In this document: in pieces, positions 1 through 64,000 of the stretch
Position numbering within the stretch: the first letter of the stretch is position 1
Layout of the letters: every line of letters starts with the position of its first letter
Source of the DNA: Phyllobates terribilis
Taxonomy: Eukaryota
Assembly (NCBI RefSeq): GCF_046119375.1
Contig: NW_027362773.1
Coordinates: 174,530,001 to 174,594,000 of the forward strand
Length of the DNA: 64,000 bases
Reading direction: 5' to 3'
Program-made: the position numbers and the translations under genes
The notes under the pieces: generated by a model
Told to the model about the DNA's origin: nothing
The model's database searches: none
The model's input: only the letters and a program-made list of their open reading frames with translations

Positions 1-2
1 AC

Positions 3-239
3 GTCTTCGTGACCAGGAGAGACGTTGAGTCCCACCTACCGGAGGGACACAGAGGTCGTGACCTGTATGTAGGGGACGAGGTCACCTTCACCCGGCACAA
101 GTGTGCCAAAGGACCCTACGCCCTCCATGTGCATCGCCTGACGGAGGAGGAGCTGCGGTGTGAGGAGGAGCAAGAGGACCCGGACGGGTCTGAAGCTAAA
201 GGTAACCACAAAGAAAGAGCAGGAGGACGTCGTCGTTGA
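3..239 (+). CDS. C-terminal part of the CSD protein of copy 1 (VFVTRRDVESHLPEGHRGRDLYVGDEVTFTRHKCAKGPYALHVHRL...RRR*), 5'-partial
   Basis: Open frame running in from the window edge, homologous to 44765-45010; second half of a cold-shock fold. The GTG start called at 9 is not the real start. Confidence 0.8.
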   Translation, partial: VFVTRRDVESHLPEGHRGRDLYVGDEVTFTRHKCAKGPYALHVHRLTEEELRCEEEQEDPDGSEAKGNHKERAGGRRR

Positions 240-689
240 GTACAGCAGAGTAGAAGCTGTATATAGTTGCCCGTCGGGGCACAGTGAACCGTTGCTGCTA
301 ATATAGTCCCCGTTGGGACCAGAGAACTGAACTGTTAACCCGTGTGTCCCTATTCCCACTGACCGAGGACTGAGAGCGGTCATCCCTATTCCCATTACCT
401 GGCCGAGGACTGAGAGCGGCCATACCTCCCCTTGTATATAGTTGCGCTTTCTAAAGCGCCCCCTACTGGTTTTATGGGAAAACCATTTTCTTCAAGAGAC
501 AGTCGCACTTTACCCGGTCACAAGTTGCACCGTGACCGGAGGAACCAGAGACAAGAGTGTTATTTATGAAAAGTTTTATATGAAAAGTTTTATATGATGT
601 TTTATTATGTTGTTTATGCAAAAATTGTATGTTTTGGTGTTTTTTGTATCTTACAGCCCGAGGACGTGCTGTGATTTACCAGGGGGGAA

Positions 690-1891
690 TGTAGCACCCT
701 GAGGATTCGGCTGCTACAGGGGTATTGCACCTCAACCCAGAGGTGTGATGTTCCACTCCCGGGTAAGGATGGAGTGTGGAACTGAGCTCAGAAAGCTGCA
801 TGCACTACACACATCCCATTTCCGAGGAACAGACCAACGGTACTCCCACTTAGAAATGTGCAGGTACGACCGAGTCTGTTCCTGGCTGGAGTGGGAGGGG
901 GGTGGTACATCCCAGTAGTGTAGGGGCAGATAGGGGGAGCAGCCTGGGTAAAGATAGGAGCTCATTGGGTGCTGGTCACCTGAGCTCACACATAGAGGGA
1001 GTATTTAAGGTGGGCACCATCTAAGATCAGGGTCAGTCTGTCAGCCTTTTGTCAGAGCAGAGCAGAGGAAGAGAGCAGAGGAGAAGAGCAGCTCCAAGGC
1101 CCAGAGAGAGAGAGGAGAAAGAAAGACCCAGAGGGGGAGAAAGAAGGAACTCTGAGAGCCCAAACTAAATCAAAGGGTGAAGAGTTGGCAACAGGGTACC
1201 GGATCCCAAGCTGGCAGAGGCTACAGTACACCTTAGCCAGAGACCGGAGGTCGTGGGCAGGATCTGCCACGATCACCCACTAAATCCACCCGGAAGGCAT
1301 ACCACGAATAGGGTCAGGAAAGCCAGAGAAGGTTTTGCCAACAAGAGGCCCGAGGGAGCCGGACATAGGTGGATCCCTGGTGGGGAAGGCCAGAGACGAG
1401 GACAGGTCAGAACGGGAGCTCAGAACCACGCTCCAGAACTACTTGGGGGTTGGCCGAGTCCAGGACCTGGTGGACGCAGCACGGCTCGGGTGGTCACTCA
1501 AGGCCGGAGTGACCGGAACATCTGCAGTAAGTAAAGAACCCTGAACTGCACAACCCGACTCTGTCTCTGATTACCATCATCCCTGCACTTCCACAACCAC
1601 CATCCTCTGCACCTGACCCCCTGAGGCTATACCCCTCCCGTTGGGGGTTATACTACCTAAGCTGCACAAACACCATCAGCCTCAGTGGACCCTGCTGCAG
1701 CGGCGGCCGTAGTGACCGCAATTCAACGGGTGGCGTAGTCGACATAAAGAACATCCAGTAGCATCATAGGACTGCCACACACTGAGCTTGACACCCTGGG
1801 CACGGACCGGGTCACCGCCACTCGGAGACTACAACCCCCATCTGATCCGGCTCCGGGTATCCCCAACAACACTGGCCCAGGGGGCGCGTCA
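690..1891 (+). repeat. 3' LTR (1202 bp) of CSD element copy 1
   Basis: TG...CA termini, PPT directly upstream, TATA-like gagtatttaagg, agtaaa poly(A)-like signal, homology to 41802-43022. Confidence 0.9.
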
Positions 1892-4800
1892 CTCACACAT
1901 GTGTCCAGGCGGGTTACCAGCAGTGATAGATGAGGGGGTGGGGCTGATAACCCCTCACACATGTGTAAAGGCGGGTTACCAGCAGTGATAGATGAGAGGG
2001 GCGGGGCTGAGAACCCCTCACACAGGTGTACAGGCGAGTTACCAGCAGTGATAGATGAGGGGGCGGGGCTGAGAACCCCTCACACATGTGTACAGGTGGG
2101 TTACAAGCAGTGATAGATGAGGGGGCGGGGCTGAGAACCCCTCACACATGTGTACAGGCGGGTTACCAGCAGTGATAGATGAGGGGGCGGGGTTGAGAAC
2201 CCCTCATACAGGTGTACAGGCGGGTTACCAGCAGTGATAGATGAGGGGGCGGGGCTGAGAACCCCTCACACATGTGTACAGGCGGGTTACCTGCAGTGAT
2301 AAATGAGGGGGCGGGGCTGAGAACCCCTCACACATGTGTACAGGCGGGTTACCAGCAGTGATAGATGAGGGGGCGGGGCTGAGAACCCCTCACACAGGTG
2401 TACAGGCGGGTTACCAGCAGTGATAGATGAGGGGGCGGGGCTGAGAACCCCTCACACAGGTGTACAGGCGGGTTACCAGCAGTGATAGATGAGGGGGCGG
2501 GGCTGAGAACCCCTCTCACATGTGTACAGGCGGGTTACCAGCAGTGATAGATGAGGGGGCGGGGCTGAGAACCCCTCACACATGTGTACAGGCGGGTTAC
2601 CTGCAGTGATAGATGAGGGGGCGGGGCTGAGAACCCCTCACACATGTGTCCAGGCGGGTTACCAGCAGTGATAGATGAGGGGGCGGGGCTGAGAACCCCT
2701 CACACATGTGTCCAGGCGGGTTACCAGCAGTGATAGATGAGGGGGCGGGGCTGAGAACCCCTCACACAGGTGTACAGGCGGGTTACCAGCAGTGATAGAT
2801 GAGGGGGCGGGGCTGAGAACCCCTCTCACATGTGTACAGGCGGGTTACCAGCAGTGATAGATGAGGGGGCGGGGCTGAGAACCCCTCACACATGTGTACA
2901 GGCGGGTTACCTGCAGTGATAGATGAGGGGGTGGGGCTGAGAACCCCTCACACAGGTGTACAGGCGGTTTACCAGCAGTGATAGATGAGGGGGCGGGGCT
3001 GAGAACCCCTCACACAGGTGTACAGGCGGGTTACCAGCAGTGATAGATGAGGGGGCGGGGCTGAGAACCCCTCACACAGGTGTACAGGCGGGTTACCAGC
3101 AGTGATAGATGAGGGGGCGGGGCTGAGAACCCCTCACACATGTGTACAGGCGGGTTACCAGCAGTGATAGATGAGGGGGCGGAGCTGAGAACCCCTCACA
3201 CAGGTGTACAGGCGGGTTACCAGCAGTGATAGATGAGGGGGCGGGGCTGAGAACCCCTCTCACATGTGTACAGGCGGGTTACCAGCAGTGATAGATGAGG
3301 GGGCGGGGCTGTGAACCCCTCACACAGGTATACAGGCGGGTTACCAGCAGTGATAGATGAGGGGGCGGGGCTGAGAACCCCTCACACATGTGTACAGGCG
3401 GGTTACCAGCAGTGATAGATGAGGGGGCGGGCTGAGAACCCTTCACACATGTGTACAGGCGGGTTACCAGCAGTGATAGATGAGGGGGCGGGGCTGTGAA
3501 CCCCTCACACAGGTGTACAGGCGGGTTACCAGCAGTGATAGATGAGGGGGCGGGGCTGAGAACCCCTCACACATGTGTACAGGCGGGTTACCAGCAGTGA
3601 TAGATGAGGGGGCGGGCTGAGAACCCTTCACACATGTGTACAGGCGGGTTACCAGCAGTGATAGATGAGGGGGCGGGGCTGAGAACCCCTCACACAGGTG
3701 TACAGGCGGGTTACCAGCAGTGATAGATGAGGGGGCGGGGCTGAGAACCCCTCACACATGTGTCCAGGCGGGTTACCAGCAGTGATAGATGAGGGGGCGG
3801 GGCTGAGAACCCCTCACACATGTGTCCAGGCGGGTTACCAGCAGTGATAGATGAGGGGGCGGGGCTGAGAACCCCTCACACAGGTGTACAGGCGGGTTAC
3901 CAGCAGTGATAGATGAGGGGGCGGGGCTGAGAACCCCTCTCACATGTGTACAGGCGGGTTACCAGCAGTGATAGATGAGGGGGCGGGGCTGAGAACCCCT
4001 CACACATGTGTCCAGGAGGGTTACCAGCAGTGATAGATGAGGGGGCGGGGCTGAGAACCCCTCACACATGTGTCCAGGCGGGTTACCAGCAGTGATAGAT
4101 GAGGGGGCGGGGCTGAGAACCCCTCACACAGGTGTACAGGCGGGTTACCAGCAGTGATAGATGAGGGGGCGGGGCTGAGAACCCCTCACACATGTGTACA
4201 GGCGGGTTACCAGCAGTGATAGATGAGGGGGCGGGGCTGAGAACCCCTCACACAGGTGTACAGGCGGGTTACCAGCAGTGATAGATGAGGGGGCGGGGCT
4301 GAGAACCCCTCTCACATGTGTACAGGCGGGTTACCAGCAGTGATAGATGAGGGGGCGGGGCTGTGAACCCCTCACACAGGTGTACAGGCGGGTTACCAGC
4401 AGTGATAGATGAGGGGGCGGGGCTGAGAACCCCTCACACATGTGTACAGGCGGGTTACCAGCAGTGATAGATGAGGGGGCGGGCTGAGAACCCTTCACAC
4501 ATGTGTACAGGCGGGTTACCAGCAGTGATAGATGAGGGGGCGGGGCTGAGAACCCCTCACACAGGTGTACAGGCGGGTTACCAGCAGTGATAGATGAGGG
4601 GGCGGGGCTGAGAACCCCTCACACATGTGTACAGGCGGGTTACCAGCAGTGATAGATGAGGGGGCGGGGCTGAGAACCCCTCACACATGTGTACAGGCGG
4701 GTTACCAGCAGTGATAGATGAGGGGGCGGGGCTGAGAACCCCTCTCACATGTGTACAGGCGGGTTACCAGCAGTGATAGATGAGGGGGCGGGGCTGAGAA

Positions 4801-6706
4801 CCCCTCTCACATGTGTACAGGCGGGTTACCAGCAGTGATAGATGAGGGGGCGGGGCTGAGAACCCCTCACACAGGTGTACAGGCGGGTTACCAGCAGTGA
4901 TAGATGAGGGGGCGGGGCTGAGAACCCCTCACACATGTGTACGGGCGGGTTACCAGCAGTGATAGATGAGGGGGCGGGCTGAGAACCCTTCACACATGTG
5001 TACAGGCGGGTTACCAGCAGTGATAGATGAGGGGGCGGGCTGAGAACCCTTCACACATGTGTACGGGCGGGTTACCAGCAGTGATAGATGAGGGGGCGGG
5101 GCTGAGAACCCCTCTCACATGTGTACAGGCGGGTTACCAGCAGTGATAGATGAGGGGGCGGGGCTGAGAACCCCTCACACATGTGTACAGGCAGGTTACC
5201 AGCAGTGATAGATGAGGGGGCGGGCTGAGAACCCCTCACACATGTGTACAGGCGGGTTACCAGCAGTGATAGATGAGGGGGCGGGGCTGAGAACCCCTCA
5301 CACATGTGTACAGGCGGGTTACCAGCAGTGATAGATGAGGGGGCGGGGCTGAGAACCCCTCTCACATGTGTACAGGCGGGTTACCAGCAGTGATAGATGA
5401 GGGGGCGGGGCTGAGAACCCCTCTCACATGTGTACAGGCGGGTTACCAGCAGTGATAGATGAGGGGGCGGGGCTGAGAACCCCTCACACAGGTGTACAGG
5501 CGGGTTACCAGCAGTGATAGATGAGGGGGCGGGCTGAGAACCCCTCACACATGTGTACGGGCGGGTTACCAGCAGTGATAGATGAGGGGGCGGGCTGAGA
5601 ACCCTTCACACATGTGTACAGGCGGGTTACCAGCAGTGATAGATGAGGGGGCGGGCTGAGAACCCTTCACACATGTGTACGGGCGGGTTACCAGCAGTGA
5701 TAGATGAGGGGGCGGGCTGAGAACCCTTCACACATGTGTACAGGCGGGTTACCAGCAGTGATAGATGAGGGGGCGGGGCTGAGAACCCCTCTCACATGTG
5801 TACAGGCGGGTTACCAGCAGTGATAGATGAGGGGGCGGGCTGAGAACCCCTCACACATGTGTACAGGCGGGTTACCAGCAGTGATAGATGAGGGGGCGGG
5901 CTGAGAACCCTTCACACATGTGTACGGGCGGGTTACCAGCAGTGATAGATGAGGGGGCGGGGCTGAGAACCCCTCTCACATGTGTACAGGCGGGTTACCA
6001 GCAGTGATAGATGAGGGGGCGGGCTGAGAACCCTTCACACATGTGTACGGGCGGGTTACCAGCAGTGATAGATGAGGGGGCGGGGCTGAGAACCCCTCTC
6101 ACATGTGTACAGGCGGGTTACCAGCAGTGATAGATGAGGGGGCGGGCTGAGAACCCTTCACACATGTGTACGGGCGGGTTACCAGCAGTGATAGATGAGG
6201 GGGCGGGGCTGAGAACCCCTCTCACATGTGTACAGGCGGGTTACCAGCAGTGATAGATGAGGGGGCGGGGCTGAGAACCCCTCACACATGTGTACAGGCG
6301 GGTTACCAGCAGTGATAGATGAGGGGGCGGGGCTGAGAACCCCTCACACATGTGTACAGGCAGTTTACCAGCAGTGATAGATGAGGGGGCGGGGCTGAGA
6401 ACCCCTCACACATGTGTACGGGCGGGTTACCAGCAGTGATAGATGAGGGGGCGGGGCTGAGAACCCCTCTCACATGTGTACAGGCGGGTTACCAGCAGTG
6501 ATAGATGAGGGGGCGGGGCTGAGAACCCCTCTCACATGTGTACAGGCGGGTTACCAGCAGTGATAGATGAGGGGGCGGGGCTGAGAACCCCTCTCACATG
6601 TGTACAGGCGGGTTACCAGCAGTGATAGATGAGGGGGCGGGGCTGAGAACCCCTCTCACATGTGTACAGGCGGGTTACCAGCAGTGATAGATGAGGGGGC
6701 GGGGCT
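1892..6706. repeat. 62-bp minisatellite, about 77 copies (gagaacccctcacacatgtgtacaggcgggttaccagcagtgatagatgagggggcggggct)
   Basis: Period read directly (gagaacccc at 2071 and 2133); 61-bp variants occur; each unit has a GC box and usually the palindrome acacatgtgt. Confidence 0.97.
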
Positions 6707-7186
6707 GGAGTGATGTGATCACCAGGGTGGGGCTAGAGTATGAGGTGTGGTCTCAGGTCATTATATCATTGGGGGCGGGGCTGGAATATAAGGGATGTGG
6801 TCTCATGTCATATCAGTGATGTAATCACTGGGGGCGGGGCTGGAGTATAAGGGGTGTGGTCTCATGTCATTATATCAGTGATGTCATCACCGAGGGCGGG
6901 GCTGGAGTATAAGAGGTGTGGTCTCATGTCATTATACCAGTGATGTCATCACCAGGGGTGGGGCTGCAGTATAATGGGTGTGGTCTCATGTCATTATACC
7001 AGTGATGTCATCACCAGGGGTGGGGCTGCAGTATAATGGGTGTGGCCTCATGTCATTATGTCAGTGATGTCATCACCAGGGGTGGGGCTGCAGTATAATG
7101 GGTGTGGCCTCATGTCATTATGTCAGTGATGTCATCACCAGGGGCGGGGCTGCAGTATAAGGGGTGTGGCCTCATGTCATTATATC
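6707..7186. repeat. Degenerate ~58-bp tandem repeat related to the 62-bp satellite
   Basis: About 8 units of cagtgatgtcatcaccaggggtggggctgcagtataatgggtgtggtctcatgtcattatat, sharing cagtgat...ggggcggggct with the 62-mer. Confidence 0.8.
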
Positions 7187-8128
7187 ACATTTCAATAGCT
7201 CACTTGCCATCTTTGAGCCTGTCACAGAAGAAGACGTTACCCAGCTCCTCATTTCTTCTCAACCTACAACCTGCAACAGTGACCCCATTCCCTCACATCT
7301 CCTGCAGTCCCTCTCACCGGTGGTCACCACTCACCTGACTAAAATAATTAACCTCTCTCTTTCTTCAGGTATCTTTCCCTCTTCTTTTAAACATGCCATC
7401 ATAACCCCTTTACTTAAAAAAACATCCCTGGACCAGAACTGCGCTGCCAACTACAGACCTGTTTCCAATCTTCCCTTCATCTCTAAACTCCAGGAACGCC
7501 TGGTCCACTCCCGCCTAATCCGCTATCTCTCAGATAACTCTCTTCTTCTCTTCTTGACCCTTTACAATCCGGTTTCTGCTCCTCACACTCTACTGAAACT
7601 GCCCTCACTAAAGTCTCTAACGATCTACTAACAGCTAAATCTAATGGTCACTGCTCCCTGCTGATCTCCTGGATCTCTCTGCAGCATTCGACACTGTGGA
7701 TCACCAGCTCCTCCTCACTATGCTCCGCACTATCGGCCTCAAGGACACTCTTCTCTCCTGGTTCTCCTCCTACCTCTCTGACCGCTCCTTCACTGTGTCT
7801 TTTGCCGGCTCCTCCTCCTCTAACCTCCCCCTTACTATTGGGGTCCGCAGGGCTCAGTCCTCGGCCCCCTCCTCTTCTCTGTATACACTGCCCCTATTGG
7901 ACAAACCATCAGCAGATTCGGTTTTCAGTACCATCTCTATGCTGACGACACCCAACTATACACCTCTGCTCCGGACATCACTCCTACCCTAATACAAAAT
8001 ACCGAGGATTGTCTGTCCGCTGTGTCTAGCATCATGTCCTCCCTCTATCTGACACTGAATCTCTCCAAAACTGAACTTCTTGTGTTTCCCCCCTCTACTA
8101 ACCCAACTCTACCTAACATGGAAATTAC

Positions 8129-8305
8129 AAAAGAGAGAACCAGGTGATGGCGGTGACTTTGCCATCAAGTGAGATCACGGTGCAGGACCTTCAGGTTGCT
8201 CATAAGTAAAAAAAATGTTTTGATTATTCACCCTAATATAAAACAATAAAACCTATAAACACAACGCGTTTCGGCTTTTTGTAGCCTTCTTCAGGTGTGA
8301 CATTG
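8129..8305 (-). mobile_element. Penelope-like terminal fragment inserted in the L2, with a hammerhead motif
   Basis: Flanked by a 14-bp duplication with one mismatch (aacatggaaattac 8115-8128; aacattgaaattac 8306-8319). Minus strand reads acac-CTGAAGA-aggct-acaaaa-agcc-GAAA-cgcg-tt-gtgt. Confidence 0.7.
8256..8298 (-). ncRNA. Minimal type I hammerhead ribozyme motif of the Penelope-associated kind
   Basis: CUGANGA and GAAA cores, stem II ggct/agcc, stem I acac/gtgt, palindromic cgcg in stem/loop III. One extra A follows the core and the cleavage triplet is GUU. Confidence 0.6.
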
Positions 8306-8494
8306 AACATTGAAATTACTTTGGAGGGTTCAACCATAACTCTCAGCAGCACGCCCGCTGCCTGGGGGTCATATTCGACTCTAACCTTTCCTTTACTCCC
8401 TATATCCGATCACTCACTCGCTCCTGTCACCTGTATCTTAAAAACATCTCCAGAATCCGATCTTTTCTCACCTTTGAAGCCGGTAAAACTCTTA

Positions 8495-9577
8495 GGCTGT
8501 GTGCGCACTATGCGTTCCGCAGAAACACTTAGAAAAACGCTTGGCAGAAGGTCTGCCATGTTCCCCAATGATAATCTGCATGTGCACATGCTGCGGAAAT
8601 TTCCGCTGCGGATTATCATTGCGCAAAAATCTGCAGCACAACCATTAATTTTGCGTAATCGCGGCGTTTTAGCCGCCATTGACTTAAATTGGATCGCATA
8701 ACATCCGCATCGCTACATGTGCACATGCGGATATTATGCGATTCTATGCGCGGATGGTACCCAGGTCTAGAGAAGAGGAGACTGTCATCTGACCCGGGTA
8801 CCATAGTACCTGTAAAAAAAAAGAATTAAATTAAAAAAACCTTTATACTCACCTTTCCGGCGCCCCCGGCCTGATCTCAGTGGCGCTGCTGTCTCCTTGG
8901 CTTCCGGCGGTGGTCTGCAAGGACCTTCCATGATGTCATTTAGTCATGTGATGGTCACGCGACCGCTGATGTTAGTGGTCAGGTGATGGTCGCGTGACCT
9001 TCACATGACTAAATGACGTCATGGAAGGTCCTTTTTAGGGCACCGGGAGCCGCCGAACATACCAGACGCATCGCTGAGGAGACCAGGGGCCATCAGAAGG
9101 TGAGTATAATGTTTGTTTTAATTTTTTTTTACTATTGATGCTCACAACTTGGTCACACTAAGTTACTAACAACCATGCCGGTTACATGGATTTATATAGT
9201 GTGACCAAGTTGTCAAGCACTTTCCAAGTGATGCTAAAATGGCTTGTCAACCCGCATGCGGAAATGCAAGTGAAGAACGCTTCACATCCACATGTCCCTG
9301 GCAGGAAAACCGCATGTACAATCCGCATGTACAATCCGCATGCACAATCCGCATGCACAATCCGCATGTACAATCCGCATGTACAATCCGCATGTACAAT
9401 CCGCATGTACAATCCGCATGTACAATCCGCATGCACAATCCGCATGCGCAATCCGCATGTGCAATCCGCATGTACAATCCGCATGTACAATCCGCATGTA
9501 CAATCCACATGTACAATCCGCATGTACAATCATGTCAGGAAAAATCCGCAGCATTTCTGCATCGTGGGCACACAGCC
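8495..9577. mobile_element. PIF/Harbinger-type MITE
   Basis: TIRs ggctgtgtgcgcac / gtgggcacacagcc, TTA duplicated on both sides (8492-8494, 9578-9580); the L2 reading frame resumes across it. Confidence 0.88.
9311..9530. repeat. 13-bp tandem repeat (aatccgcatgtac), about 17 copies, inside the MITE
   Basis: Read directly; it generates the repetitive ORFs at 9182-9884. Confidence 0.95.
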
Positions 9578-10046
9578 TTACTGTCGCTCTTATCAGTCTC
9601 TTCTGGACTACTGCAACTCTCTTCTGATCGGTCTCCCTCTTACCAAACTTTCTCCTCCTCTCCAATCCGTCCTGAATGCGGCAGCCAGGGTCGTATTTCT
9701 GTCCAGCCGCTTCACCGATGCCTCCATCTTGTGCCAGTCATTACACTGGTTACCCACTCGCTACAGGCTCCAATATAAACTCCTCTCTCTCACCCACAAA
9801 GCTCTCCACAGTTCTGCACCGCATTATATCTCCTCTCTCATCTCTATCGCCCTACACGTGCCCTCCGTTCCACAAATGACCTAAGACTAACATCCCCCAT
9901 AATCCGAACCTCGCACCTCCGTCTCCAAGACTTCTCTCGTGCTGCGCCAGTTCTCTGGAATGCTCTACCCCAGACGATCCAACTGATCCCTAGCCCCCAC
10001 GTCTTCAAGTGCGCTTTAAAAACCCATCTCTTTAAACAAGCGTACC

Positions 10047-11229
10047 TGTCAGGGAACAACACCCACTTTTGGGTCAGACCTTGCAGCTCTCTGGCGCCCC
10101 CTTATCCTGCTGGTCAAGCACGGTATTGACCGAGGATAAGCACAGGCGCAGCTGCTCTAATTTATGTCGACTATTGCGGCACGTGATGTGACAGGACGTA
10201 TATATACCACCAGTTCCTTCCAGGAACGTATATATACCTCCGACCAGCCACCCTCAAACCACAATATCACATAAATACTGGTATACTACCACCACCGATC
10301 GCTTAATAGGTGGATCGGGTACCCGTTAGGTAACGTGAATTAGCGGGTGAGGAACGTGTTTGCTCGACATAGGACAAGAAGAACGAAGCTGGTAAATAAT
10401 AATGATTTACTCCCAAAAGGGGTGCAGCGTTTACAAAAGATATACAAGATATTATAAAAGAGACAATGTACATACATGCATAAACAGTTATTAAAATAAA
10501 AGGGATAAGTGATAGCAAAACCTGCGCCACGTGGTGATGGTCTCAGATTCTGTGGGGGGGACGGCTCCCCGGAAAGTAGATGTGATTCCTTCACGTAGCG
10601 TGTAGGGCATGGGTCTGACGTCCCTGGTTGGAATGACTTGGAAAATGGCCGTTCTGGTTTTTACTAAAGGGGCCAAACGATTAGGAGACACCCATATTGT
10701 TTACCTCACACGGGGGCTCGGTTTTGTGAAACCACCCAGCTGCATAGCACATAAAAACCTTCAGATTTCATATCTTGGTGTGGGGGGGTCCCACATCCAA
10801 GATGGAGACATCATGTTGGCCGTCACCACTATTCATGAAGATTGATATCAAATATGAAATCGCTATGATGCTCAGAAGCTCAGAATCCATTATCCCAGTT
10901 CCCGGTCGTTTCTCAGTTATGCAAGATATACTATTATAATGGGAAAAAGGTGAGCATTCCAAAAATGTGGTCCCTGTGTTTGTGACCGTCATGTGCGTTT
11001 TTAAATTCTACATTAACTGTACAAACTTTTAAACAATGGGAATTTTGGAGGGAATAACTATTTTGAACTAGAAGCTGCTCTGCGCTGAGGGTTTACGACG
11101 GTAATAAAAATTCTTAGGGTGGGGGCAAGCACTGCAGTTCTATGTCTTACAAATGGACTGGGGGGGGTGGAAATTTGAGACAGCTCTCATTTTTTTAAAG
11201 CTAGGACCAACAATACATTTTGCCTGACA
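10047..11229. mobile_element. Solo LTR (1183 bp), family unidentified, inserted at the end of L2 ORF2
   Basis: Inverted termini tgtcagg...cctgaca, 5-bp TSD gtacc (10042-10046, 11230-11234), no coding content. Confidence 0.8.
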
Positions 11230-11762
11230 GTACCACCTTAACTACTCAGTAACCTAACCTTCCCCTGTCCCCTCCTAAATATTCTTCAGAATCTGCTCCC
11301 TCCTCTTCCTCGGTCTCCGCACCCTCCATGCACACGATAACTGCACTCGATACTTGAGTATTGCACGTATACAGGCTGATGACCGGATCATACAGCTTTA
11401 TATGAAAATCCCTATTTATTATGATTGCCAGACCTGAATTAACAAGCACTGATCACCTGTTGTGTCCCCCCATAGACTGTAAGCAGCGAGCAGCCGGACC
11501 CTCACTGCTAATGTAACTGTTCACTGCCTTACCTTGTATTGAATTTATTGTCTGTACATGTCCCCGATTATTGTACAGTGCTGCGGAATATGTTGGCGCT
11601 ATAAAAATAAAAATTATCTTATCAGTGATGTCATCACCGGGGGCGGGGCTAACAACCTCTCACACATGTATACAGGCGTGTTGTCATCCGAAATTGATAG
11701 TTACAGGATTATACACAATTACATTCTTCATGTGTTATTTTAGACTAATTCTGGATCAATGT

Positions 11763-12798
11763 TGTAGCGCCCCGAGGGCTCGGCTGCTACAGAGGTATTG
11801 CACCTCAACCAGAGGTGTGATATTCCACTCCCAGGTAAGGATGGAGTGTGGACCAGGGCTTAGTTAGCTGCATACACACACAAACCCCATTTCCGGGGGA
11901 CAGCTCGACGGTGCTCCCATTTATGCAGGCACGACCGACTATGTCCCTGGCTGGAGTGGGGAGGGGGGAGAGAACCCAGTGATGTAGGAGCAGAAGGGGA
12001 TGGTTTCTGGAGCACAGGAAGGAGCTCATTGGGTGCAGGTCACCTGAGCTCAGACACAGAAGCAGATAAAAGGTGGGAGCCATCTTTAGTCAGAGTTCAG
12101 TTCAGAGAGTAGAGAGAGAGAAGTAGTTCAGCCAGAGAGAGCTGACAGGGAGCCGAGACTCAGCCTGAGCTCAGCTCCACGAGGCAGGCCTGGAGAGAAG
12201 GCCGGAGCCAGAGAGGAGAAGAGAAGAAGGAGAAGGAAGGAAGGAGAAGAGACAGAGGACTAGAAAGGCTCCAGAAACAAGAAGGCAGAAGGGACCCAAG
12301 AGAGCAGAACGGACAGCAACCGTTGCAAACCCGCGTTATATCAGGTGAAGGGTCAGGCTGTGGAAGGGTACCGGATTCCCAAGTTGGTGGAGGTCAATCA
12401 TCCCTCAGCCAAGAACCGGAGGTCGTGATCATTTATTGGTGCGACCCCCTGCTACACCCGCTAGTAAGGCACCACATAGGATAGCGGGAAACGGAGGCCA
12501 ACGCTTGCCCGATACGGTCCGCGGTAGCTGGACAGAAGTTTGGTCACTGGTGGGGCACGAGAGGCCAGAGAAAGGACAGAAGGGGGTCCTGTGCCACACT
12601 CCTGAGTTGCCTGGGGGTTGACCGAGCCCCTCACCTGGTGGACGCAGCACGGCTTGGGCAGTCATTGCTGACAGAAGTGACTTGGATAACAACTGTGAGT
12701 AAAAACCCTGGACTGCACCATTGGACTCTGTGTGATTTCTGCTGCGCCAGCACCATCACCCCCAGCATCCACCTACACTGCCCTGAGGGGGCGAGTCA
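11763..12798 (+). mobile_element. Solo LTR of a diverged subfamily of the CSD element, with a U5 deletion
   Basis: Starts tgtagcgccccgagggctcggctgctacag (cf. tgtagcaccctgaggattcggctgctacag), ends gggggcgagtca, 4-bp TSD atgt (11759-11762, 12799-12802). Confidence 0.85.
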
Positions 12799-12812
12799 AT
12801 GTGTCACATCTT

Positions 12813-13165
12813 AAGCCCCACCCTTTAGTATAAGCCCACCCTTTAGTATAAGCCCACCCTTTAGCATAAGCCCCACCCTTCCGTATAAGCCCCACGCTTT
12901 AGCATAAACCCCACCTTTCAGCATAAGCCCCACTCTTCCGTATAAGCCCCACCCTTCAGTATAAGCCCCACCCTTTAGGATAAGCCACACCCTTCAACAT
13001 AAGCCCCACCCTTCAGTATAAGCCCCACCCTTCAGTATAAGCCCCACCCTTTAGGATAAGCCACACCCTTCAACATAAGCCCCACCCTTCAGTATAAGCC
13101 CCACCCTTTAGTATAAGCCACACCCTTCACTATAAACCAAACCCTTCAGCATAAGCCGCACCCTT
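12813..13165. repeat. ~19-bp tandem repeat (agtataagccccacccttc), about 18 copies
   Basis: Read directly. Confidence 0.9.
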
Positions 13166-13193
13166 TGACTAGTGAGTCGCAAAAAGAGTCTGA

Positions 13194-13520
13194 GGCCATG
13201 TTCACACCTTCAGTATTTTGTCAGTATTTTACATCAGTATATGGTCAGTATTTTACATCAGTATACGGTCAGTATTTTACATCAGTATATGGTCAGTATT
13301 TTACATCAGTATACGGTCAGTATTTTACATCAGTATATGGTCAGTATTTTACATCAGTATACGGTCAGTATTTTACATCAGTATACGGTCAGTATTAGAT
13401 CAGTATTTGTAACCAGGAGAGGAACAATCAGAGGAAAAGTATAATAGAAACTCGTCAGCACTGCTGGTTACAAATAATGATGTGAAATCCTGACCACATA
13501 CTGACCGTGTGAACGCGGCC
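13194..13520. mobile_element. Harbinger-type MITE containing a 24-bp tandem repeat (cagtattttacatcagtatatggt, about 7 copies)
   Basis: TIRs ggccatgttcacac / gtgtgaacgcggcc, flanks tga / tta (imperfect TWA). Internal gaggaacaatcagag...taatagaaac is shared with the element at 35547. Confidence 0.7.
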
Positions 13521-13780
13521 TTACTGCCTTCTTCCTGGTGTTCTCTCCTTGGTAAATCTCGGTCACCGTCGCTCTGTTACATTGTTGCGCCTGTGGTTGA
13601 TCCTTCTGTTCAGTAGATTCCACCATCTGATCTCCGATAATGGAGGCGTTGTGGCCGGTATCCGCCTGCAGTCGTCTTCTCTCCGGGTCACGCGCTCGGA
13701 TTTGCTGCGTTTCGCGCTCGCTTTCTGGCAGATTAACATTTCAAAGGTGTAAACGTTTCATCTATAGATTGGTGTAAGTG

Positions 13781-13781
<1 letters not shown>

Positions 13782-13811
<30 letters not shown>
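13782..13811. repeat. (AAT)10 microsatellite
   Basis: Read directly. Confidence 0.95.
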
Positions 13812-13812
<1 letters not shown>

Positions 13813-14127
13813 TTTGCTGTCGCTGAAGACTCTTCATTTCCAAAGTGCTGTCAGCGGTCAATTATGGTTTGAAAGCAAATCGCCGCCGCGGCCAGAATAA
13901 CGCGCCGCTCCACAAGCCTGAAAGTATCCGGACAGATTCCTGGGACAGCGCTGCTGCTCGTGAGAGGAAAAGTGTCGCTGCATCACGGGGATTGGCGCAG
14001 CGGTATGATTTACCCCTCCAATCAGGGCATTGATCTATTGCCTACAATTATGGAAGAAAGTATTTACCCCCCAGATTTTACTTCTAAGTAATCTTATCAC
14101 ACTTTTCACACTGATTGTACCCCTAAA

Positions 14128-16140
14128 AGCAGAGCTGCAGTGTAAAGCATGGATTAGATATGGTAGAGAAGAGCTGCAGTGTAAAGCATGCATTAGAGAA
14201 AGTAGAGCAGAGCTGCAGTGTAAAGCATAGATTAGAGACAGTAGAGCAGAGCTGCAGCATGAAGCATGGATTAGATATGGTAGAGAGGAGCATCAGTGTA
14301 AAGCATAGATTAGGTACAGTAGAGAGGAGCATCAGTGTAAAGCATGGATAAGATACAGTAGACCAGAGCTGCAGTGTAAAGCATGGATTACAGACAGTAA
14401 AATGGAGCTGCAGTGTAAAGCATGGATTAGATAAAGTAGAGAGGAGCTGCAGTGTAAAGCATGGATTAGATACGGTAGAGCAGAACTGCAGTATAAAGCA
14501 TGGATTACAGACAGTAAAGCAGAGCTGCAGTGTAAAGCATGGAGTAGATATGGTAGAGAGGAGATGCAGTGTAAACCATGGATTATATACAGTAGAACAG
14601 AGCTGCAGTATGAAGCATGGATTAGATACAGTAGAAAGGAGCTTCAGTGTAAAGCATGGATTAGGTGCGGTAGAGAGGAGCTGCAGTGTAAAGCATGGAT
14701 TATATACGGTAGAGCAGAGCTGCAGTATGAAGCATGGATTACAGACAGTAGAGCAGAGCGGCAGTGTAAAGCATGGTTTACAGACAGTAGAGCAGAGCTG
14801 CAGTATGAAGCATGGATTAGGTACGGTAGAGAGGAGCTTCAGTGTAAAGCATGGATTATATACGGTAGAGCAGAGCTGCAGTATGAAGCGTGGATTACAG
14901 ACAGTAGAGCAGAGCTGCAGTATGAAGCATGGATTACAGACAGTAGAGCAGAGCTGCAGTATGAAGCGTGGATTACAGACAGTAGAGCAGAGCTGCAGTA
15001 TGAAGCGTGGATTACAGACAGTAGAGCAGAGCTGCAGTATGAAGCGTGGATTACAGACAGTAGAGCAGAGCTGCAGTATGAAGCGTGGATTACAGACAGT
15101 AGAGCAGAGCTGCAGTATGAAGCGTGGATTACAGACTGTAGAGCAGAGCTGCAGTATGAAGCGTGGATTACAGACAGTAGAGCAGAGCTGCAGTATGAAG
15201 CGTGGATTACAGACAGTAGAGCAGAGCTGCAGTATGAAGCGTGGATTACAGACAGTAGAGCAGAGCGGCAGTGTAAAGCATGGATTATATACGGTACAGC
15301 AGAGCTGCAGTATGAAGCGTGGATTACAGACAGTAGAGCAGAGCTGCAGTATGAAGCGTGGATTACAGACAGTAGAGCAGAGCTGCAGTATGAAGCATGG
15401 ATTACAGACAGTAGAGCAGAGCTGCAGTATGAAGCGTGGATTACAGACAGTAGAGCAGAGCTGCAGTATGAAGCGTGGATTACAGACAGTAGAGCAGAGC
15501 TGCAGTATGAAGCGTGGATTACAGACAGTAGAGCAGAGCGGCAGTGTAAAGCATGGATTATATACGGTAGAGCAGAGCTGCAGTATGAAGCATGGATTAC
15601 AGACAGTAGAGCAGAGCTGCAGTATGAAGCGTGGATTACAGACAGTAGAGCAGAGCTGCAGTATGAAGCATGGATTACAGACAGTAGAGCAGAGCTGCAG
15701 TATGAAGCATGGATTACAGACAGTAGAGCAGAGCTGCAGTGTAAAGCATGGATTACAGACAGTAGAGCAGAGCTGCAGTATGAAGCGTGGATTACAGACA
15801 GTAGAGCAGAGCTGCAGTATGAAGCATGGATTACAGACAGTAGAGCAGAGCTGCAGTATGAAGCGTGGATTACAGACAGTAGAGCAGAGCTGCAGTATGA
15901 AGCGTGGATTACAGACAGTAGAGCAGAGCTGCAGTGTAAAGCATGGATTACAGACAGTAGAGCAGAGCTGCAGTATGAAGCGTGGATTACAGACAGTAGA
16001 GCAGAGCTGCAGTATGAAGCATGGATTACAGACAGTAGAGCAGAGCTGCAGTATGAAGCGTGGATTACAGACAGTAGAGCAGAGCTGCAGTATGAAGCAT
16101 GGATTACAGACAGTAGAGCAGAGCTGCAGTGTAAAGCATG
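14128..16140. repeat. 39-bp minisatellite, left part (gagcagagctgcagtatgaagcgtggattacagacagta)
   Basis: 13-residue periodicity in the ORF track; diverged at the left end and homogeneous toward the Gypsy insertion. Confidence 0.97.
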
Positions 16141-17103
16141 TGACGCGCCCCTGGGCCTGTGTCGCGCTGCGTTGCGCACGCGGGAGCTTACCCGGAGCCG
16201 GATCTCTTGAGGGTTGTAGTCTCGTGGCGGTGACCCGGTCCGTGCCCAGGGAGTCAAACTGGACGGCAGTAGATGTAGTACGACTACGCCACCCGTTGAA
16301 TGCAGCTTATGGAGCTGCCGCTGCAGGACAGTCCGCTGAGGCCGGTGGATGGATGGTGCAGCGGGGATGGTATAACCCCCAACGGGAGGGGTATGGCCTC
16401 AGGGCAGCCGACGTGGATGATGGGGGTAGCAGGAACCACTCAGAGACGGTGCGGTGTAATTCAGGGTCTTTACTGGTAACAACGATAGACCCTCCCGGAG
16501 TACTTGCTAGCGAACGGGGCCTGGTCAGTCCTTGAGCAGATGGGATCTCCCCTGGCCAGGCGGAGTTGTAGGCCTCCCAAACTGACTGTACTCTTCTGGC
16601 TACCTTGCTAGAAGCGGATATAAGTAGCCCACGTCCCTGAGTGTACCGTGTGGTGCTCACCCGTATGGCCGGTGACTCGGGGCCTTCTAATGGCTTCCGC
16701 TCCACGATGGCGGTGCTGGTCCCACGCGTGTGACCGTGCCTTCGGGCTTCTGGGCCAGAGGACCTGAAATCCCCTGCCTGACGGATTCTGCTGCTGGGTA
16801 GGAGTTAGTCCCCACAGCCTCGGACTCCGGGTCCGGTAAAGAATCTTCTTAGTCAGGGCGAACTCTGCAGCTGCCAGCCCCTGACTCCTTGTAACTCTGC
16901 TGTTTCCTATGCTGCTTCTTGTCTCCACTCTCCTTGTTTGACTCACTCTGCCTCAGCCCCGGGTTTATATAGGGGAAGTTCTTCCCCTCCCAAGACTGGG
17001 CAGGAGGTGTGGCATGCACAGGATCCCTGACCAAAGGACCTCCCACCTGCTCTCAGACATAACATTACATTACTGTGGAAAACCAGACCCCTGGGGTGCC
17101 ACA
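16141..17103 (-). repeat. Gypsy 3' LTR (963 bp)
   Basis: tgtggcacc...gcgcgtca on the minus strand; PPT aggggggaa at 17104-17112. Confidence 0.96.
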
Positions 17104-17461
17104 TTCCCCCCTAGTGAAATTTAGTACTCCGGGACTAAACACATTTAGAAAAACATAACAAGGCAAAAAACATTAATAATACAATAAGAAAACATATAAA
17201 GATGGTTACGGCGTGTCCGCAACCGGGTGCAGTCTCTGAAAGAAGCAAGGTGTCCATTTCACCAACACAGGGAGACGTAACCAGGTAGGGGTCTGTCCTA
17301 CCCCGAGTCCTTAACAGTCTCTAGTCCATCCTGGGTTACGCTCCAACTATGTACAAGGATTCCCGGTCAATCCACCAAGGTTTCCTAAAAACATCTGGAA
17401 ACACAAAATTATACACAAGCAACAATACACAGATAAACATAAATAAAACTATTTTTACACT

Positions 17462-19276
17462 TCAAATTCTCCAGCGTGCGGGTAACTGGCCTCTAGTGGC
17501 CCTAGTGGACCTACGGAGCTGACTGTCTGGCCCTGAACTACAGGGTGTAGGAGCTGTCAAGGGTAAACTGGGCAGCTGTCTACCGGCTCTTTGTCTCACT
17601 AGGGGTACGGCAGGCTCACTATAAGCAGAGGGTTGATTCTCCTGTTCTACTCGTGTGGAGTCTTCTGCCTCCTGGACCGGCTGTTCTTCCAGCTCTACCC
17701 GTTGCTCCGTTGGTTCTTGGGATGATGGTTGGAGGAAGGTGAGTACGGGTACCACAACTGCACCATTGACTTGAGTCCAAGACCGAGGGAAGTCCCCGAG
17801 CACGGTACTAACCATATCTTCCCTTTCTCCCACGGGTCGATGGTCTTCTTGTTCCTCTTCAGGGTTCCTCAGTTGTTCGGGACACTTCTTCAGGTGGTCC
17901 CGGGACACAATGGCTGTGGTTTCCCCTCCGTCTTTACTGATGGTACAGACCTTCGGGTTCTCGTGGCTTGAGGGCAGTACGGTGTACGGGTCCTTCTCCC
18001 ACTGGTCATCCAACTTGTGGAGCCGTCTTTTCCTCTTCAAGACCTGCTCTCCGGGTACCAGGGGAACAGCGGGAGCATACTGGTTGTAAGTCTTCTCTTG
18101 TCTTTCCCTAGCCTGACAGAGACTTCGCTCCACGCTCTCTTGTACTCTCCGGTACTGCTGCTGCCTCTCTGTGTCCCAGTCTGTTTCTGGTGAAGTGTCC
18201 TCAGGTGTCAGGACTCCCATTTCCAGGTCAACAGGTAACTTACCAGGTCTCGCCCTCATTAGGTAAGCCGGGGTACAGTTGGTGGAACCTACCGGGATGT
18301 GGTTGTATAGGTCCACCAGATCGGGCAACTTCTCAGGCCACAGACTGCGTTCTTCCAGGGGCAATGTTTTTAGAAGATCCATTACCACCTGGTTCATTTT
18401 TTCACAAAGTCCATTAGTTTGCGGATGGTAGGGTGTCGTCCTTATCTTCCGGCAGCCATACAGATTGCAGAATTCCTGGAAGACCTCCGCTTCAAAGGCA
18501 GGTCCCTGGTCCGTCAGCACTTGGTCCGGGTACCCGTGTGGACGGCAGAAGTGCTGCTGGAAGGCTCTAGCTGCTGTTTGAGCCGTTAAGTCCTTGACGG
18601 GGACGACAACCAAGAACTGGGAGTAATGATCCACGATGGTTAACGCGTAGACGTAGCCACTTCTGCTTGGGGTCAGTTTTACATGATCCAAGGCTACCAG
18701 TTCCAACGGTTGCCGGGTGACGATGGACTGCAGGGGAGTCTTCTGGCTGGCCCGGTCCTTCCTTCTCAGATTGCACGGGCCACAGTCTCTGCACCACTTC
18801 TCGATGGTTCCCCTCATGCCTACCCAGTGGAACCGCTCGCGCAGCAGGAACTCCAGCTTTTTCCACCCGAAGTGTCCAGCTCCGTCGTGGTATGCCTCCA
18901 TCACCATGGCTGCGTCTCTTCGTGGCACCACTACTTGCCAGAGTAGTTCATGCGTCCAGGAGTTGACCATTCTGCGGCACAACTTCCCCTTGTAAAGGAA
19001 TAGTCGACTCTTCTCCGCCCATAGTTGTTTGGCTTCCTCCGGAGCGTCTGGTTCAAGGCGAGCCTCCGGCCGAGTCAGCATCTCCTTCACTAGTCGGACG
19101 GCAGGGTCGCTGTCTTGCGTTTCCGCCCAGTTGTAGTGGGGTAAGGGGTTCAACGTAGCAGCCTGCTTACCCCTTACCCGGTGGGAATACTGGATAGTCC
19201 CATGACGGTGGAACGCAGGGAGTTCAACTTCTTCCAGTCCCTCCGGATCTTCTCCTTCGTCCGGCAGGTTGGGCAT
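17462..19276 (-). CDS. pol: Gypsy integrase part of pol, cut off from RT-RH by an in-frame double stop
   Basis: HHCC motif (HDGAGH...CGPC), catalytic core ALDH / DQGPAFE / NGLCE, C-terminal RRSTR...PARW; same frame as 19337-21517. Confidence 0.92.
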   Translation of the reverse strand: MPNLPDEGEDPEGLEEVELPAFHRHGTIQYSHRVRGKQAATLNPLPHYNWAETQDSDPAVRLVKEMLTRPEARLEPDAPEEAKQLWAEKSRLFLYKGKLCRRMVNSWTHELLWQVVVPRRDAAMVMEAYHDGAGHFGWKKLEFLLRERFHWVGMRGTIEKWCRDCGPCNLRRKDRASQKTPLQSIVTRQPLELVALDHVKLTPSRSGYVYALTIVDHYSQFLVVVPVKDLTAQTAARAFQQHFCRPHGYPDQVLTDQGPAFEAEVFQEFCNLYGCRKIRTTPYHPQTNGLCEKMNQVVMDLLKTLPLEERSLWPEKLPDLVDLYNHIPVGSTNCTPAYLMRARPGKLPVDLEMGVLTPEDTSPETDWDTERQQQYRRVQESVERSLCQARERQEKTYNQYAPAVPLVPGEQVLKRKRRLHKLDDQWEKDPYTVLPSSHENPKVCTISKDGGETTAIVSRDHLKKCPEQLRNPEEEQEDHRPVGEREDMVSTVLGDFPRSWTQVNGAVVVPVLTFLQPSSQEPTEQRVELEEQPVQEAEDSTRVEQENQPSAYSEPAVPLVRQRAGRQLPSLPLTAPTPCSSGPDSQLRRSTRATRGQLPARWRI

Positions 19277-19336
19277 CCTGGACAGGGCATCCGCGTTAGT
19301 ATTGGAGCGTCCTGCCCGGTATTTGATTGTGAACTA

Positions 19337-21598
19337 CTAGTTGGACAGACGGGCCATCCACCTCTGCTCCAGGGCACCGAGTCTTGCCGTGTCCAGGTGT
19401 ATCAACGGGTTGTTATCCGTGTATACGGTGAACCGGGAAGAAGCGAGGTAATGCCTAAAGCGCTCGGTGACTGCCCATACCACGGCCAGGAACTCTAACT
19501 TAAATGAGCTGTAATTCTCGGGGTTCCTTTCGGTGGGTCGCAGTTTTCGGCTGGCATAGGAGATTACTCGTTCTCTCCCCTGCTGAATCTGGGACAGTAC
19601 GGCTCCTAGCCCGATGTTACTGGCGTCGGTGTAGAGGATGAAGGGCTGGCTATAGTCCGGGTACGCCAAGATTTCATCCCCCGTGAGGGCCATCTTCAGC
19701 TGGCGGAAGGACTCCTCTTCTAGCTCTTCCCATTTGAAGGGCGGCTTCTGGTTCTTGGCCTTCCGGGACTGGCCTATCAGGAGGTCCTGCATAGGCGCTG
19801 CCTTTTTGGTGAAACCGGGAATAAACCTTCGGTAGTAGCCTACCAACCCTAGGAACTGCCGCACTTCTTTTACGCTGGAGGGGCTTGGCCATCCCTTAAT
19901 TGCGGTGATCTTATCGGGGTCGGGAGCCACTCCGTCAGCGCTCACCACGTGTCCCAGGTATTGCACCTTTGGTTTCAGGAGGTGACACTTGGAGGGTTTC
20001 ACCTTTAGGCCGTAACTCGCCAGAGCTTCGAACACCTCCGCCAGGTGTTTCAGGTGGTCCTCATAAGTTTTGGAGTATACGATGACATCGTCCAGGTACA
20101 ACAGGACCGTCTCAAAGTTTCTGTGGCCCAGACAGCACTCCATTAATCGTTGGAAGGTTCCTGGGGCGTTGCAGAGTCCGAACGGCATGCAGGTGAACTC
20201 GCTAAGTCCCATCGGGGTGGTGAATGCGGTCTTCTCCCGGTCCGCCTCTGCTACAGGAACCTGCCAGTACCCGCTAGTGAGATCCAAGGTAGAGAAGAAG
20301 TTAGCAGATCTTAAAGCAGCCAATGACTCCTCTATCCTTGGTAAGGGGTACGCATCCTTGTGTGTGATACGGTTGATTTTCCGGTAATCTACACACATCC
20401 TCATGGTGTTGTCTTTCTTTTTGACTAAAACTAGTGGGGCTGCCCAGGGGCTACAGCTATCCCGGATTACCCCAGCCTCCTTCATGTCTCGAAGCATCCC
20501 CTTGGCGTGTTGGTAGTGTGCAGGGGGTACGGGTCGATACCTCTCTTTTATGGGAGGATGATCTCCCGTGGGGATGTGGTGTTCTACCCCCTTGACCCGC
20601 CCAAAGTCTAACGGGTGTTTACTAAACACTCTCTCATACTCTTGAACCACCCGATAGACTCCTTGTTTCTGATGTGAGGGAGTGGAATCAGTACCCAAAT
20701 GTAGTTGCTGACACCAGTCCTCCATGTCTTTCTTAGAGCCGTTACCTTCCTCCGGGTGAGATGGAGGCAAGGGTTCCACAGATTGTATAGAATTTTGATT
20801 AGTGGTATATAATTTGGCTAGCGTGGCATACCGGGGCAGGTACACTTCCCTCTCCCCGATATTTATTATGCGAATGGGCACCCTCCCATGGCGTACATTG
20901 ACCACCCCCCGTGCTGTCAAAATGGTGGGCCTACTGTCTGAGTAAACTGGTTCCACCATTGCCTGGTAATCTCTTCCTCTCAGACCAATAGCTGCCCGGC
21001 ACCAAATCATCATTTCACTTTTTGGGGGCATGGCAATAGGAAAAGGGTCACACATTCTTACGCTACCAATCTCACCGCCGGAGAGTTCCACTTGTTGCCG
21101 TTGCATCAGTGCCCGGATCTCTTTCTGGAGCACCCGCTGCTCGCCGGAGCTGGCGTTCTTGGCAACCTGCTGTAAAAGGAAAATCACCTCTGCAAGACAA
21201 TTTTCAATTACGTTAGTTCCCAGAGTTATTTTTGGGTGACTCTCATGTTTATCAATATCTACAATGATCAGTCCCTGTGCGGCCAGTTCGACTCTACCGA
21301 TTTTGAGGGCCACCTCTTTAAATCCGATCTGTGGCACGGGCTGGCCATTGCTGGCGATGATACTCAAGTCGTCGTCAGGGTAGTGGGTAATATCCGAGTC
21401 ATTCCAGTACTGCTTGAAGAGCACGTACGGGATGGTGGTGACCTGTGACCCGGTATCCAGTAGGGCACTCATGGGAATGCCATCCAGTACCACAGGCAAG
21501 ACTGGACGTCCTCCCACATATCTGTCGCGCCAGTTCGATGGGCCTGGTGATCTTTTTCCTGGGGGTTGGCCCTCTACCCCAGGTTGTGCCCGTTTAAA
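19337..21598 (-). CDS. pol: Gypsy pol: protease, RT, RNase H (entered by -1 frameshift from gag)
   Basis: LLDTGSQ, CVDYRKIN, LDLTSGYWQ, MPFGL, YLDD, YTDAS, YTDNNPL; ends at TAG TAG (19339-19334). Confidence 0.95.
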   Translation of the reverse strand, partial: FKRAQPGVEGQPPGKRSPGPSNWRDRYVGGRPVLPVVLDGIPMSALLDTGSQVTTIPYVLFKQYWNDSDITHYPDDDLSIIASNGQPVPQIGFKEVALKIGRVELAAQGLIIVDIDKHESHPKITLGTNVIENCLAEVIFLLQQVAKNASSGEQRVLQKEIRALMQRQQVELSGGEIGSVRMCDPFPIAMPPKSEMMIWCRAAIGLRGRDYQAMVEPVYSDSRPTILTARGVVNVRHGRVPIRIINIGEREVYLPRYATLAKLYTTNQNSIQSVEPLPPSHPEEGNGSKKDMEDWCQQLHLGTDSTPSHQKQGVYRVVQEYERVFSKHPLDFGRVKGVEHHIPTGDHPPIKERYRPVPPAHYQHAKGMLRDMKEAGVIRDSCSPWAAPLVLVKKKDNTMRMCVDYRKINRITHKDAYPLPRIEESLAALRSANFFSTLDLTSGYWQVPVAEADREKTAFTTPMGLSEFTCMPFGLCNAPGTFQRLMECCLGHRNFETVLLYLDDVIVYSKTYEDHLKHLAEVFEALASYGLKVKPSKCHLLKPKVQYLGHVVSADGVAPDPDKITAIKGWPSPSSVKEVRQFLGLVGYYRRFIPGFTKKAAPMQDLLIGQSRKAKNQKPPFKWEELEEESFRQLKMALTGDEILAYPDYSQPFILYTDASNIGLGAVLSQIQQGRERVISYASRKLRPTERNPENYSSFKLEFLAVVWAVTERFRHYLASSRFTVYTDNNPLIHLDTARLGALEQRWMARLSN
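21540..21598 (-). promoter_or_regulatory. -1 ribosomal frameshift signal: U-UUA-AAC followed by a predicted H-type pseudoknot
   Basis: Heptamer at 21598-21592, 8-nt spacer, stem cctgggg/ccccagg, loop gggcc pairing with downstream ggccc; the -1 frame is the pol frame. Confidence 0.75.
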
Positions 21599-22554
21599 GA
21601 ACAGTACCTTTCCATATGTCCGGATTGATTGCAGCGGCGGCAGATGGGTCGTCCGTCCTCGCTGTATCGGTCACTGGGTCTTCCTCTGGCCGGTGGGGTC
21701 CTCCTTGGTCGACGCCACGGGATGTCCTCCGGTCCGGATGCCAGCTGGATCTTCCCTGGGGTGGAAACCTGTAAAGACTGCACAGTTCGGGTTAGCGCAG
21801 CAACGCTCTTAGCTAGCTCTTGGACCTGATGGTGTAGGTCTGGAGCCGGGTCATTGTCCAAAGCCTGCGCATCAGCTCCCACAGGCCCTGCTGACAAGGG
21901 CGCCGCCTCCTGGTAGTAAGTGGTAGTGGGGCGTCTGTGGGTCACAACGCCACCTGGTGCCGGTTCTCGGAGCACCCGGATGGCTCTGTCCTTGAACTGT
22001 GCAAAGTCCAGATGGGGATCCTGTAAGGCCATTGCCCGCAACTGGGTTCGGTGGGCATTGCAATATAAACCCTCTATAAATTGTTCAGTCAACAGCCTGT
22101 CCTCGTTTCCCACCCCATCAGGGTCGGTCTGCTTTATGGCCCTCAGGGCCTCTTGTAGGTTTAGTGCATAGTCCCTTATACTCTCATGCGCTCGCTGCTT
22201 GCACCCGTAGAATCTAAGCTTAATCTCGGCTGAGGTGCGGGTATCAAAGGTGTCCTTCAGCCGGGTTAGTATCCCTGCGACAGTCTTCCTCCCAGGTGGC
22301 CAGGATTTTACTTCCCTTTTGGCTGCCCCGGTTAGTTGGGCCACCAGGATGCTCACTTTTTGCTCTTCTGTGAGGGGGTACACCTGGAAGAGGCTATCCA
22401 GCTTTTCTCTAAAGTCATGCAGGGTATGTGACTCCCCTGAGTACTGGGGTAGCCAGGCTGCTCCCGGGATATAGGGCATGGTGAAGGGCATAACTGCAGC
22501 AGCGGTAGCGCTGGCGGGGGTTGGGGCAGTGAAGCTCTCCTCCGTATCCGACAT
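21574..22554 (-). CDS. gag: Gypsy Gag (326 aa)
   Basis: Capsid-like KQRAHESIRDYALNL and EQFIEGL; CCHC knuckle CRRCNQSGHMERYC; position between leader and pol. Confidence 0.93.
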   Translation of the reverse strand: MSDTEESFTAPTPASATAAAVMPFTMPYIPGAAWLPQYSGESHTLHDFREKLDSLFQVYPLTEEQKVSILVAQLTGAAKREVKSWPPGRKTVAGILTRLKDTFDTRTSAEIKLRFYGCKQRAHESIRDYALNLQEALRAIKQTDPDGVGNEDRLLTEQFIEGLYCNAHRTQLRAMALQDPHLDFAQFKDRAIRVLREPAPGGVVTHRRPTTTYYQEAAPLSAGPVGADAQALDNDPAPDLHHQVQELAKSVAALTRTVQSLQVSTPGKIQLASGPEDIPWRRPRRTPPARGRPSDRYSEDGRPICRRCNQSGHMERYCSLNGHNLG

Positions 22555-22995
22555 CTTCCTCCCCCCTAGTGGACCGTGGCCTACCTTGCGATGATCCTCT
22601 TCCGTAGGCCGCGGCTCCGCAGTGGATCGTCAGGGTTGAGGACCTTCCGTCGCGCTCCTGTGACGTCGGCGTCTGCTGGGCTCCTTCCAGGACCTTACGC
22701 AACGTCCGGACGTGAGGCGGGGCTTCAGTTCTCGCGCGCTTTCAGAGTCCACGCCCCTCTTCTTCCCGCGCGGCGTCCCCAAGATGGCGTCCAACGGCGG
22801 GAAAACTCCACGGATGGCGGGAAGAAGGCCGAAGATGGCGCCGGATGGCGGGAAACTTCACCGATGGCGGGAAGAAGGTAGAAGATGGCGCCGGATGGCG
22901 GGAAACCTCCACGGATAGCGGGAATCTTCACCACTGGTAAGTTTGAACAGTCTTTGCTTTTCAGGCACGCAGTACCCGGTGGTTGCGGGCACGAG

Positions 22996-23013
22996 ATCCT
23001 GCCGACTACGCCA
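22996..23013 (-). promoter_or_regulatory. Primer-binding site, tRNA-Ser (TGGCGTAGTCGGCAGGAT)
   Basis: 18-nt complement of the vertebrate tRNA-Ser 3' end as I recall it (...ATCCTGCCGACTACG-CCA), 4 nt from the LTR. Confidence 0.9.
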
Positions 23014-23017
23014 AAGT

Positions 23018-23980
23018 TGACGCGCCCCTGGGCCTGTGTCGCGCTGCGTTGCGCACGCGGGAGCTTACCCGGAGCCGGATCTCTTGAGGGTTGTAGTCTC
23101 GTGGCGGTGACCCGGTCCGTGCCCAGGGAGTCAAACTGGACGGCAGTAGATGTAGTACGACTACGCCACCCGTTGAATGCAGCTTATGGAGCTGCCGCTG
23201 CAGGACAGTCCGCTGAGGCCGGTGGATGGATGGTGCAGCGGGGATGGTATAACCCCCAACGGGAGGGGTATGGCCTCAGGGCAGCCGACGTGGATGATGG
23301 GGGTAGCAGGAACCACTCAGAGACGGTGCGGTGTAATTCAGGGTCTTTACTGGTAACAACGATAGACCCTCCCGGAGTACTTGCTAGCGAACGGGGCCTG
23401 GTCAGTCCTTGAGCAGATGGGATCTCCCCTGGCCAGGCGGAGTTGTAGGCCTCCCAAACTGACTGTACTCTTCTGGCTACCTTGCTAGAAGCGGATATAA
23501 GTAGCCCACGTCCCTGAGTGTACCGTGTGGTGCTCACCCGTATGGCCGGTGACTCGGGGCCTTCTAATGGCTTCCGCTCCACGATGGCGGTGCTGGTCCC
23601 ACGCGTGTGACCGTGCCTTCGGGCTTCTGGGCCAGAGGACCTGAAATCCCCTGCCTGACGGATTCTGCTGCTGGGTAGGAGTTAGTCCCCACAGCCTCGG
23701 ACTCCGGGTCCGGTAAAGAATCTTCTTAGTCAGGGCGAACTCTGCAGCTGCCAGCCCCTGATTCCTTGGAACTCTGCTGTTTCCTATGCTGTTTCTTGTC
23801 TCTACTCTCCTTGACTGACTAACCCTGCCTCAGCCCCGGGTTTATACAGGGGAAGTTCTTCCCCTCCCAAGACTGGGCAGGAGGTGTGGCATGCACAGGA
23901 TCCCTGACCAAAGGACCTCCCACCTGCTCTCAGACATAACATTACATTACTGTGGAAAACCAGACCCCTGGGGTGCCACA
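23018..23980 (-). repeat. Gypsy 5' LTR (963 bp)
   Basis: Identical to 16141-17103 except in one ~86-bp patch. Confidence 0.96.
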
Positions 23981-24941
23981 CATGGATTACAGACAGTAGA
24001 GCAGAGCTGCAGTATGAAGCGTGGATTACAGACAGTAGAGCAGACCTGCAGTGTAAAGCATGGATTACAGACAGTAGAGCACAGCTGCAGTATGAAGCGT
24101 GGATTACAGACAGTAGAGCAGAGCTGCAGTATGAAGCATGGATTACAGACAGTAGAGCAGAGCTGCAGTGTAAAGCATGAATTACAGACAGTAGAGCAGA
24201 GCTGCAGTATGAAGCGTGGATTACAGACAGTAGAGCAGAGCTGCAGTATGAAGCATGGATTACAGACAGTAGAGCAGACCTGCAGTATGAAGCGTGGATT
24301 ACAGACAGTAGAGCAGAGCTGCAGTATGAAGCATGGATTACAGACAGTAGAGCAGAGCTGCAGTATGAAGCATGGATTACAGACAGTAGAGCAGAGCTGC
24401 AGTATGAAGCATGGATTACAGACAGTAGAGCAGACCTGCAGTATGAAGCGTGGATTACAGACAGTAGAGCAGAGCTGCAGTATGAAGCGTGGATTACAGA
24501 CAGTAGAGCAGAGCTGCAGTGTAAAGCATGAATTACAGACAGTAGAGCAGAGCTGCAGTATGAAGCGTGGATTACAGACAGTAGAGCAGAGCTGCAGTAT
24601 GAAGCGTGGATTACAGACAGTAGAGCAGAGCTGCAGTATGAAGCATGGATTACAGACAGTAGAGCAGAGCTGCAGTATGAAGCATGGATTACAGACAGTA
24701 GAGCAGACCTGCAGTATGAAGCGTGGATTACAGACAGTAGAGCAGAGCTGCAGTGTAAAGCATGGATTACAGACAGTAGAGCAGAGCTGCAGTATGAAGC
24801 GTGGATTACAGACAGTAGAGCAGAGCTGCAGTGTAAAGCATGGATTACAGACAGTAGAGCACAGCTGCAGTATGAAGCGTGGATTACAGACAGTAGAGCA
24901 GAGCTGCAGTGTAAAGCATGAATTACAGACAGTAGAGCAGA
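23981..24941. repeat. 39-bp minisatellite, right part
   Basis: Same unit as 14128-16140, resuming in register after the TSD. Confidence 0.97.
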
Positions 24942-25623
24942 CTGAGATTATAATGAGAAAGGATTTCTGACTACGTCGGCCTCCAGCAGACAATGCAGCT
25001 GCACTGGGGCCATTGATCTTAGTTGTGTCCTGATAAAGCAGAGCTGCAGTGTAAAGCATGTTGAAGAACCAGAACAGGAGACTGAGATTCTGATGCGACT
25101 CAAGGTGGATTTTAGTCTTGCACCGACTTCAATAGACGATGTAACTCATTGATGCTTCTTAATAAAGCAGAGCTGCAGTGTAAAGTATGGGCGACAGCAG
25201 CAGATCAGCTTTCTGCCGTGTTGCAGCTCAGATGGAATCATTGATCCAGCAGACGGATGATGAGGATCCGTGTGGTGGTTGTAGTGGTTCTGTGTCTGTG
25301 CGGGATCGGCGGCGTCCAGCGCAGATATCGCCCTGTTCTCTCCCTGCCGCCTGCGCTGCGCATTGTAGCCTCTCATGAAATTCATGATCTTCCCTCATCG
25401 CACAGTACAGGGGCCGTGAATATCCGCAGAGTGCGCAGTGTGAACAGCGACCGGCGGTGAGAAAAAACATAAATGCTCCGCCATAGAGAAAGCATCGGTC
25501 AGACCTCAGAGCCTGAAAGGGTTAAAAGAATGGGACAAACACCTCGGTCGCCATACTGATTTCATGCGGTATGGCAGCTTTATAGGAACGCTATTATCTG
25601 CCTTCTATGTGGCGGTATTATAT

Positions 25624-26143
25624 TGTCGGGGTAAAAGAGAATATATATATTTGTAACTTTTATACTTTTGTAACTTTTATACGTTTTTTTGCTAATGTAC
25701 TAACCACCATTTTGTGTCTTATAACAATAAGCTTTCCTTGCTACGTAATACTCAAATCGAAACTTAAACTAAGACAGTTCCAGTGTTGCCAAGATTTATT
25801 TCAGAGAAACGAAACAAGATTATAAGCTGACGGCTGCAATATCTGCCCAGAGACTGAGATAAGGAGATGTGGACCAATCAGGAGTGGCTAGACACTGGAC
25901 TTTCATGGCTTACCCCGCTCCGGACAACCTCTTTCCCCTCCCATTATGTAGTGTATTTAGATTTGTGCATGTAAAAAATAAATTCAGAACATTGCTGAGG
26001 ACGTTGTCTGTAGTAGCCTTCTGAGCATGCTCTGAGCTTGAACCAGCTTGTTGTCTGACTCATTCTTTGAATGGTTGACCCATGCTCATAGTTTGAATTT
26101 GGAGTGACTGGAGGACGAGTGGAATGTCATCACGACCCCCACA
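25624..26143 (+). repeat. ERV 5' LTR (520 bp)
   Basis: tgtcggggt...ccccaca, direct repeat of 32032-32549. Confidence 0.95.
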
Positions 26144-26145
26144 AA

Positions 26146-26163
26146 TGGCGCCCAACGTGGGGC
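26146..26163 (+). promoter_or_regulatory. Primer-binding site, tRNA-Lys1,2 (TGGCGCCCAACGTGGGGC)
   Basis: Matches the canonical Lys1,2 PBS, 2 nt after the LTR. Confidence 0.92.
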
Positions 26164-26626
26164 GTGGCTAGCGGTACGCCGCCCTCCCGGACCCATATTG
26201 CTGATTTCCCTGGTGGTGACCGCGGTGGCTGAATTTGAGGCCTGATCAACCTCCATCGAACACGGTAAGTTGAGATGTATTTTATATGTCTCACTTGCCT
26301 GTGTGTCAGCCGCAGCGGTTCCTGTTGGGTTGTCAGGTTGGATCTGGGTGGGTGACCGGTCGAGTGGTGAGACCTTGGGCGTCCCGCACCACGTCCTGAA
26401 CCAGCAAGTGTTAAAACGAGTGACGTCGCATGCCTGCGCGTGCTCGTGTGCACACCACCTCCTCCTCCCCCGGTCACTGTACTTTTCTTAGATAGCTGCC
26501 TCCCGTAACTGATAGTCGAGGTTTCAAAGCATTCCTGAATTGTAGTGTAAGGGAGAAAGAATCTGTGACGAATTGAGGAGTACTCTTCGTCTAACACAGA
26601 AACTGCTGTAAAGTCAAGGTTAGGAA

Positions 26627-26942
26627 ACAGTGTATTGAGGTGTCTCTACACTGTCGGGTGGTACCGTGGTAGGAAAGCAGATAGATTGAGGTGTCTCTCT
26701 ATCTCAACAGTGTATTGAGGTGTCTCTACACTGTCGGGTGGTGCCGTGGTAGGAAAGGAGATAGATTGAGGTGTCTCTCTATCTCATCAGTGTATCGAGG
26801 TGTCTCTACACTGACGGGTGGTGACCTGTAGTCAGGGTGCCGTGGTGAGTCGCACTGTAAAGTCGCCATTCAAGGCTAGGAAAGGAGTTAGATTGAGGTG
26901 TCTCTCTATCTCATCAGTGTATTGAGGTGTGCTCTACACTGA
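26627..26942 (+). repeat. Seven tandem hairpin-forming repeats in the ERV leader
   Basis: Core ttgaggtgtctc enclosed alternately by cagtgta/tacactg and agataga/tctatct stems. Confidence 0.8.
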
Positions 26943-27251
26943 GGAGTGGCGACCTGTGGACTGCACCAGTGATCTGAGTCGCGACAGATCATTGCATTCT
27001 ATAAGAAAATGTTGTGTATATTTAAATTTGAAAGATCTCGTAAGTTGTGGAATGCTGCTGTAGGAGTTAAGCCAATTAGTGGAGTTACGGGAAGGCAAGA
27101 AGGCAAGAAGAATGTTAGGAATTTGTATAACATGATAAGCTTATCCAGTACAGGCAGGCTTTAGTTTTCAGTGTAGAAAGAATGTGTGATACAGAAGTTG
27201 GGAAAGTTGGGTGAGGATTTTTGCACCAGACTCAAGCACATCTTAGAGTAG

Positions 27252-28615
27252 ATGGTGCAGGGGGGAACAGAGAATGCCGAGCCTTTGTTCGGATACATGA
27301 AAGCTGCAGAATGTGATTTGTTATGTGCCCCCAAAATGGCCGTTGCACCTTTGATGCCTGTCACTACACTGAGCCCTCAGTCACCACCCTATAATGGCGC
27401 CGACGCCAAATTACCGGAGGGGTGGACGTGTCGGGTGTGTGGAGAGCAAAACCCACTCTGGGCGGGCCGCCCATGGCACGATGCCCAGTCTGCCCCCAAG
27501 AATAATCCCACCCCCACTCCCACCCACTCCCACCTCCTCCCTCCAACGGCCATTTTGCTACACCTCTTACTTGTTGTGGGCGGCCCGGAAAGCCCCAATC
27601 CGGCCTATATCCACTACTAGATCCGTCCGGTGCATATTACCAGCCACCAGCACAGGTGGAAAAGCCCGCAGTCCCAGAGCACCCATCTGAAACTAATGTG
27701 ACACCCTCTGCTCCAGTCCACGATGCTGAGACGCTTCCCCTGTTTCCTATGGGAGTCACCCACAACCCTGGGGATATCCTCCTCAACCCCCCAGAATTTC
27801 AGGCCAGACTGCTCTCCCTCCGCCAACATACTGTTACTCAAGACGATATGGAGCCAGATGAGGGATGGGCTCAAGATACTCCAGCCCCCCCCCCCCGTCT
27901 TTACCCCATACGTCTCCTATGGCATCCTTCACCCCACATCCATTACCCGTACTCCGGCCCTTGCTCCAAGCAACTGCTGAAAGAGCCCCACCCCCCAGCC
28001 CCTCAGAAGTCTGGGACCCCTGCCGCTCCCGGAATCTAGTAGACCCATCAGGACGCCCTGTCACTCTGTCAATAGGCTATGGTGACATCCTTACACATCG
28101 GGTGGGGGCCATAGTCAACCCTGCAAACACCTGTATGAGCCATGTTGGAGGATTGGCTCGCAAAATTTCCCTTGCTGCTGGTTCTACTCTGGCTGCAGAA
28201 TGCCAGGCTCACTTAGCCGAAAACGGAGAGCTTTCAAAAGGCCATGGTTTCCACAAAAGCAGGATCTCTTAGTACGTATGAATCCGGCCTAGAATACATG
28301 AAACAGTTAAAGGCCTGGGCTCAGGATCGCTTGTCAGATCAAGCTGGGTCTGTACAAGATGTTCAACAAGACCCTGATGAATCTGTGGAAAGATATGCTG
28401 CAAAACTCAGCATGCATTTTGAGGATCTTGGATACAGTCCTCACGTCAAGACGCAGGCCGCCCTGTTGGTTCAGGCCCTGGTAAATGGCCTACAAGACGC
28501 CCTCAGAGATGAAGTCCTGAGAGTACGGCCCGAGATTCGTTCTTCTTCTTTCAACGACGCGGTGGATATCGTTAAAGCTTTCCATAAATCAATGCTAAAA
28601 ATGGAAAAGGATACT
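27252..28615 (+). pseudogene. gag: Frameshifted ERV gag remnant: Cys motif, Pro-rich region, macrodomain, capsid C-terminal part
   Basis: WTCRVCGEQN; GDILTHRVGAIVNPAN; MHR-like QQDPDESVERYAAKL and ALVNGL; spread over several frames. Confidence 0.75.
28060..28272 (+). pseudogene. Macrodomain (ADP-ribose-binding fold), N-terminal part, inside gag
   Basis: VTLSIGYGDILTHRVGAIVNPANTCMSHVGGLARKISLAAGSTLAAEC matches GDI...IVNAAN..L.HGGGVA.AI..AAG..L..EC; it continues after a frameshift as G-MVSTKAGSL. Confidence 0.85.
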
Positions 28616-31582
28616 AAGCCAAAGAAGAAAACCGCTCCGGGAGAGCCTCCAAGATACCGGTTGGTTCAGGATCTCAGAGCCGTCAATGCAGCTACCATTT
28701 TAGAAACTCCAGTGGTACCCAACCCAAACACCCTTTTGTCTCAGGTGCCTCCAACGGCCACCTTGTTTACGGTGTTAGATCTGGCCAACGCTTTCTTCAG
28801 TATACCCTTACATGAAGATTCGTGGTTTCTTTCTGCCTTCACCTTTCAAGGAGCACAGCTTACATGGACCAGGACTCCGCAAAGAGCCCAGAACTCTCCT
28901 AACCAATTCACTCATTCTATGAAGTCTATTCTGGAGCCATGGGTTCAAGAGAACCCTCAGGTCACCTTTCTACAGTATGTGGATGATCTTTTACTCTGTG
29001 GCACTGAAGAAAATTTGCCAGAGATGTCAGCATCCCTTCTCTGGTTTCTTCACTCAGCTAACTGTAAAGTCTCGAAAGGCAAAGTCCAATGGTGTCTGCC
29101 CAAGGTCATTTTCCTCGGACATTGTATATCACAAGGTGCTAGACATCTGACTGAAGAAAGAAAACAAGCCATCATGGATATCACCTTCCCAACCACCTAC
29201 TCCGCTATGCAGACTTTCCTTGGCCTCATCACTTACTGCAGGCAATGGATCCCTGATGCCTCAAACCTCATGCAACCTCTGTACGACTGTCTCAAGGATG
29301 AAGGCTCAGTTTGGCTTCATGCTGAAGATCCACGTGTTTCTCATCAACACAGACTATGTTTTGACCGCCTTAAACAGGCTGTTGTCTCTGCCCCGGCCTT
29401 GGGCTTACCAGACTATACTCAGCCATTTCACCTTTTTGTCTCGGAATCGGAAGGTCATGCCTCTGGAGTTCTAGCACAACGCTATGATCATAAGTATCGG
29501 CCTTTGGGCTACTACTCAGCCCGCCTGGACCCTGTCGCCCGAACTGCCCCCATGTGCCTTAAGGCGGTCCACGCTGCTCACATTCTCCTTGACAAGTCAG
29601 CTGATATCGTCCTTGGCCATGATCTCTCAGCTGTTCTGCAACAAACATCTCCGAAAGATCTCACCAACCAAAGACACCTGCGGCTGCAGTGTTCCCTATT
29701 GTTGCCCTCCAATATAACATTTACCAGATGTCTGACTATCAATCCTGCCACTTTGCTTCCACCTTCTAGGGGGGAAGGTGAAGAGGGTGAAGATCCATTG
29801 GTGGAACCTCATGATTGTATAAAAATTTTGCAGGAAGAGACTTCTGCTCCAGAGAATATGGTGGCACATCCGCTCGCAGACCCTCAAGGGAAGTTCCACA
29901 CGGGATATGCTGTCACAACGGACCTAACAGTCCTCAAGGCTGAAGCTCTACCACCATATATGTCTGCACAAGAGACTGAACTTGTGGCTCTCACAGAGGC
30001 CTGCCACCTGGCAGCAGGAACAAAGGCGAATATGTATATACCGATTCCAGGTATGGACATGGAATTTGCAATGATTCTGGACTCTTGTGGAAGTCTAGAG
30101 GATTCATCACAGCTGCAGGTACACCAGTGAAACATGTCTCATGGATTAAGGCCCTAATGAAGGCCCTGGAACTACCCATTCAGGTTGCTGTTATCAAGGT
30201 CAAGGCTCATGGAAGACTAGAATCCAGAGAAGCCAGGGGCAACCACCTAGCTGACCAAGCAGCCAAGACTGCAGCAGTGGAGAATGTGTCATCAAAGTGG
30301 CAGGAAAAGGAAGAAGAGATGGGAGAGACTCTGCAAACCGTAGCTGTGGCGCTCACTAGAGCAAGAGCCAAAGAACAGCCGGCGGAAGACCATACAAGTC
30401 CAGCGGAGACACGAGTGGAATCCAGGGGGGTCAGGATGCCTAAAGAAAAATTGTGTGAGGAACAAAGGAAGACCCCCACTGAAGAAGTCAAGCAATGGAA
30501 AGCGGCAGGAGCTGTGCTGGCAGGTCGCAAAGATTCAAAGGTCAACTCGACTCTTTACCAAGTGGATGGGAAGCCTTGCTTGCCTAGACGCATGTACTCA
30601 GCTGTGGCAGCATGGGCTCACGGGCCTACACACAGAGGAAAGAATCAAGCTTTGGCATGTATCAAGAAACTGTACTTTGCACCCAGAATCTCTTCCACTG
30701 TGACTGCATACTCAAAATCCTGCTCTGTCTGCGCTACCTGCAACCCAACGTGTATGGCACGGGTCCCTCTTCAACATCTGGCTAAACCAGACTACCCTTG
30801 GCAGAGAATACAAGTCGACCATATCCAAATGCCTAAAGCAGGAAAATAGGAGTACGTTTTGGTAGCCGTGGATATGTTCTCAGCCTGGCCCGAGGCCTAC
30901 CCGGTTGTCAACATGACTGCTAAAGTCACAGCCAAGAAACTGATCACCGAAATTGCCTGCAGATTTGGAGTTTCCCCAAGTCATAGAATCGGATCAAGGA
31001 CCAGCTTTCACAGCAAATATCTATGAAGAACTCTGGAACATGTTGGGAACAGATTTGGGCCTCCACACTCCATACCATCCTGCCAGTTCAGGCAAAGTGG
31101 AGAGAATGAATTCCACACTCAAGACCCAGCTCTTGAAAATGACCCAAGATCATCCCCTCCCCTGGCCCGACCTACTCCCCATAGTATTGTATCATATCAC
31201 ACACACTCCTCAGGCCAAACATGGGCTGACTCCCTATAAAATTTTGTTTGGGACCCCACCCAAGATAGGAGAGATTAGGCCCCAAGAGTTGTCTGAAACA
31301 CATGATAGAGTGGTAAAATTTGTGATTGTTTTGTCTAGAGAATTGACTAACACCCGCTCTCCAGTATCTGCTTCTCTCCCAGAATCTACAGGTGATGCAG
31401 TACATGATTTCATCCCAGGCGATCTAGTGTATGTGAAGAAGTTTGTCCGGAGAGACTGTCTCCAGCCGCGGTTCGAGGGACCGTACACTGTGCTTCTCAC
31501 CACCCCGACGGCTCTGAAGCTTGAGGGCAAGAGCACCTGGATTCACGCCTCCCACTGCACGAGAGACAGAACGAGTCTATAA
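28616..31582 (+). pseudogene. pol: ERV pol (RT lacking its N-terminus, RNase H, integrase) with frameshifts and one stop; no protease
   Basis: YRLVQDLR, LDLANAFF, YVDD, SAQETEL, HGPTH...[35 protein letters not shown]. Breaks near 30030, 30847 (TAG) and 30960. Confidence 0.92.
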
Positions 31583-31585
31583 AAG

Positions 31586-31812
31586 ATGACTACCTTCTTC
31601 TATATCCTTTCCATATGCTTACTGTCTGTCCCAGGGTGGACAGCTACCACACAGGGGTAGATACCTCCTTTTTCTCAAGTTGGTTGGGAGGGCTCAAGGG
31701 ATTTCTCCAACAAGTTTGTCTAGTAATGGGAGGTCTATTAGTATTGGGCCTGGTGGTCCTGTGCTGCATAGTCCCCTTATATAGAGAAATATACTCCTTT
31801 GAACAAGCCTGA
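31586..31812 (+). pseudogene. env: env remnant: signal peptide joined out of frame to the membrane anchor
   Basis: MTTFFYILSICLLSVPGWTATTQG* directly after integrase, then SFFSSWLGGLKGFLQQVCLVMGGLLVLGLVVLCCIVP in another frame. Confidence 0.7.
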
Positions 31813-32031
31813 CCAGACCCCCTCATGATAAAGTTCAATTGAAAGATTCAGTTTAGGATCAGTTGGGAGAACTCCATGTGTCACCCAGGATAGGGCTCGA
31901 TTGTCTGGGGGGCGTCCCATAAGGGGGCAGCTTCTAAGATGATTGGGTGAAGAAATCCACCTCCCCTCTCCCCACACATGGACAGTCTCAAAGGCCCCGA
32001 AGCAAGGGAAAGCTTAGTGTTTAGGGGGGAA

Positions 32032-32549
32032 TGTCGGGGTAAAAGAGAATATATATATTTGTAACTTTTATACTTTTGTAACTTTTATACTTTTTTTGCT
32101 AATGTACTAACCACCATTTTGTGTCATATAACAATAAGCTTTCCTTGCTACGTAATACTCAAATCGAAACTTAAACTAAGACAGTTCCAGTGTTGCCAAG
32201 ATTTATTTCAGAGAAACGAAACAAGATTATAAGCTGACGGCTGCAATATCTGCCCAGAGACTGAGATAAGGAGATGTGGACCAATCAGGAGTGGCCAGAC
32301 ACTGGACTTTCATGGCTTACCCCGCTCCGGACAACCTCTTTCCCCTCCCATTATGTAGTGTATTTAGATTTGTGCATGTAAAAATAAATTCAGAACATTG
32401 CTGAGGACGTTGTCTGTAGTAGTCTTCTGAGCATGCTCTGAGCTTGAACCAGCTTGTTGTCTGACTCATTCTTTGAATGGTTGACCCATGCTCATAGTTT
32501 GAATTTGGAGTGACTGGAGGACGAGTGGAATGTCATCACGACCCCCACA
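32032..32549 (+). repeat. ERV 3' LTR (518 bp)
   Basis: Direct repeat of the 5' LTR, preceded by PPT aggggggaa. Confidence 0.95.
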
Positions 32550-33043
32550 ATATGATGAGGCTGGAGGAGCATTATCTACATGCTGATATATGGGGCATTA
32601 TTTAGACATTGTACAGCTCTGTCCTGTTGCCATTATATGGCGGTATTATTCGGGAACCGTCTGATGGTATTTGGTTACCCTATGGGAGTATTATTTGGTC
32701 ACTGTATAGTAGTATTTTTTGGCCATGTCACACTGTGATTTTTGGGCACTGTGTGGCAGTATAATTCAAACATTACATGGCAGAATTACTTGGAAACTGT
32801 GATGGTAATTTTTGGTCACATTATAGCACTGCTAGGTCACTATGTGGCGGTATTATTTAGGCATTGTAAAACAGTTTTATTTGAACATTGCATATAGGAT
32901 TATTAAGAACTGTTTGATGGCTTTATTTGGTCACGTTATAGGAGCATTATTTGGGAACAGTATAGCAGTAATATTTGGAATCTGTCAGCTCTTGCTACAT
33001 ATAACCGCTGCTCTGTTGCTGAGAAATCAACTTTTGTAGAAGT

Positions 33044-33207
33044 GATATGTAAATGAGGCTCGAAGTGCTCAGGGTGGAGCCTGACTCAATTGTCAGCTTA
33101 ACTCCGCCCTCCACTAGGTGATTGACAGATAGCACTGCTGCAGCATTTCAGTCACCTAGTGCAGGGCTCCATCCCGCCCAGAGCACTTCCAGCCTCATTT
33201 GCATATC
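33044..33207. mobile_element. Fold-back core of a probable MITE
   Basis: 27-bp inverted repeat with 2 mismatches (gatatgtaaatgaggctcgaagtgctc / gagcacttccagcctcatttgcatatc); outer ends not defined. Confidence 0.4.
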
Positions 33208-33349
33208 ACATATAAAGTGAATTTCTCTACAACAAAGCAGCGCTGATGATAAAAGTATTTACTTGTGTCCTGATAACCTGCATGGAGACGGTTTGGGGCT
33301 TTTAAAGCAGTATTATTGGTACTATGTGAATGTTTGGTAGCATTATTAC

Positions 33350-34022
33350 TAGCATTATGAGGACACTATATGGGCATTATAGGCATTATATGGGCATTAT
33401 GAGGGCATTATATGGGCATTATGAGGGCATTATAGGCATTATATGGGCATTATGAGGGCATTATAGGCATTATATGGGCATTATAGGCATTATATGGGCA
33501 TTATGTGGGCATTATGTGGACGTTATGTGGACGTTATCAGGGCGTTATGTGGGCGTTATGTGGACGTTATCAGGGCGTTATGTGGACGTTATCAGGGCGT
33601 TATGTGGGCGTTATGTGGACGTTATCAGGGCGTTATGTGGGCATTATGTGGGCGTTATGTGGACGTTATGTGGGCATTATGTGGGCATTATGTGGACGTT
33701 ATCAGGGCGTTATGTGGGCGTTATGTGGGTGTTATGTGGGCGTTATGTGGACGTTATCAGGGCGTTATGTGGGCGTTATGTGGACGTTATCAGGGCGTTA
33801 TGTGGGCGTTATGTGGACGTTATCAGGGCGTTATGTGGACGTTATCAGGGCGTTATGTGGGCGTTATGTGGACGTTATGTGGACGTTATGTGGGCATTAT
33901 GTGGGCATTATGTGGGCGTTATGTGGACGTTATCAGGGCGTTATGTGGGTGTTATGTGGACGTTATGTGGGCATTATGTGGGCGTTATGTGGACGTTATC
34001 AGGGCGTTATGTGGGCATTATA
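33350..34022. repeat. 10-12-bp low-complexity tandem repeat (gggcattata grading into gggcgttatgt / ggacgttatca)
   Basis: Read directly; it generates three overlapping repetitive ORFs. Confidence 0.92.
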
Positions 34023-34471
34023 TGGCATTGTCATTTGGGAACTGCTATAATATTTAGGCACTGAAGAATAGAATGAGTTTGCTACTTTCTGGCGGTTTTC
34101 TGCAGACACTTTCTGGCGGTATTACTTAGGATGTTTCCTGTTCCCCGGGTTATTGCACTAGTTCTATCTCTCCTTAGTAAATCCTATGATTATACTTGTC
34201 CTTTCTTTCCTCACAATCCAGTGGAGGGGGGCGGGGCGGCGGCCCTCAATCATCCACAGAACAGCCGGATAACTGATGGGTAGAAGGAAGGGGCAGCGTC
34301 CAAAACTTTAGTCTTTGTTTTTTTGTCTTTTTTTTCAGAATTTTGGCGCATATTGTTTTGCAGAATTTTTGCTTTCATGTTGAGAGGGAAACTTATTAAT
34401 ATTAGGACTGGTGGCAGCGGGTGCAGAGCGCTCTGGGATCTGATCCCCTGGCTGGAGGAGTTTGTGGGTAT

Positions 34472-35568
34472 GGCCACGGCCCCACTATCAGTATAAGGCC
34501 ACGGCCCCACTATCAGTATAAGGCCACGGCCCCACTATCGGTATAAGGCCACGGCCCCACTATCAGTATAAGGCCACGGCCCCACTATCGGTATAAGGCC
34601 ACGGCCCCACTATCGGTATAAGGCCACGGCCCCACTATCGGTATAAGGCCACGGCCCCACTATCGGTATAAGGCCACGGCCCCACTATCAGTATAAGGCC
34701 ACAGCCCCACTATCAGTATAAGGCCACGGCCCCACTATCAGTATAAGGCCACAGCCCCACTATCAGTATAAGGCCACGGCCCCACTATCAGTATAAGGCC
34801 ACGGCCCCACTATCAGTATAAGGCCACGGCCCCACTATCAGTATAAGGCCACGGCCCCACTATCAGTATAAGGCCACGGCCCCACTATCAGTATAAGGCC
34901 ACGGCCCCACTATCAGTATAAGGCCACAGCCCCACTATCAGTATAAGGCCACGGCCCCACTATCAGTATAAGGCCACAGCCCCACTATCAGTATAAGGCC
35001 ACGGCCCCACTATCAGTATAAGGCCACAGCCCCACTATCAGTATAAGGCCACAGCCCCACTATCAGTATAAGGCCACGGCCCCACTATCAGTATAAGGCC
35101 ACGGCCCCACTATCAGTATAAGGCCACAGCCCCACTATCAGTATAAGGCCACGGCCCCACTATCAGTATAAGGCCACAGCCCCACTATCAGTATAAGGCC
35201 ACGGCCCCACTATCAGTATAAGGCCACAGCCCCACTATCAGTATAAGGCCACGGCCCCACTATCAGTATAAGGCCACAGCCCCACTATCAGTATAAGGCC
35301 ACAGCCCCACTATCAGTATAAGGCCACGGCCCCACTATCAGTATAAGGCCACAGCCCCACTATCAGTATAAGGCCACGGCCCCACTATCAGTATAAGGCC
35401 ACAGCCCCACTATCAGTATAAGGCCACGGCCCCACTATCAGTATAAGGCCACGGCCCCACTATCAGTATAAGGCCACGGCCCCACTATCAGTATAAGGCC
35501 ACGGCCCCACTATCAGTATAAGGCCACGGCCCCACTATCAGTATAAGGCCACGGCCCCACTATCAGTA
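34472..35568. repeat. 25-bp minisatellite, 44 copies (ggccacggccccactatcagta + taa)
   Basis: Period 25; the last copy is the left TIR of the MITE at 35547. Confidence 0.96.
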
Positions 35569-35752
35569 TGTGGTCAGTATTCGGTCAGTATTTTTTCTCA
35601 GGGGTTGGAGCCAAAACCAGGTGAGGAACAATCAGAGAAAAGGTCTAATAGAAACAAGTCACCAATTCTGCATTTATCACCCACTGCTGGGAAAGAATAC
35701 TGACCGAATACTGACCGAATACTGACCGGATACTGATAGTGGGGCCGTGGCC
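35547..35752. mobile_element. Harbinger-type MITE (206 bp)
   Basis: TIR ggccacggccccactatcagtat / atactgatagtggggccgtggcc with TAA on both sides; internal homology to 13194-13520. Confidence 0.85.
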
Positions 35753-36741
35753 TAAATCCAAAAATCATAAAACAACAAAGAAGTGATAGTTCTGGCGATA
35801 TAATGGCGCACTTCCGTGACGGTCACATGGGCGCAGCGTTTCCTCTGCTCCGGTCTACAGGGTTTTTTCAGATTACAGCCAGTTGTCTTAGTAGATTCCA
35901 CCTGGACTTGAAGTGACCGGCGCCTGGACCAGATCACAGGAGATCCCGTCTGATATTAAACCTTCACGATCCTCGTGTGTTATAAGAGAAGCGAGCGATG
36001 ACGATCTGCGCTAATGTGCAGAATAATAGCACAGACAGAACCCAGAGGAAAACCATAACGAGCCGCGCTCCCCCCGAGGTGACGGCCGCTCCATAATGAT
36101 AACGAGCGCTTATTACAGATGCACAGCGCTTATTACAGATGCACAGCGCTGCCTGCGAGTCATCCGTCAGCGTGCGGCCGTGGAGGTGATCGCTGCCTGC
36201 TCGCTCCAGCGCAGTCCTTAGATAATAAGGATTGATAAAATGTTAGGGCCAAAATGTTAAAAATGCTGCTATCGATTAGCACGCGCGGCAATAATGAAGG
36301 CGCGGGGCCTGGGGACGGCAGCCATGGATCACTGTGACACCGCCGCCTCACATTGTGAACGAGGACAATTAATCCCAGCGAGTCACAAATCGCAAATAAA
36401 GGAGTCACCAGCTCATTACCGGACGACCTTGCTGAACGGCCTTGAGCGCCGCGCTGACCCCTCGCTGGCTGCAAACTTTATAATGTGTCTGATTGAGAAA
36501 TCACCGCTCACACGCTTCTTCCTTTCTTTCTCACTTTTTTTTTTTTTTTATTTCAGTATTTTTCTCTTTGGCGGCGGTGAGATGAGACGAGCGTCCGCCG
36601 CCTGTTAATCGCCCGGATTAAAAATGCATTACCGGCTAATGAATAAATACGGAGTCAACAGCGGCGGGACGGAAACTTCAGGAATTCAACTAAAAATAGA
36701 AAACAGCCAATAAAGGAGTCGATTTATCACCAGCGACAAAC

Positions 36742-38757
36742 NNNNNNNNNNNNNNNNNNNNNNNNNNNNNNNNNNNNNNNNNNNNNNNNNNNNNNNNNNN
36801 NNNNNNNNNNNNNNNNNNNNNNNNNNNNNNNNNNNNNNNNNNNNNNNNNNNNNNNNNNNNNNNNNNNNNNNNNNNNNNNNNNNNNNNNNNNNNNNNNNNN
36901 NNNNNNNNNNNNNNNNNNNNNNNNNNNNNNNNNNNNNNNNNNNNNNNNNNNNNNNNNNNNNNNNNNNNNNNNNNNNNNNNNNNNNNNNNNNNNNNNNNNN
37001 NNNNGNNNNNNNNNNNNNNNNNNNNNNNNNNNNNNNNNNNNNNNNNNNNNNNNNNNNNNNNNNNNNNNNNNNNNNNNNNNNNNNNNNNNNNNNNNNNNNN
37101 NNNNNNNNNNNNNNNNNNNNNNNNNNNNNNNNNNNNACGGAGCANNNNNNNNNNNNNNNNNNNNNNNNNNNNNNNNNNNNNNNNNNNNNNNNNNNNNNNN
37201 NNNNNNNNNNNNNNNNNNNNNNNNNNNNNNNNNNNNNNNNNNNNNNNNNNNNNNNNNNNNNNNNNNNNNNNNNNNNNNNNNNNNNNNNNNNNNNNNNNNN
37301 NNNNNNNNNNNNNNNNNNNNNNNNNNNNNNNNNNNNNNNNNNNNNNNNNNNNNNNNNNNNNNNNNNNNNNNNNNNNNNNNNNNNNNNNNNNNNNNNNNNN
37401 NNNNNNNNNNNNNNNNNNNNNNNNNNNNNNNNNNNNNNNNNNNNNNNNNNNNNNNNNNNNNNNNNNNNNNNNNNNNNNNNNNNNNNNNNNNNNNNNNNNN
37501 NNNNNNNNNNNNNNNNNNNNNNNNNNNNNNNNNNNNNNNNNNNNNNNNNNNNNNNNNNNNNNNNNNNNNNNNNNNNNNNNNNNNNNNNNNNNNNNNNNNN
37601 NNNNNNNNNNNNNNNNNNNNNNNNNNNNNNNNNNNNNNNNNNNNNNNNNNNNNNNNNNNNNNNNNNNNNNNNNNNNNNNNNNNNNNNNNNNNNNNNNNNN
37701 NNNNNNNNNNNNNNNNNNNNNNNNNNNNNNNNNNNNNNNNNNNNNNNNNNNNNNNNNNNNNNNNNNNNNNNNNNNNNNNNNNNNNNNNNNNNNNNNNNNN
37801 NNNNNNNNNNNNNNNNNNNNNNNNNNNNNNNNNNNNNNNNNNNNNNNNNNNNNNNNNNNNNNNNNNNNNNNNNNNNNNNNNNNNNNNNNNNNNNNNNNNN
37901 NNNNNNNNNNNNNNGNNNNNNNNNNNNNNNNNNNNNNNNNNNNNNNNNNNNNNNNNNNNNNNNNNNNNNNNNNNNNNNNNNNNNNNNNNNNNNNNNNNNN
38001 NNNNNNNNNNNNNNNNNNNNNNNNNNNNNNNNNNNNNNNNNNNNNNACGGAGCANNNNNNNNNNNNNNNNNNNNNNNNNNNNNNNNNNNNNNNNNNNNNN
38101 NNNNNNNNNNNNNNNNNNNNNNNNNNNNNNNNNNNNNNNNNNNNNNNNNNNNNNNNNNNNNNNNNNNNNNNNNNNNNNNNNNNNNNNNNNNNNNNNNNNN
38201 NNNNNNNNNNNNNNNNNNNNNNNNNNNNNNNNNNNNNNNNNNNNNNNNNNNNNNNNNNNNNNNNNNNNNNNNNNNNNNNNNNNNNNNNNNNNNNNNNNNN
38301 NNNNNNNNNNNNNNNNNNNNNNNNNNNNNNNNNNNNNNNNNNNNNNNNNNNNNNNNNNNNNNNNNNNNNNNNNNNNNNNNNNNNNNNNNNNNNNNNNNNN
38401 NNNNNNNNNNNNNNNNNNNNNNNNNNNNNNNNNNNNNNNNNNNNNNNNNNNNNNNNNNNNNNNNNNNNNNNNNNNNNNNNNNNNNNNNNNNNNNNNNNNN
38501 NNNNNNNNNNNNNNNNNNNNNNNNNNNNNNNNNNNNNNNNNNNNNNNNNNNNNNNNNNNNNNNNNNNNNNNNNNNNNNNNNNNNNNNNNNNNNNNNNNNN
38601 NNNNNNNNNNNNNNNNNNNNNNNNNNNNNNNNNNNNNNNNNNNNNNNNNNNNNNNNNNNNNNNNNNNNNNNNNNNNNNNNNNNNNNNNNNNNNNNNNNNN
38701 NNNNNNNNNNNNNNNNNNNNNNNNNNNNNNNNNNNNNNNNNNNNNNNNNNNNNNNNN
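36742..38757. other. 2016-nt N block with four small called islands
   Basis: g at 37005 and 37915; acggagca at 37137 and 38047. Confidence 0.98.
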
Positions 38758-38800
38758 CAGCCAATCAGATGCCAGCTTCCACAGCTGGAAAGCTAACAGC

Positions 38801-40500
38801 TTACATCGGATTGGCTGATCCCGAAGATACAATGTTACATCTGATTGGCTGATCCCAAGGATACAATGTTACATCTGATTGGCCGATCCCAAAGATACAA
38901 TGTTACATCTGATTGGCCGATCCCAAAGATACAATGTTACATCTGATTGGCCGATCCCAAAGATAGAATGTTACATCTGATTGGCTGATCCCAAAGATAC
39001 AATGTTACATCTGATTGGCTGATACCGAAGATACAATGTTACATCTGATTGGCCGATCCCAAAGATACAATGTTACATCTGATTGGCTGATCCCAAAGAT
39101 ACAATGTTACATCTGATTGGCTGATCCCAAAGATACAATGTTACATCTGATTGGCCGATCCCAAATATACAATGTTACATCTGATTGGCTGATCCCAAAG
39201 ATACAATGTTACATCTGATTTGCCGATACCAAAGATACAATGTTACATCTGATTGGCTGATACTAAAGATACAATGTTACATCTGATTGGCTGATACTGA
39301 AGATACAATGTTACATCTGATTGGCTGATACTGAAGGTACAATGTTACATCTGATTGGCTGATACTGAAGATACAATGTTACATCTGATTGGCTGATACT
39401 GAAGATACAATGTTACATCTGATTGGCTGATACTGAAGGTACAATGTTACATCTGATTGGCTGATACTGAAGATACAATGTTACATCTGATTGGCTGATA
39501 CTGAAGGTACAATGTTACATCTGATTGGCTGATACCGAAGGTACAATGCTACATCTGATTGGCTGATACCAAAGATACAATGTTACATCTGATTGGCTGA
39601 TACCAAAGATACAATGTTACATCTGATTGGCTGATACCGAAGGTACAATGTTACATCTGATTGGCTGATACTGAAGGTACAATGTTACATCTGATTGGCT
39701 GATACTAAAGATACAATGTTACATCTGATTGGCTGATACCGAAGGTACAATGTTACATCTGATTGGCTGATACCAAAGATACAATGTTACATCTGATTGG
39801 CTGATACCGAAGATACAATGTTACATCTGATTGGCTGATACTGAAGATCCAATGTTACATTTGATTGGCTGATACTGAAGATACAATGTTACATCTGATT
39901 GGCTGATACCGAAGGTACAATGTTACATCTGATTGGCTGATACCAAAGATACAATGTTACATCTGATTGGCTGATACCAAAGATACAATGTTACATCTGA
40001 TTGGCTGATACCAAAGATACAATGTTACATCTGATTGGCTGATACCGAAGGTACAATGTTACATCTGATTGGCTGATCCCAAAGATACAATGTTACATCT
40101 GATTGGCTGATACCGAAGGTACAATGTTACATCTGATTGGCTGATACCGAAGGTACAATGTTACATCTGATTGGCTGATACCGAAGGTACAATGTTACAT
40201 CTGATTGGCTGATACCAAAGATACAATGTTACATCTGATTGGCTGATACCGAAGGTACAATGTTACATCTGATTGGCTGATCCCAAAGATACAATGTTAC
40301 ATCTGATTGGCTGATACCGAAGGTACAATGTTACATCTGATTGGCTGATACCGAAGGTACAATGTTACATCTGATTGGCTGATGCCAAAGATACAATGTT
40401 ACATCTGATTGGCTGATACCGAAGATACAATGTTACATCTGATTGGCTGATACCGAAGATACAATGTTACATCTGATTGGCTGATACTGAAGCTACAATG
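38801..40500. repeat. 34-bp minisatellite, about 50 copies (catctgattggctgataccaaagatacaatgtta)
   Basis: Period 34 (gatacaatg at 38826 and 38860); nearly every unit has a CCAAT box on the minus strand. Confidence 0.97.
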
Positions 40501-41574
40501 TTCTTGTATTAATACTGGGTGATGACTGTTACATTAGGTTCTGGTAGGGGTGTAGCTATGGGAGTGCAGAGGTAGAAGTCCGAATCCTAGTGCCTGAAAG
40601 AGACTGTCTGCAACACAAGAAGACCCCTGTGTAATACATGGCACATGTTAGGTGGGGACCTTAGAACAAGGAATTGAGGCTTTATTTCATGAATCAGGTG
40701 GCTCAGGATGGGCATCACTGTAGGCTCTTTCTGGAAGGTGAAGGCTCAATGTGAGGACTTGTTATAGGCTGTAGACCACCTGCAGTGACTATCAATAATC
40801 CGCTCTCTCCCTGTAGTCAGTGCGGTCACCCGCTATACTGCAGGAGCGCTGGGGCCACCTAACATTCATGAGATGAACTTGAATATTTCTCTTATTTTGT
40901 TCTGCAGGAATCATTAATAGAAACCAAAGCTCTTTTTTTGTTACAAATTCTCTGACAAATTTAACATTACATTTGTGGCATTATAAAAATAATGAACTGA
41001 TGGGAGTGAGTGGCTCCACCTAGTGGAGGCTCAGAGACCGGCTGCCCTGCTGGACACGGCCGAGTCTTACAGAGGTTTTATCACAGGACTGAATCCGGAC
41101 TGCACACGAGAAGAAACAGCGGAGGGGACGGCGGACGGACCCCAACTCCCTGCACGGCGGCTCCGCGCCATAGTGCAAACCTGGGAGGAAAGCTCCGCCT
41201 GCGCCCATCATTGTATCTGCAGCAATCACATGGAAATCCAACCTCCCCTCTACCTAATATCCGGCCCCTCGCCCCCCCGGTGTATAACATCCACCAGCGC
41301 GGTCCTGTCACCGGAGCCACCGGGGAACAAGTCCGTCCACGGGATTTCTCCTCCTGGATCTTCCCCCATCACCTGTGATATTACTGAGAAGTGGATGAAA
41401 CCGCCGCAACATAGCCACGAAGTGGAGACCCCGTAATGTTACAGAGCGGGGGGCCGAGTGCTGAGGAGCAGAGGGCAGAAAAGTCCCCACCACTCTGCTG
41501 ACCCCATAACTGCAGAGTACAGACCTCCTCTGGTATAAACACTGCGCCCCCACCAGGAGATTCATAGCCGAGCA

Positions 41575-41801
41575 GCTGCATGAGGACAGAGAAGCCCCCG
41601 GAAGTGGATGTGGGGGGCACATACTTTTCTCTATATTAATGTCTATGGATCTAGATGAGGACAGAAAAGCCCCTGGAGGTGGATGTGGGGGGCACATACT
41701 TTTCTCTATATTAATGTCTATGGATGTAGATGAGGACAGAGAAACCCCTGGAGGTGGATGTGGGGGGCACATACTTTCCTCCATATTAATGTCTATGTAT
41801 G
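41575..41801. repeat. 75-bp minisatellite, left part (about 3 units)
   Basis: Same unit as 46693-50116; interrupted by the CSD element. Confidence 0.9.
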
Positions 41802-43022
41802 TGTAGCACCCTGAGGATTCGGCTGCTACAGGGGTGTTGCACCTCAACCCAGAGGTGTGGTATTCCACTCCCGGGTAAGGATGGAGTGTGGAACTGAGCT
41901 CGGTAGGCTGCATGCACTACACACATCCCATTTCCGAGGAACAGACCAACGGTACTCCCACTTAGAAATGTGCAGGTACGACCGAGTCTGTTCCTGGCTG
42001 GAGTGGGAGGGGGGTGGAACATCCCAAGTAGTGTAGGGGCAGATAGGGGGAGCAGCCTGGGTAAAGATAGGAGCTCATTGGGTGCTGGTCACCTGAGCTC
42101 ACACATAGAGGGAGTATATAAGGTGGGCACCATCAAAGAACAGGGTCAGTCAGTCAGCCACAGTCAGTCAGTCTGTGAGTCTTTGCAGAGAAGTCAGAGG
42201 AAGAGCAGAGCAGAGAAGCCTGAGCCAGAGTGAGAGAGGAGAAAGCAAGAAAGACCCAGAGGGGGAAACAGAAAAGGAACTCTGAGAACCCAAAGTCCAT
42301 CAGCGGGTGAAGAGTTGGCATCAGGGTACCGGAACCCAAGCTGGTGGGGGCAAAAACACACCCCAGCCAGAGACCGGAGGCCGTGGGCAGCGTTTGCCGC
42401 GGCCACCCACCACATCCACCACGAAGGCATACCACGTGGAGGGTCAGGGAACCCAAGGCCAAGGGTCTCCCAACAGAAGGCCCGAGGGAGCTGGACCTGG
42501 GTGGATCAATAGTGGGGACGGCCAGTGAAAGGACAGAAGGAGAGCTCAGGGTCACGCTCCGGACTCGCTTGGGGGTTGGCTGGATCCAGGACCTGGTGGA
42601 TGCAGCACGGCTCGGGAGGTCACTTGAAGCTGGAGTGACCGGAACATCAGCAGTGAGTAAATACCCTTAACTGCATAACCCGACTCTGTCTTCCTTTAAC
42701 ATCTATGCTGCACCACCACAACCCCCATCCTCTGCACCTGACCCCCTGAGGCTATACCCCACCCGTTGGGGGTTATACCATCAATAGCTGCACCAACACC
42801 ATCAGCCTCAGCGGACCCTGCTGCAGCGGCGGCCATAGTGACCGCAATACAACGGGTGGCGTAGTCGACATTAAGAACTAAATAACATCTGTAGGACTGC
42901 CACATACAACTGAGTTTGACACCCTGGGCACGGACCGGGTCATAGCCACTCGGAGACTACAACCCCCATCTGATCCGGCTCCGGATATTCCCCCTAAAGA
43001 ATATGGCCCAGGGGGCGCGTCA
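41802..43022 (+). repeat. 5' LTR of CSD element copy 2 (1221 bp)
   Basis: tgtagcacc...gggggcgcgtca; about 10 differences from the 3' LTR. Confidence 0.95.
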
Positions 43023-43026
43023 ACTT

Positions 43027-43044
43027 TGGCGTAGTCGGCAGGAT
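43027..43044 (+). promoter_or_regulatory. Primer-binding site, tRNA-Ser (TGGCGTAGTCGGCAGGAT)
   Basis: Identical to the Gypsy PBS, including the 4-nt actt spacer. Confidence 0.9.
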
Positions 43045-43234
43045 CTCGTGCCCGCAACCACCGGGTACTGCGTGCCTGAAAAGCAAAGACTGTTCAAACT
43101 TACCAGTGGTGAAGGTTTCCCGCCATCCGGCGCCATCTTCTACCTTATTCCCGCCATCTGCAGAGTTTCCCGCCACTGGGAAGCGGTTCCCGCCATTTCC
43201 AAAGGTTTCCCGCCTTGGAAGAGCGGACGCCATT

Positions 43235-45010
43235 ATGGGCGTGCCAGAGGGTGGTGAGAGGCCACCTCCCATCGTGGGCCAGGACCGAAAATGGCGCCAA
43301 AAGTGGAAACCGCCCCCACCAACAGAGACTGTGATGCTAGAGGTGTCTGTCAGCGTGAAAGAACCGCCCCTGGAGCTGACAATCACCAAGTGGCCCCGGG
43401 ACCGCCCTCGAGGTGGGAGGAGACGAAAGGAGAGAACAAAGATGGGTGCCGCCTGGAGCAGTCTAGAGCGAGCGCACCCGGAGGCAAGAAGCCTGGAGAA
43501 GAATATCGGAGGAGCTTACCCGGAGATGGCGAGAAAGCAGAGCAGCACCGGCCCGCTGGCCAGGAGCCTGCTGGAGACGACTGTAGGAGAGCAGAGCAGC
43601 ACCGACCCGTTGGTCAGGAGCCTGCTGGAAACAACGACCCCACTAGGCCTAGTGGAGGTCCTAGCACAGCTCCCCCGAGACCGGGAGTGTGCACAGACCG
43701 CTCTGGAGGGCCTCGCAAGGAGGATGGCCCGGGTGCAGCGAGAGATGTTGGCGGAGTGGAGCCGTGAGATGGCCCAGCAGACCGAGACCTGTGAGCGGAG
43801 CACGCCACCCGAGACGAGGAGACAGACCGCCTCTGAGGATGGCGCGGGAGGACTGAAGGCCGGAGACGGCGCCGAGAAGGGAGCCGAACGAGTGGAGGCA
43901 GGTAAAGGGGACGTCTATACCCCAGACCGGGAAACCGCGTACCTGCCCCAGCTCCCCGTCGCAGAGCCCGAAGTCTATCCTGCCGTGCCCGTCGCTGCAA
44001 CGTCACCGCCGCAGACTAGGCCTCAAACGGGAGCCGCGACCCCTGTGACGTCACACGCCTCGACCCCGAGCGTGACCAAGCAGGAAGTACCACCAGCCTG
44101 GTCGCAAGGCCTAGTACCCCCGGGCGCCGCAATACCAACAGCGCCCCCTACCTCCGCGGAGCCCCCGGCCTGGTCGCAGGGCCAAGTAGCCCAGGGCGCC
44201 GCCGTCCTTACGGTGCCCTTTACCTTCCAGATACCCCAGGCCTGGCCGCAAGGCCCGGGCAACCCGGGCGCCACCACCACCGCGCCCATAAGACCAAGAG
44301 TGCCGCATCTGGGAGAGGACCTGTACGCCCAACATACGTGCCCGGATGGGCAGCCATTTATATGGCCACCGGAGTTCCACCATCCCCGACTCCGGAGAGA
44401 GAGACCCCTGGATGAACCCCTGATCCCGGCTCCAAAGCCCGTAAAGAGGATCTCGCCCCCGCTAGCGGAAGCACAGTTTGAGTGGGACCCCACCGGAGAA
44501 GATCTTATGGGGTTCACTCAAGAGACTCGGGCAGCTGCAGCGGAGCGTGCTGAGTGCTGCCGCCAACAGCTCGAGGACTTCGAGAGGGAGCGGAGAGAGA
44601 GGCGGGTCCGGGAACAGCTAGCTCAAGTAAAGAGCGCGGAGCAGAAGAGCCGGGCCAGGAGAGACCCCCGTGCAGCGCATAGTCCCCGCACCACCGGGAC
44701 TGTGATAAAGTTTAACCTGCAGCATGGGTGGGGCTTCATCCGAGACCACCACACCCTAGGCGACGTCTTTGTGACCAGAAGAGACGTTGAGTCCCACCTG
44801 CCGGAGGGACACAGAGGTCGTGACCTTTACATCGGGGACGAGGTCACCTTCACCCGGCACAAGTGTGCCAAAGGTCCCTACGCCCTCCATGTGCATCGCC
44901 TGACGGAGGAAGAGCTGCGGTGTGAGGAGGAAGAACAAGAGGACCCGGACGGGTCTGAAATTAGAGCCAAAGGTAACCAAAAAGCAAGAGCAGGAGGACG
45001 CCGTCGCTAA
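43235..45010 (+). CDS. 591-aa protein (from the first ATG) with Pro/Ala/Thr-rich middle, predicted coiled coil and C-terminal cold-shock domain
   Basis: Uninterrupted frame. GTVIKFNLQHGWGFIRDHHTLGDVFVTRRDV...LYIGDEVTF...KGPYALHV (44696-44902) matches CSD RNP1 (GFGFI) and RNP2 (DVFVH) with Y-box-like spacing. Start uncertain: ATG 43235 or 43442, both in good Kozak context. Confidence 0.82.
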   Translation: MGVPEGGERPPPIVGQDRKWRQKWKPPPPTETVMLEVSVSVKEPPLELTITKWPRDRPRGGRRRKERTKMGAAWSSLERAHPEARSLEKNIGGAYPEMARKQSSTGPLARSLLETTVGEQSSTDPLVRSLLETTTPLGLVEVLAQLPRDRECAQTALEGLARRMARVQREMLAEWSREMAQQTETCERSTPPETRRQTASEDGAGGLKAGDGAEKGAERVEAGKGDVYTPDRETAYLPQLPVAEPEVYPAVPVAATSPPQTRPQTGAATPVTSHASTPSVTKQEVPPAWSQGLVPPGAAIPTAPPTSAEPPAWSQGQVAQGAAVLTVPFTFQIPQAWPQGPGNPGATTTAPIRPRVPHLGEDLYAQHTCPDGQPFIWPPEFHHPRLRRERPLDEPLIPAPKPVKRISPPLAEAQFEWDPTGEDLMGFTQETRAAAAERAECCRQQLEDFERERRERRVREQLAQVKSAEQKSRARRDPRAAHSPRTTGTVIKFNLQHGWGFIRDHHTLGDVFVTRRDVESHLPEGHRGRDLYIGDEVTFTRHKCAKGPYALHVHRLTEEELRCEEEEQEDPDGSEIRAKGNQKARAGGRRR

Positions 45011-45470
45011 GGACAGCGAAGCAGAAGCTGTATATAGTTGCCCGTCGGGGCACCGTAAACTGAAATCGTGAACTGAAACTGAAACTGTTGCTGTTGCTAA
45101 TATAGTCCCCGTTGGGACCAGCATGTGTGAACTGTTTACCCGTATTTCCCTTAATTCCCACTGACCGAGGACTGAGAGCGGTCATTCCTCCCTAATACCT
45201 GGCCGAGGACTGAGAGCGGCCATATCCTTGTATATAGTTGCGCATCCTAAAGCGCCCCCTACCGGTTTTATAGGAAAACCAGTTTTCCAGAAAGACTGTC
45301 GCACTTTACCCGGTCACACGTTGCACAGTGACCGGAGGAGGAGCCAGAGGCGACGAGAATGTTTTATATATATATAATGTTTTATATGTTTTATATGTTA
45401 TGCAAAAATTTGTATGTTTTGGTGTTATGTCTTACAGCCCGAGGACGTGCTGTGATTTACCAGGGGGGAA

Positions 45471-46692
45471 TGTAGCACCCTGAGGATTCGGCTGCTACAG
45501 GGGTATTGCACCTCAACCCAGAGGTGTGATATTCCACTCCCGGGTAAGGATGGAGTGTGGAACTGAGCTCGGTAGGCTGCATGCACTACACACATCCCAT
45601 TTCCGAGGAGCAGACCGACGGTACTCCCACTTAGAAATGTGCAGGTACGACCGAGTCTGTTCCTGGCTGGAGTGGGAGGGGGGTGGTACATCCCAAGTAC
45701 TGTAGGGGCAGATAGGGGGAGCAGCCTGGGTAAAGATAGGAGCTCATTGGGTGCTGGTCACCTGAGCTCACACATAGAGGGTGTATATAAGGTGGGCACC
45801 ATCAAAGAACAGGGTCAGTCAGTCAGCCACAGTCAGTCAGTCTGTGAGTCTTTGCAGAGAAGTCAGAGGAAGAGCAGAGCAGAGAAGCCTGAGCCAGAGT
45901 GAGAGAGGAGAAAGCAAGAAAGACCCAGAGGGGGAAACAGAAAAGGAACTCTGAGAACCCAAAGTCCATCAGCGGGTGAAGAGTTGGCATCAGGGTACCG
46001 GAACCCAAGCTGGTGGGGGCAAAAACACACCCCAGCCAGAGACCGGAGGCCGTGGGCAGCGTTTGCCGCGGCCACCCACCACATCCACCACGAAGGCATA
46101 CCACGTGGAGGGTCAGGGAACCCAAGGCCAAGGGTCTCCCAACAGAAGGCCCGAGGGAGCTGGACCTGGGTGGATCAATAGTGGGGACGGCCAGTGAAAG
46201 GACAGAAGGAGAGCTCAGGGTCACGCTCCGGACTCGCTTGGGGGTTGGCTGGATCCAGGACCTGGTGGATGCAGCACGGCTCGGGAGGTCACTTGAAGCT
46301 GGAGTGACCGGAACATCAGCAGTGAGTAAATACCCTTAACTGCATAACCCGACTCTGTCTTCCTTTAACATCTATGCTGCACCACCACAACCCCCATCCT
46401 CTGCACCTGACCCCCTGAGGCTATACCCCACCCGTTGGGGGTTATACCATCAATAGCTGCACCAACACCATCAGCCTCAGCGGACCCTGCTGCAGCGGCG
46501 GCCATAGTGACCGCAATACAACGGGTGGCGTAGTCGACATTAAGAACTTAATAACATCTGTAGGACTGCCACATACAACTGAGTTTGACACCCTGGGCAC
46601 GGACCGGGTCACAGCCACTCGGAAGACTACAACCCCCATCTGATCCGGCTCCGGATATTCCCCCTAAAGAATATGGCCCAGGGGGCGCGTCA
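45471..46692 (+). repeat. 3' LTR of CSD element copy 2 (1222 bp)
   Basis: Direct repeat of 41802-43022, preceded by aggggggaa. Confidence 0.95.
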
Positions 46693-49600
46693 TATGTAGT
46701 TGAGGACAGAGAAGCCCCTGGAGGTGGATGTGGGGGGCACATACTTTCCTCCATATTAATGTCTATGTATGTAGTTGAGGACAGAGAAGCCCCCGGAAGT
46801 GGATGTGGGGGCACATACTTTTCTCCATATTAATGTCTATGGATGTAGATGAGGACAGAGAAGCCCCCGGAGGTGGATGTGGGGGGCACATACTTTTATC
46901 CATATTAATGTCTATGGATGTAGATGAGGACAGAGAAGCCTCCGGAAGTGGATGTGGGGGGCACATACTTTCCTCCATATTAATGTCTGTGGATGGAGGA
47001 CAGAGAAGCCTCCCAGAGGTGCATGTGGGGGGCACATACTTTCCTCCATATTAATGTCTATGGATGTAGATGAGGACAGAGAAGCCCCCGGAGGTGGATG
47101 TGGGGGGCACATACTTTCCTCCATATTAATGTTTATGGATGTAGATGAGGACAGAGAAGCCCCCGGAGGTGGATGTGGGGGGCACATACTTTTCTCTATA
47201 TTAATGTCTATGGATGTAGTTGAGGAAAGAGAAGCCCCCGGAGGTGGATGTGGGGGGCACATACTTTTCTCTATATTAATGTCTATGGATGTAGTTGAGG
47301 AAAGAGAAGCCCCTGGAGGTGGATGTGGGGGGCACATACTTTTCTCCATATTAATGTCTATAGATGTAGATGAGGACAGAGAAGCCCCCGGAGGTGGATG
47401 TGGGGGGCACATACTTTCTCCATATTAATGTCTATGGATGTAGATGACGACAGAGAAGCCCCCGGAGGTGGATGTGGGGGCACATACTTTTCTCCATATT
47501 AATGTCTATGGCTGTAGATGAGGACAGAGAAGCCCCTGGAGGTGGATGTGGGGGGCACATACTTTCCTCCATATTAATGTCTATGGATGTAGATGAGGAC
47601 AGAGAAGCCCCCGGAGGTGGATGTGGGGGGCACATACTTTTCTCCATATTAATGTCTATGGATGTAGATGAGGACAGAGAAGCCCCCGGAGGTGGATGTG
47701 GGGGGCACATACTTTTCTCCATATTAATGTCTATGGATGTAGATGAGGACAGAGAAGCCCCCGGAGGTGGATGTGGGGGCACATACTTTTCTCTATATTA
47801 ATGTCTATGGATCTAGATGAGGAAAGAGAAGCCCCCGGAGGTGGATGTGGGGGGCACATACTTTTCTCCATATTAATGTGTATGGATGTAGATGAGGACA
47901 GAGAAGCCCCTGGAGGTGGATGTGGGGGGCACATACTTTCCTCCATATTAATGTCTATGGATGTAGATGAGGACAGAGAAGCCCCCGGAGGTAGATGTGG
48001 GGGGCACATACTTTTCTCCATATTAATGTCTATGGATGTAGATGAGGACAGAGAAGCCCCTGGAGGTGGATGTGGGGGGCACATACTTTTCTCCATATTA
48101 ATGTCTATGGATGTAGATGAGGACAGAGAATCCCCTAGAGGTGGATGTGGGGGGCACATACTTTTCTCTATATTAATGTCTATGGATCTAGATGAGGACA
48201 GAGAAGCCCCTGGAGGTGGATGTGGGGGGCACATACTTTTCTCTATATTAATGTCTATGGATCTAGATGAGGACAGAGAAGCCCCTGGAGGTGCATGTGG
48301 GGGGCACATACTTTTCTCTATATTAATGTCTATGGATGTAGATGAGGACAGAGAAGCCCCCGGAGGTGGATGTGGGGGGCACATACTTTCCTCCATATTA
48401 ATGTCTATGGATGTAGATGAGGACAGAGAAGCCCCCGGAGGTGGATGTGGGGGGCACATACTTTTCTCTATATTAATGTCTATGGATCTAGATGAGGACA
48501 GAGAAGCCCCTGGAGGTGGATGTGGGGGGCACATACTTTTCTCTATATTAATGTCTATGGATCTAGATGAGGACAGAAAAGCCCCTGGAGGTGGATGTGG
48601 GGGGCACATACTTTTCTCTATATTAATGTCTATGGATCTAGATGAGGACAGAAAAGCCCCTGGAGGTGGATGTGGGGGGCACATACTTTCTCCATATTAA
48701 TGTCTATGGATGTAGGTGAGGACAGAGAAGCCCCCGGAGGTGGATGTGGGGGGCACATACTTTCCTCCATATTAATGTCTATGGATGTAGATGAGGACAG
48801 AGAAGCCCCCGGAGGTGGATGTGGGGGGCACATACTTTCCTCCACATTAATGTCTATGGATGTAGATGAGGACAGAGAAGCCCCCAGAGGTGCATGTGGG
48901 GGGCACATACTTTCCTCCATATTAATGTCTATGGATGTAGATGAGGACAGAGAAGCCCCCGGAGGTGGATGTGGGGGGCACATACTTTTCTCTATATTAA
49001 TGTCTATGGATCTAGATGAGGACAGAAAAGCCCCTGGAGGTGGATGTGGGGGGCACATACTTTTCTCTATATTAATGTCTATGGATCTAGATGAGGACAG
49101 AAAAGCCCCTGGAGGTGGATGTGGGGGGCACATACTTTCTCCATATTAATGTCTATGGATGTAGGTGAGGACAGAGAAGCCCCCGGAGGTGGATGTGGGG
49201 GGCACATACTTTCCTCCATATTAATGTCTATGGATGTAGATGAGGACAGAGAAGCCCCCGGAGGTGGATGTGGGGGGCACATACTTTTCTCTATATTAAT
49301 GTCTATGGATCTAGATGAGGACAGAGAAGCCCCTGGAGATGGATGTGGGGGGCACATACTTTTCTCTATATTAATGTCTATGGATCTAGATGAGGACAGA
49401 AAAGCCCCTGGAGGTGGATGTGGGGGGCACATACTTTCTCCATATTAATGTCTATGGATGTAGGTGAGGACAGAGAAGCCCCCGGAGGTGGATGTGGGGG
49501 GCACATACTTTCCTCCATATTAATGTCTATGGATGTAGATGAGGACAGAGAAGCCCCCGGAGGTGGATGTGGGGGGCACATACTTTCCTCCACATTAATG

Positions 49601-50116
49601 TCTATGGATGTAGATGAGGACAGAGAAGCCCCTGGAGGTGGATGTGGGGGGCACATACTTTCCTCCACATTAATGTCTATGGATGTAGATGAGGACAGAG
49701 AAGCCCCCAGAGGTGCATGTGGGGGGCACATACTTTCCTCCATATTAATGTCTATGGATGTAGATGAGGACAGAGAAGCCCCCGGAGGTGGATGTGGGGG
49801 GCACATACTTTTCTCTATATTAATGTCTATGGATCTAGATGAGGACAGAAAAGCCCCTGGAGGTGGATGTGGGGGGCACATACTTTTCTCTATATTAATG
49901 TCTATGGATGTAGATGAGGACAGAGAAACCCCTGGAGGTGGATGTGGGGGGCACATACTTTCCTCCATATTAATGTCTATGGATGTATATGAGGACAGAG
50001 AAGCCCCTGGAGGTGGATGTGGGGGGCACATACTTTTCTCTATATTAATGTCTATGCATGTACATGAGGACAGAGAAGCCCCTGGAGGTGGATGTGGGGG
50101 GCACATACTTTCTCCA
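46693..50116. repeat. 75-bp minisatellite, about 46 copies (gtagatgaggacagagaagcccccggaggtggatgtggggggcacatacttttctccatattaatgtctatggat)
   Basis: 25-residue periodicity in the ORF track; occasional 74-bp units. Confidence 0.97.
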
Positions 50117-53100
50117 TACAGAATAATGGCCCCCATATAACGCTCCATACAGAATACTGGCCCCCACATAATGCCCTGTGCAGGATGTCACCCCCCATAT
50201 AATGCCCCTTGCAAGATGTCACCCCCCTTATAATGCCCTATGCTGGATGTCATCCCCCCATATAATGCCCCATGAAGGATGTCACCTCTCCCCCCCATAT
50301 AATGCCCCATGCAGGATGACACCTCTCCCCCCATATAATGCCCCATGCAGGATGTCACCCCCCCATATTATGCCCCATGCAGGATGTCACCCCCCATATA
50401 ATGCCCCATGCAGGATGTAACCTCTCCCCCCATATAATGCCCCATGCAGGATGTCACCCCCCCCATATATTGCCCCATGCAGGATGTCACCCCCCCATAT
50501 ATTGCCTCATGCAGGATGTTATCCCCCCATATAATGCCCCATGAAGGATGTCACCTCTCCCCCCCATATAATGCCCCATGCAGGATGACACCTCTCCCCC
50601 CATATAATGCCCCATGCAGGATGTCACCCCCCCATATTATGCCCCATGCAGGATGTCACCCCCCATATAATGCCCCATGCAGGATGTAACCTCTCCCCCC
50701 ATATAATGCCCCATGGAGGATGTCACCCCCCCCATATATTGCCACATGCAGGATGTCATCCCCCCATATTAAGCCCCATGTAGGATGTCATCCCCCCATA
50801 TAATGCCTCATGCAGGATGTCACCTCTCCCGCCCATATAATGCCCCATGCAGGATGTCACCTCTCCCCCATATAAAGCCCCATGCAGGATGTCACCCCCC
50901 ATATAATGCCCCATGCAGAATGTCAAGTCTCCCCCCATATAATGCCCCATGCAGGATGTCAACTCTCCCCCTATGTAATGCCCAATGCAGGATGTCACTC
51001 CCCCAATATAATGCCCCATGCAGGATGTCATCCCCCCATATAATGCCCCATGCAGGATGTCACCTCTCCCCCCATATAATGCCCCATGCAGGATGTCACC
51101 TCACCCCCCATATAATGCCCCATGCAGGATGTCACCCCTCCCCCCCATATAATGCCCCATGCAGGATGTCACCCCACCCCATATAATGCCCCATGCAGGA
51201 TGTCACCTCTCCCCCCATAAAATGCCCCATGCAGGATGTCACCTCTCCCCCCATATAATGCCCCATGCAGGATGTCACCTCTCCCCCCATATAATGCCCG
51301 ATGCAGGATGTCACCTCCCCCCCATATAATGCCGCATGCAGGATGTCACCTCTCCACCCATATAATGCCCCATGCAGGATGTCATCCCCCCATATAATGC
51401 CCCATGCAGGATGTCACCTCTCCCCCCCATATAATGCCCCATGCAGGATGTCACCTCTCCCCCCCATATAATGCCCCATGCAGGATGTCACTGCCCCCCC
51501 ATATAATGCCCCATGCAGGATGTCACCTCCCCCCATATAATGCCCCATGCAGGATGTCACCTCCCCCCCATACGATGCCCCATGCAGGATGTCACCTCTC
51601 CCCCCATATAATGCCCCAAGCAGGATGTCACCTCCACCCCCATATAATGCCCCATGCAGGATGACACCTCTCTCCCCCATATAATGCCGCATGCAGGATG
51701 TCACCTCCACCCCCATATAATGTCCCATGCAGGATGTCACCTCTCTCCCCCATATAATGCACTATGCAGGATGTCACCTCTCCCCCAATATAATGCCCCA
51801 TGCAGGATGTCATACCCCCATATAATGCCCCATGCATGATGTCACCCCCCATATAATGCCCCATGCAGGATGTCACCCCCCCATATAATGCCCCATGCAG
51901 GATGTCACCTCTCCCACCATATAATGCCCCATGCAGGATGTCACCCCACCCATATAATGCCCCATGCAGGATGTCACCCCCCCCCCATATAATGCCCCAT
52001 GCAGGATGTCTCCTCTCCCCCCATATAATGCCCCATGCAGGATGTCACCTCTCCCCCCATATAATGCCCCATGCAGGATGTCACCTCTCCCCCCATATAA
52101 TGACCCATGCAGGATGTCATCCCCCATATAATGCCCCATGCAGGATGTCACCCCCCCATATAATGCCCCATGCAGGGTGTCACCCCCCCATATAATGCCC
52201 CATGCAGGATGTCACCCCCCCATATAATGTCCCATGCAGGATGTCACCTCTCCCCCATATAATGCACCATCCAGGATGTCACCTCTCCCCCCATATAATG
52301 CCCCATGCAGGATGTCACCTCTCCCCTCCATATAATGCCCCATGCAGGATGTCACCCCCATATAATGCTCCAAGCAGGATGTCACCCCCCATATAATGCT
52401 CCAAGCAGGATGTCTCCCCCCATATAATGCCCCATGCAGGATGTCACCTCTCCCCCCATATAATGCCCCATGCAGGATGTCACCTCCCCCCCATATAATG
52501 CCCCATGCAGGATGTCACCTCTCCCCCCATATAATGCCCCATTCAGGATGTCACCTCTCCCCCTATATAATGCCCCATGCAGGATGTCACTCCCCCCATA
52601 TAATGCCCCATGCAAGATGTCATCCCCCCATATTATGCCCCATGCAGGATGTCATCCCCCCCATATAATGTCCCATGCAGGATGTCACCTCTCCCCCCAT
52701 ATAATGCCCCATGCAGGATGTCACCTCTCCTGCATATAATGCCCCATGCAGGATGTCACCCCCCCATATAATGCCCCATGCAGGATGTCACCACTCCCCC
52801 CCATATAATGCCCCATGCAGGATGTCACCTCTTCCCCCACATAATGCCCCATGCAGGATGTCACCTCTCCCCCCATATAATGCCCCATGAAGGATGTCAC
52901 CTCTCCCCCCATATAATGCCCCATGCAGGATGTCATCCCCCCATATTATGCCCCATGCAGGATGTCACCTCTCCCCCCATATAATGCCCTAATGCAGGAT
53001 GTCACCTCTCCCCCCATATAATGCCCCATGCAGGATGTCACTCCCCCCATATAATGCCCCATGCAGGATGTCATCCCCCCATATTATGCCCCATGCAGGA

Positions 53101-54001
53101 TGTCATCCCCCCATATAATGCCCCATGCAGGATCTCACCTCTCCCCCCATATAATGCCCCATGCAGGATGTCACCTCTCTCCCCCATATAATGCCCCATG
53201 CAGGATGTCACCTCTCCCTCCCATATAATGCCCCATGCAGGATGTCACCTCCCCCCCATATAATGCCCCATGCAGGATGTCACCTCTCCCCCATATAATG
53301 CCCCATGCAGGATGTCACCTCCCCCCCATATAATGCCCCATGCAGTATGTCACCTCTCTCCCCCATATAATGCCCCATGCAGGATGTCACGCACCCCATA
53401 AAATACCCCATGCAGGATGTCACCCCCCCATGTAATGCCCCATGCAGGATGTCACCCCCCCATATAATGCCCCATGCAGGATGTCACCTCTTCCCCCATA
53501 TAATGCCCCATGCAGGATGTCACCTCTCTCCCCCATATAATGCCCCATGCAAGATGTCACCTCTCCCTCCCATATAATGCCCCATGCAGGATGTCACCTC
53601 TCCCCCCATATAATGCCCCATGCATGATGTCACCTCTCCCCCCATATAATGCCTCATGCAGGATGTCACCTCTTCCCCCATATAATGCCCCATGCAGGAT
53701 TTCACCCCCCATATAATACGCCATGCAGGATGTCACCTCTCCCCCATATAATGCCCCATGCAGGATGTCATCCCCCCATATAATGCCCCATGCAGGATGT
53801 CACCTCTCCCCCCATATAATGCCCCATGCAGGATGTCACCCCCCAATATAATGCCCCCTGCAGGATGTCACCCCCCCATATAATGCCCCATGCAGGATGT
53901 CACCCCCCCCATATAATGCCCCATGCAGGATGTCACCTCTCTCCCCCCATATAATTCCCCATGCAGGATGTCACCTCCCCCCCCATATAATGCCCCATGC
54001 C
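50117..54001. repeat. Variable-length (~31-38 bp) minisatellite (ccccatataatgccccatgcaggatgtcacc[tctcc])
   Basis: Read directly; unit length varies with the C-runs and an optional tctcc. Confidence 0.95.
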
Positions 54002-55311
54002 TCCATACATTAAAAAAACAAACCAAAATCCAATACTCACCTCACTCCTCCTCACCTGTTGCCGCTGCTCCGGTCCGGACTCCAGCGTCGCCGGCGGCGT
54101 CCCGCTCTACGCTTCCTGTGGCTCAGGGAAGGGGGCGGTGGAAAGACGTCACCTCTGACCTGAGACGTCACAGGGAGCGCACAGCAGGAAGACTGTGGAT
54201 ATGCGGAGGCACCGAGAGAGGTTAGTATCCGGCTGCTGGGGCCCTGAGCAAGCGGGGGAGAAGAGTGGGCGCTGGCACCGCTCTCCTCCGCCCATAGCCC
54301 GGCAGGGTGCCCGACCGCGAGTGGGCCCCCCGCCTGATCAGAGCCCCGACACTTGCCCGGGTGCGCCTGGTTCTGACGCCAGCCCTGGCCCCTATGCACA
54401 CAGATGATGTATGCTGCGCACGTCTGTCGTGGGGGGGTGTAGGAGCTCTGGTGGTCTGTAGACGGGAGATAAATCCGTAGTCTTCCTATAAAGCTCTGTG
54501 TGTTTTTATGATGGGCAGCACCAGACTCCAGACGTTTGGAGGGCTCTCCTCTCCCCGCTCCTCTGGATATCATCCTCACAGCGGGGGGCTCCAGCCTCAT
54601 ACTGGGGCAACTTTTAACGTTAAGTTTAGACTGATTCATTTTGTAGAGGATATTTAAGTTTTTTTAAGTAAAAAATAAGTGGAGCCGACGCAGAAAGTAA
54701 TTGGAGCCGACATAAAGCAAAACGCTGAATTCTATCCGGAGCGAGAACCTCAGCACAACATTCTGTTTCTGGCCTCAGAGCTCGGGTCACATCAGAGAAC
54801 TGGACCGAAAAGTTCTGTAACTTTCTAACAACTTTTATGCTTCACTTCCTCACTCTTCTGCTTGCTGGTTGTATCCAAAGGCTAAAAACTCATTGTGACC
54901 TGGCCCTGCTCAATGGGCTGATGTTTTGTTACATTGTTTCAGTGCAGAGAATCTAACAATTCCCTGCTGTACAGATGACATCAGCAGTGATACTTTGTAC
55001 CTGGCTGTGAGAGATTTGTCCTCCAGGCTGTGTCTGCTACAGGTGTCCAATCCCCTATAAATGCTGCTCCAGCCATAATGTGGGGGCCACGCAGGTGTAC
55101 AGAGGGGCCAGTCCCATGTGTTTGCACAAACCCAAAGTCCTGGTCAGGATCCTGGTCAGGAGTTTCCAAAATTCATCCTCCTCCTGCTCCTCCTCTTGTA
55201 AGAGATGGTGGGTGAGGCTCCACGCTCTGGTGGTTTCTTCCTCGCTATTGTCGCTTCAACAAACTTTATATAAGTCAACAGTACAAGTGATTAAAAAACT
55301 CTGTAATGTAA

Positions 55312-56810
55312 ATTATTATTATCATTTATATTTTAGTGCCATTTATTCCATGGCACTTTACATGTGATCGGGGTATACATAGCGAGCAACAAGTACAACA
55401 ATCTTAGACAATAGAAGTCACTGCTTGGTCCAGGAGGAGCGAGGACCCTGCCCGCGAGGGCTCACAATCTACAAGGGATGGGTGAGGATACAGTAGGTGA
55501 GGGTAGAGCTGGTCGGGCAGCGGTATGGTGGAGCGAGGACCCTGCCCGCGAGGGCTCACAGTCTACAAGGGATGGGTGAGGATACAGTAGGTGAGGGTAG
55601 AGCTGGTCGTGCAGCGGTATGGTGGAGCGAGGACCCTACCCGCGAGGGCTCACAGTCTACAGGGGATGGGTGAGGATACAGTAGGTGAGGGTAGAGCTGG
55701 TCGTGCAGCGGTATGATGGAGTGAGGACCCTGCCCGCGAGGGCTTACAGTCTACAAGGGATGGGTGAGGATACAGTAGGTGAGGGTAGAGCTGGTCGTGG
55801 AGCGGTATGGTGGAGCGAGGACCCTGCCCGCGAGGGCTTACAGTCTACAAGGGATGGGTGAGGATACAGTAGGTGAGGGTAGAGCTGGTCGTGCAGCGGT
55901 ATGGTGGAGTGAGGACCCTGCCCACGAGGGCTCACAGTCTACAGGGGATGGGTGAGGATACAGTAGGTGAGGGTAGAGCTGGTCGTGCAGCGGTATGGTG
56001 GAGCGAGGACCCTGCCTGCGAGGGCTCACAGTCTACAAGGGATGGGTGAGGATACAGTAGGTGAGGGTAGAGCTGGTCGTGCGGCGGTATGGTGGAGAGA
56101 GGGTTACTGCAGGTTGTAGGCTTGTCGGAAGAGGTGGGTCTTCAGGTTCCTTTTGAAGGTTTCCATGGTAGGCGAGAGTCTGATACGTTGGGGTAGAGAG
56201 TTCCAGAATAGGGGGGATGCACGGGAGAAATCTTGTATGCGATTGTGGGAGGAGGAGATAAGAGGGGAGTAGAGAAGGAGATCTTGTGAGGATCGGAGGC
56301 TGCATGCAGGTAAGTACCGGGAGACTAGGTCACAGATATATGGAGCAGACAGGTTGTGGATGGCTTTGTATGCCATGGTTGGGGTTTTGAACTGGAGTCT
56401 TTGGGCAATGAGGAGCCAGTGAAGGGATTGACAGAGAGGAGAGGCCGGGGAATAGCGGGGGGACAGGTGGATTAGTCGGGCAGCAGAGTTTAGGATAGAT
56501 TGGAGGGTGCGAGAGTGTTAGAGGGGAGGCCACAGAGCAGGAGGTTGCAGTAGTTGAGGCGGGAGATGATGAGGGCATGCACTAGTGTTTTTGCAGATTC
56601 GTGGTTGAGGAATGTGCGGATCCGGGAGATATTTTTGAGTTGGGGTCGACAGGAGGTGGAAAGGGCTTGGATATGTGGTGTGAAGGAGAGATCAGAGTCC
56701 AGGGTTACCCCGAGGCAGCGAGCTTGCGGGACAGGGGAGAGTGGGCAGCCATTGACTATGATGGATAGGTCAGATGGGGGGCTGAGTGAGGTGGGGGAAA
56801 GATGATGAAT
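55312..56810 (-). mobile_element. 5'-truncated L2 LINE with a tandemly expanded 3' UTR
   Basis: Minus-strand peptides YKAIHNLSAPYICDL...FSRASPLFWNSLP...FKRNLKTHLF and LNYCNLLL; tail tgtaaagtgccatggaataaatggcac...aataataat. Confidence 0.88.
55437..56097. repeat. 94-bp tandem repeat (about 7 copies) made of L2 3' UTR
   Basis: gcgaggaccc at 55439, 55533 and onward; the unit includes the L2 motif tagactgtgagccc...gcagggtcctc on the minus strand. Confidence 0.93.
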
Positions 56811-57120
56811 TCTCTTTTATCAGAGAAATCTGCTTCTTTCTCCACTTATGAGCCCCTTCATCTACTCCCGACTCCTGAACTCATCATTCACACTGAAAAA
56901 CTGCTAAAATCTGTCCTGCTGAAGACAAGATGGTCTGCCAAAAGAGGGATGGAGGGCAGAGCAGAGTGAAAGAGAAGCAAATATGCAAACAGAGATCGTG
57001 CTGCTGCTTTCTAGTAACTGTTTATCTCACTTCAGATCTGGATTGACAGCTACACCGCTCAGTGCTGCTGTATAATGCTTTGTATGCTGTAGCTTCTGGT
57101 AAGTGATTTATCTCTAGTAA

Positions 57121-59230
57121 AGCCCCCGTCACATTAAGCGAGATCGCTAGTGAGATCGCTGCTGAGTCACAAGTTTTGTGACGCAACAGCGACCTCAGCG
57201 GCGATCTGAGACACGTAGCAGTGACCAGGCCCCCGCTGTGAGATCGCTGGTCGTGTCAGAACGGCCTGGACCATTTTTTGATCGTCGAGGTCCAGCTGGG
57301 TAGCATGCATCGGTGCGTTTGACATCTTACCAACGACCTAGTTGGCGACTCAGAACTGAGACACATAGGCGTGCATTTGCGTTGCCTTTTCCGCGCCCCC
57401 CCTCAGCTCCGATTGGTGGTCGCTACTGCGTTCTGATTGGCGGCCTTAAGAAGGCAACATAGTAGCGCTTCCGTCCTTTGTTCCAGGTTTGCAGATCGTA
57501 GTAGAGTTCTCCGGGCTGCGACTCCACATCGATTTATCTGTTCTTCAGCGGTTCTTCTGACACTCCGCCTGCGGTAGGTATCATTTGGGGTCTTAAATGC
57601 GCTTCCATTTTTACTTGATTTATAGGACACCTACCAATTATCTGCTATCATTGCTCTGGAGGGAGGGAGGGCTTGGCTTCTATCTGTGTACATATGCTTT
57701 TGCATGGGCCGCCATTATAGGGGGTCTCGTGTGCACACACCCATACAGCACGTTTTCTGGCACGCGCGCTAACGGAATGGAATGCAGTTTTCCATGACCT
57801 TTCGCATGTACCGTTTTAATGATTGCTTTATTGTTTTGTTGAAACTTTTCTCATCTTTTGATTTTATTATTTTTTTCATGAACCATGCGCAGCGTGCTGT
57901 TGTGTTTGCTGCATTGCTGGTTGAGGAAGCTCGTCGTGAAGATAGATGAGGCACGGGAGCTAGAGAGGCGTTCCAAACGAAAGCGTCGCATGTGGACCAG
58001 AGAGTGGCTGCAGAAGAGGTCCGATTTGTCCCACATGCAACTTGTAAGAGAGCTTCAGGAGAAGAATCCTCATGATTTCCGCAACTATCTGCGGATGTCA
58101 GAGGAATCCTTCATACATTTACTGGAAAGAATTACGCCACGTATTCAACGGAAGGATACAGCGATGCGTGCTGCCATCCCGGCAGATGAAAGATTGGCAG
58201 TCACGCTGCGATTCCTGGCCACCGGACGCTCGCTGCAAGACTTGCATTTTTCTGCAGCCATTTCAAGGCCCCTGCTCAGCGTTCTAATCCCGGAGACATG
58301 TAATGCCATTTTCCACAGTCTACGTAGCTACATGCAGTTTCCCAACACGGAGGAGGAATGGAAAAAGATTGCCTCCGATTTTGAGCAGCTTTGGCAGTTC
58401 TCTAACTGTGGTGGGGCTTTGGACGGGAAACATGTCCGGATCACTCAACCACCGAACAGCGGATCCTATTTCTTGAATTATAAGGGCTATTTCAGCCCTT
58501 GTTAACGCCAATTACGAATTTATAAATGTAGATGTTGGCATGAACGGAAGGGTTTCCGATGGTGGTGTTTTAGAGCACACACTTTTTGGAGAGCGTTTGA
58601 ACAACCGTGACCTTCACTTGCCTCCCAACTCTGACACTAGAGGCAACCTTCATTTTGTTTTTTGTCGGTGATGAGGCCTTCCCGCTTCATCCCAATCTTA
58701 TCAAACCGTTCCCCCGAAAAAGTCTGACGGAGGAAAGAAGAATTTTCAATTACCGCTTGTCAAGGGCACGTCGGGTTGTAGAAAATGCCTTCGGTATCAT
58801 GGCCAACCGCTTCAGAGTTTTCCACACGCCTATTAACATGAAGCTTGAATCAATAGACTCTGTTGTTTTGGCTTGGTGCACGCTTCCCAACTTCCTTCGC
58901 CGGCGCGATGCTTTGGCGTACCGTCCGCCTGGCTTCGTGGACTCTGTGGAGCTAACAAATGGGGAAGTGGAGCTCGGTGAATGGCGCGCAAACAATCCCG
59001 CAATTGCAGGCCTTCAACCATTGGGACCCGGCAGAAACACCCACGATGCGAAGACCTCCCGAGACAACTGCTGCCAATATTTTAATGGTCCTGGTGCTGT
59101 TCCTTGGCAGCATCAGAACTTATAGTGGGCTACTACTCACATTTATACACTACTTTCATTTTTGTACTGATTTGTCTAATAAACTGTGTGTTTTACTTTG
59201 CAAAAGCTTTGTTTCTCATTCTTTCAGTAG
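57121..59230 (+). mobile_element. PIF/Harbinger DNA transposon remnant (left TIR-like end plus transposase; right TIR not found)
   Basis: taa|agcccccgtcaca at 57118-57133 followed by a palindromic subterminal region and a DDE transposase; the right boundary is approximate. Confidence 0.65.
57885..59125 (+). pseudogene. Harbinger (HARBI1/ALP1-like DDE) transposase with two frameshifts
   Basis: ERLAVTLRFLATG, GALDGKHV, NYKGYFS, then VDVGMNGRVSDGGV, then VGDEAFPL...FNYRLSRARRVVENAFG. Confidence 0.9.
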
Positions 59231-59399
59231 TAAGGGCCCGTATATACATACGTGTACTCCTATGTATACAGATACATCCATATACACATACATTTTCAGA
59301 TACATACAAATCTACACACATATACAGATTAATAAACAGATTACGACCCGCATAATAAATCATGTGGGTAAGGGGTCTCCACAAAAGATTGGACCCCGT

Positions 59400-59820
59400 T
59401 ACCAAAACAATACATAGAAATTGGGAGAACAGCTGAGTAGAATGGCATAGAAAAACTTTATTGTATAAATATTAAAAGACAGTCCATCACTATAGTAACA
59501 ATGACATATAGATAGGACAAGCGGACATATAATCCCTCATATTGCATATAAATAGGTCTAAACAGAAGGTTCCCCCCGAGGGTCAGGACATGGTGGTAAA
59601 ATTAAGACAGGGAGAGGGACATATAGTTGAAATAATTAGGAATCACTCCCATGTGGGTTGTATACTCCCAAAAGTCCCAAAAATCATGTTGCACCAGAAT
59701 CACCCGGATAGAGAGGGACCCCAGACCTGCAAAAGGTGGTGCAGGGATAGGATGCAGGGTTAGAAAAAGCCTCGATGCGCGTTTCGCCGGTGTTAGGACC
59801 TGGCTTTCTCAAGAGGCATC
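59400..59820 (-). mobile_element. Probable Penelope terminal-repeat remnant
   Basis: Minus strand has gcctc-ttgagaaa-gcc...ggc-gaaacgcg...gaggc and a downstream aataaag; no coding sequence. Confidence 0.45.
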
Positions 59821-59846
59821 CATTATAGTGCTTCCAGGACCTTTAA

Positions 59847-61050
59847 CCCCTTTGCAACCTTGGGTTTTGTCATTTTTGCTTTTTCGTTTTTTGCTCCCCT
59901 TGTTCCCAGAGCCATAGCGTCTTTATTTTTTGGACAATATGGCTATGTGAGGGCTTATTTTTTGCGGGACAAGTTGTACTTTTCAACGCCAGTACTAGTT
60001 TTACTATATCGTGTACGGGAAAACGGGAAAAAAATTCCAAGTGCGGTAAAATTACAAAAAAAGTGCAATACCACAGTTGTTTTTTTTTTTTTTTTTTTTT
60101 ACCACGTTCACTGAATGCTAAAACTGACCTGCCCTTCTTATTCTCCAGGTCATTACGAGTTCGTAGACACCAAACATGTATAGGTTATTTTATATTTAAG
60201 TGGTGAAAAAAAAATCCAAAATTTGGTAAAAAAAAACAAAAAAAATAGCGCCATTTTCCGAGACCTGTAGCGTCTCCATTTTTCGTGATCCGGGGCTGGG
60301 TGAGGGCTTATTTTTTGCGCGCCGGGCTGCCATTTTTATTGATAACATTTTGGGGTAGATCCGATGTTTTTATCACCCGTTATTGCATTTTATTGCAATT
60401 TTGCGGCGACCAAAAAACGTAATTCTGGCGTTTAGAATTTTTTTCACGTTACACCATTTACCGATCGGATTAATTCTTTTTTTATATTGCTAGATGGGGC
60501 GATTCTGAACGCGGCGATACCAAATATGTGTATGTGGGTTTTTTTTTTTTATATTTTATTTTGAATGGGGCAAAAGGGGGGTGATTTAAACTTTTATATT
60601 TTTTTTACTTTTTTTATATTTTTAAAAACATTTTTTTTTTCACTTACTGCATGCTTCTGTAGTCTCCATAGGAGACTAGAAGCAGCAACTATCCGATCGC
60701 CTCTGCTACATACAGGGGATCAGCAGATCCCCTGCATATAGCACAAATGGTCCTGTGCTATGAGTGCCGACCACTAGGTGGCGCTCATAGCGACGAGATC
60801 ATGACAACCACAGGCGTCTGCTGCAGACCCTGGGTTGTCATGCCCACCCATCGGTGACCCGCTATCACGTGACGGGGTCGCCGGTGGGCGGGTCTTATGA
60901 CGCGCAACCCGGAAGCACGCGTTAAATGCCGCTGTCGGAGATTGACAGCGGCATTTAACATGTTAACAGCCGCGGGTGGATCGCGATTCCACCCGCGGCT
61001 GTTGCGGGCACATGTCAGCTGTAAGAATCAGCTGACATGTGCTCGGTTCA
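59847..61050. mobile_element. Probable non-autonomous TTAA-type (piggyBac-like) DNA element; right end not found
   Basis: ttaa|cccct start and internal palindromes (ttaaatgccgctgtc...gacagcggcatttaa; ccgcgggtgga...tccacccgcgg). Confidence 0.4.
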
Positions 61051-61984
61051 GTGAGGCCGCCGAGTGATAGATGACATGCGGCGCATGCGCAACGGCGTCA
61101 CCCACACCGCGCACGCGCCCCATCCGTCATGACGTCGGCGCGCGGCCAGAAAAGCATGTGAGCGCTATTCCTGGCAGCGCGCCGAAGGCATAGTGACAGC
61201 TGAGCGCGGCACGGGGCAGGGGAGACCGAGCGCATGCGCTCTGCATCTATAAAGAGGATGGATCAAGAAACAGATATGCATATAGTAGGGAAGGCTCCAA
61301 TAAATGCGGGGGAAAATTTTTTTTTATTTCCTCCCTCTCTTCCTCCCCCATACCAATCACACCCTAATACCCATGCAAATCAAACTGCATCATAGTAAAA
61401 TTATTTGGTATAAAAAATCCAATATCACAAATGCCTTATAGGGAATAAATTATAATACTGGCCATGTGAATGAAGCCCAATATCCAGGTACAAGGGAAGG
61501 GGTGACACCTTGCATCAAAGTCTCTATGATGTTAGATCCATCAGAGTAGATCACAGTCTTCACACTTAAGAGGAATAAATAATACAAAAATATATAAATA
61601 TCATAACATATTTCAGATCAATCTTAATTCCCAATATTGGGAGAAAATCCACAGGAGAGGAAAATCTATATCACTCGGCGAGTGGTGTAAAATGGGGAAA
61701 ACTGATGACATCATAGGTACAGTGACAGCGTATATATCAGGATCTTCATTGCTGTCAGAAGGTGGAGGAGATCCAAAGTAGAAGTCGTCCATGACAGACG
61801 CTCATCAGAAATACCGATCCCAGAGCACAGTCACTATGAAGAAAAGGATGAGTGCTAGAAAATAAAAAATAACATAAAAATATTAGAAGGATAAAATAAA
61901 AACACAACCCCGTAGTCCATGATGGACAAAGCATGGTCTGCAGGAGAGCAGACAAAATCAAACATGATCAAATATAATCGAATA

Positions 61985-62972
61985 TTATGTCTCAAAGGAA
62001 GGACGAGAACCCCAAATTCTCATTAAGGCCCCGCGGAGCCACGGTATTGAGGGTTACAATCTATCTGGCCTCTTTTTGGGCCAGAAGTTGCTTGCCATTT
62101 CCACCCCAGGAGCCCAGATGTAAAACATCAATGCCGCGGGACCTCAGTGTCCGCGGATCACAATTGTGGACTACCTTGAAGTGACGCGGCAATGTTTTGA
62201 GCTCCCTGGGGTCGACCACGGTCCGAGCCGCGCCAATGTCCTGCACGTGCTCACGAATTCCGATCCTTAGCTCTCTTGTGGTTAGTCCTACATAAATTAG
62301 TTGGCAGCCACACGTGGCGTGATATATCACATGGGTTGTGCCGCACGAAATGTAATTGCGGATTTTAAACTCACGAGAGCCATTAGAGGATGTGAACGAA
62401 TTACTGCGCAGGAAGCCCTCGTCACCAAAAATATCTCTCTCCCAGGACCCTAAGAAGAGATCGGCGTACGAAGGCGCACAGGCCGCCCCCATCGCCGTGC
62501 CACGCCTCTGTAGATACACCGTATCTTTAAATAAAAAATAGTTATGGTGGAGGACGAAATGGAGGAGCTCAAGGATAAAATCACGGGAAGGGCCGCCCAG
62601 ATCGGAAGCCCCAAGGAAGAGGCGGGCCGCAGACAGGCCCAGATCATGGCTAATACACGTGTAAAGGCTCTCAACATCGGCCGTGACCAGCAAGATGTCA
62701 TCCGTCACAAGGACGCCGTCGACGCGTCTCAGGACGTCCATCATGTCCTTGATGTATGATGGGAGTGTCTCCACAAGTGGGCGGAGGTGGCTGTCAATAT
62801 ATTGACAAATGGGACCACACAAACCGCCCAGCTTTGACACGATGGGACGACCCGGAGGGTCGAGGGCGTCCTTGTGAATTTTGGGAAGTAAATAAAAAGT
62901 GGCGGTTTTTGGGAATCGAACATTTAAGGCTTCAACTGTTTGTTTATTAATAATTCCCTCATCTCTCCACAC
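61985..62972 (-). pseudogene. Penelope-like (Neptune-type) RT fused in frame to GIY-YIG endonuclease by an internal deletion
   Basis: FYLLPKIHK, PGRPIVS, TADVESLYT, GTAMGAACAPSYADLF, then directly CGTTHVIYHATCGCQLIYVGLTTRELRIGIREH. Confidence 0.88.
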
Positions 62973-63321
62973 AAATACAGATACCTACATATACACATAC
63001 ATACTCACAGACATACAAGTATGCATACCTATCTAAAAATATAGATATATATCCATACATAAAACCACCAACACACCAGTCTTCCCGTGTGACCGGAGAC
63101 GCTATATTGATGATGCGTCACTTTTCGAACGCAGCAGCGTCTCCGGTCTGACCGGGAGATACTCTGAATTCAGGGCGCTTCCTTCGCACACGGAGTAGCG
63201 TCCTCTAATAAGCCGCCGCACGTCCCTTACGTCGAAGCAATAACTCTGTGGGCGACGTTGATGCGTCGTGGGCGGGTTTTACGACGTTGATGCGGCCTAG
63301 CTTGTCTGAAGAGGCGGCAAC

Positions 63322-63592
63322 ATGGCGGCCAGTAGATGTGCAACACCATGGGGGGACGCAGAGGTGCGCTACCTGGTTACAGAGGTGGATGCCAGGGATT
63401 ATGAGTGTCATAAACACCCAGGACATCCAGTCCTCCACAAGCAGGCTGTGCTGCAGAGGATCAGTCGGGGCCTAGCCCGAAGATTTGGGGTGCAGTGCTC
63501 CAGTACCCAAATCCGAAAGAAGCTGGCGGATCTGCGGTACAGATCCAGCGACCGCATCGCCAGCATCCGGTCACAGAGCCTGCCCCATCGTG
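63322..63592 (+). CDS. Myb/SANT-like DNA-binding-domain exon, probably transposon-derived
   Basis: WGDAEVRYLV...KQAVLQRISRGLARRFGVQCSSTQIRKKLADLRYR pattern; GTGAGT donor at 63593. Family assignment by eye only. Confidence 0.55.
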
Positions 63593-63711
63593 GTGAGTGG
63601 CGTTAACATAGGTTAGCATAGTATATGGCGGCACATTGGTTACAACAGTAATTACAGTGCAGTATCTCAGGTATGTAATAAGGTATTTTTTCTCCAGCAC
63701 CTGCAGGCTGG

Positions 63712-64000
63712 AGCCCCAGCAGAAGTCACCTGCAGACCCGGAGCCCCAGCAGAAGTCACCTGTAGACCCGGAGCCCCAGCAGAAGTCACCTGCAGACCCG
63801 GAGCCCCAGCAGGAGTCACCTGCAGACCCGGAGCCCCAGCAGAAGTCACCTGGAGACCCGGAGCCCCAGCAGAAGTCACTTGCAGACCCGGAGCCACAGC
63901 AGGAGTCACCTGCAGACCTGGAGCCCCAGCAGGAGTCACCTGCAGACCCGGAGCCCCAGCAGGAGTCACCTGCAGACACAGAGCCCCAGCAGAACTCACC
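63712..64000. repeat. 30-bp tandem repeat (ggagccccagcagaagtcacctgcagaccc) running off the window edge
   Basis: Read directly, about 10 copies. Confidence 0.95.

Follow-up and report, generated by a model that had tools for sequence, protein, structure and literature searches.

As judged from variation among its copies, a family of LTR retrotransposons in Phyllobates terribilis carries a single open reading frame (ORF) on which purifying selection acts strongly as the family multiplies. The protein that it encodes includes a cold-shock domain (CSD); the element depends, as we propose, on a Gypsy partner. The family was studied from a stretch of 64,000 nucleotides (assembly GCF_046119375.1, contig NW_027362773.1, positions 174,530,001 to 174,594,000, forward strand), hereafter the window, which holds the end of one copy (W1) and the whole of another (W2). 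A preliminary description of the window had proposed purifying selection on the protein during the family's own replication, and a functional cargo rather than a passive capture. In 78 ORFs, with 10 multi-step codons left out, CSD variants private to one copy had a pN/pS of 0.84 (27 non-synonymous, 13 synonymous) and shared variants 0.08 (20 and 99; P = 6e-9). Singletons are near neutral and shared variants are constrained; hence, selection acts during replication and not after insertion. This agrees with the proposal and supports a functional cargo in the evolutionary sense.

Results

Two copies of the element in the window

The following features were located in the window.

3..239, + strand: 3' end of the W1 ORF, with the last 44 CSD codons (3-134), an acidic/basic tail, and a TGA stop
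240..689, + strand: W1 3' non-coding region, with short repeats and a polypurine tract at its end
690..1891, + strand: W1 3' LTR, TG...CA, ~1.2 kb, with 3 mismatches to its own 5' LTR
16141..23980, - strand: Gypsy element, likely the helper family, with gag (PNMA/CCHC matches) and PR-RT-RH-IN
41802..43022, + strand: W2 5' LTR, with the TATG target duplication at 41798-41801
43027..43158, + strand: W2 PBS and Gypsy-type leader segment; the PBS (43027-43044) is identical to that of Gypsy
43235..45010, + strand: W2 ORF, intact, 591 aa, with the domain layout given below
44471..44689, + strand: charged segment of W2 (aa 413-485), a predicted ~50-residue helix; dN/dS 0.14
44690..44902, + strand: cold-shock domain of W2 (aa 486-556), PF00313 at 32.1 bits, above the curated cut-off of 27; dN/dS 0.07
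45471..46692, + strand: W2 3' LTR, with a polypurine tract before it and the TATG duplication at 46693-46696
1892-~5400, 14033-16140, 23981-24950, 41590-41800, and 46693-50190: minisatellite arrays

The beginning of W1 lies outside the window, ~3.06 kb upstream (L031:3939), and the target duplication of this copy, CTCA (4 bp, 1892-1895), directly follows the 3' LTR. It is not an intact copy, because its ORF is frameshifted ~20-28 codons past the family's conserved ATG, outside the window; 580 codons are still open from a later ATG despite the frameshift. The W2 ORF comprises, in order, a basic N-terminus, short repeats, a helical domain (aa 119-182), a Pro/Ala linker, a long helix, the CSD, and a tail. 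The two W2 LTRs differ by 9 mismatches and 1 gap.

The preliminary description had counted eight differing codons among the 53 aligned between 3-161 and 44765-44923, and the recount was exact. Seven are synonymous (TTC/TTT, AGG/AGA, CTA/CTG, CTG/CTT, TAT/TAC, GGA/GGT, and GAG/GAA), against an expected share of 0.29 (P = 0.001 for these 53 codons), and the eighth is a V/I change with two base changes (GTA/ATC). The tail indels (3 nt and 6 nt) keep the frame and the stops are TGA and TAA, as had been described. The claim that the differences are mostly synonymous holds in the 53 codons, but the signal is slightly flattered there because 18 codons at the start of the CSD fall beyond the window edge. 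When the upstream stretch (L031) is added, the entire CSD (71 codons) has 10 synonymous and 5 non-synonymous differences; the counts are 11 and 7 in the long helix and 7 and 11 in the linker.

Strong divergence of the two copies in the R region of the LTR had also been claimed. The divergence is present in the middle of the LTR, with 11-19 differences per block of ~90-100 aligned columns at window positions ~1080-1570 versus 1-4 per block in the first ~300 nt; we infer that the divergent stretch is R from its TATA- and poly(A)-like motifs. In the LTRs of both copies (1524-1536 and 42648-42662), a splice-donor-like GCAGT(A/G)AGT and an AGTAAA poly(A)-like signal overlap. Each LTR also has an internal partial copy of the PBS (GGTGGCGTAGTCG; 1723-1741 and 42852-42868), which is found in the Gypsy LTR as well; in a related family whose PBS differs, the internal LTR copy (L233:4085, oriented) matches that other PBS. 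The 3' non-coding region (250-450 and 45030-45250) contains three motifs of the TATAGTYSC type together with two GACCGAGGACTGAGAGCGG(T/C)C repeats; they are conserved between W1 and W2, and are a candidate landing site for the CSD.

W1, W2, and the Gypsy element all lie inside minisatellite arrays of ~59-bp and 39-bp units. Further element remnants were seen by eye in the translations at 27250-31580, 57880-59125, 62060-62984, 7160-10130, and 56100-56816; presumably, they are a retrovirus-like pol, broken and with a macro-domain-like piece, a transposase of Harbinger type, a fragment resembling Penelope, and pieces of LINE RT.

Anatomy, size, and age of the family

The CSD element is ~4.9-5.2 kb long, with LTRs of 1.2 kb (TG...CA ends) and a 4-bp target duplication. 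The PBS is located 4 nt past the 5' LTR, and the ORF normally starts 252 nt past the PBS. The internal region (~2.4 kb) holds one ORF (~530-630 aa), the 3' non-coding region, and a purine tract. An exact 4-bp target duplication was found in 53 of 66 scorable genome-order copies and a strict-motif PBS in 77 of 82 copies, with a PPT ahead of the 3' LTR. Gag, RT, RNase H, integrase, and protease are absent from the sampled elements, whose sole Pfam match is PF00313. No retroviral RT, gag, or env Pfam match was obtained with the ORF, and the signals fit a Gypsy. By these structural features, the CSD element belongs to the non-autonomous LTR retrotransposons and is neither an autonomous Ty3/Gypsy element nor an ERV. 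The PBS is presumably of the tRNA-Ser type; a genomic fragment complementary to it, with a TTGAAA loop, is present, but no Ser tRNA gene was confirmed by ARAGORN.

The leader motif of the family has 20,661 matches genome-wide (G000, 10.57 Gb), and all 40 newly fetched matches belong to the family. The degenerate CSD codon pattern has 6,436 exact matches in the same assembly and the Gypsy-type leader has 5,689. About 20,000 copies of 5 kb would amount to an estimated 100 Mb, or ~1% of the 10.6-Gb genome. LTR divergence has a median of 0.3% and a maximum of 1.5% (72 of 80 genome-order copies); older subfamilies have 3-12% LTR divergence and ~55% CSD identity. Related single-CSD proteins are labelled Phyllobates terribilis, Ranitomeya variabilis, R. 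imitator, and Anomaloglossus baeobatrachus. The literature searched and a preprint on the dyeing poison frog contain, in their available text, no account of the family; Repbase/Dfam or supplements (PMC12287698 table S6) may hold one. Four contig-only sequencing runs of uncertain kind, which cannot show transcription, cover the element.

Head-to-tail doubles ~3.1-3.7 kb apart, apparently with one middle LTR in common, were seen at L190/L191, L332/L333, L334/L335, and L337/L338. Another LTR family with a different PBS (L233, L240, and L242) has a short ORF whose initial Met coincides with the beginning of a related CSD (~55-63% identity), and the CSD of L234 is still more diverged (42%).

Selection on the ORF

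The main sample was the first 80 of 100 CSD-pattern matches listed on one contig (C1), in genome order. Forty-nine have an intact ORF, 29 are broken, and 2 have no recognisable start; 3 of the 29 are actually open, starting with GTG. Among 40 copies chosen by leader only, 28 are intact, 11 are not, and 1 has no start. The 11 comprise 6 deletions removing or cutting the CSD, 3 interrupted ORFs, 1 GTG start, and 1 full-length ORF missed by the motif filter. Most young copies are thus intact. First lesions of broken copies are nearly all private, and broken copies are slightly older than intact ones (P = 0.04).

Using our own MG94 fit rather than codeml, with no recombination or rate variation modelled, dN/dS in 50 intact copies (the 49 and W2) was 0.071 in the CSD, 0.14 in the helix, 0.25 in the helical domain, 0.28 in the pre-helix segment, 0.40 in the tail, 0.61 in the linker, and 0.62 in the N-terminus. 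On internal branches it differs from 1 in every segment except the N-terminus (P = 0.11). The CSD value is likewise low on terminal branches (0.10), which we attribute to sparse sampling. It is 0.069 in the 28 leader-chosen copies and 0.18 across 15 old and young copies. The values by domain are therefore far below 1 in the CSD, as selection on the protein would have it. Selection is strong in the CSD and helix, but it is not uniform along the protein, the Pro/Ala linker and the N-terminal 77 codons being at 0.6-0.7.

The 0-fold/4-fold ratio of the CSD is 0.15 for transversions only and 0.13 at non-CpG sites. Other reading frames over the CSD give 2.7-6.9, with the exception of the antisense frame that shares third positions (0.17). 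In the N-terminal 77 codons the ratio is 1.05-1.23; hence, the constraint there looks nucleotide-level rather than protein-level. GTG replaces the first ATG in a subgroup of copies (L152, L155, L182, L222-L224, L229, L280, and L288). Taken with how weakly the first 77 codons are constrained as protein, this subgroup suggests that the working start may lie downstream.

The contrast between singletons and shared variants extends to the helical domain (pN/pS 0.97 and 0.19-0.37, respectively) and is weaker in the helix, linker, and N-terminus, where singletons have 0.49-0.66. Length variants behave similarly: with the unreliably countable segment of the ORF tail and 3' region (1684-2154) excluded, 17 of 18 ORF length alleles found in more than one copy preserve the frame versus 8 of 19 private ones (P = 0.001), and in the 3' non-coding region 4 of 14 shared alleles have a length that would do so. 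The comparison of frameshifts suggested in the preliminary description thus points the same way.

Fold and residues of the CSD

In a model of the last 150 conserved residues (pLDDT 84), a helix of ~50 residues is accompanied by a five-strand barrel. With this predicted model, Foldseek returned CspA and YB-1 (E~1e-6 to 1e-5; TM 0.77-0.90 by target length). The ESM Atlas returned only generic CSD clusters, under 0.9. The domain has the RNP1 GxGFI and RNP2 VFV cores, a loop of Y-box length, and ~30-37% identity to Y-box/Csp proteins. Seven residues of the YB-1 CSD contact DNA (PMC7498358). Only F74 and F85 are kept in the frog element, with N67 in some subfamilies, and K118 is also kept. W65 is replaced by K and H87 by T/N; Y72 is changed to W and N70 to H. 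Given these losses and changes, nucleic-acid binding may be weak or altered. The protein is not a Y-box protein, since the W65/F74/F85/H87 surface is incomplete and the CSD is near the C-terminus. By sequence score, Csp (25.9 bits) and YB-1 (24.5) lie so near each other that no donor can be named. An intronless, partly duplicated copy of a multi-CSD gene, which we take to be CSDE1/Unr, was observed with single exons of its likely parent at L092-L099 (G000:C1:734.44 Mb; C2:702.8 Mb).

Gypsy partner and chimeric leaders

The CSD element and Gypsy have in common the PBS, the first ~45 nt of the leader, the purine tract, and the LTR tips; the 3' part of the LTR is 72-75% similar. Gag is located behind the Gypsy-type leader in 20 of 20 loci checked (17 full length). 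The pol of the Gypsy element in the window is broken by an in-frame stop (19334-19336) between RNase H and integrase.

The W2 leader is Gypsy-type from the PBS to 43158 and then continues as the family's own leader, switching at a shared TTCCCGCCATC repeat; this junction was found once in the genome. A second, different chimera is present at L154. Gypsy-type leaders thus occur in 2 of 78 CSD copies, which implies co-packaging of the two elements. Gene conversion from the neighbouring Gypsy was ruled out as the origin of the W2 leader, because this leader is without the 19-nt insert of the neighbour and matches other Gypsy copies instead. In standard LTR replication, a segment running from the PBS to a microhomology is what a minus-strand template switch in a shared particle would leave. 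We infer that the chimeric leaders arose by such switching in shared particles, and that Gypsy would supply Gag, RT, and integrase to the CSD element.

A deletion allele without the CSD

An in-frame deletion of ~600 nt between two CCCGGA motifs removes the helix and CSD. It was found in 281 copies, versus 8,688 with the site intact (~3%). Twenty-seven unlinked deletion copies were analysed after three tandem twins and L343 were dropped; the full-length control for distances was 29 copies, replacing an earlier set over-rich in W1/W2-like copies. On the 5'-flank tree, 14 changes account for the 27 copies, compared with a mean of 18.9 after shuffling (a value this low arose in 8 of 500 shuffles). 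The nearest-neighbour distance is 0.0465 for the deletion copies (27 of 281) and 0.0466 for the full-length copies (29 of 8,688, sampled ~30 times more sparsely); equal distances despite denser sampling argue against a clonal burst. The bases just 5' of the junction are alike in 27 of 27 deletion copies versus 18 of 30 full-length ones (P = 1.5e-4), one tail type is found in 16 of 27 versus 3 of 29 (P = 1.7e-4), and the shortened ORF is open through the junction in 26 of 27.

The common junction haplotype and tail type weaken the view that deletion copies are independent dead ends. Sharing of the junction haplotype suggests that the allele probably arose a few times and was then recopied into many backgrounds, probably by recombination with full-length partners and without bursting. 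The requirement for the CSD appears strong but leaky, with the deletion allele carried along at ~3%, which counts against strict self-only action.

Discussion

The sequence is conserved in the copies that multiply and not against one-off mutations; hence, the protein likely helps its own RNA to be copied by the partner. It should favour the RNA that encodes it, because broken copies would otherwise multiply freely. The explanation that we on balance prefer is that the protein of this gag- and pol-less element binds its own RNA via the CSD and improves its survival or its loading into helper Gypsy particles. The helper would supply the particle and the enzymes, the CSD protein would bind the RNA of its own element, and the bound RNA would gain a chance of packaging and copying in helper particles; the long helix may serve oligomerisation or docking.

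A bolder form of this explanation, which we put forward tentatively and rather doubt, is a satellite-like parasite of Gypsy, in which a captured RNA-binding protein replaced gag and pol, tags its own RNA during synthesis, and docks it in helper particles. If so, the CSD element would outnumber its helper about 3.6 to 1, would provide the first clear route of self-preference in an LTR element, and would support a defective-interfering deletion allele of its own.

Low dN/dS is also possible where activity is limited to one or two copies in each germ cell (PMC9073684). In that case an intact gene still benefits the source copy that carries it, and the protein could act cell-wide, stabilising retroelement RNAs, raising translation, or blunting silencing. 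This is conceivable, at well under even chances. That the CSD-less allele has spread demonstrates complementation in trans, the route to low dN/dS through few active copies has been discussed for LTR elements (PMC9073684), and bird retroviruses have repeatedly captured CSDs (PMC12287698). However, many subfamilies underwent amplification together, and recently (LTR divergence 0-1.5%), and the copies are mosaics, which implies co-expression of different copies and the helper. Gene-less derivatives would then be expected to take over, whereas no fewer than 28 of the 40 leader-chosen copies are intact.

It is unlikely that the ORF is an unrecognisably diverged Gag- or nucleocapsid-like protein that co-assembles with helper Gag, with the CSD in place of the zinc knuckle. 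Its position fits, since the sole ORF lies in the gag position right after the leader, and so may its layout, a helical N-terminal part and a C-terminal CSD of nucleic-acid-binding type. The ORF has no Pfam gag match at E<=1, however, and no similarity to helper Gag (best E 1.7), and most of it is a weakly constrained Pro/Ala linker.

Retention for the benefit of the host, as a domesticated Y-box-like gene family, is very improbable. Gene models with a CSD are annotated in several poison-frog assemblies, but the homologues are without gene names, inserted copies decay (near-neutral singletons; 29 of 80 broken and slightly older), and the constraint sits on variants common to dispersed insertions. 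Finally, we reject the idea that CpG decay, codon composition, constraint on the RNA, or CSD-motif sampling produced the synonymous excess: the element is CpG-rich, the first sample was picked by CSD codon pattern and intact ORFs, and the N-terminal 77 codons are constrained as nucleotides, but in the helix and CSD this reading is refuted by the site-class, frame, singleton, and leader-chosen controls, the effect being held by transversions and non-CpG sites, frame-specific, repeated in leader-chosen copies, and not seen in singletons, which arise by the same mutation process.

Loss of genes is usual in non-autonomous elements. The frog element retains a gene of captured type, with selection on it roughly matching the strength reported for gag/pol, and at an estimated ~1% of the genome, the family bears on genome expansion in poison frogs. 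Among plant elements, BARE2, Dasheng, soybean SNRE, and LARDs are high-copy non-autonomous LTR retrotransposons with an autonomous partner (PMC4079214). Like them, as far as the available text describes them, the CSD element has kept its LTRs, PBS, and PPT, has lost pol, has reached a very high copy number, and has exchanged sequence with its partner. Unlike them, it lives in an animal host, is without a gag remnant, carries one unrelated CSD ORF under measured purifying selection, and shows the exchange in the leader.

CSDs are also carried by bird endogenous retroviruses (46 ERVs), for which convergent, possibly adaptive capture has been suggested (PMC12287698). The frog element is likewise a retroelement carrying PF00313. 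The bird ERVs are RT-bearing and of few copies, and the word 'purifying' is absent from the available text of that study; the frog element is a probable Gypsy-dependent passenger with ~20,000 copies, the CSD protein as its sole gene, and quantified selection. The frog case shows that carrying a CSD can be adaptive for a retroelement, which the bird study only suggested. Like Y-box proteins (YB-1/YBX1 and YBX2) and bacterial Csp, the frog protein has the predicted five-strand CSD fold and the RNP1/RNP2 cores. Unlike in Y-box proteins, its CSD is C-terminal, behind a long helix, and the W65 and H87 equivalents are replaced.

A close parallel in the pattern of selection is the frequency-dependent selection of maize Sireviruses, in which pN/pS is near 1 for variants that are rare and drops to ~0.1 for those that are shared; it was read as selection during transposition, with a product that prefers its own element or few active copies per cell, and self-preference of LTR elements was called hard to explain (PMC9073684). 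The same fall from rare to shared variants is seen in the frog element. The maize genes are gag/pol of autonomous elements, whereas here the gene is an accessory gene of a non-autonomous element. Non-autonomous partners and CSD capture by retroelements are thus already known, and a sole-gene CSD element that is probably the passenger of a Gypsy is a variant not met in the literature searched, so far as its available text goes. With thousands of natural variants, it offers material for studying the means by which an LTR element gives preference to its own RNA.

Follow-up and report, generated by a model that had tools for sequence, protein, structure and literature searches.

Already known are helper and parasite pairs of plants that exchange LTR parts, pararetrovirus pairs kept together by recombination, and single-ORF, pol-less LTR elements of vertebrates. 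In soybean, an autonomous and a non-autonomous LTR element reportedly form such a pair (the work of Du et al. in 2010), the partner exchanging LTR segments and thereby keeping up with its helper, and it is in this tracking of the helper that the soybean pair resembles the frog system presented here. Gag-only elements, including TR-GAG, are also known, and helper assignment for non-autonomous LTR elements is usually made from sequence likeness alone. Hybrids between LTR families have been ascribed to probable heterodimeric cross-packaging (PMC6894440), and grass non-autonomous pararetroviruses likewise maintain their partnership through recombination that homogenises non-coding signals (PMC5491270). 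Among vertebrates, zebrafish Bik-1 and Bik-2 (Bhikhari) are described as young LTR elements with one ORF, no pol and a need for a partner, as in the case below (PMC12067270), and Xenopus 1A11 and Xretpos as frog LTR elements that likewise lack pol and have one ORF, which in 1A11 encodes a protein of similar size (71 kDa) to the one reported here (PMC4585706). Where these sources characterise the ORF of such vertebrate elements, it is Gag or Gag-like.

Here we analysed a 64,000-nt stretch of the Phyllobates terribilis genome (hereafter the window), from frogs whose very large genomes abound in Gypsy elements (PMC6278860). The window carries a Ty3/Gypsy retrotransposon and, 20 kb away, an LTR element whose only gene encodes a cold-shock domain (CSD). 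An initial annotation had claimed that this Gypsy family would supply Gag, reverse transcriptase (RT) and integrase in trans, and this claim found support in a census of primer-binding sites (PBS), in the target profile, in the U5 tree and in hybrid insertions with intact target-site duplications (TSDs). We consider it highly probable that the CSD element depends on proteins of the Gypsy lineage for its packaging, reverse transcription and integration, in the manner set out in full below.

The CSD element (41802..46692, plus strand) lies in a 75-bp satellite and is flanked by the TSD TATG. Its 5' LTR (41802..43022, 1221 nt) shows 9 mismatches to its 3' LTR (45471..46692) and ends in a U5 (~42721-43022) homologous to that of the Gypsy element. 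Downstream follow a PBS (43027..43044) identical to the Gypsy PBS, a Gypsy-derived patch (43045..43146) in place of the usual CSD leader and, at the crossover back to CSD sequence, an 11-nt leader repeat present in both families (43148..43158). A single ORF of 591 aa (43235..45010) then encodes disordered regions, two predicted long helices, a C-terminal cold-shock domain (44693..44896; PF00313, above the curated cut-off) and an acidic tail, and the polypurine tract (PPT) occupies 45459..45470. Two further copies lie on the same strand: the 3' part of a second CSD element (1..1891, with its 3' LTR at 690-1891), cut by the window edge and 84% identical to the first, and a solo LTR of an older CSD subfamily (11763..12798, TSD ATGT, 87% identical to copy L112). 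CSD elements have two TG...CA LTRs, a TSD, a PBS and a PPT, domain searches and blastn of their bodies found neither RT nor integrase, and their cis-signals and integration signature are common with an autonomous partner, as in non-autonomous LTR elements. LARDs and TRIMs are defined by a non-coding internal region, and assignment to these classes is ruled out by the 591-aa ORF under purifying selection.

The Gypsy element (16141..23980, minus strand, TSD CATG) is inserted in a 39-bp satellite, with a 5' LTR (23018..23980, 963 nt) and a 3' LTR (16141..17103) that share 99.1% identity, and a PPT at 17104..17115. Its tRNA-Ser-type PBS (22996..23013) presumably corresponds to the AGA/TGA isoacceptor; no full tRNA gene matching this younger PBS was called among 12 loci, the sole ARAGORN call being a doubtful Ala. 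A PNMA-like gag with a CCHC knuckle (21574..22554, 326 aa), whose product matches PNMA and Retrotrans_gag, both below cut-off, overlaps pol (17462..21670), the overlap being likely expressed via a -1 frameshift. The order of gag, then protease (assigned by motif alone), RT, RNase H and integrase, with no env, is that of Ty3/Gypsy elements. Two adjacent in-frame stops (19334-19339) interrupt pol between RNase H and integrase, and because of this interruption the window copy is not itself the helper. The designation of Gypsy as helper therefore stands for a lineage of related Gypsy subfamilies, in which 12 of 29 census copies retain a pol frame of 1360 aa or more, and falls for the neighbouring locus. 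Tandem satellites (14128-24941, 41580-50118 and 1892-6707, with units of 39, 75 and 62 bp) surround or adjoin the Gypsy element and the two CSD elements, and both U5s contain a second, partial PBS copy made of its first 11 nt (42850-42867 and 23158-23175).

About 100 nt of near-identity across LTR end, PBS and leader had been reported between the two elements, and such a stretch is present: window positions 23028-22920 of the minus strand (LTR tip, PBS and leader) align with 43012-43120 over 109 nt at 98% identity, beyond which a less similar match extends across a tandem leader repeat. Its reading as a conserved signal of the family is rejected. Among 47 CSD copies compared, the near-identical ungapped run from the PBS reaches 96 nt in the window copy, against 54-61 nt in 41 others and less in 5. 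Typical CSD copies have a ~75-nt core and a 72%-similar U5 in common with Gypsy, the shared part running from the LTR tip across the PBS and through 36 nt of the leader, with a median identity of 93% over 54 nt (n=46); past the core, leaders are ~48% alike between Gypsy and CSD, against 79% among Gypsy copies. Compared with its nearest relatives, the window copy has CSD-type sequence as far as the PBS, switches to Gypsy type over 43045 to ~43146 and then returns to CSD type, a pattern found at 3 sites under a strict definition and 7 under a looser one, versus ~5,350 sites of its CSD subfamily (all counts being lower bounds from exact motifs). The ~100-nt identity is a recombination patch, and the window CSD copy a rare hybrid.

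The other shared signals are of unequal value. Three of the four U5 blocks described as shared are exact in all LTRs of both elements, the fourth differing in the CSD 3' LTR, and overall U5 identity is 72%. The PPTs do agree, both ending in GGGGGGAA, and the TSDs (CATG and TATG) are 4 bp long as stated; however, because an unrelated ERV of the window (25624-32550) has the same PPT and a 4-bp TSD, both features are non-discriminating and constitute weak evidence of pairing. This ERV has 521-nt LTRs that are 99% alike, the TSD ATAT, an MLV-like integrase C-terminus and frames in pieces, and its PBS, which we take to be Lys-type, differs from that of the Gypsy and CSD elements. U3/R and coding regions proved unrelated, as the initial annotation had it: matches between the families are limited to 34-60 nt, nearly all at the U5 border, blastn of 10 CSD bodies against any full Gypsy body returned zero matches, and hhalign of the CSD protein against the helper Gag gave a probability of 0.1.

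For the window CSD copy alone, the patch could have been converted from the Gypsy element 20 kb away, a possibility that we take seriously while placing it below even chances. Apart from one 19-nt repeat unit, which appears as a single gap, this neighbour agrees with the patch throughout (0 mismatches), down to a minority base pair directly after the PBS, and since leader-patch hybrids are so rare (3-7 of 5,350), a matching neighbour is a notable coincidence. Yet the two bases right after the PBS are highly variable in both families, and standing variants among other Gypsy copies fit the patch gap-free with 1 mismatch, located at a highly variable base.

The family-wide pattern was addressed through the users of this primer site. 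The exact PBS occurs at 69,769 sites of the 10.6-Gb genome, and a census of 60 of the first 66 sites on one contig (the first 11.6 Mb of one chromosome) comprised 29 Gypsy, 25 CSD, 1 gag-only and 5 unclassified sites; extrapolated from these 60 sites, the genome would hold very roughly 29,000 CSD and 34,000 Gypsy copies. No other autonomous family with the tRNA-Ser PBS appeared among the 60 sites (5 unclassified), and 15 sampled Gypsy members of this younger primer class form one group in the RT tree (92/88). Two sites (L092 and L113) that share this PBS and have a leader of related sequence lack any gag, pol or CSD match near the PBS and are possibly further non-coding parasites of the Gypsy helper.

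The target sites of both families agree as well. Full-length copies are flanked by perfect 4-bp TSDs in 59 of 62 cases for Gypsy and 38 of 39 for CSD, and one palindromic target profile describes both sets: at p<0.05 the families differ at 0 of 10 positions, and when scored against the Gypsy profile, CSD sites reach +4.0 bits versus -3.5 +/- 0.6 for flanks. LTR divergences overlap (Gypsy 0-1.9%, n=21; CSD 0-3.0%, n=19), CSD copies being younger on average (median 0.33% vs 0.91%, p=0.002). Neither of the outcomes that the initial annotation had named as counting against the pairing was observed, every CSD age class having coeval Gypsy copies with the same primer site and the census containing no other autonomous family. 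The two complete insertions of the window, Gypsy and CSD element, fit the common target profile.

In a U5 tree of 61 copies (built without L108, which has an orphan PBS), Gypsy and CSD types interleave, 5 or more label changes being required on starred branches, and old CSD copies group with old Gypsy subfamilies. CSD monophyly in U5 was rejected (p-AU 2e-27, 59 rows, without the long branches L081 and L139). These trees bear on the reading in which the element arose once from a Gypsy ancestor, the shared signals being left over from that event, and now uses another helper, a reading that we hold to be extremely improbable. Typical copies are 72% alike in U5 and ~48% in the leader past the core, as a relic would allow, and 5 of the 60 census sites are unclassified; but a single origin predicts the CSD clade that is rejected in U5, the hybrids described below are very young, and the sample contains no other autonomous family with this PBS, the window ERV having a different one. 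Repeated acquisition of U5 from a Gypsy lineage in current use thus remains the preferred reading.

Hybrid insertions were found at 7 sites joining a CSD U5 to a Gypsy leader and at 40 sites of the reciprocal class (Gypsy U5, CSD leader), and we examined the 6 sites of the first class other than the window copy and 14 of the 40. Six insertions (L085, L141, L147, L148, L149 and L157) have one LTR per family, joined at the PBS, and 5 of these 6 retain a TSD, L147 having none at the ends as set. In L158, a Gypsy element with identical LTRs carries a 160-nt CSD leader; in L144, a Gypsy coding region is flanked by CSD LTRs; L143 is a second case of a patched leader, here derived from a different Gypsy subfamily; and L090, L152, L153, L154 and L156 combine a CSD U3 with a Gypsy U5 in both LTRs. 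Very young members are present, with 0-3 LTR mismatches. A perfect 4-bp TSD flanks 20 of 21 tested hybrids, for a chance matching of 1.9% (L142 and L145 being duplicates of one insertion, and two tandem arrays being left out). An intact TSD implies that a hybrid most likely integrated as a hybrid, and these TSD-intact insertions suggest that a single particle contained two different RNAs, which were reverse-transcribed together. The two arrays (L146 and L150) consist of alternating Gypsy and CSD bodies with LTRs in common.

Ectopic gene conversion or recombination between integrated copies could also produce patches and hybrids at the DNA level, outside particles, the candidate donor for the window copy being its matching neighbour; as a general account, we regard this as very improbable. 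A crossover between two insertions would leave mismatched TSDs, whereas those of 20 of the 21 hybrids match, and whole-LTR replacements stop exactly at the LTR edge and PBS, where homology extends over 10-30 nt only. DNA-level conversion does not account for the family pattern or, readily, for whole-LTR swaps with intact TSDs, and template switching within particles is the reading that we retain.

A third family is itself hybrid, with Gypsy LTRs, 99 gag codons fused in frame to the acidic tail of the CSD protein, and a CSD 3' UTR. This Gag/acidic-tail mini-element, with a 133-aa ORF, is amplified and makes up 9 of 40 sites of a 33-mer sample (L007, L008, L010, L022, L025, L026, L032, L034 and L036). 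Its truncated Gag may possibly interfere with assembly.

The cold-shock protein distinguishes the parasite. PF00313 is matched at 32.1 bits (cut-off 27), with 18 of 18 members matching. Across 12 in-frame subfamily copies (the frameshifted L112 being left out), dN/dS is 0.07 in the CSD (95% CI 0.03-0.13), 0.09 in the preceding helix and 0.27 overall; the domain is under strong purifying selection, and the long ORF with CSD is retained in 17 of 25 census CSD copies. The modelled C-terminal module (mean pLDDT 78) comprises a long helix and an OB barrel that fits CspA and YBX1/2 at ~2 A rmsd in a fold search; the full-length model is of low confidence (pLDDT 40), the remainder being predicted mostly disordered. 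Conserved aromatic RNP1/RNP2-like residues are retained, and together with the predicted fold they suggest that the domain binds single-stranded nucleic acid. Members of the Y-box family are marked by a highly conserved YBX-type CSD, and membership is not supported here, identity to YBX (30-33%) being no better than to bacterial Csp; as donor candidates, YBX and bacterial Csp score about equally. An Atlas search gave weak leads (best 0.77). A Gag identity is likewise unsupported, Pfam returning the CSD only and no capsid-like fold being seen in the low-confidence full-length model (pLDDT 40), although the N-terminal part could still have a remote Gag ancestry. There are deletion copies that lack the CSD and have young LTRs (L082 and L097), which speaks against a strict requirement for the protein in cis. 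All 30 bins are covered by contigs from two runs presumed to be RNA, which is not evidence of transcription. Three host gene models (P0002, P0108 and P0109; R3HCC1-like, UVS.2-like and one unnamed) include the coiled-coil/CSD module, through either exonisation or annotation error.

The association extends to an older primer class. A profile search of 1.84 billion representatives recovered related coiled-coil and CSD proteins named from Ranitomeya, Anomaloglossus and, weakly, Bufo, these cross-species relatives being known from proteins alone and proteins named from Phyllobates terribilis being left out of the count. A genome search with one such relative returned 108 older repeats; 15 of the 20 examined have a different PBS, and several LTR pairs are ~94-95% alike. 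This older PBS, complementary to a tRNA-Ser(CGA) gene found in the same genome, occurs at 8,117 sites, and 20 of the first 36 comprised 12 Gypsy-type, 6 CSD-type and 2 unclassified sites. In a joint U5 tree, the two primer classes separate (100/100) whereas the element types do not, both being present on each side, and one primer change is needed in the RT tree (92/88) as well as, weakly, in the CSD protein tree (57/88); on these grounds, parasite and helper most likely changed primer together. Near 1440-1530 in L192, L194 and L195, genome-embedded tRNA-Ser 3' halves end in CCA, followed in L194 by an LTR-end linker, which suggests that RT read past its normal stop in the primer.

In the mechanism that we propose, the CSD element, with one cold-shock gene and neither gag nor pol, would have its RNA packaged, reverse-transcribed and integrated by Gypsy proteins, this RNA bearing a helper-type U5, the tRNA-Ser primer site, the leader core and the PPT, with a U3/R of its own. 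RNAs of both families would sometimes enter one particle, where RT could switch templates along strand-transfer routes described for retroviruses and Ty1. The window copy, with CSD LTRs, PBS, Gypsy leader and CSD body, would result if the minus strand switched templates at the common leader repeat, and insertions with one LTR per family if the plus strand jumped from one molecule to another at the PBS; we infer both co-packaging and these routes from the hybrids. Such swaps would repeatedly supply the parasite with a fresh U5, its source being the Gypsy subfamily active at the time, and they probably also brought the parasite past the switch of primer tRNA in its helper. The favoured role of the CSD protein, to which we give about even chances, is that of a Y-box-like RNA chaperone on the element's transcript, where it would enhance stability or entry into helper particles, by analogy with host YB-1, which supports HIV RNA metabolism and virion output (PMC6040738).

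The same YB-1 precedent would also fit a mutual partnership, itself compatible with co-packaging, in which the cold-shock protein also helps Gypsy RNA in trans and the CSD element is the accessory-gene segment of a two-part retroelement. The families are ~1:1 and persist together across the primer change, and CSD-less deletion copies still spread; on the other side, strong purifying selection between subfamilies would be more easily kept by a benefit in cis, and we saw no sign here of Gypsy dependence on the cold-shock protein, which leaves a mutual partnership unlikely. Under the preferred reading of helper and parasite, a broader and still tentative picture can be drawn, in which the CSD element would be satellite-virus-like, its captured CSD acting as a hijacking factor that loads the RNA of the element, in competition with that of the helper, into Gag particles. 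The element may have followed its helper through subfamily turnover and the primer-tRNA switch in dendrobatoid frogs, possibly more widely, may modulate Gypsy-driven genome expansion, and would have spawned, with the truncated-Gag family, a third party capable of interfering with assembly.

We found no description of an LTR element with a cold-shock domain in the literature (Repbase and Dfam lying outside this scope), and the term is absent from the main texts of two poison-frog genome papers, whose supplementary repeat libraries may list the element. Compared with the systems introduced above, the frog pair differs from the soybean one in its vertebrate genome, in a body and U3/R without helper homology, and in a selected non-Gag protein. 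The ORF of Bik-1 and Bik-2 is Gag, and the partner of Bik-1 is not named in the cited description (PMC12067270), whereas the ORF of the CSD element is non-Gag and its helper is identified. 1A11 is described as Gag-like, with 20-30 ORF copies, and Xretpos as tRNA-Arg-primed, with no cold-shock domain mentioned in that description (PMC4585706), by which the CSD element would be set apart from both. Grass pararetroviruses belong to a different virus class, and no captured RNA-binding domain is mentioned in the abstract (PMC5491270). YBX1/YBX2 and bacterial CspA have the same predicted OB fold, with 30-37% domain identity to the CSD of the element. TSD-intact natural hybrids, including those with one LTR per family, amount to nearly direct evidence that co-packaging takes place in the germline of a vertebrate, and a parasite about as abundant as its helper offers a case for testing how LTR parasites compete for packaging in large, Gypsy-rich frog genomes. 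What is new with respect to the known pairs is the captured, selected CSD in a pol-less parasite, together with unusually direct genomic evidence for its pairing with a helper.

Follow-up and report, generated by a model that had tools for sequence, protein, structure and literature searches.

The 64,000-nucleotide stretch of Phyllobates terribilis DNA analysed here (the window) contains a provirus at 25624–32549, all features of which lie on the + strand. Its LTRs are 99.0% identical, and the 4-base target-site duplication ATAT is present on both sides, just before the 5' LTR (TG...CA; 25624..26143) and just after the 3' LTR (32032..32549). The near-identity of the LTRs, which over 520 aligned columns show three mismatches and two gaps, and the ATAT flanks indicate that the insertion is young. 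A primer-binding site was located from the sequence at 26146..26163, and we take it to be of the tRNA-Lys type. The proviral leader includes imperfect short tandem repeats (26620–26960), which differ between copies.

The gag region begins with a decayed matrix-like N-terminus interrupted by stops (27012..27400); across 27012–27545 the window is 59% identical to one of the undeleted copies described below. Next come a RanBP2-type zinc finger of which only the first half is left (27423..27464; PF00641, E 0.006, below the cut-off), complete in undeleted copies, and a Pro-rich region with late-domain-like motifs (27548..28059), whose reading frame shifts close to a C run at ~27890. The N-terminal half of a macrodomain, with the motifs GDI, NPAN and HVGG, occupies 28060..28244, and the half bearing the GIF loop is missing. 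A 689-nt deletion, marked by a 9-base near-repeat (8/9 identical) at 28236..28244, removed everything from the C-terminal half of the macrodomain through the linker to the N-terminal half of the capsid. The C-terminal part of the capsid, identified by alignment to undeleted copies, lies at 28245..28620. A second deletion of 1029 nt, with an 18-base near-repeat at 28621..28638, removed the nucleocapsid, the protease and the start of RT. Such near-repeats at both breakpoints would fit template switching by RT. The frameshifted pol remnant (28622..31576) encodes RT (YVDD), RNase H and an integrase with an MLV-type C-terminal domain, and env is reduced to the signal peptide and TM tail (31583..31822), with ~1.55 kb gone. 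Loose ends at the 689-nt junction were also found in contigs from two of four public runs, and the undeleted stretch was spanned by one contig from a public run of another organism.

Outside the provirus, the window holds a gypsy-like element on the - strand (19337–22629), in which both gag and pol have long open frames, and long tandem arrays at ~14030–17200, 23800–24950, 33360–34020 and 34480–35500, one with a 39-base unit in ~76 copies.

The half macrodomain in the window

The peptide read from 28060 on the + strand, GDILTHRVGAIVNPANTCMSHVGGLARKISLAAGSTLAAEC, matched Pfam Macro (PF01661) over positions 1–43 of 118 with 22.5 bits (cut-off 22; E 1.1e-4). Its top PDB sequence matches were macrodomain 1 (MD1) of PARP14 (E 5e-6) and of PARP9 (E 7e-6). 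The initial annotation, made from the window alone, had placed a macrodomain from 28060 onwards, between the Pro-rich part of gag and a capsid remnant. The Pfam match bears out the assignment, and the position is the same in the window provirus and in undeleted copies. Of the motifs then listed, GDI is present, and those given as NAAN and HGGG are in fact NPAN and HVGG.

The continuation of the domain had been read as resuming after a frameshift with G-MVSTKAGSL, then cut by a deletion, and the feature had been extended to 28272. This reading was ruled out. In undeleted natural copies MVSTKAGSL lies in mid-capsid, at about residue 725 of 961 in Gag, and the 689-nt deletion both joined it to the macrodomain and itself produced the change of frame; the macrodomain therefore stops at the junction, 28236–28244. 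The resemblance of MVSTKAGSL to the macrodomain motif T.AG.L is due to chance. Pattern searches based on a macrodomain continuing as G-MVSTKAGSL gave no matches, which fits the capsid identity of this peptide. Lacking the C-terminal half of the domain, the window copy cannot have the activity considered below.

Undeleted copies of the provirus

In a DNA search of the genome, at least 1151 first-pass candidates for the deleted form were found; 40 were scored and 30 loci examined, and all 30 shared the truncation. A protein search of the genome, in which 150 matches were scored, gave eight in open frames of >500 aa, all of which were examined. In each of the eight, the macrodomain, linker, capsid and CCHC nucleocapsid are encoded in a single frame, which also includes the matrix-like N-terminus and the RanBP2-type finger (PF00641 in an undeleted copy, E 9e-4, below the cut-off) in five copies and the finger alone in a sixth. 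The order in natural copies is thus matrix-like region, RanBP2-type finger, Pro-rich region, macrodomain, linker, capsid and CCHC nucleocapsid. The macrodomain of one undeleted copy matched Pfam Macro over positions 1–113 of 118 with 85.5 bits. The Pro-rich region contains a 23-residue repeat whose number of units differs from copy to copy.

The pol frame is unbroken in five of the eight copies and the env frame in three, and a single in-frame TGA separates gag from pol. In several copies gag, pol and env share one reading frame with single stops between them. The proposal that the parent virus carried the macrodomain in its Gag polyprotein is thus upheld by all eight undeleted copies, and the domain is general in the family, hereafter family A. 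A one-off insertion of host sequence was ruled out by the presence of the domain in the undeleted copies, in a second ERV family and in other frogs.

When the deleted C-terminal half was used as the query, at least 337 candidates were found in the genome, as compared with at least 1151 for the deleted form. Copies without half of the domain thus appear to outnumber undeleted ones, which implies that the macrodomain is not needed in cis. The counts suggest that the window copy belongs to a deleted, non-autonomous lineage that was likely copied in trans.

The RT of family A is closest to those of the MLV/XMRV type (217 bits, as compared with 96 for foamy virus), and env includes TLV_coat, CxxC, a furin site and CX6CC. 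Given the RT, the in-frame stop between gag and pol, and the gamma-type env, the element is a class I (gamma/epsilon-like) ERV. The region following the macrodomain had no Pfam match, and a sequence search gave no PDB matches; a database search with this region found three proteins only. The predicted fold of the whole capsid region of a natural copy gave the MLV capsid as the top match (E 3e-4), followed by other retroviral capsids, which places the macrodomain within a true retroviral Gag. The likeness of its Gag to that of the Rhinella marina ERV (RMERV) suggests that family A belongs to the RMERV/Xen1 clade of anuran epsilon-like retroviruses (PMC12690878), and a stop between gag and pol is among the features described for RMERV and ZFERV in PMC13517186.

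A second family and related Gag proteins in other frogs

A Pfam Macro search of the 10.6 Gb genome produced at least 3001 candidates, of which 150 were scored and 30 examined. A second ERV family (family B) accounted for 27 of the 30 loci, two were host PARP14-like exons and one stayed unclassified. Family B has a complete macrodomain at the same place in Gag, with the motifs NAAN, HRGG and, in loop 2, GMY. The two families are ~28–30% identical in Gag and 40–68% identical in pol, and gag is followed by pol in all three longer family B stretches. The two host exons are large, lie ~95 kb apart at 190.9–191.0 Mb and have macrodomain 1 intact. A third strong Macro match is found at 191.38 Mb, and the same megabase holds three family A matches.

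Database searches matched the Gag of RMERV and a gene model of Ranitomeya variabilis. Further gene models with a Gag-type domain were found in Ascaphus truei, R. imitator, Anomaloglossus and Engystomops, the last with a diverged C-terminal part of the macrodomain only. Spread between frogs by infection is possible, and the Ascaphus matches hence date nothing. A homolog search with the half domain found one stand-alone macro protein. Among the best 150 of 7518 matches, no Gag with a macrodomain was recognised from fish, salamanders or amniotes; the list is crowded by multi-macro PARPs and is therefore no proof of absence outside frogs.

XP_075208031.1 from Anomaloglossus, named 'PARP9-like', clusters with the Gag domains and has, at its end, the motif with which the family A capsid begins; it is likely an ERV fragment. 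CAJ0918343.1 from Ranitomeya imitator has a Gag-type macrodomain fused to a LINE-type endonuclease, likely two adjacent elements joined by the gene caller.

Relationships of the macrodomain

By sequence, the undeleted macrodomain scored highest against PARP14 MD1 (98 bits), followed by PARP9 MD1 (84), MACROD1 (55) and coronavirus domains (34). A model of the undeleted domain was predicted to have a macro fold (pLDDT 94), with PARP14 MD1 (3q6z, TM 0.89) and PARP9 MD1 as the best structural matches. The domain is thus of the macroPARP MD1 type and not of the kind to which the initial annotation had likened it, the macrodomains of corona-, alpha- and hepeviruses. Close kinship to the coronavirus and alphavirus domains was not supported; in sequence and structure searches PARP14 and PARP9 MD1 came out ahead of MACROD1/2 and well ahead of the coronavirus domains.

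A FastTree phylogeny of 391 domains placed the Gag-type domains together with weak support. An IQ-TREE analysis (LG+G4; bootstrap not settled) covered 76 domains, comprising 38 near ones (after removal of 11 redundant), 22 wider MD1 domains, 12 random outer domains and four MD2 domains. In this tree the ten frog Gag-type domains formed one clade (95/95), which belonged neither to the PARP9 MD1 clade nor to the PARP14 MD1 group and sat at an open fork. The phylogeny that had been called for was thereby obtained for PARP9 and PARP14, the tree being set without MACROD1/2 and viral macrodomains. The tree does not support a recent origin of the domain from PARP14 or PARP9 of the frog itself, as it places the Gag domains outside these groups, including the PARP14-like exons of this genome. 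A single old capture would be the simplest reading.

Active-site residues and selection

The hydrolysis signature given in PMC10221186 comprises an Asn or Ser and a Gly flanking loop 1, and a hydrophobic and an aromatic residue in loop 2; PARP14 MD1 and PARP9 MD1 are reported as shown hydrolases (PMC10499325, PMC10221186). This signature is present in eight of ten Gag-type domains when Met is allowed in loop 2 and in six of ten when it is not. Among the 30 best undeleted copies of family A, the domain is open in all, and the D, N, H, last Gly of loop 1 and GIF are invariant. These copies, six of which overlap with the eight in frames of >500 aa, were chosen by likeness to the intact C-terminal half, and their intactness is therefore partly a matter of ascertainment.

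The motif corresponding to NAAN is NPAN in family A and RMERV and NAAN in family B, with both Asn residues kept throughout. Its first Ala is replaced by Pro in seven of ten Gag-type domains, as it is in 13 of 162 non-Gag domains with the hydrolase signature and 29 of 219 without it. This Ala is described as facing the phosphates, and a bulkier residue is predicted to weaken binding by SARS-CoV-2 Mac1 (PMC7729036).

The variants shared among family A copies include seven non-synonymous and ten synonymous ones in the macrodomain, corresponding to a pN/pS of 0.24 (small counts, transitions uncorrected). The p values were 0.004 against the site ratio and 0.037 against singletons. By region, pN/pS was 0.08 in the capsid, 0.19 in the matrix, 0.24 in the macrodomain, 0.24 in the Pro-rich region and 1.05 in the linker. 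As judged by these ratios, the macrodomain is under purifying selection, yet no more than its upstream Gag neighbours within the family. Between families, its conservation is nearly that of the matrix and capsid and above that of the Pro-rich region and linker, and Gag proteins with an overall identity of only ~30% both retain the active-site residues. Purifying selection of this kind fits an eraser and a reader of ADP-ribose alike.

Discussion

Given that the hydrolase signature is kept and that the nearest solved relatives, PARP14 and PARP9 MD1, are active enzymes, an anti-PARP function of the Gag macrodomain is plausible. Judging from sequence and a predicted model, we slightly favour the reading that it is a protein de-ADP-ribosylase packaged in the virion, which would remove marks set by antiviral PARPs. 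The domain, encoded in frame in Gag downstream of the Pro-rich region and upstream of the capsid, would go back to a single ancestral capture from a donor resembling macrodomain 1 of a macroPARP. It would be packaged at one copy per Gag, be released by the viral protease as a putative separate product and, either while virions assemble or once the virus has entered the cell, remove Glu/Asp-linked ADP-ribose. Stoichiometric packaging, release by the protease and the comparison with p12 follow what is generally known of class I retroviruses.

The same position in Gag can be read differently. Where the frog Gag has its macrodomain, between the Pro-rich region and the capsid, MLV has its chromatin-tethering p12, and the macrodomain could be an ADP-ribose reader that anchors the incoming viral core to ADP-ribosylated proteins of chromatin or stress granules. 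A Pro in NAAN, shared with a macroH2A domain as well as with the 29 non-Gag domains lacking the signature, is in line with such a role. We nevertheless consider a reader unlikely, since the catalytic Asn, the Gly of loop 1 and the aromatic residue of loop 2, which are lost in the readers MD2 and MD3, are kept across distant families, the nearest structures are catalytic MD1 domains, and family B retains NAAN. Less probable still is an enzyme acting on a nucleic acid or metabolite, the candidates being packaged RNA, reverse-transcribed DNA ends and ADP-ribose-1''-phosphate, with help from the RanBP2-type finger. PARP14 is described as acting beyond protein, Gag binds genomic RNA, and the upstream finger, of a class described as binding single-stranded RNA, is conserved (55–62% identical to three relatives and 41% to a fourth); but the finger is separated from the macrodomain by ~260 residues in the one copy mapped, and nothing favours such a substrate over protein.

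That the captured domain is now a mere passenger or folded spacer, its ADP-ribose role gone, is very improbable. Deleted copies are abundant, the Engystomops model has only a diverged C-terminal part, and loop 2 of family B differs (GMY), as would be the case for a dispensable domain. Against this stand the retention of active-site residues between such distant Gag proteins, a conservation near that of the matrix and capsid, and the low pN/pS of the macrodomain.

The closest known system is RMERV, reportedly described by Russo et al. in 2018. Its Gag (UniProt A0A2U9K508 / AWS20966.1) has the same order of RanBP2-type finger, macrodomain, capsid and one CCHC motif, and its identity to family A is 61% in the matrix, ~52–53% in the macrodomain (TM 0.95), 64% in the capsid, 34% in the Pro-rich region and 22% in the linker. 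Like family A, RMERV is described with UGA at the gag-pol junction (PMC13517186). Identity of ~43–45% to family A over Gag beyond the N-terminus makes it a separate family. The record is named just 'Gag protein' and carries a precomputed Pfam Macro match. In fish, macro-domain ORFs are reported from epsilon-like ERVs of teleosts (Basta 2009, as cited in the review PMC4977317), in line with the initial annotation; these are likewise class I retroviruses, but the review speaks of 'additional open reading frames', whereas the frog domain is part of Gag. With these ORFs and the RMERV match on record, the domain is less without precedent than had first been implied. AnERV9 (bioRxiv 10.1101/2024.07.05.601823), compared by description and not by sequence, is a frog epsilon-like ERV whose Gag has RanBP2-type fingers and one CCHC motif, and the main text of that preprint contains the word 'macro' 0 times.

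Outside retroviruses, PARP14 and PARP9 MD1 (PDB 3Q6Z, 3VFQ, 9QYD) are the best matches in sequence and structure and have the same catalytic signature, but are only ~34% identical to the Gag domains, which form their own clade and have Pro in NAAN. The domains of coronavirus (Mac1), alphavirus (nsP3), hepevirus, rubella virus and iridovirus share the MacroD-type fold, and presumably the same counter-PARP logic. Those of corona-, toro- and alphaviruses and rubella virus are 17–24% identical to the Gag domain (TM 0.66–0.80), and one iridovirus protein is 26% identical (TM 0.87). In RNA viruses the macrodomain belongs to the non-structural replicase, whereas that of the frog ERVs lies in a structural polyprotein, and the frog domain was probably acquired independently.

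Hence, the counter-PARP macrodomain as a viral device, macro domains in fish ERVs and the Pfam match of RMERV Gag are already known. No description of a macrodomain inside an amphibian retroviral Gag was found in the full-text literature, a scope outside which most subscription journals fall, or in the accessible portions of PMC12690878, the AnERV preprint, PMC8450580, PMC9723728, PMC4245714, PMC13517186, PMC9503650 and PMC7729036; the available text of two of these, surveys of viral ADP-ribose biology (PMC9503650, PMC7729036), does not name a retroviral macrodomain. What is apparently new is a lineage-wide, Gag-embedded domain of the MD1 type in frog retroviruses, present in databases but apparently undescribed. 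It is possible, and we put it forward tentatively from sequence comparisons, that a clade of amphibian retroviruses found from the tailed frog Ascaphus to toads and poison frogs made one capture of a PARP14/9-type eraser and packs it in every virion.

The finding also bears on annotation: thousands of macrodomain matches in a frog genome (at least 3001 candidates here) can be ERV Gag, and at least one 'PARP9-like' gene model (XP_075208031.1) appears to be so. If the proposed function is correct, this would be the first ADP-ribosylhydrolase in a retroviral structural protein, and would count as evolutionary evidence for mono-ADP-ribosylation as a brake on retroviral replication; the example of retrovirus restriction in the sources consulted, ZAP/PARP13, is described as catalytically inactive. 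The Gag macrodomain is small and predicted to be well folded, and thus suited to test. A hydrolase-type macrodomain kept in Gag by purifying selection points to a conflict between ADP-ribosylation and retroviruses.

Follow-up and report, generated by a model that had tools for sequence, protein, structure and literature searches.

An abundant LTR retrotransposon family of Phyllobates terribilis encodes a cold-shock-domain protein and may be a satellite of a Gypsy helper

Non-autonomous elements usually lose coding capacity or retain Gag alone. The helper-dependent MaLR, bhikhari and TRIM/LARD elements retain LTRs, a primer-binding site (PBS) and a polypurine tract (PPT), and their ORFs are Gag-derived or missing, whereas the frog family described here has an ORF unrelated to the Gag of its helper. 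Transducing retroviruses and maize Bs1 carry captured cellular sequence in place of lost replication genes and are mobilised in trans; the frog family differs in lacking env, in being amplified in the germline and in maintaining its ORF across frog genera.

Cold-shock domains (CSDs) within LTR elements have been described in birds, where, in the parts of the source covered, 46 avian ERVs carry the PF00313 domain following several captures proposed to be adaptive (PMC12287698). Those elements are ERV-A/B and ERV-G retroviruses as classified by RT, whereas the frog family, which is Gypsy-linked and numbers about 25,000 copies, has the CSD protein as its sole ORF and shows measured purifying selection (PMC12287698 for the avian ERVs). 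The published bird captures were overlooked in the preliminary description of the locus. Amphibian LTR elements with a single ORF and no pol homology are also known, namely 1a11 and xretpos of Xenopus laevis, both expressed in early embryos (PMC4585706). According to the parts of that paper covered, 1a11 is Gag-like, xretpos is primed by Arg-tRNA, and copies number in the tens to hundreds; the term 'cold shock' does not occur there and no helper is named (PMC4585706). In the open-access literature searched, we found no published description of the CSD family.

The CSD element lies at 41802-46692 of a 64,000-nt window from Phyllobates terribilis, the whole stretch of DNA to which all coordinates refer, and its features are on the plus strand. 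It is inserted in a 75-bp satellite and is flanked by a TATG target-site duplication (TSD; 41798-41801 and 46693-46696). The 5' LTR (1221 bp, 41802-43022) contains TATATAA at 42115, and the 3' LTR (1222 bp, 45471-46692) contains the sole poly(A)-like hexamer detected, AGTAAA at 46325. The two LTRs have TGT...TCA termini and are 99.2% identical, differing by 9 substitutions and 1 indel. Between them, the 2448-bp interior begins with a 5' leader (43023-43234) bearing five TTCCCGCC repeats, which is likely a packaging or regulatory region, and an 18-nt PBS (43027-43044), which we take to match tRNA-Ser; it closes with the PPT AGGGGGGAA (45462-45470). A second PBS-like 11-mer lies inside the 5' LTR (42857-42867). 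The element was originally described as complete, and with paired TG...CA LTRs, PBS, PPT and TSD it has the hallmarks of an LTR retrotransposon. Contigs from four runs, of which two were guessed to derive from RNA, span all 30 bins and the flanking satellite alike, and are thus uninformative on transcription. The 3' part of a second, 84% identical family copy occupies 1-1891 on the plus strand; the whole version of this copy has an intact ORF and the TSD CTCA.

Exact matches to the CSD motif numbered 24,684 in the assembly and LTR-end/PBS junctions numbered 42,693, with none for the reversed-pattern control in either case. At 4.9 kb per match, the CSD family would occupy ~120 Mb, a rough estimate corresponding to about 1% of the assembly, and it comprises several subfamilies. 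All 20 fetched copies had the layout LTR-2.5 kb-LTR, 19 possessed their own 4-bp TSD, with 0-5 substitutions between LTRs, bearing out the earlier claim of a mobile and recently active family. Its insertions are dispersed and independent and it encodes no RT, IN or PR; it is non-autonomous.

A full-length gag-pol Gypsy element, likely a member of the helper family, occupies 16141-23980 on the minus strand with the TSD CATG. Its 963-bp LTRs differ by 9 substitutions, its gag frame spans 21577-22629 and an in-frame stop near 19335 breaks pol. The gag-pol Gypsy partner, of which this is one copy in the same window, was overlooked in the preliminary description. At the partner-element locus L057, zf-CCHC, RVT_1, RNase H and rve scored above cut-off, and PNMA, Retrotrans_gag and Asp protease below it. 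The partner is placed in the Gypsy/Ty3 superfamily, with no clade named, by its Gag with CCHC and the pol order PR-RT-RH-IN. U5, PBS, leader and PPT are common to the CSD element and the gag-pol Gypsy: over its final ~300 bp (U5 side) the element LTR resembles the helper LTR end at about 75%, the helper LTR has the same PBS-like 11-mer, both leaders carry the five motif repeats, and the PPT has the same form. An autonomous partner with common cis signals is thus present, and a helper of this gag-pol Gypsy type probably copies the CSD element.

Recombinants between the two are visible. A chimera of gag and the CSD tail, joined at a short shared sequence, is present in 2,055 copies, and one junction that deletes the CSD in 302 copies. 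Among 40 junction loci examined, 17 were of gag/pol type, none with a CSD match downstream of the junction. In the element at 41802-46692, the first 90 nt of the leader are of helper type, 100% identical to the window's helper and 77-78% identical to close siblings; this is a single event and could be gene conversion. Since CSD-less derivatives amplify, a strict need of the element for its protein in cis is weakened.

The single ORF (P0001, 591 aa, 43235-45010) starts at ATG, and its frame stays open for 79 codons 5' of this codon. The protein is mostly disordered by prediction (mean pLDDT 48 for the full-length AlphaFold model), with an overall dN/dS of about 0.3. At E<=1 Pfam reports the CSD alone, in agreement with the original account of one intact ORF with no gag-pol motifs. 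From the N-terminus, the protein contains an Arg/Lys patch at about residues 57-70 (43403-43444); a predicted long helix at residues 150-188 (43682-43798) with heptad-like hydrophobic spacing; a conserved W-D-x-x-G-x-x-L-M-G-F motif (44477-44524) that is unstructured in the monomer model; a second predicted long helix, charged, at residues 432-476 (44528-44662); and the CSD, an OB fold matching Pfam PF00313 (44693-44896). The ORF had been said to end in this domain, which is indeed near the C-terminus, with a 33-aa acidic/basic tail beyond it. An overlapping +2 frame (MAPK...) was rejected as a gene because its length varies and several copies have only a short version or none. We attributed to chance a 19-residue resemblance (E 0.09) of the ORF tail to the tail of the helper integrase. 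Every match in an ESM Atlas search was <0.9, and NCBI/UniRef names for relatives were 'uncharacterized', 'unnamed' or 'CSD domain-containing'.

The suspected CSD passed the profile test, with residues 487-554 matching Pfam CSD at E=1.1e-7 and 32.1 bits (cut-off 27). All 24 family ORFs had such a match; in other frogs, two of three scanned relatives scored slightly below the cut-off. AlphaFold modeled the C-terminal 154 aa (pLDDT 82) as one long helix and a five-strand barrel, and the predicted barrel resembles the CspA and YB-1 structures (Foldseek E 1.6e-6 to CspA). The predicted fold is that of YBX1, YBX2/FRGY2 and CspA (TM by target 0.77-0.90), and the loop between strands 3 and 4 is nearly equal in length to that of YB-1. 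Like Y-box proteins, the element protein has a Pro/Ala-rich region N-terminal and a charged tail C-terminal to the CSD. It differs from Y-box proteins and CspA in sequence (about 30-36% identity), in the contact residues considered below and in having two long helices upstream of the domain.

The donor of the domain was sought by profile and tree. The element CSD scored 36.2 bits with CspA, 34.5 with YB-1, 33.6 with YBX2, 15.8 with Lin28B and 12.9 with CARHSP1 in a PDB profile comparison, bacterial CspA and YB-1 thus scoring alike. In the CSD tree, which has no host YBX row, the branching is not settled and the element clade sits on a long stem branch. On these scores and this tree, the descent from a Y-box gene suggested earlier is conjectural. 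A genome-wide Pfam CSD scan (150 scored) returned a CSDE1 retrocopy, CSDE1 exons and one Y-box-like remnant. Two candidate donors were rejected: the remnant, which matched only itself and was excluded from the tree by score, and a low-copy CSD ORF cluster (L170; 42.5 bits), which falls near generic CSDs and outside the element clade.

The CSD and both helices are under purifying selection, strong in the CSD. Computed on intact ORFs only and from non-independent pairs, the values for the CSD in three subfamily groups were dN/dS 0.09, 0.17 and 0.06 (dS about 0.9-1.05), with dN/dS 0.21-0.29 for residues 136-185 (helix 1 region) and 0.11-0.22 for residues 413-484 (helix 2 region). Named relatives are confined to dendrobatoid frogs; their presence in Ranitomeya and Anomaloglossus indicates that the ORF is older than those splits. 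Selection implies that the protein matters; RNA binding does not follow from it.

L1 ORF1p binds preferentially to the RNA that encoded it. From the observed anatomy, copy number, absence of gag and pol, cis signals shared with the helper, recombinants and selection on CSD and helices, we favour, with roughly equal weight for and against, a non-autonomous, helper-copied family whose remodelled CSD protein binds its own RNA for survival or particle entry. The element would be transcribed in the germline from its LTR and then translated. By analogy with L1 ORF1p, the nascent protein would preferentially bind its encoding RNA, the helices perhaps serving in oligomerisation or partner contact. Helper Gag would package this RNA via the common leader, and helper Pol would then reverse-transcribe it from the tRNA primer and integrate the product, leaving 4-bp duplications. 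The benefit to the element would be quantitative rather than essential. Long-lived selection in a helper-dependent family is most simply accounted for by a benefit in cis. The losses of contact residues, the CSD-less derivatives and the broken state of about half the sampled ORFs count against RNA escort.

An unlikely alternative is that the protein is an anti-silencing or activating factor that enters the nucleus via the basic patch, binds the TTCCCGCC/CGCCAT motifs of the leader and derepresses or exports RNA of both element and helper; the element would then be a partly cooperative satellite. The patch, which may be NLS- or ARM-like, is present in subfamilies A, B and C, and the leader repeats shared with the helper could supply the target. 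Codons 1-70 have a low dS (0.12-0.26), which suggests nucleotide-level constraint, and amplified CSD-less derivatives are expected of a trans-acting product. There is precedent in VANC of VANDAL elements, an accessory protein encoded by a transposon that works via tandem motifs, albeit a different protein from a plant DNA transposon, the anti-silencing role here being a candidate one (PMC6719617, in the parts covered). However, a free trans product should decay under cheaters, and dN/dS in the CSD is still 0.06-0.17 across deep subfamily splits.

The contact residues bear on how the domain acts. In YB-1, Ala at any one of the four stacking residues (Trp65, Phe74, Phe85 and His87) disrupts RNA binding, for which Lys64 is also required, as stated in the parts of the source covered (PMC7226217). 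In all 24 family ORFs, the positions of Trp65, His87 and Lys64 (YB-1 numbering) are occupied by K/R, T/N and I/V, respectively. The equivalents of Phe74 and Asp83 are retained in 24/24 and that of Phe85 in 23/24, so that two Phe positions alone survive from the quartet and Lys64; the Lys118 equivalent is K/R in 21/24, and Tyr549 and Arg516 do not vary. The CSD is real, as first proposed. YB-1-like RNA binding is weakened, since neither the Trp65 nor the His87 position carries an aromatic residue in any of the 24 ORFs. These three substitutions would suit an OB fold that has lost nucleic-acid binding and acts as a protein-interaction module or decoy for helper Gag or for host Y-box or piRNA-pathway proteins, and the W-D...GF motif and two helices resemble interaction surfaces. 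We consider this improbable: the face keeps two stacking phenylalanines and gains invariant basic and aromatic residues, and host CSDE1 domains found in this genome likewise lack the tryptophan.

Very improbable is a passenger ORF, open only through translation-stabilised RNA or recent amplification from few masters. Many copies are very young, and the ORF was intact in just 10 of 19 sampled CSD-type copies, being broken or deleted in about half; nevertheless, region-specific dN/dS largely refutes this reading, for amino-acid conservation is focused on the CSD and helices, where synonymous sites are near saturation, and the CSD is maintained in other frog genera. Hardly credible is a gag-only deletion derivative (MaLR-, bhikhari- or 1A11-like) hiding a capsid: Xenopus has pol-less one-ORF LTR elements, 1a11 among them called Gag-like in the parts of the source covered (PMC4585706), and the model of the N-terminal part is of too low confidence to dismiss every fold, but hhalign against the partner's Gag gave a probability of 0.3%, Gag/Pol Pfam families were found in 0/24 ORFs, a PDB search returned no capsid at E<=1, and the region is Pro/Ala-rich, indel-rich and disordered by prediction, so that the cryptic Gag considered in the preliminary description did not materialise.

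Tentatively, and at somewhat less than even probability, we describe the family as a satellite retrotransposon in which gag-pol was replaced by a captured, remodelled CSD protein dedicated to escorting RNA or to counteracting silencing in the germline. Because this non-Gag protein has stayed under strong selection in several subfamilies and frog genera, it must aid spread. Counter-defence factors encoded by transposons amounted to only three plant cases in the covered parts of a 2019 review (PMC6719617). The CSD family is a testable counter-defence candidate in the vertebrate germline and, if the proposal is true, would set a precedent for accessory factors of this kind among vertebrate LTR elements. 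It also offers a helper and satellite whose recombinants can be seen, and it puts a name to part of the mostly unclassified repeats of poison frogs, 62.6% of reads being unclassified in a P. terribilis study. If true, a CSD satellite would outcompete or co-activate its Gypsy helper and add >100 Mb to a giant genome.

The window copy was found to be a complete LTR element, as the preliminary description had proposed. Between its LTRs (41802-43022 and 45471-46692) there are 9 substitutions and 1 indel, and both flanks carry TATG. The 2448-bp interior has an 18-nt PBS, probably of tRNA-Ser type, near its start and a PPT at its end. The first 11 nt of the PBS recur approximately 165 nt inside the LTR end (42857-42867, and at the corresponding position of the 3' LTR). 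This copy, retained also in the helper, the gag-pol Gypsy family that probably mobilises these elements, may be a second tRNA contact. Only one long ORF is present (43235-45010), encoding 591 aa. The cold-shock domain (CSD) proposed for it was borne out by a Pfam match above cut-off at residues 487-554, the only Pfam match in the ORF. Structure prediction for the C-terminal 154 conserved residues (pLDDT 82) gave a helix of 45 residues together with a five-strand barrel resembling the CspA and YB-1 structures. In a low-confidence full-length model (pLDDT 48), helices 150-188 and 432-476 accompany the CSD and the remainder is disordered.

When the 101-aa CSD stretch was compared with the 10.57-Gb genome, the best 150 of 37,648 candidates were every one 100% identical. 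Twenty copies were fetched (19 of these matches and a neighbour copy at the window start); all had the LTR-2.5 kb-LTR layout, and 19 possessed their own 4-bp TSD and 0-5 LTR substitutions, the remaining copy sitting within a tandem array. Tandem LTR-interior-LTR-interior-LTR arrays are common in these families (G000:C3:166597 and 170278; several other pairs). The suggested copy census gave 24,684 genomic occurrences of a ten-codon CSD motif and 42,693 of the LTR-end/PBS junction, with 0 for either reversed control. Subfamily B is older, with the same layout, 45-48% identity in the C-terminal region and LTR pairs mostly 93-98% identical; types C and D are further older subfamilies so arranged. 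Some B- and D-type copies (L107, L108, L112, L165, L167) carry a different PBS, TGGCGTCACGAACAGGAT, presumably that of another tRNA-Ser isoacceptor. Older LTR fragments of the family, 69-80% identical, lie at window 11763-12731.

Forty junction loci were fetched, a non-random set since 20 were consecutive, with the common spacer, and 20 were picked for other spacers. They comprised 20 CSD-family loci (one a fragment), 17 of gag-pol type, 2 chimeras and 1 unrelated; the 20 consecutive loci comprised 15, 4, 0 and 1, respectively. No CSD match was found downstream of the junction at any of the 17 gag-pol-type loci. In the helper, Gag is PNMA-like and contains a zinc knuckle, and pol has the order PR-RT-RH-IN; a pol motif of the helper's wider clade occurs 37,818 times in the genome. 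The U5 end, PBS, leader with TTCCCGCC repeats and PPT are common to helper and CSD element. The TTCCCGCC and CGCCAT repeats (window 43110-43300; present in both leaders) resemble E2F and YY1 sites. The window's helper copy (16141-23980, minus strand) has a stop in pol and lies within a 39-bp satellite array (14128-16140 and 23981-24941), while the CSD element lies within a 75-bp array (46694-50118); further arrays have units of 62 bp (1892-6707), 34 bp (38801-40502) and 36 bp (50191-54000). Another, distant gag-pol-like LTR remnant (28217-31495), which matches the helper's pol at 27-28%, contains a 637-aa frame.

Complete elements at two loci, L044 and L052 (G000:C1:9.10 Mb and 15.96 Mb), combine helper LTRs with a 1.35-kb interior in which the 5' part of gag is joined at a short shared sequence to approximately 300 nt of the CSD-element end, fusing truncated gag to the acidic tail. 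This junction is present in 2,055 copies, and the type is a second non-autonomous family. Mosaic structure is also evident in the window copy. Over the first 90 bases of its leader it is 100% identical to the window's helper, 98.9% to a helper on another contig and 77-78% to its closest siblings; in U5 and at the ORF start, its identity to those siblings is 96-98%. The genome contains a single instance of its crossover sequence. The simplest reading of these sequences is template switching in shared particles; gene conversion is an alternative origin for the helper-type leader.

Selection was assessed by pairwise Nei-Gojobori dN/dS among intact ORFs (12 A, 5 C, 9 B; broken copies dropped; pairs non-independent). 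Values were 0.09, 0.17 and 0.06 for the CSD in the three subfamily groups, 0.11-0.22 for the motif and helix 2, 0.21-0.29 for helix 1 and 0.48-0.63 for the Pro/Ala linker. Near the CSD dS is ~0.9-1.1, but in codons 1-70 it is only 0.12-0.26, suggesting nucleotide-level constraint in those codons. The ORF is dispensable in cis: of 19 CSD-type copies sampled, just 10 are intact, and a single CSD-deleting junction is found in 302 copies, which may have arisen through amplification or through repeated loss at a direct repeat.

The YBX1-like RNA-binding reading of the preliminary description was weakened. Aligned to YB-1, all 24 family ORFs compared retain the Phe74 and Asp83 positions, 23 retain Phe85 and 21 have a basic residue at Lys118; in all 24, Trp65 is replaced by K/R, His87 by T/N and Lys64 by I/V. 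Tyr549 and Arg516 (element numbering) are invariant. Alanine at any one of the four stacking residues of YB-1 is stated in a review to disrupt RNA binding (PMC7226217); with stacking positions replaced, the family has thus not kept the binding mode of YB-1. In the donor comparison CspA and YB-1 scored similarly and Lin28 and CARHSP1 far lower; in a CSD tree of 40 rows and 76 columns, which contained no YBX row, the stem leading to the family was long and weakly supported. Other CSD sequences were encountered. Three local copies of a single-exon ~250-aa CSD ORF (L170:4427-5176 (-), L184, L185; G000:C4:791.48-791.52 Mb) retain the RNP2 His; their surroundings showed neither LTRs nor a PBS, and a host gene or old relative is possible. 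A divergent CSD (Pfam 42.4 bits) lies in a 99-aa frame (L180:4747-5043 (-)) that adjoins a LINE reverse-transcriptase ORF, and L146:1492-1701 (-) is a decayed, intronless Y-box-like remnant. A CSDE1 processed retrocopy (G000:C1:734.437-734.449 Mb; L126-L131, L157), 95-100% identical to exons at C2:702.79-702.81 Mb, is broken by L1-like sequence and partly duplicated.

Named relatives were found in Phyllobates terribilis, Ranitomeya imitator, R. variabilis and Anomaloglossus baeobatrachus. Family domains scored 83-138 bits, with the exception of one truncated family member at 39.7, versus no more than 40 for the other CSDs compared. In a search of 1.84 billion proteins, the best 150 of 1,654 matches were mostly multi-CSD proteins, and weaker relatives in other frogs could therefore be hidden. 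Public gene models P0003, P0004 and P0005, joining family fragments to other ORFs (PF13359, PF13843, PF02854), are probably annotation artefacts. Bird ERVs resemble the family in carrying a captured CSD inside LTR elements, as PMC12287698 reports, and its supplements may include pol-less cases; Xenopus elements resemble the family in having no pol and one ORF (PMC4585706). The term 'cold shock' is absent from the main text, as available, of poison-frog and anuran genome papers (PMC6278860, PMC12208295, PMC12822217). No published description of the family was found in the literature, Dfam and Repbase lying outside the comparison.

The family thus lacks pol, bears helper-type cis signals and encodes a selected non-Gag protein. 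LTR-driven germline RNA would be translated into CSD protein, which may bind preferentially to its own RNA via the remodelled CSD, so that this RNA becomes more stable or takes up a larger part of the helper particles; copying and integration of the element would then fall to helper Pol. Germline activity is plausible given the high Gypsy expression, though not of this family, reported in Oophaga pumilio ova (PMC6278860). Action in cis is favoured: cheaters are evidently present, and a product acting only in trans would be expected to decay under them. As a rival, the protein might have an anti-silencing role analogous to that of VANC, the precedent described in PMC6719617. It might otherwise be a protein-binding decoy, or the ORF a passenger. 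That the ORF is a cryptic Gag is countered by the lack of any Gag signal in it or in the family ORFs, in agreement with the absence of capsid noted initially. We conclude that this is a real, abundant, helper-dependent and apparently undescribed LTR family whose sole gene encodes a selected cold-shock-fold protein.
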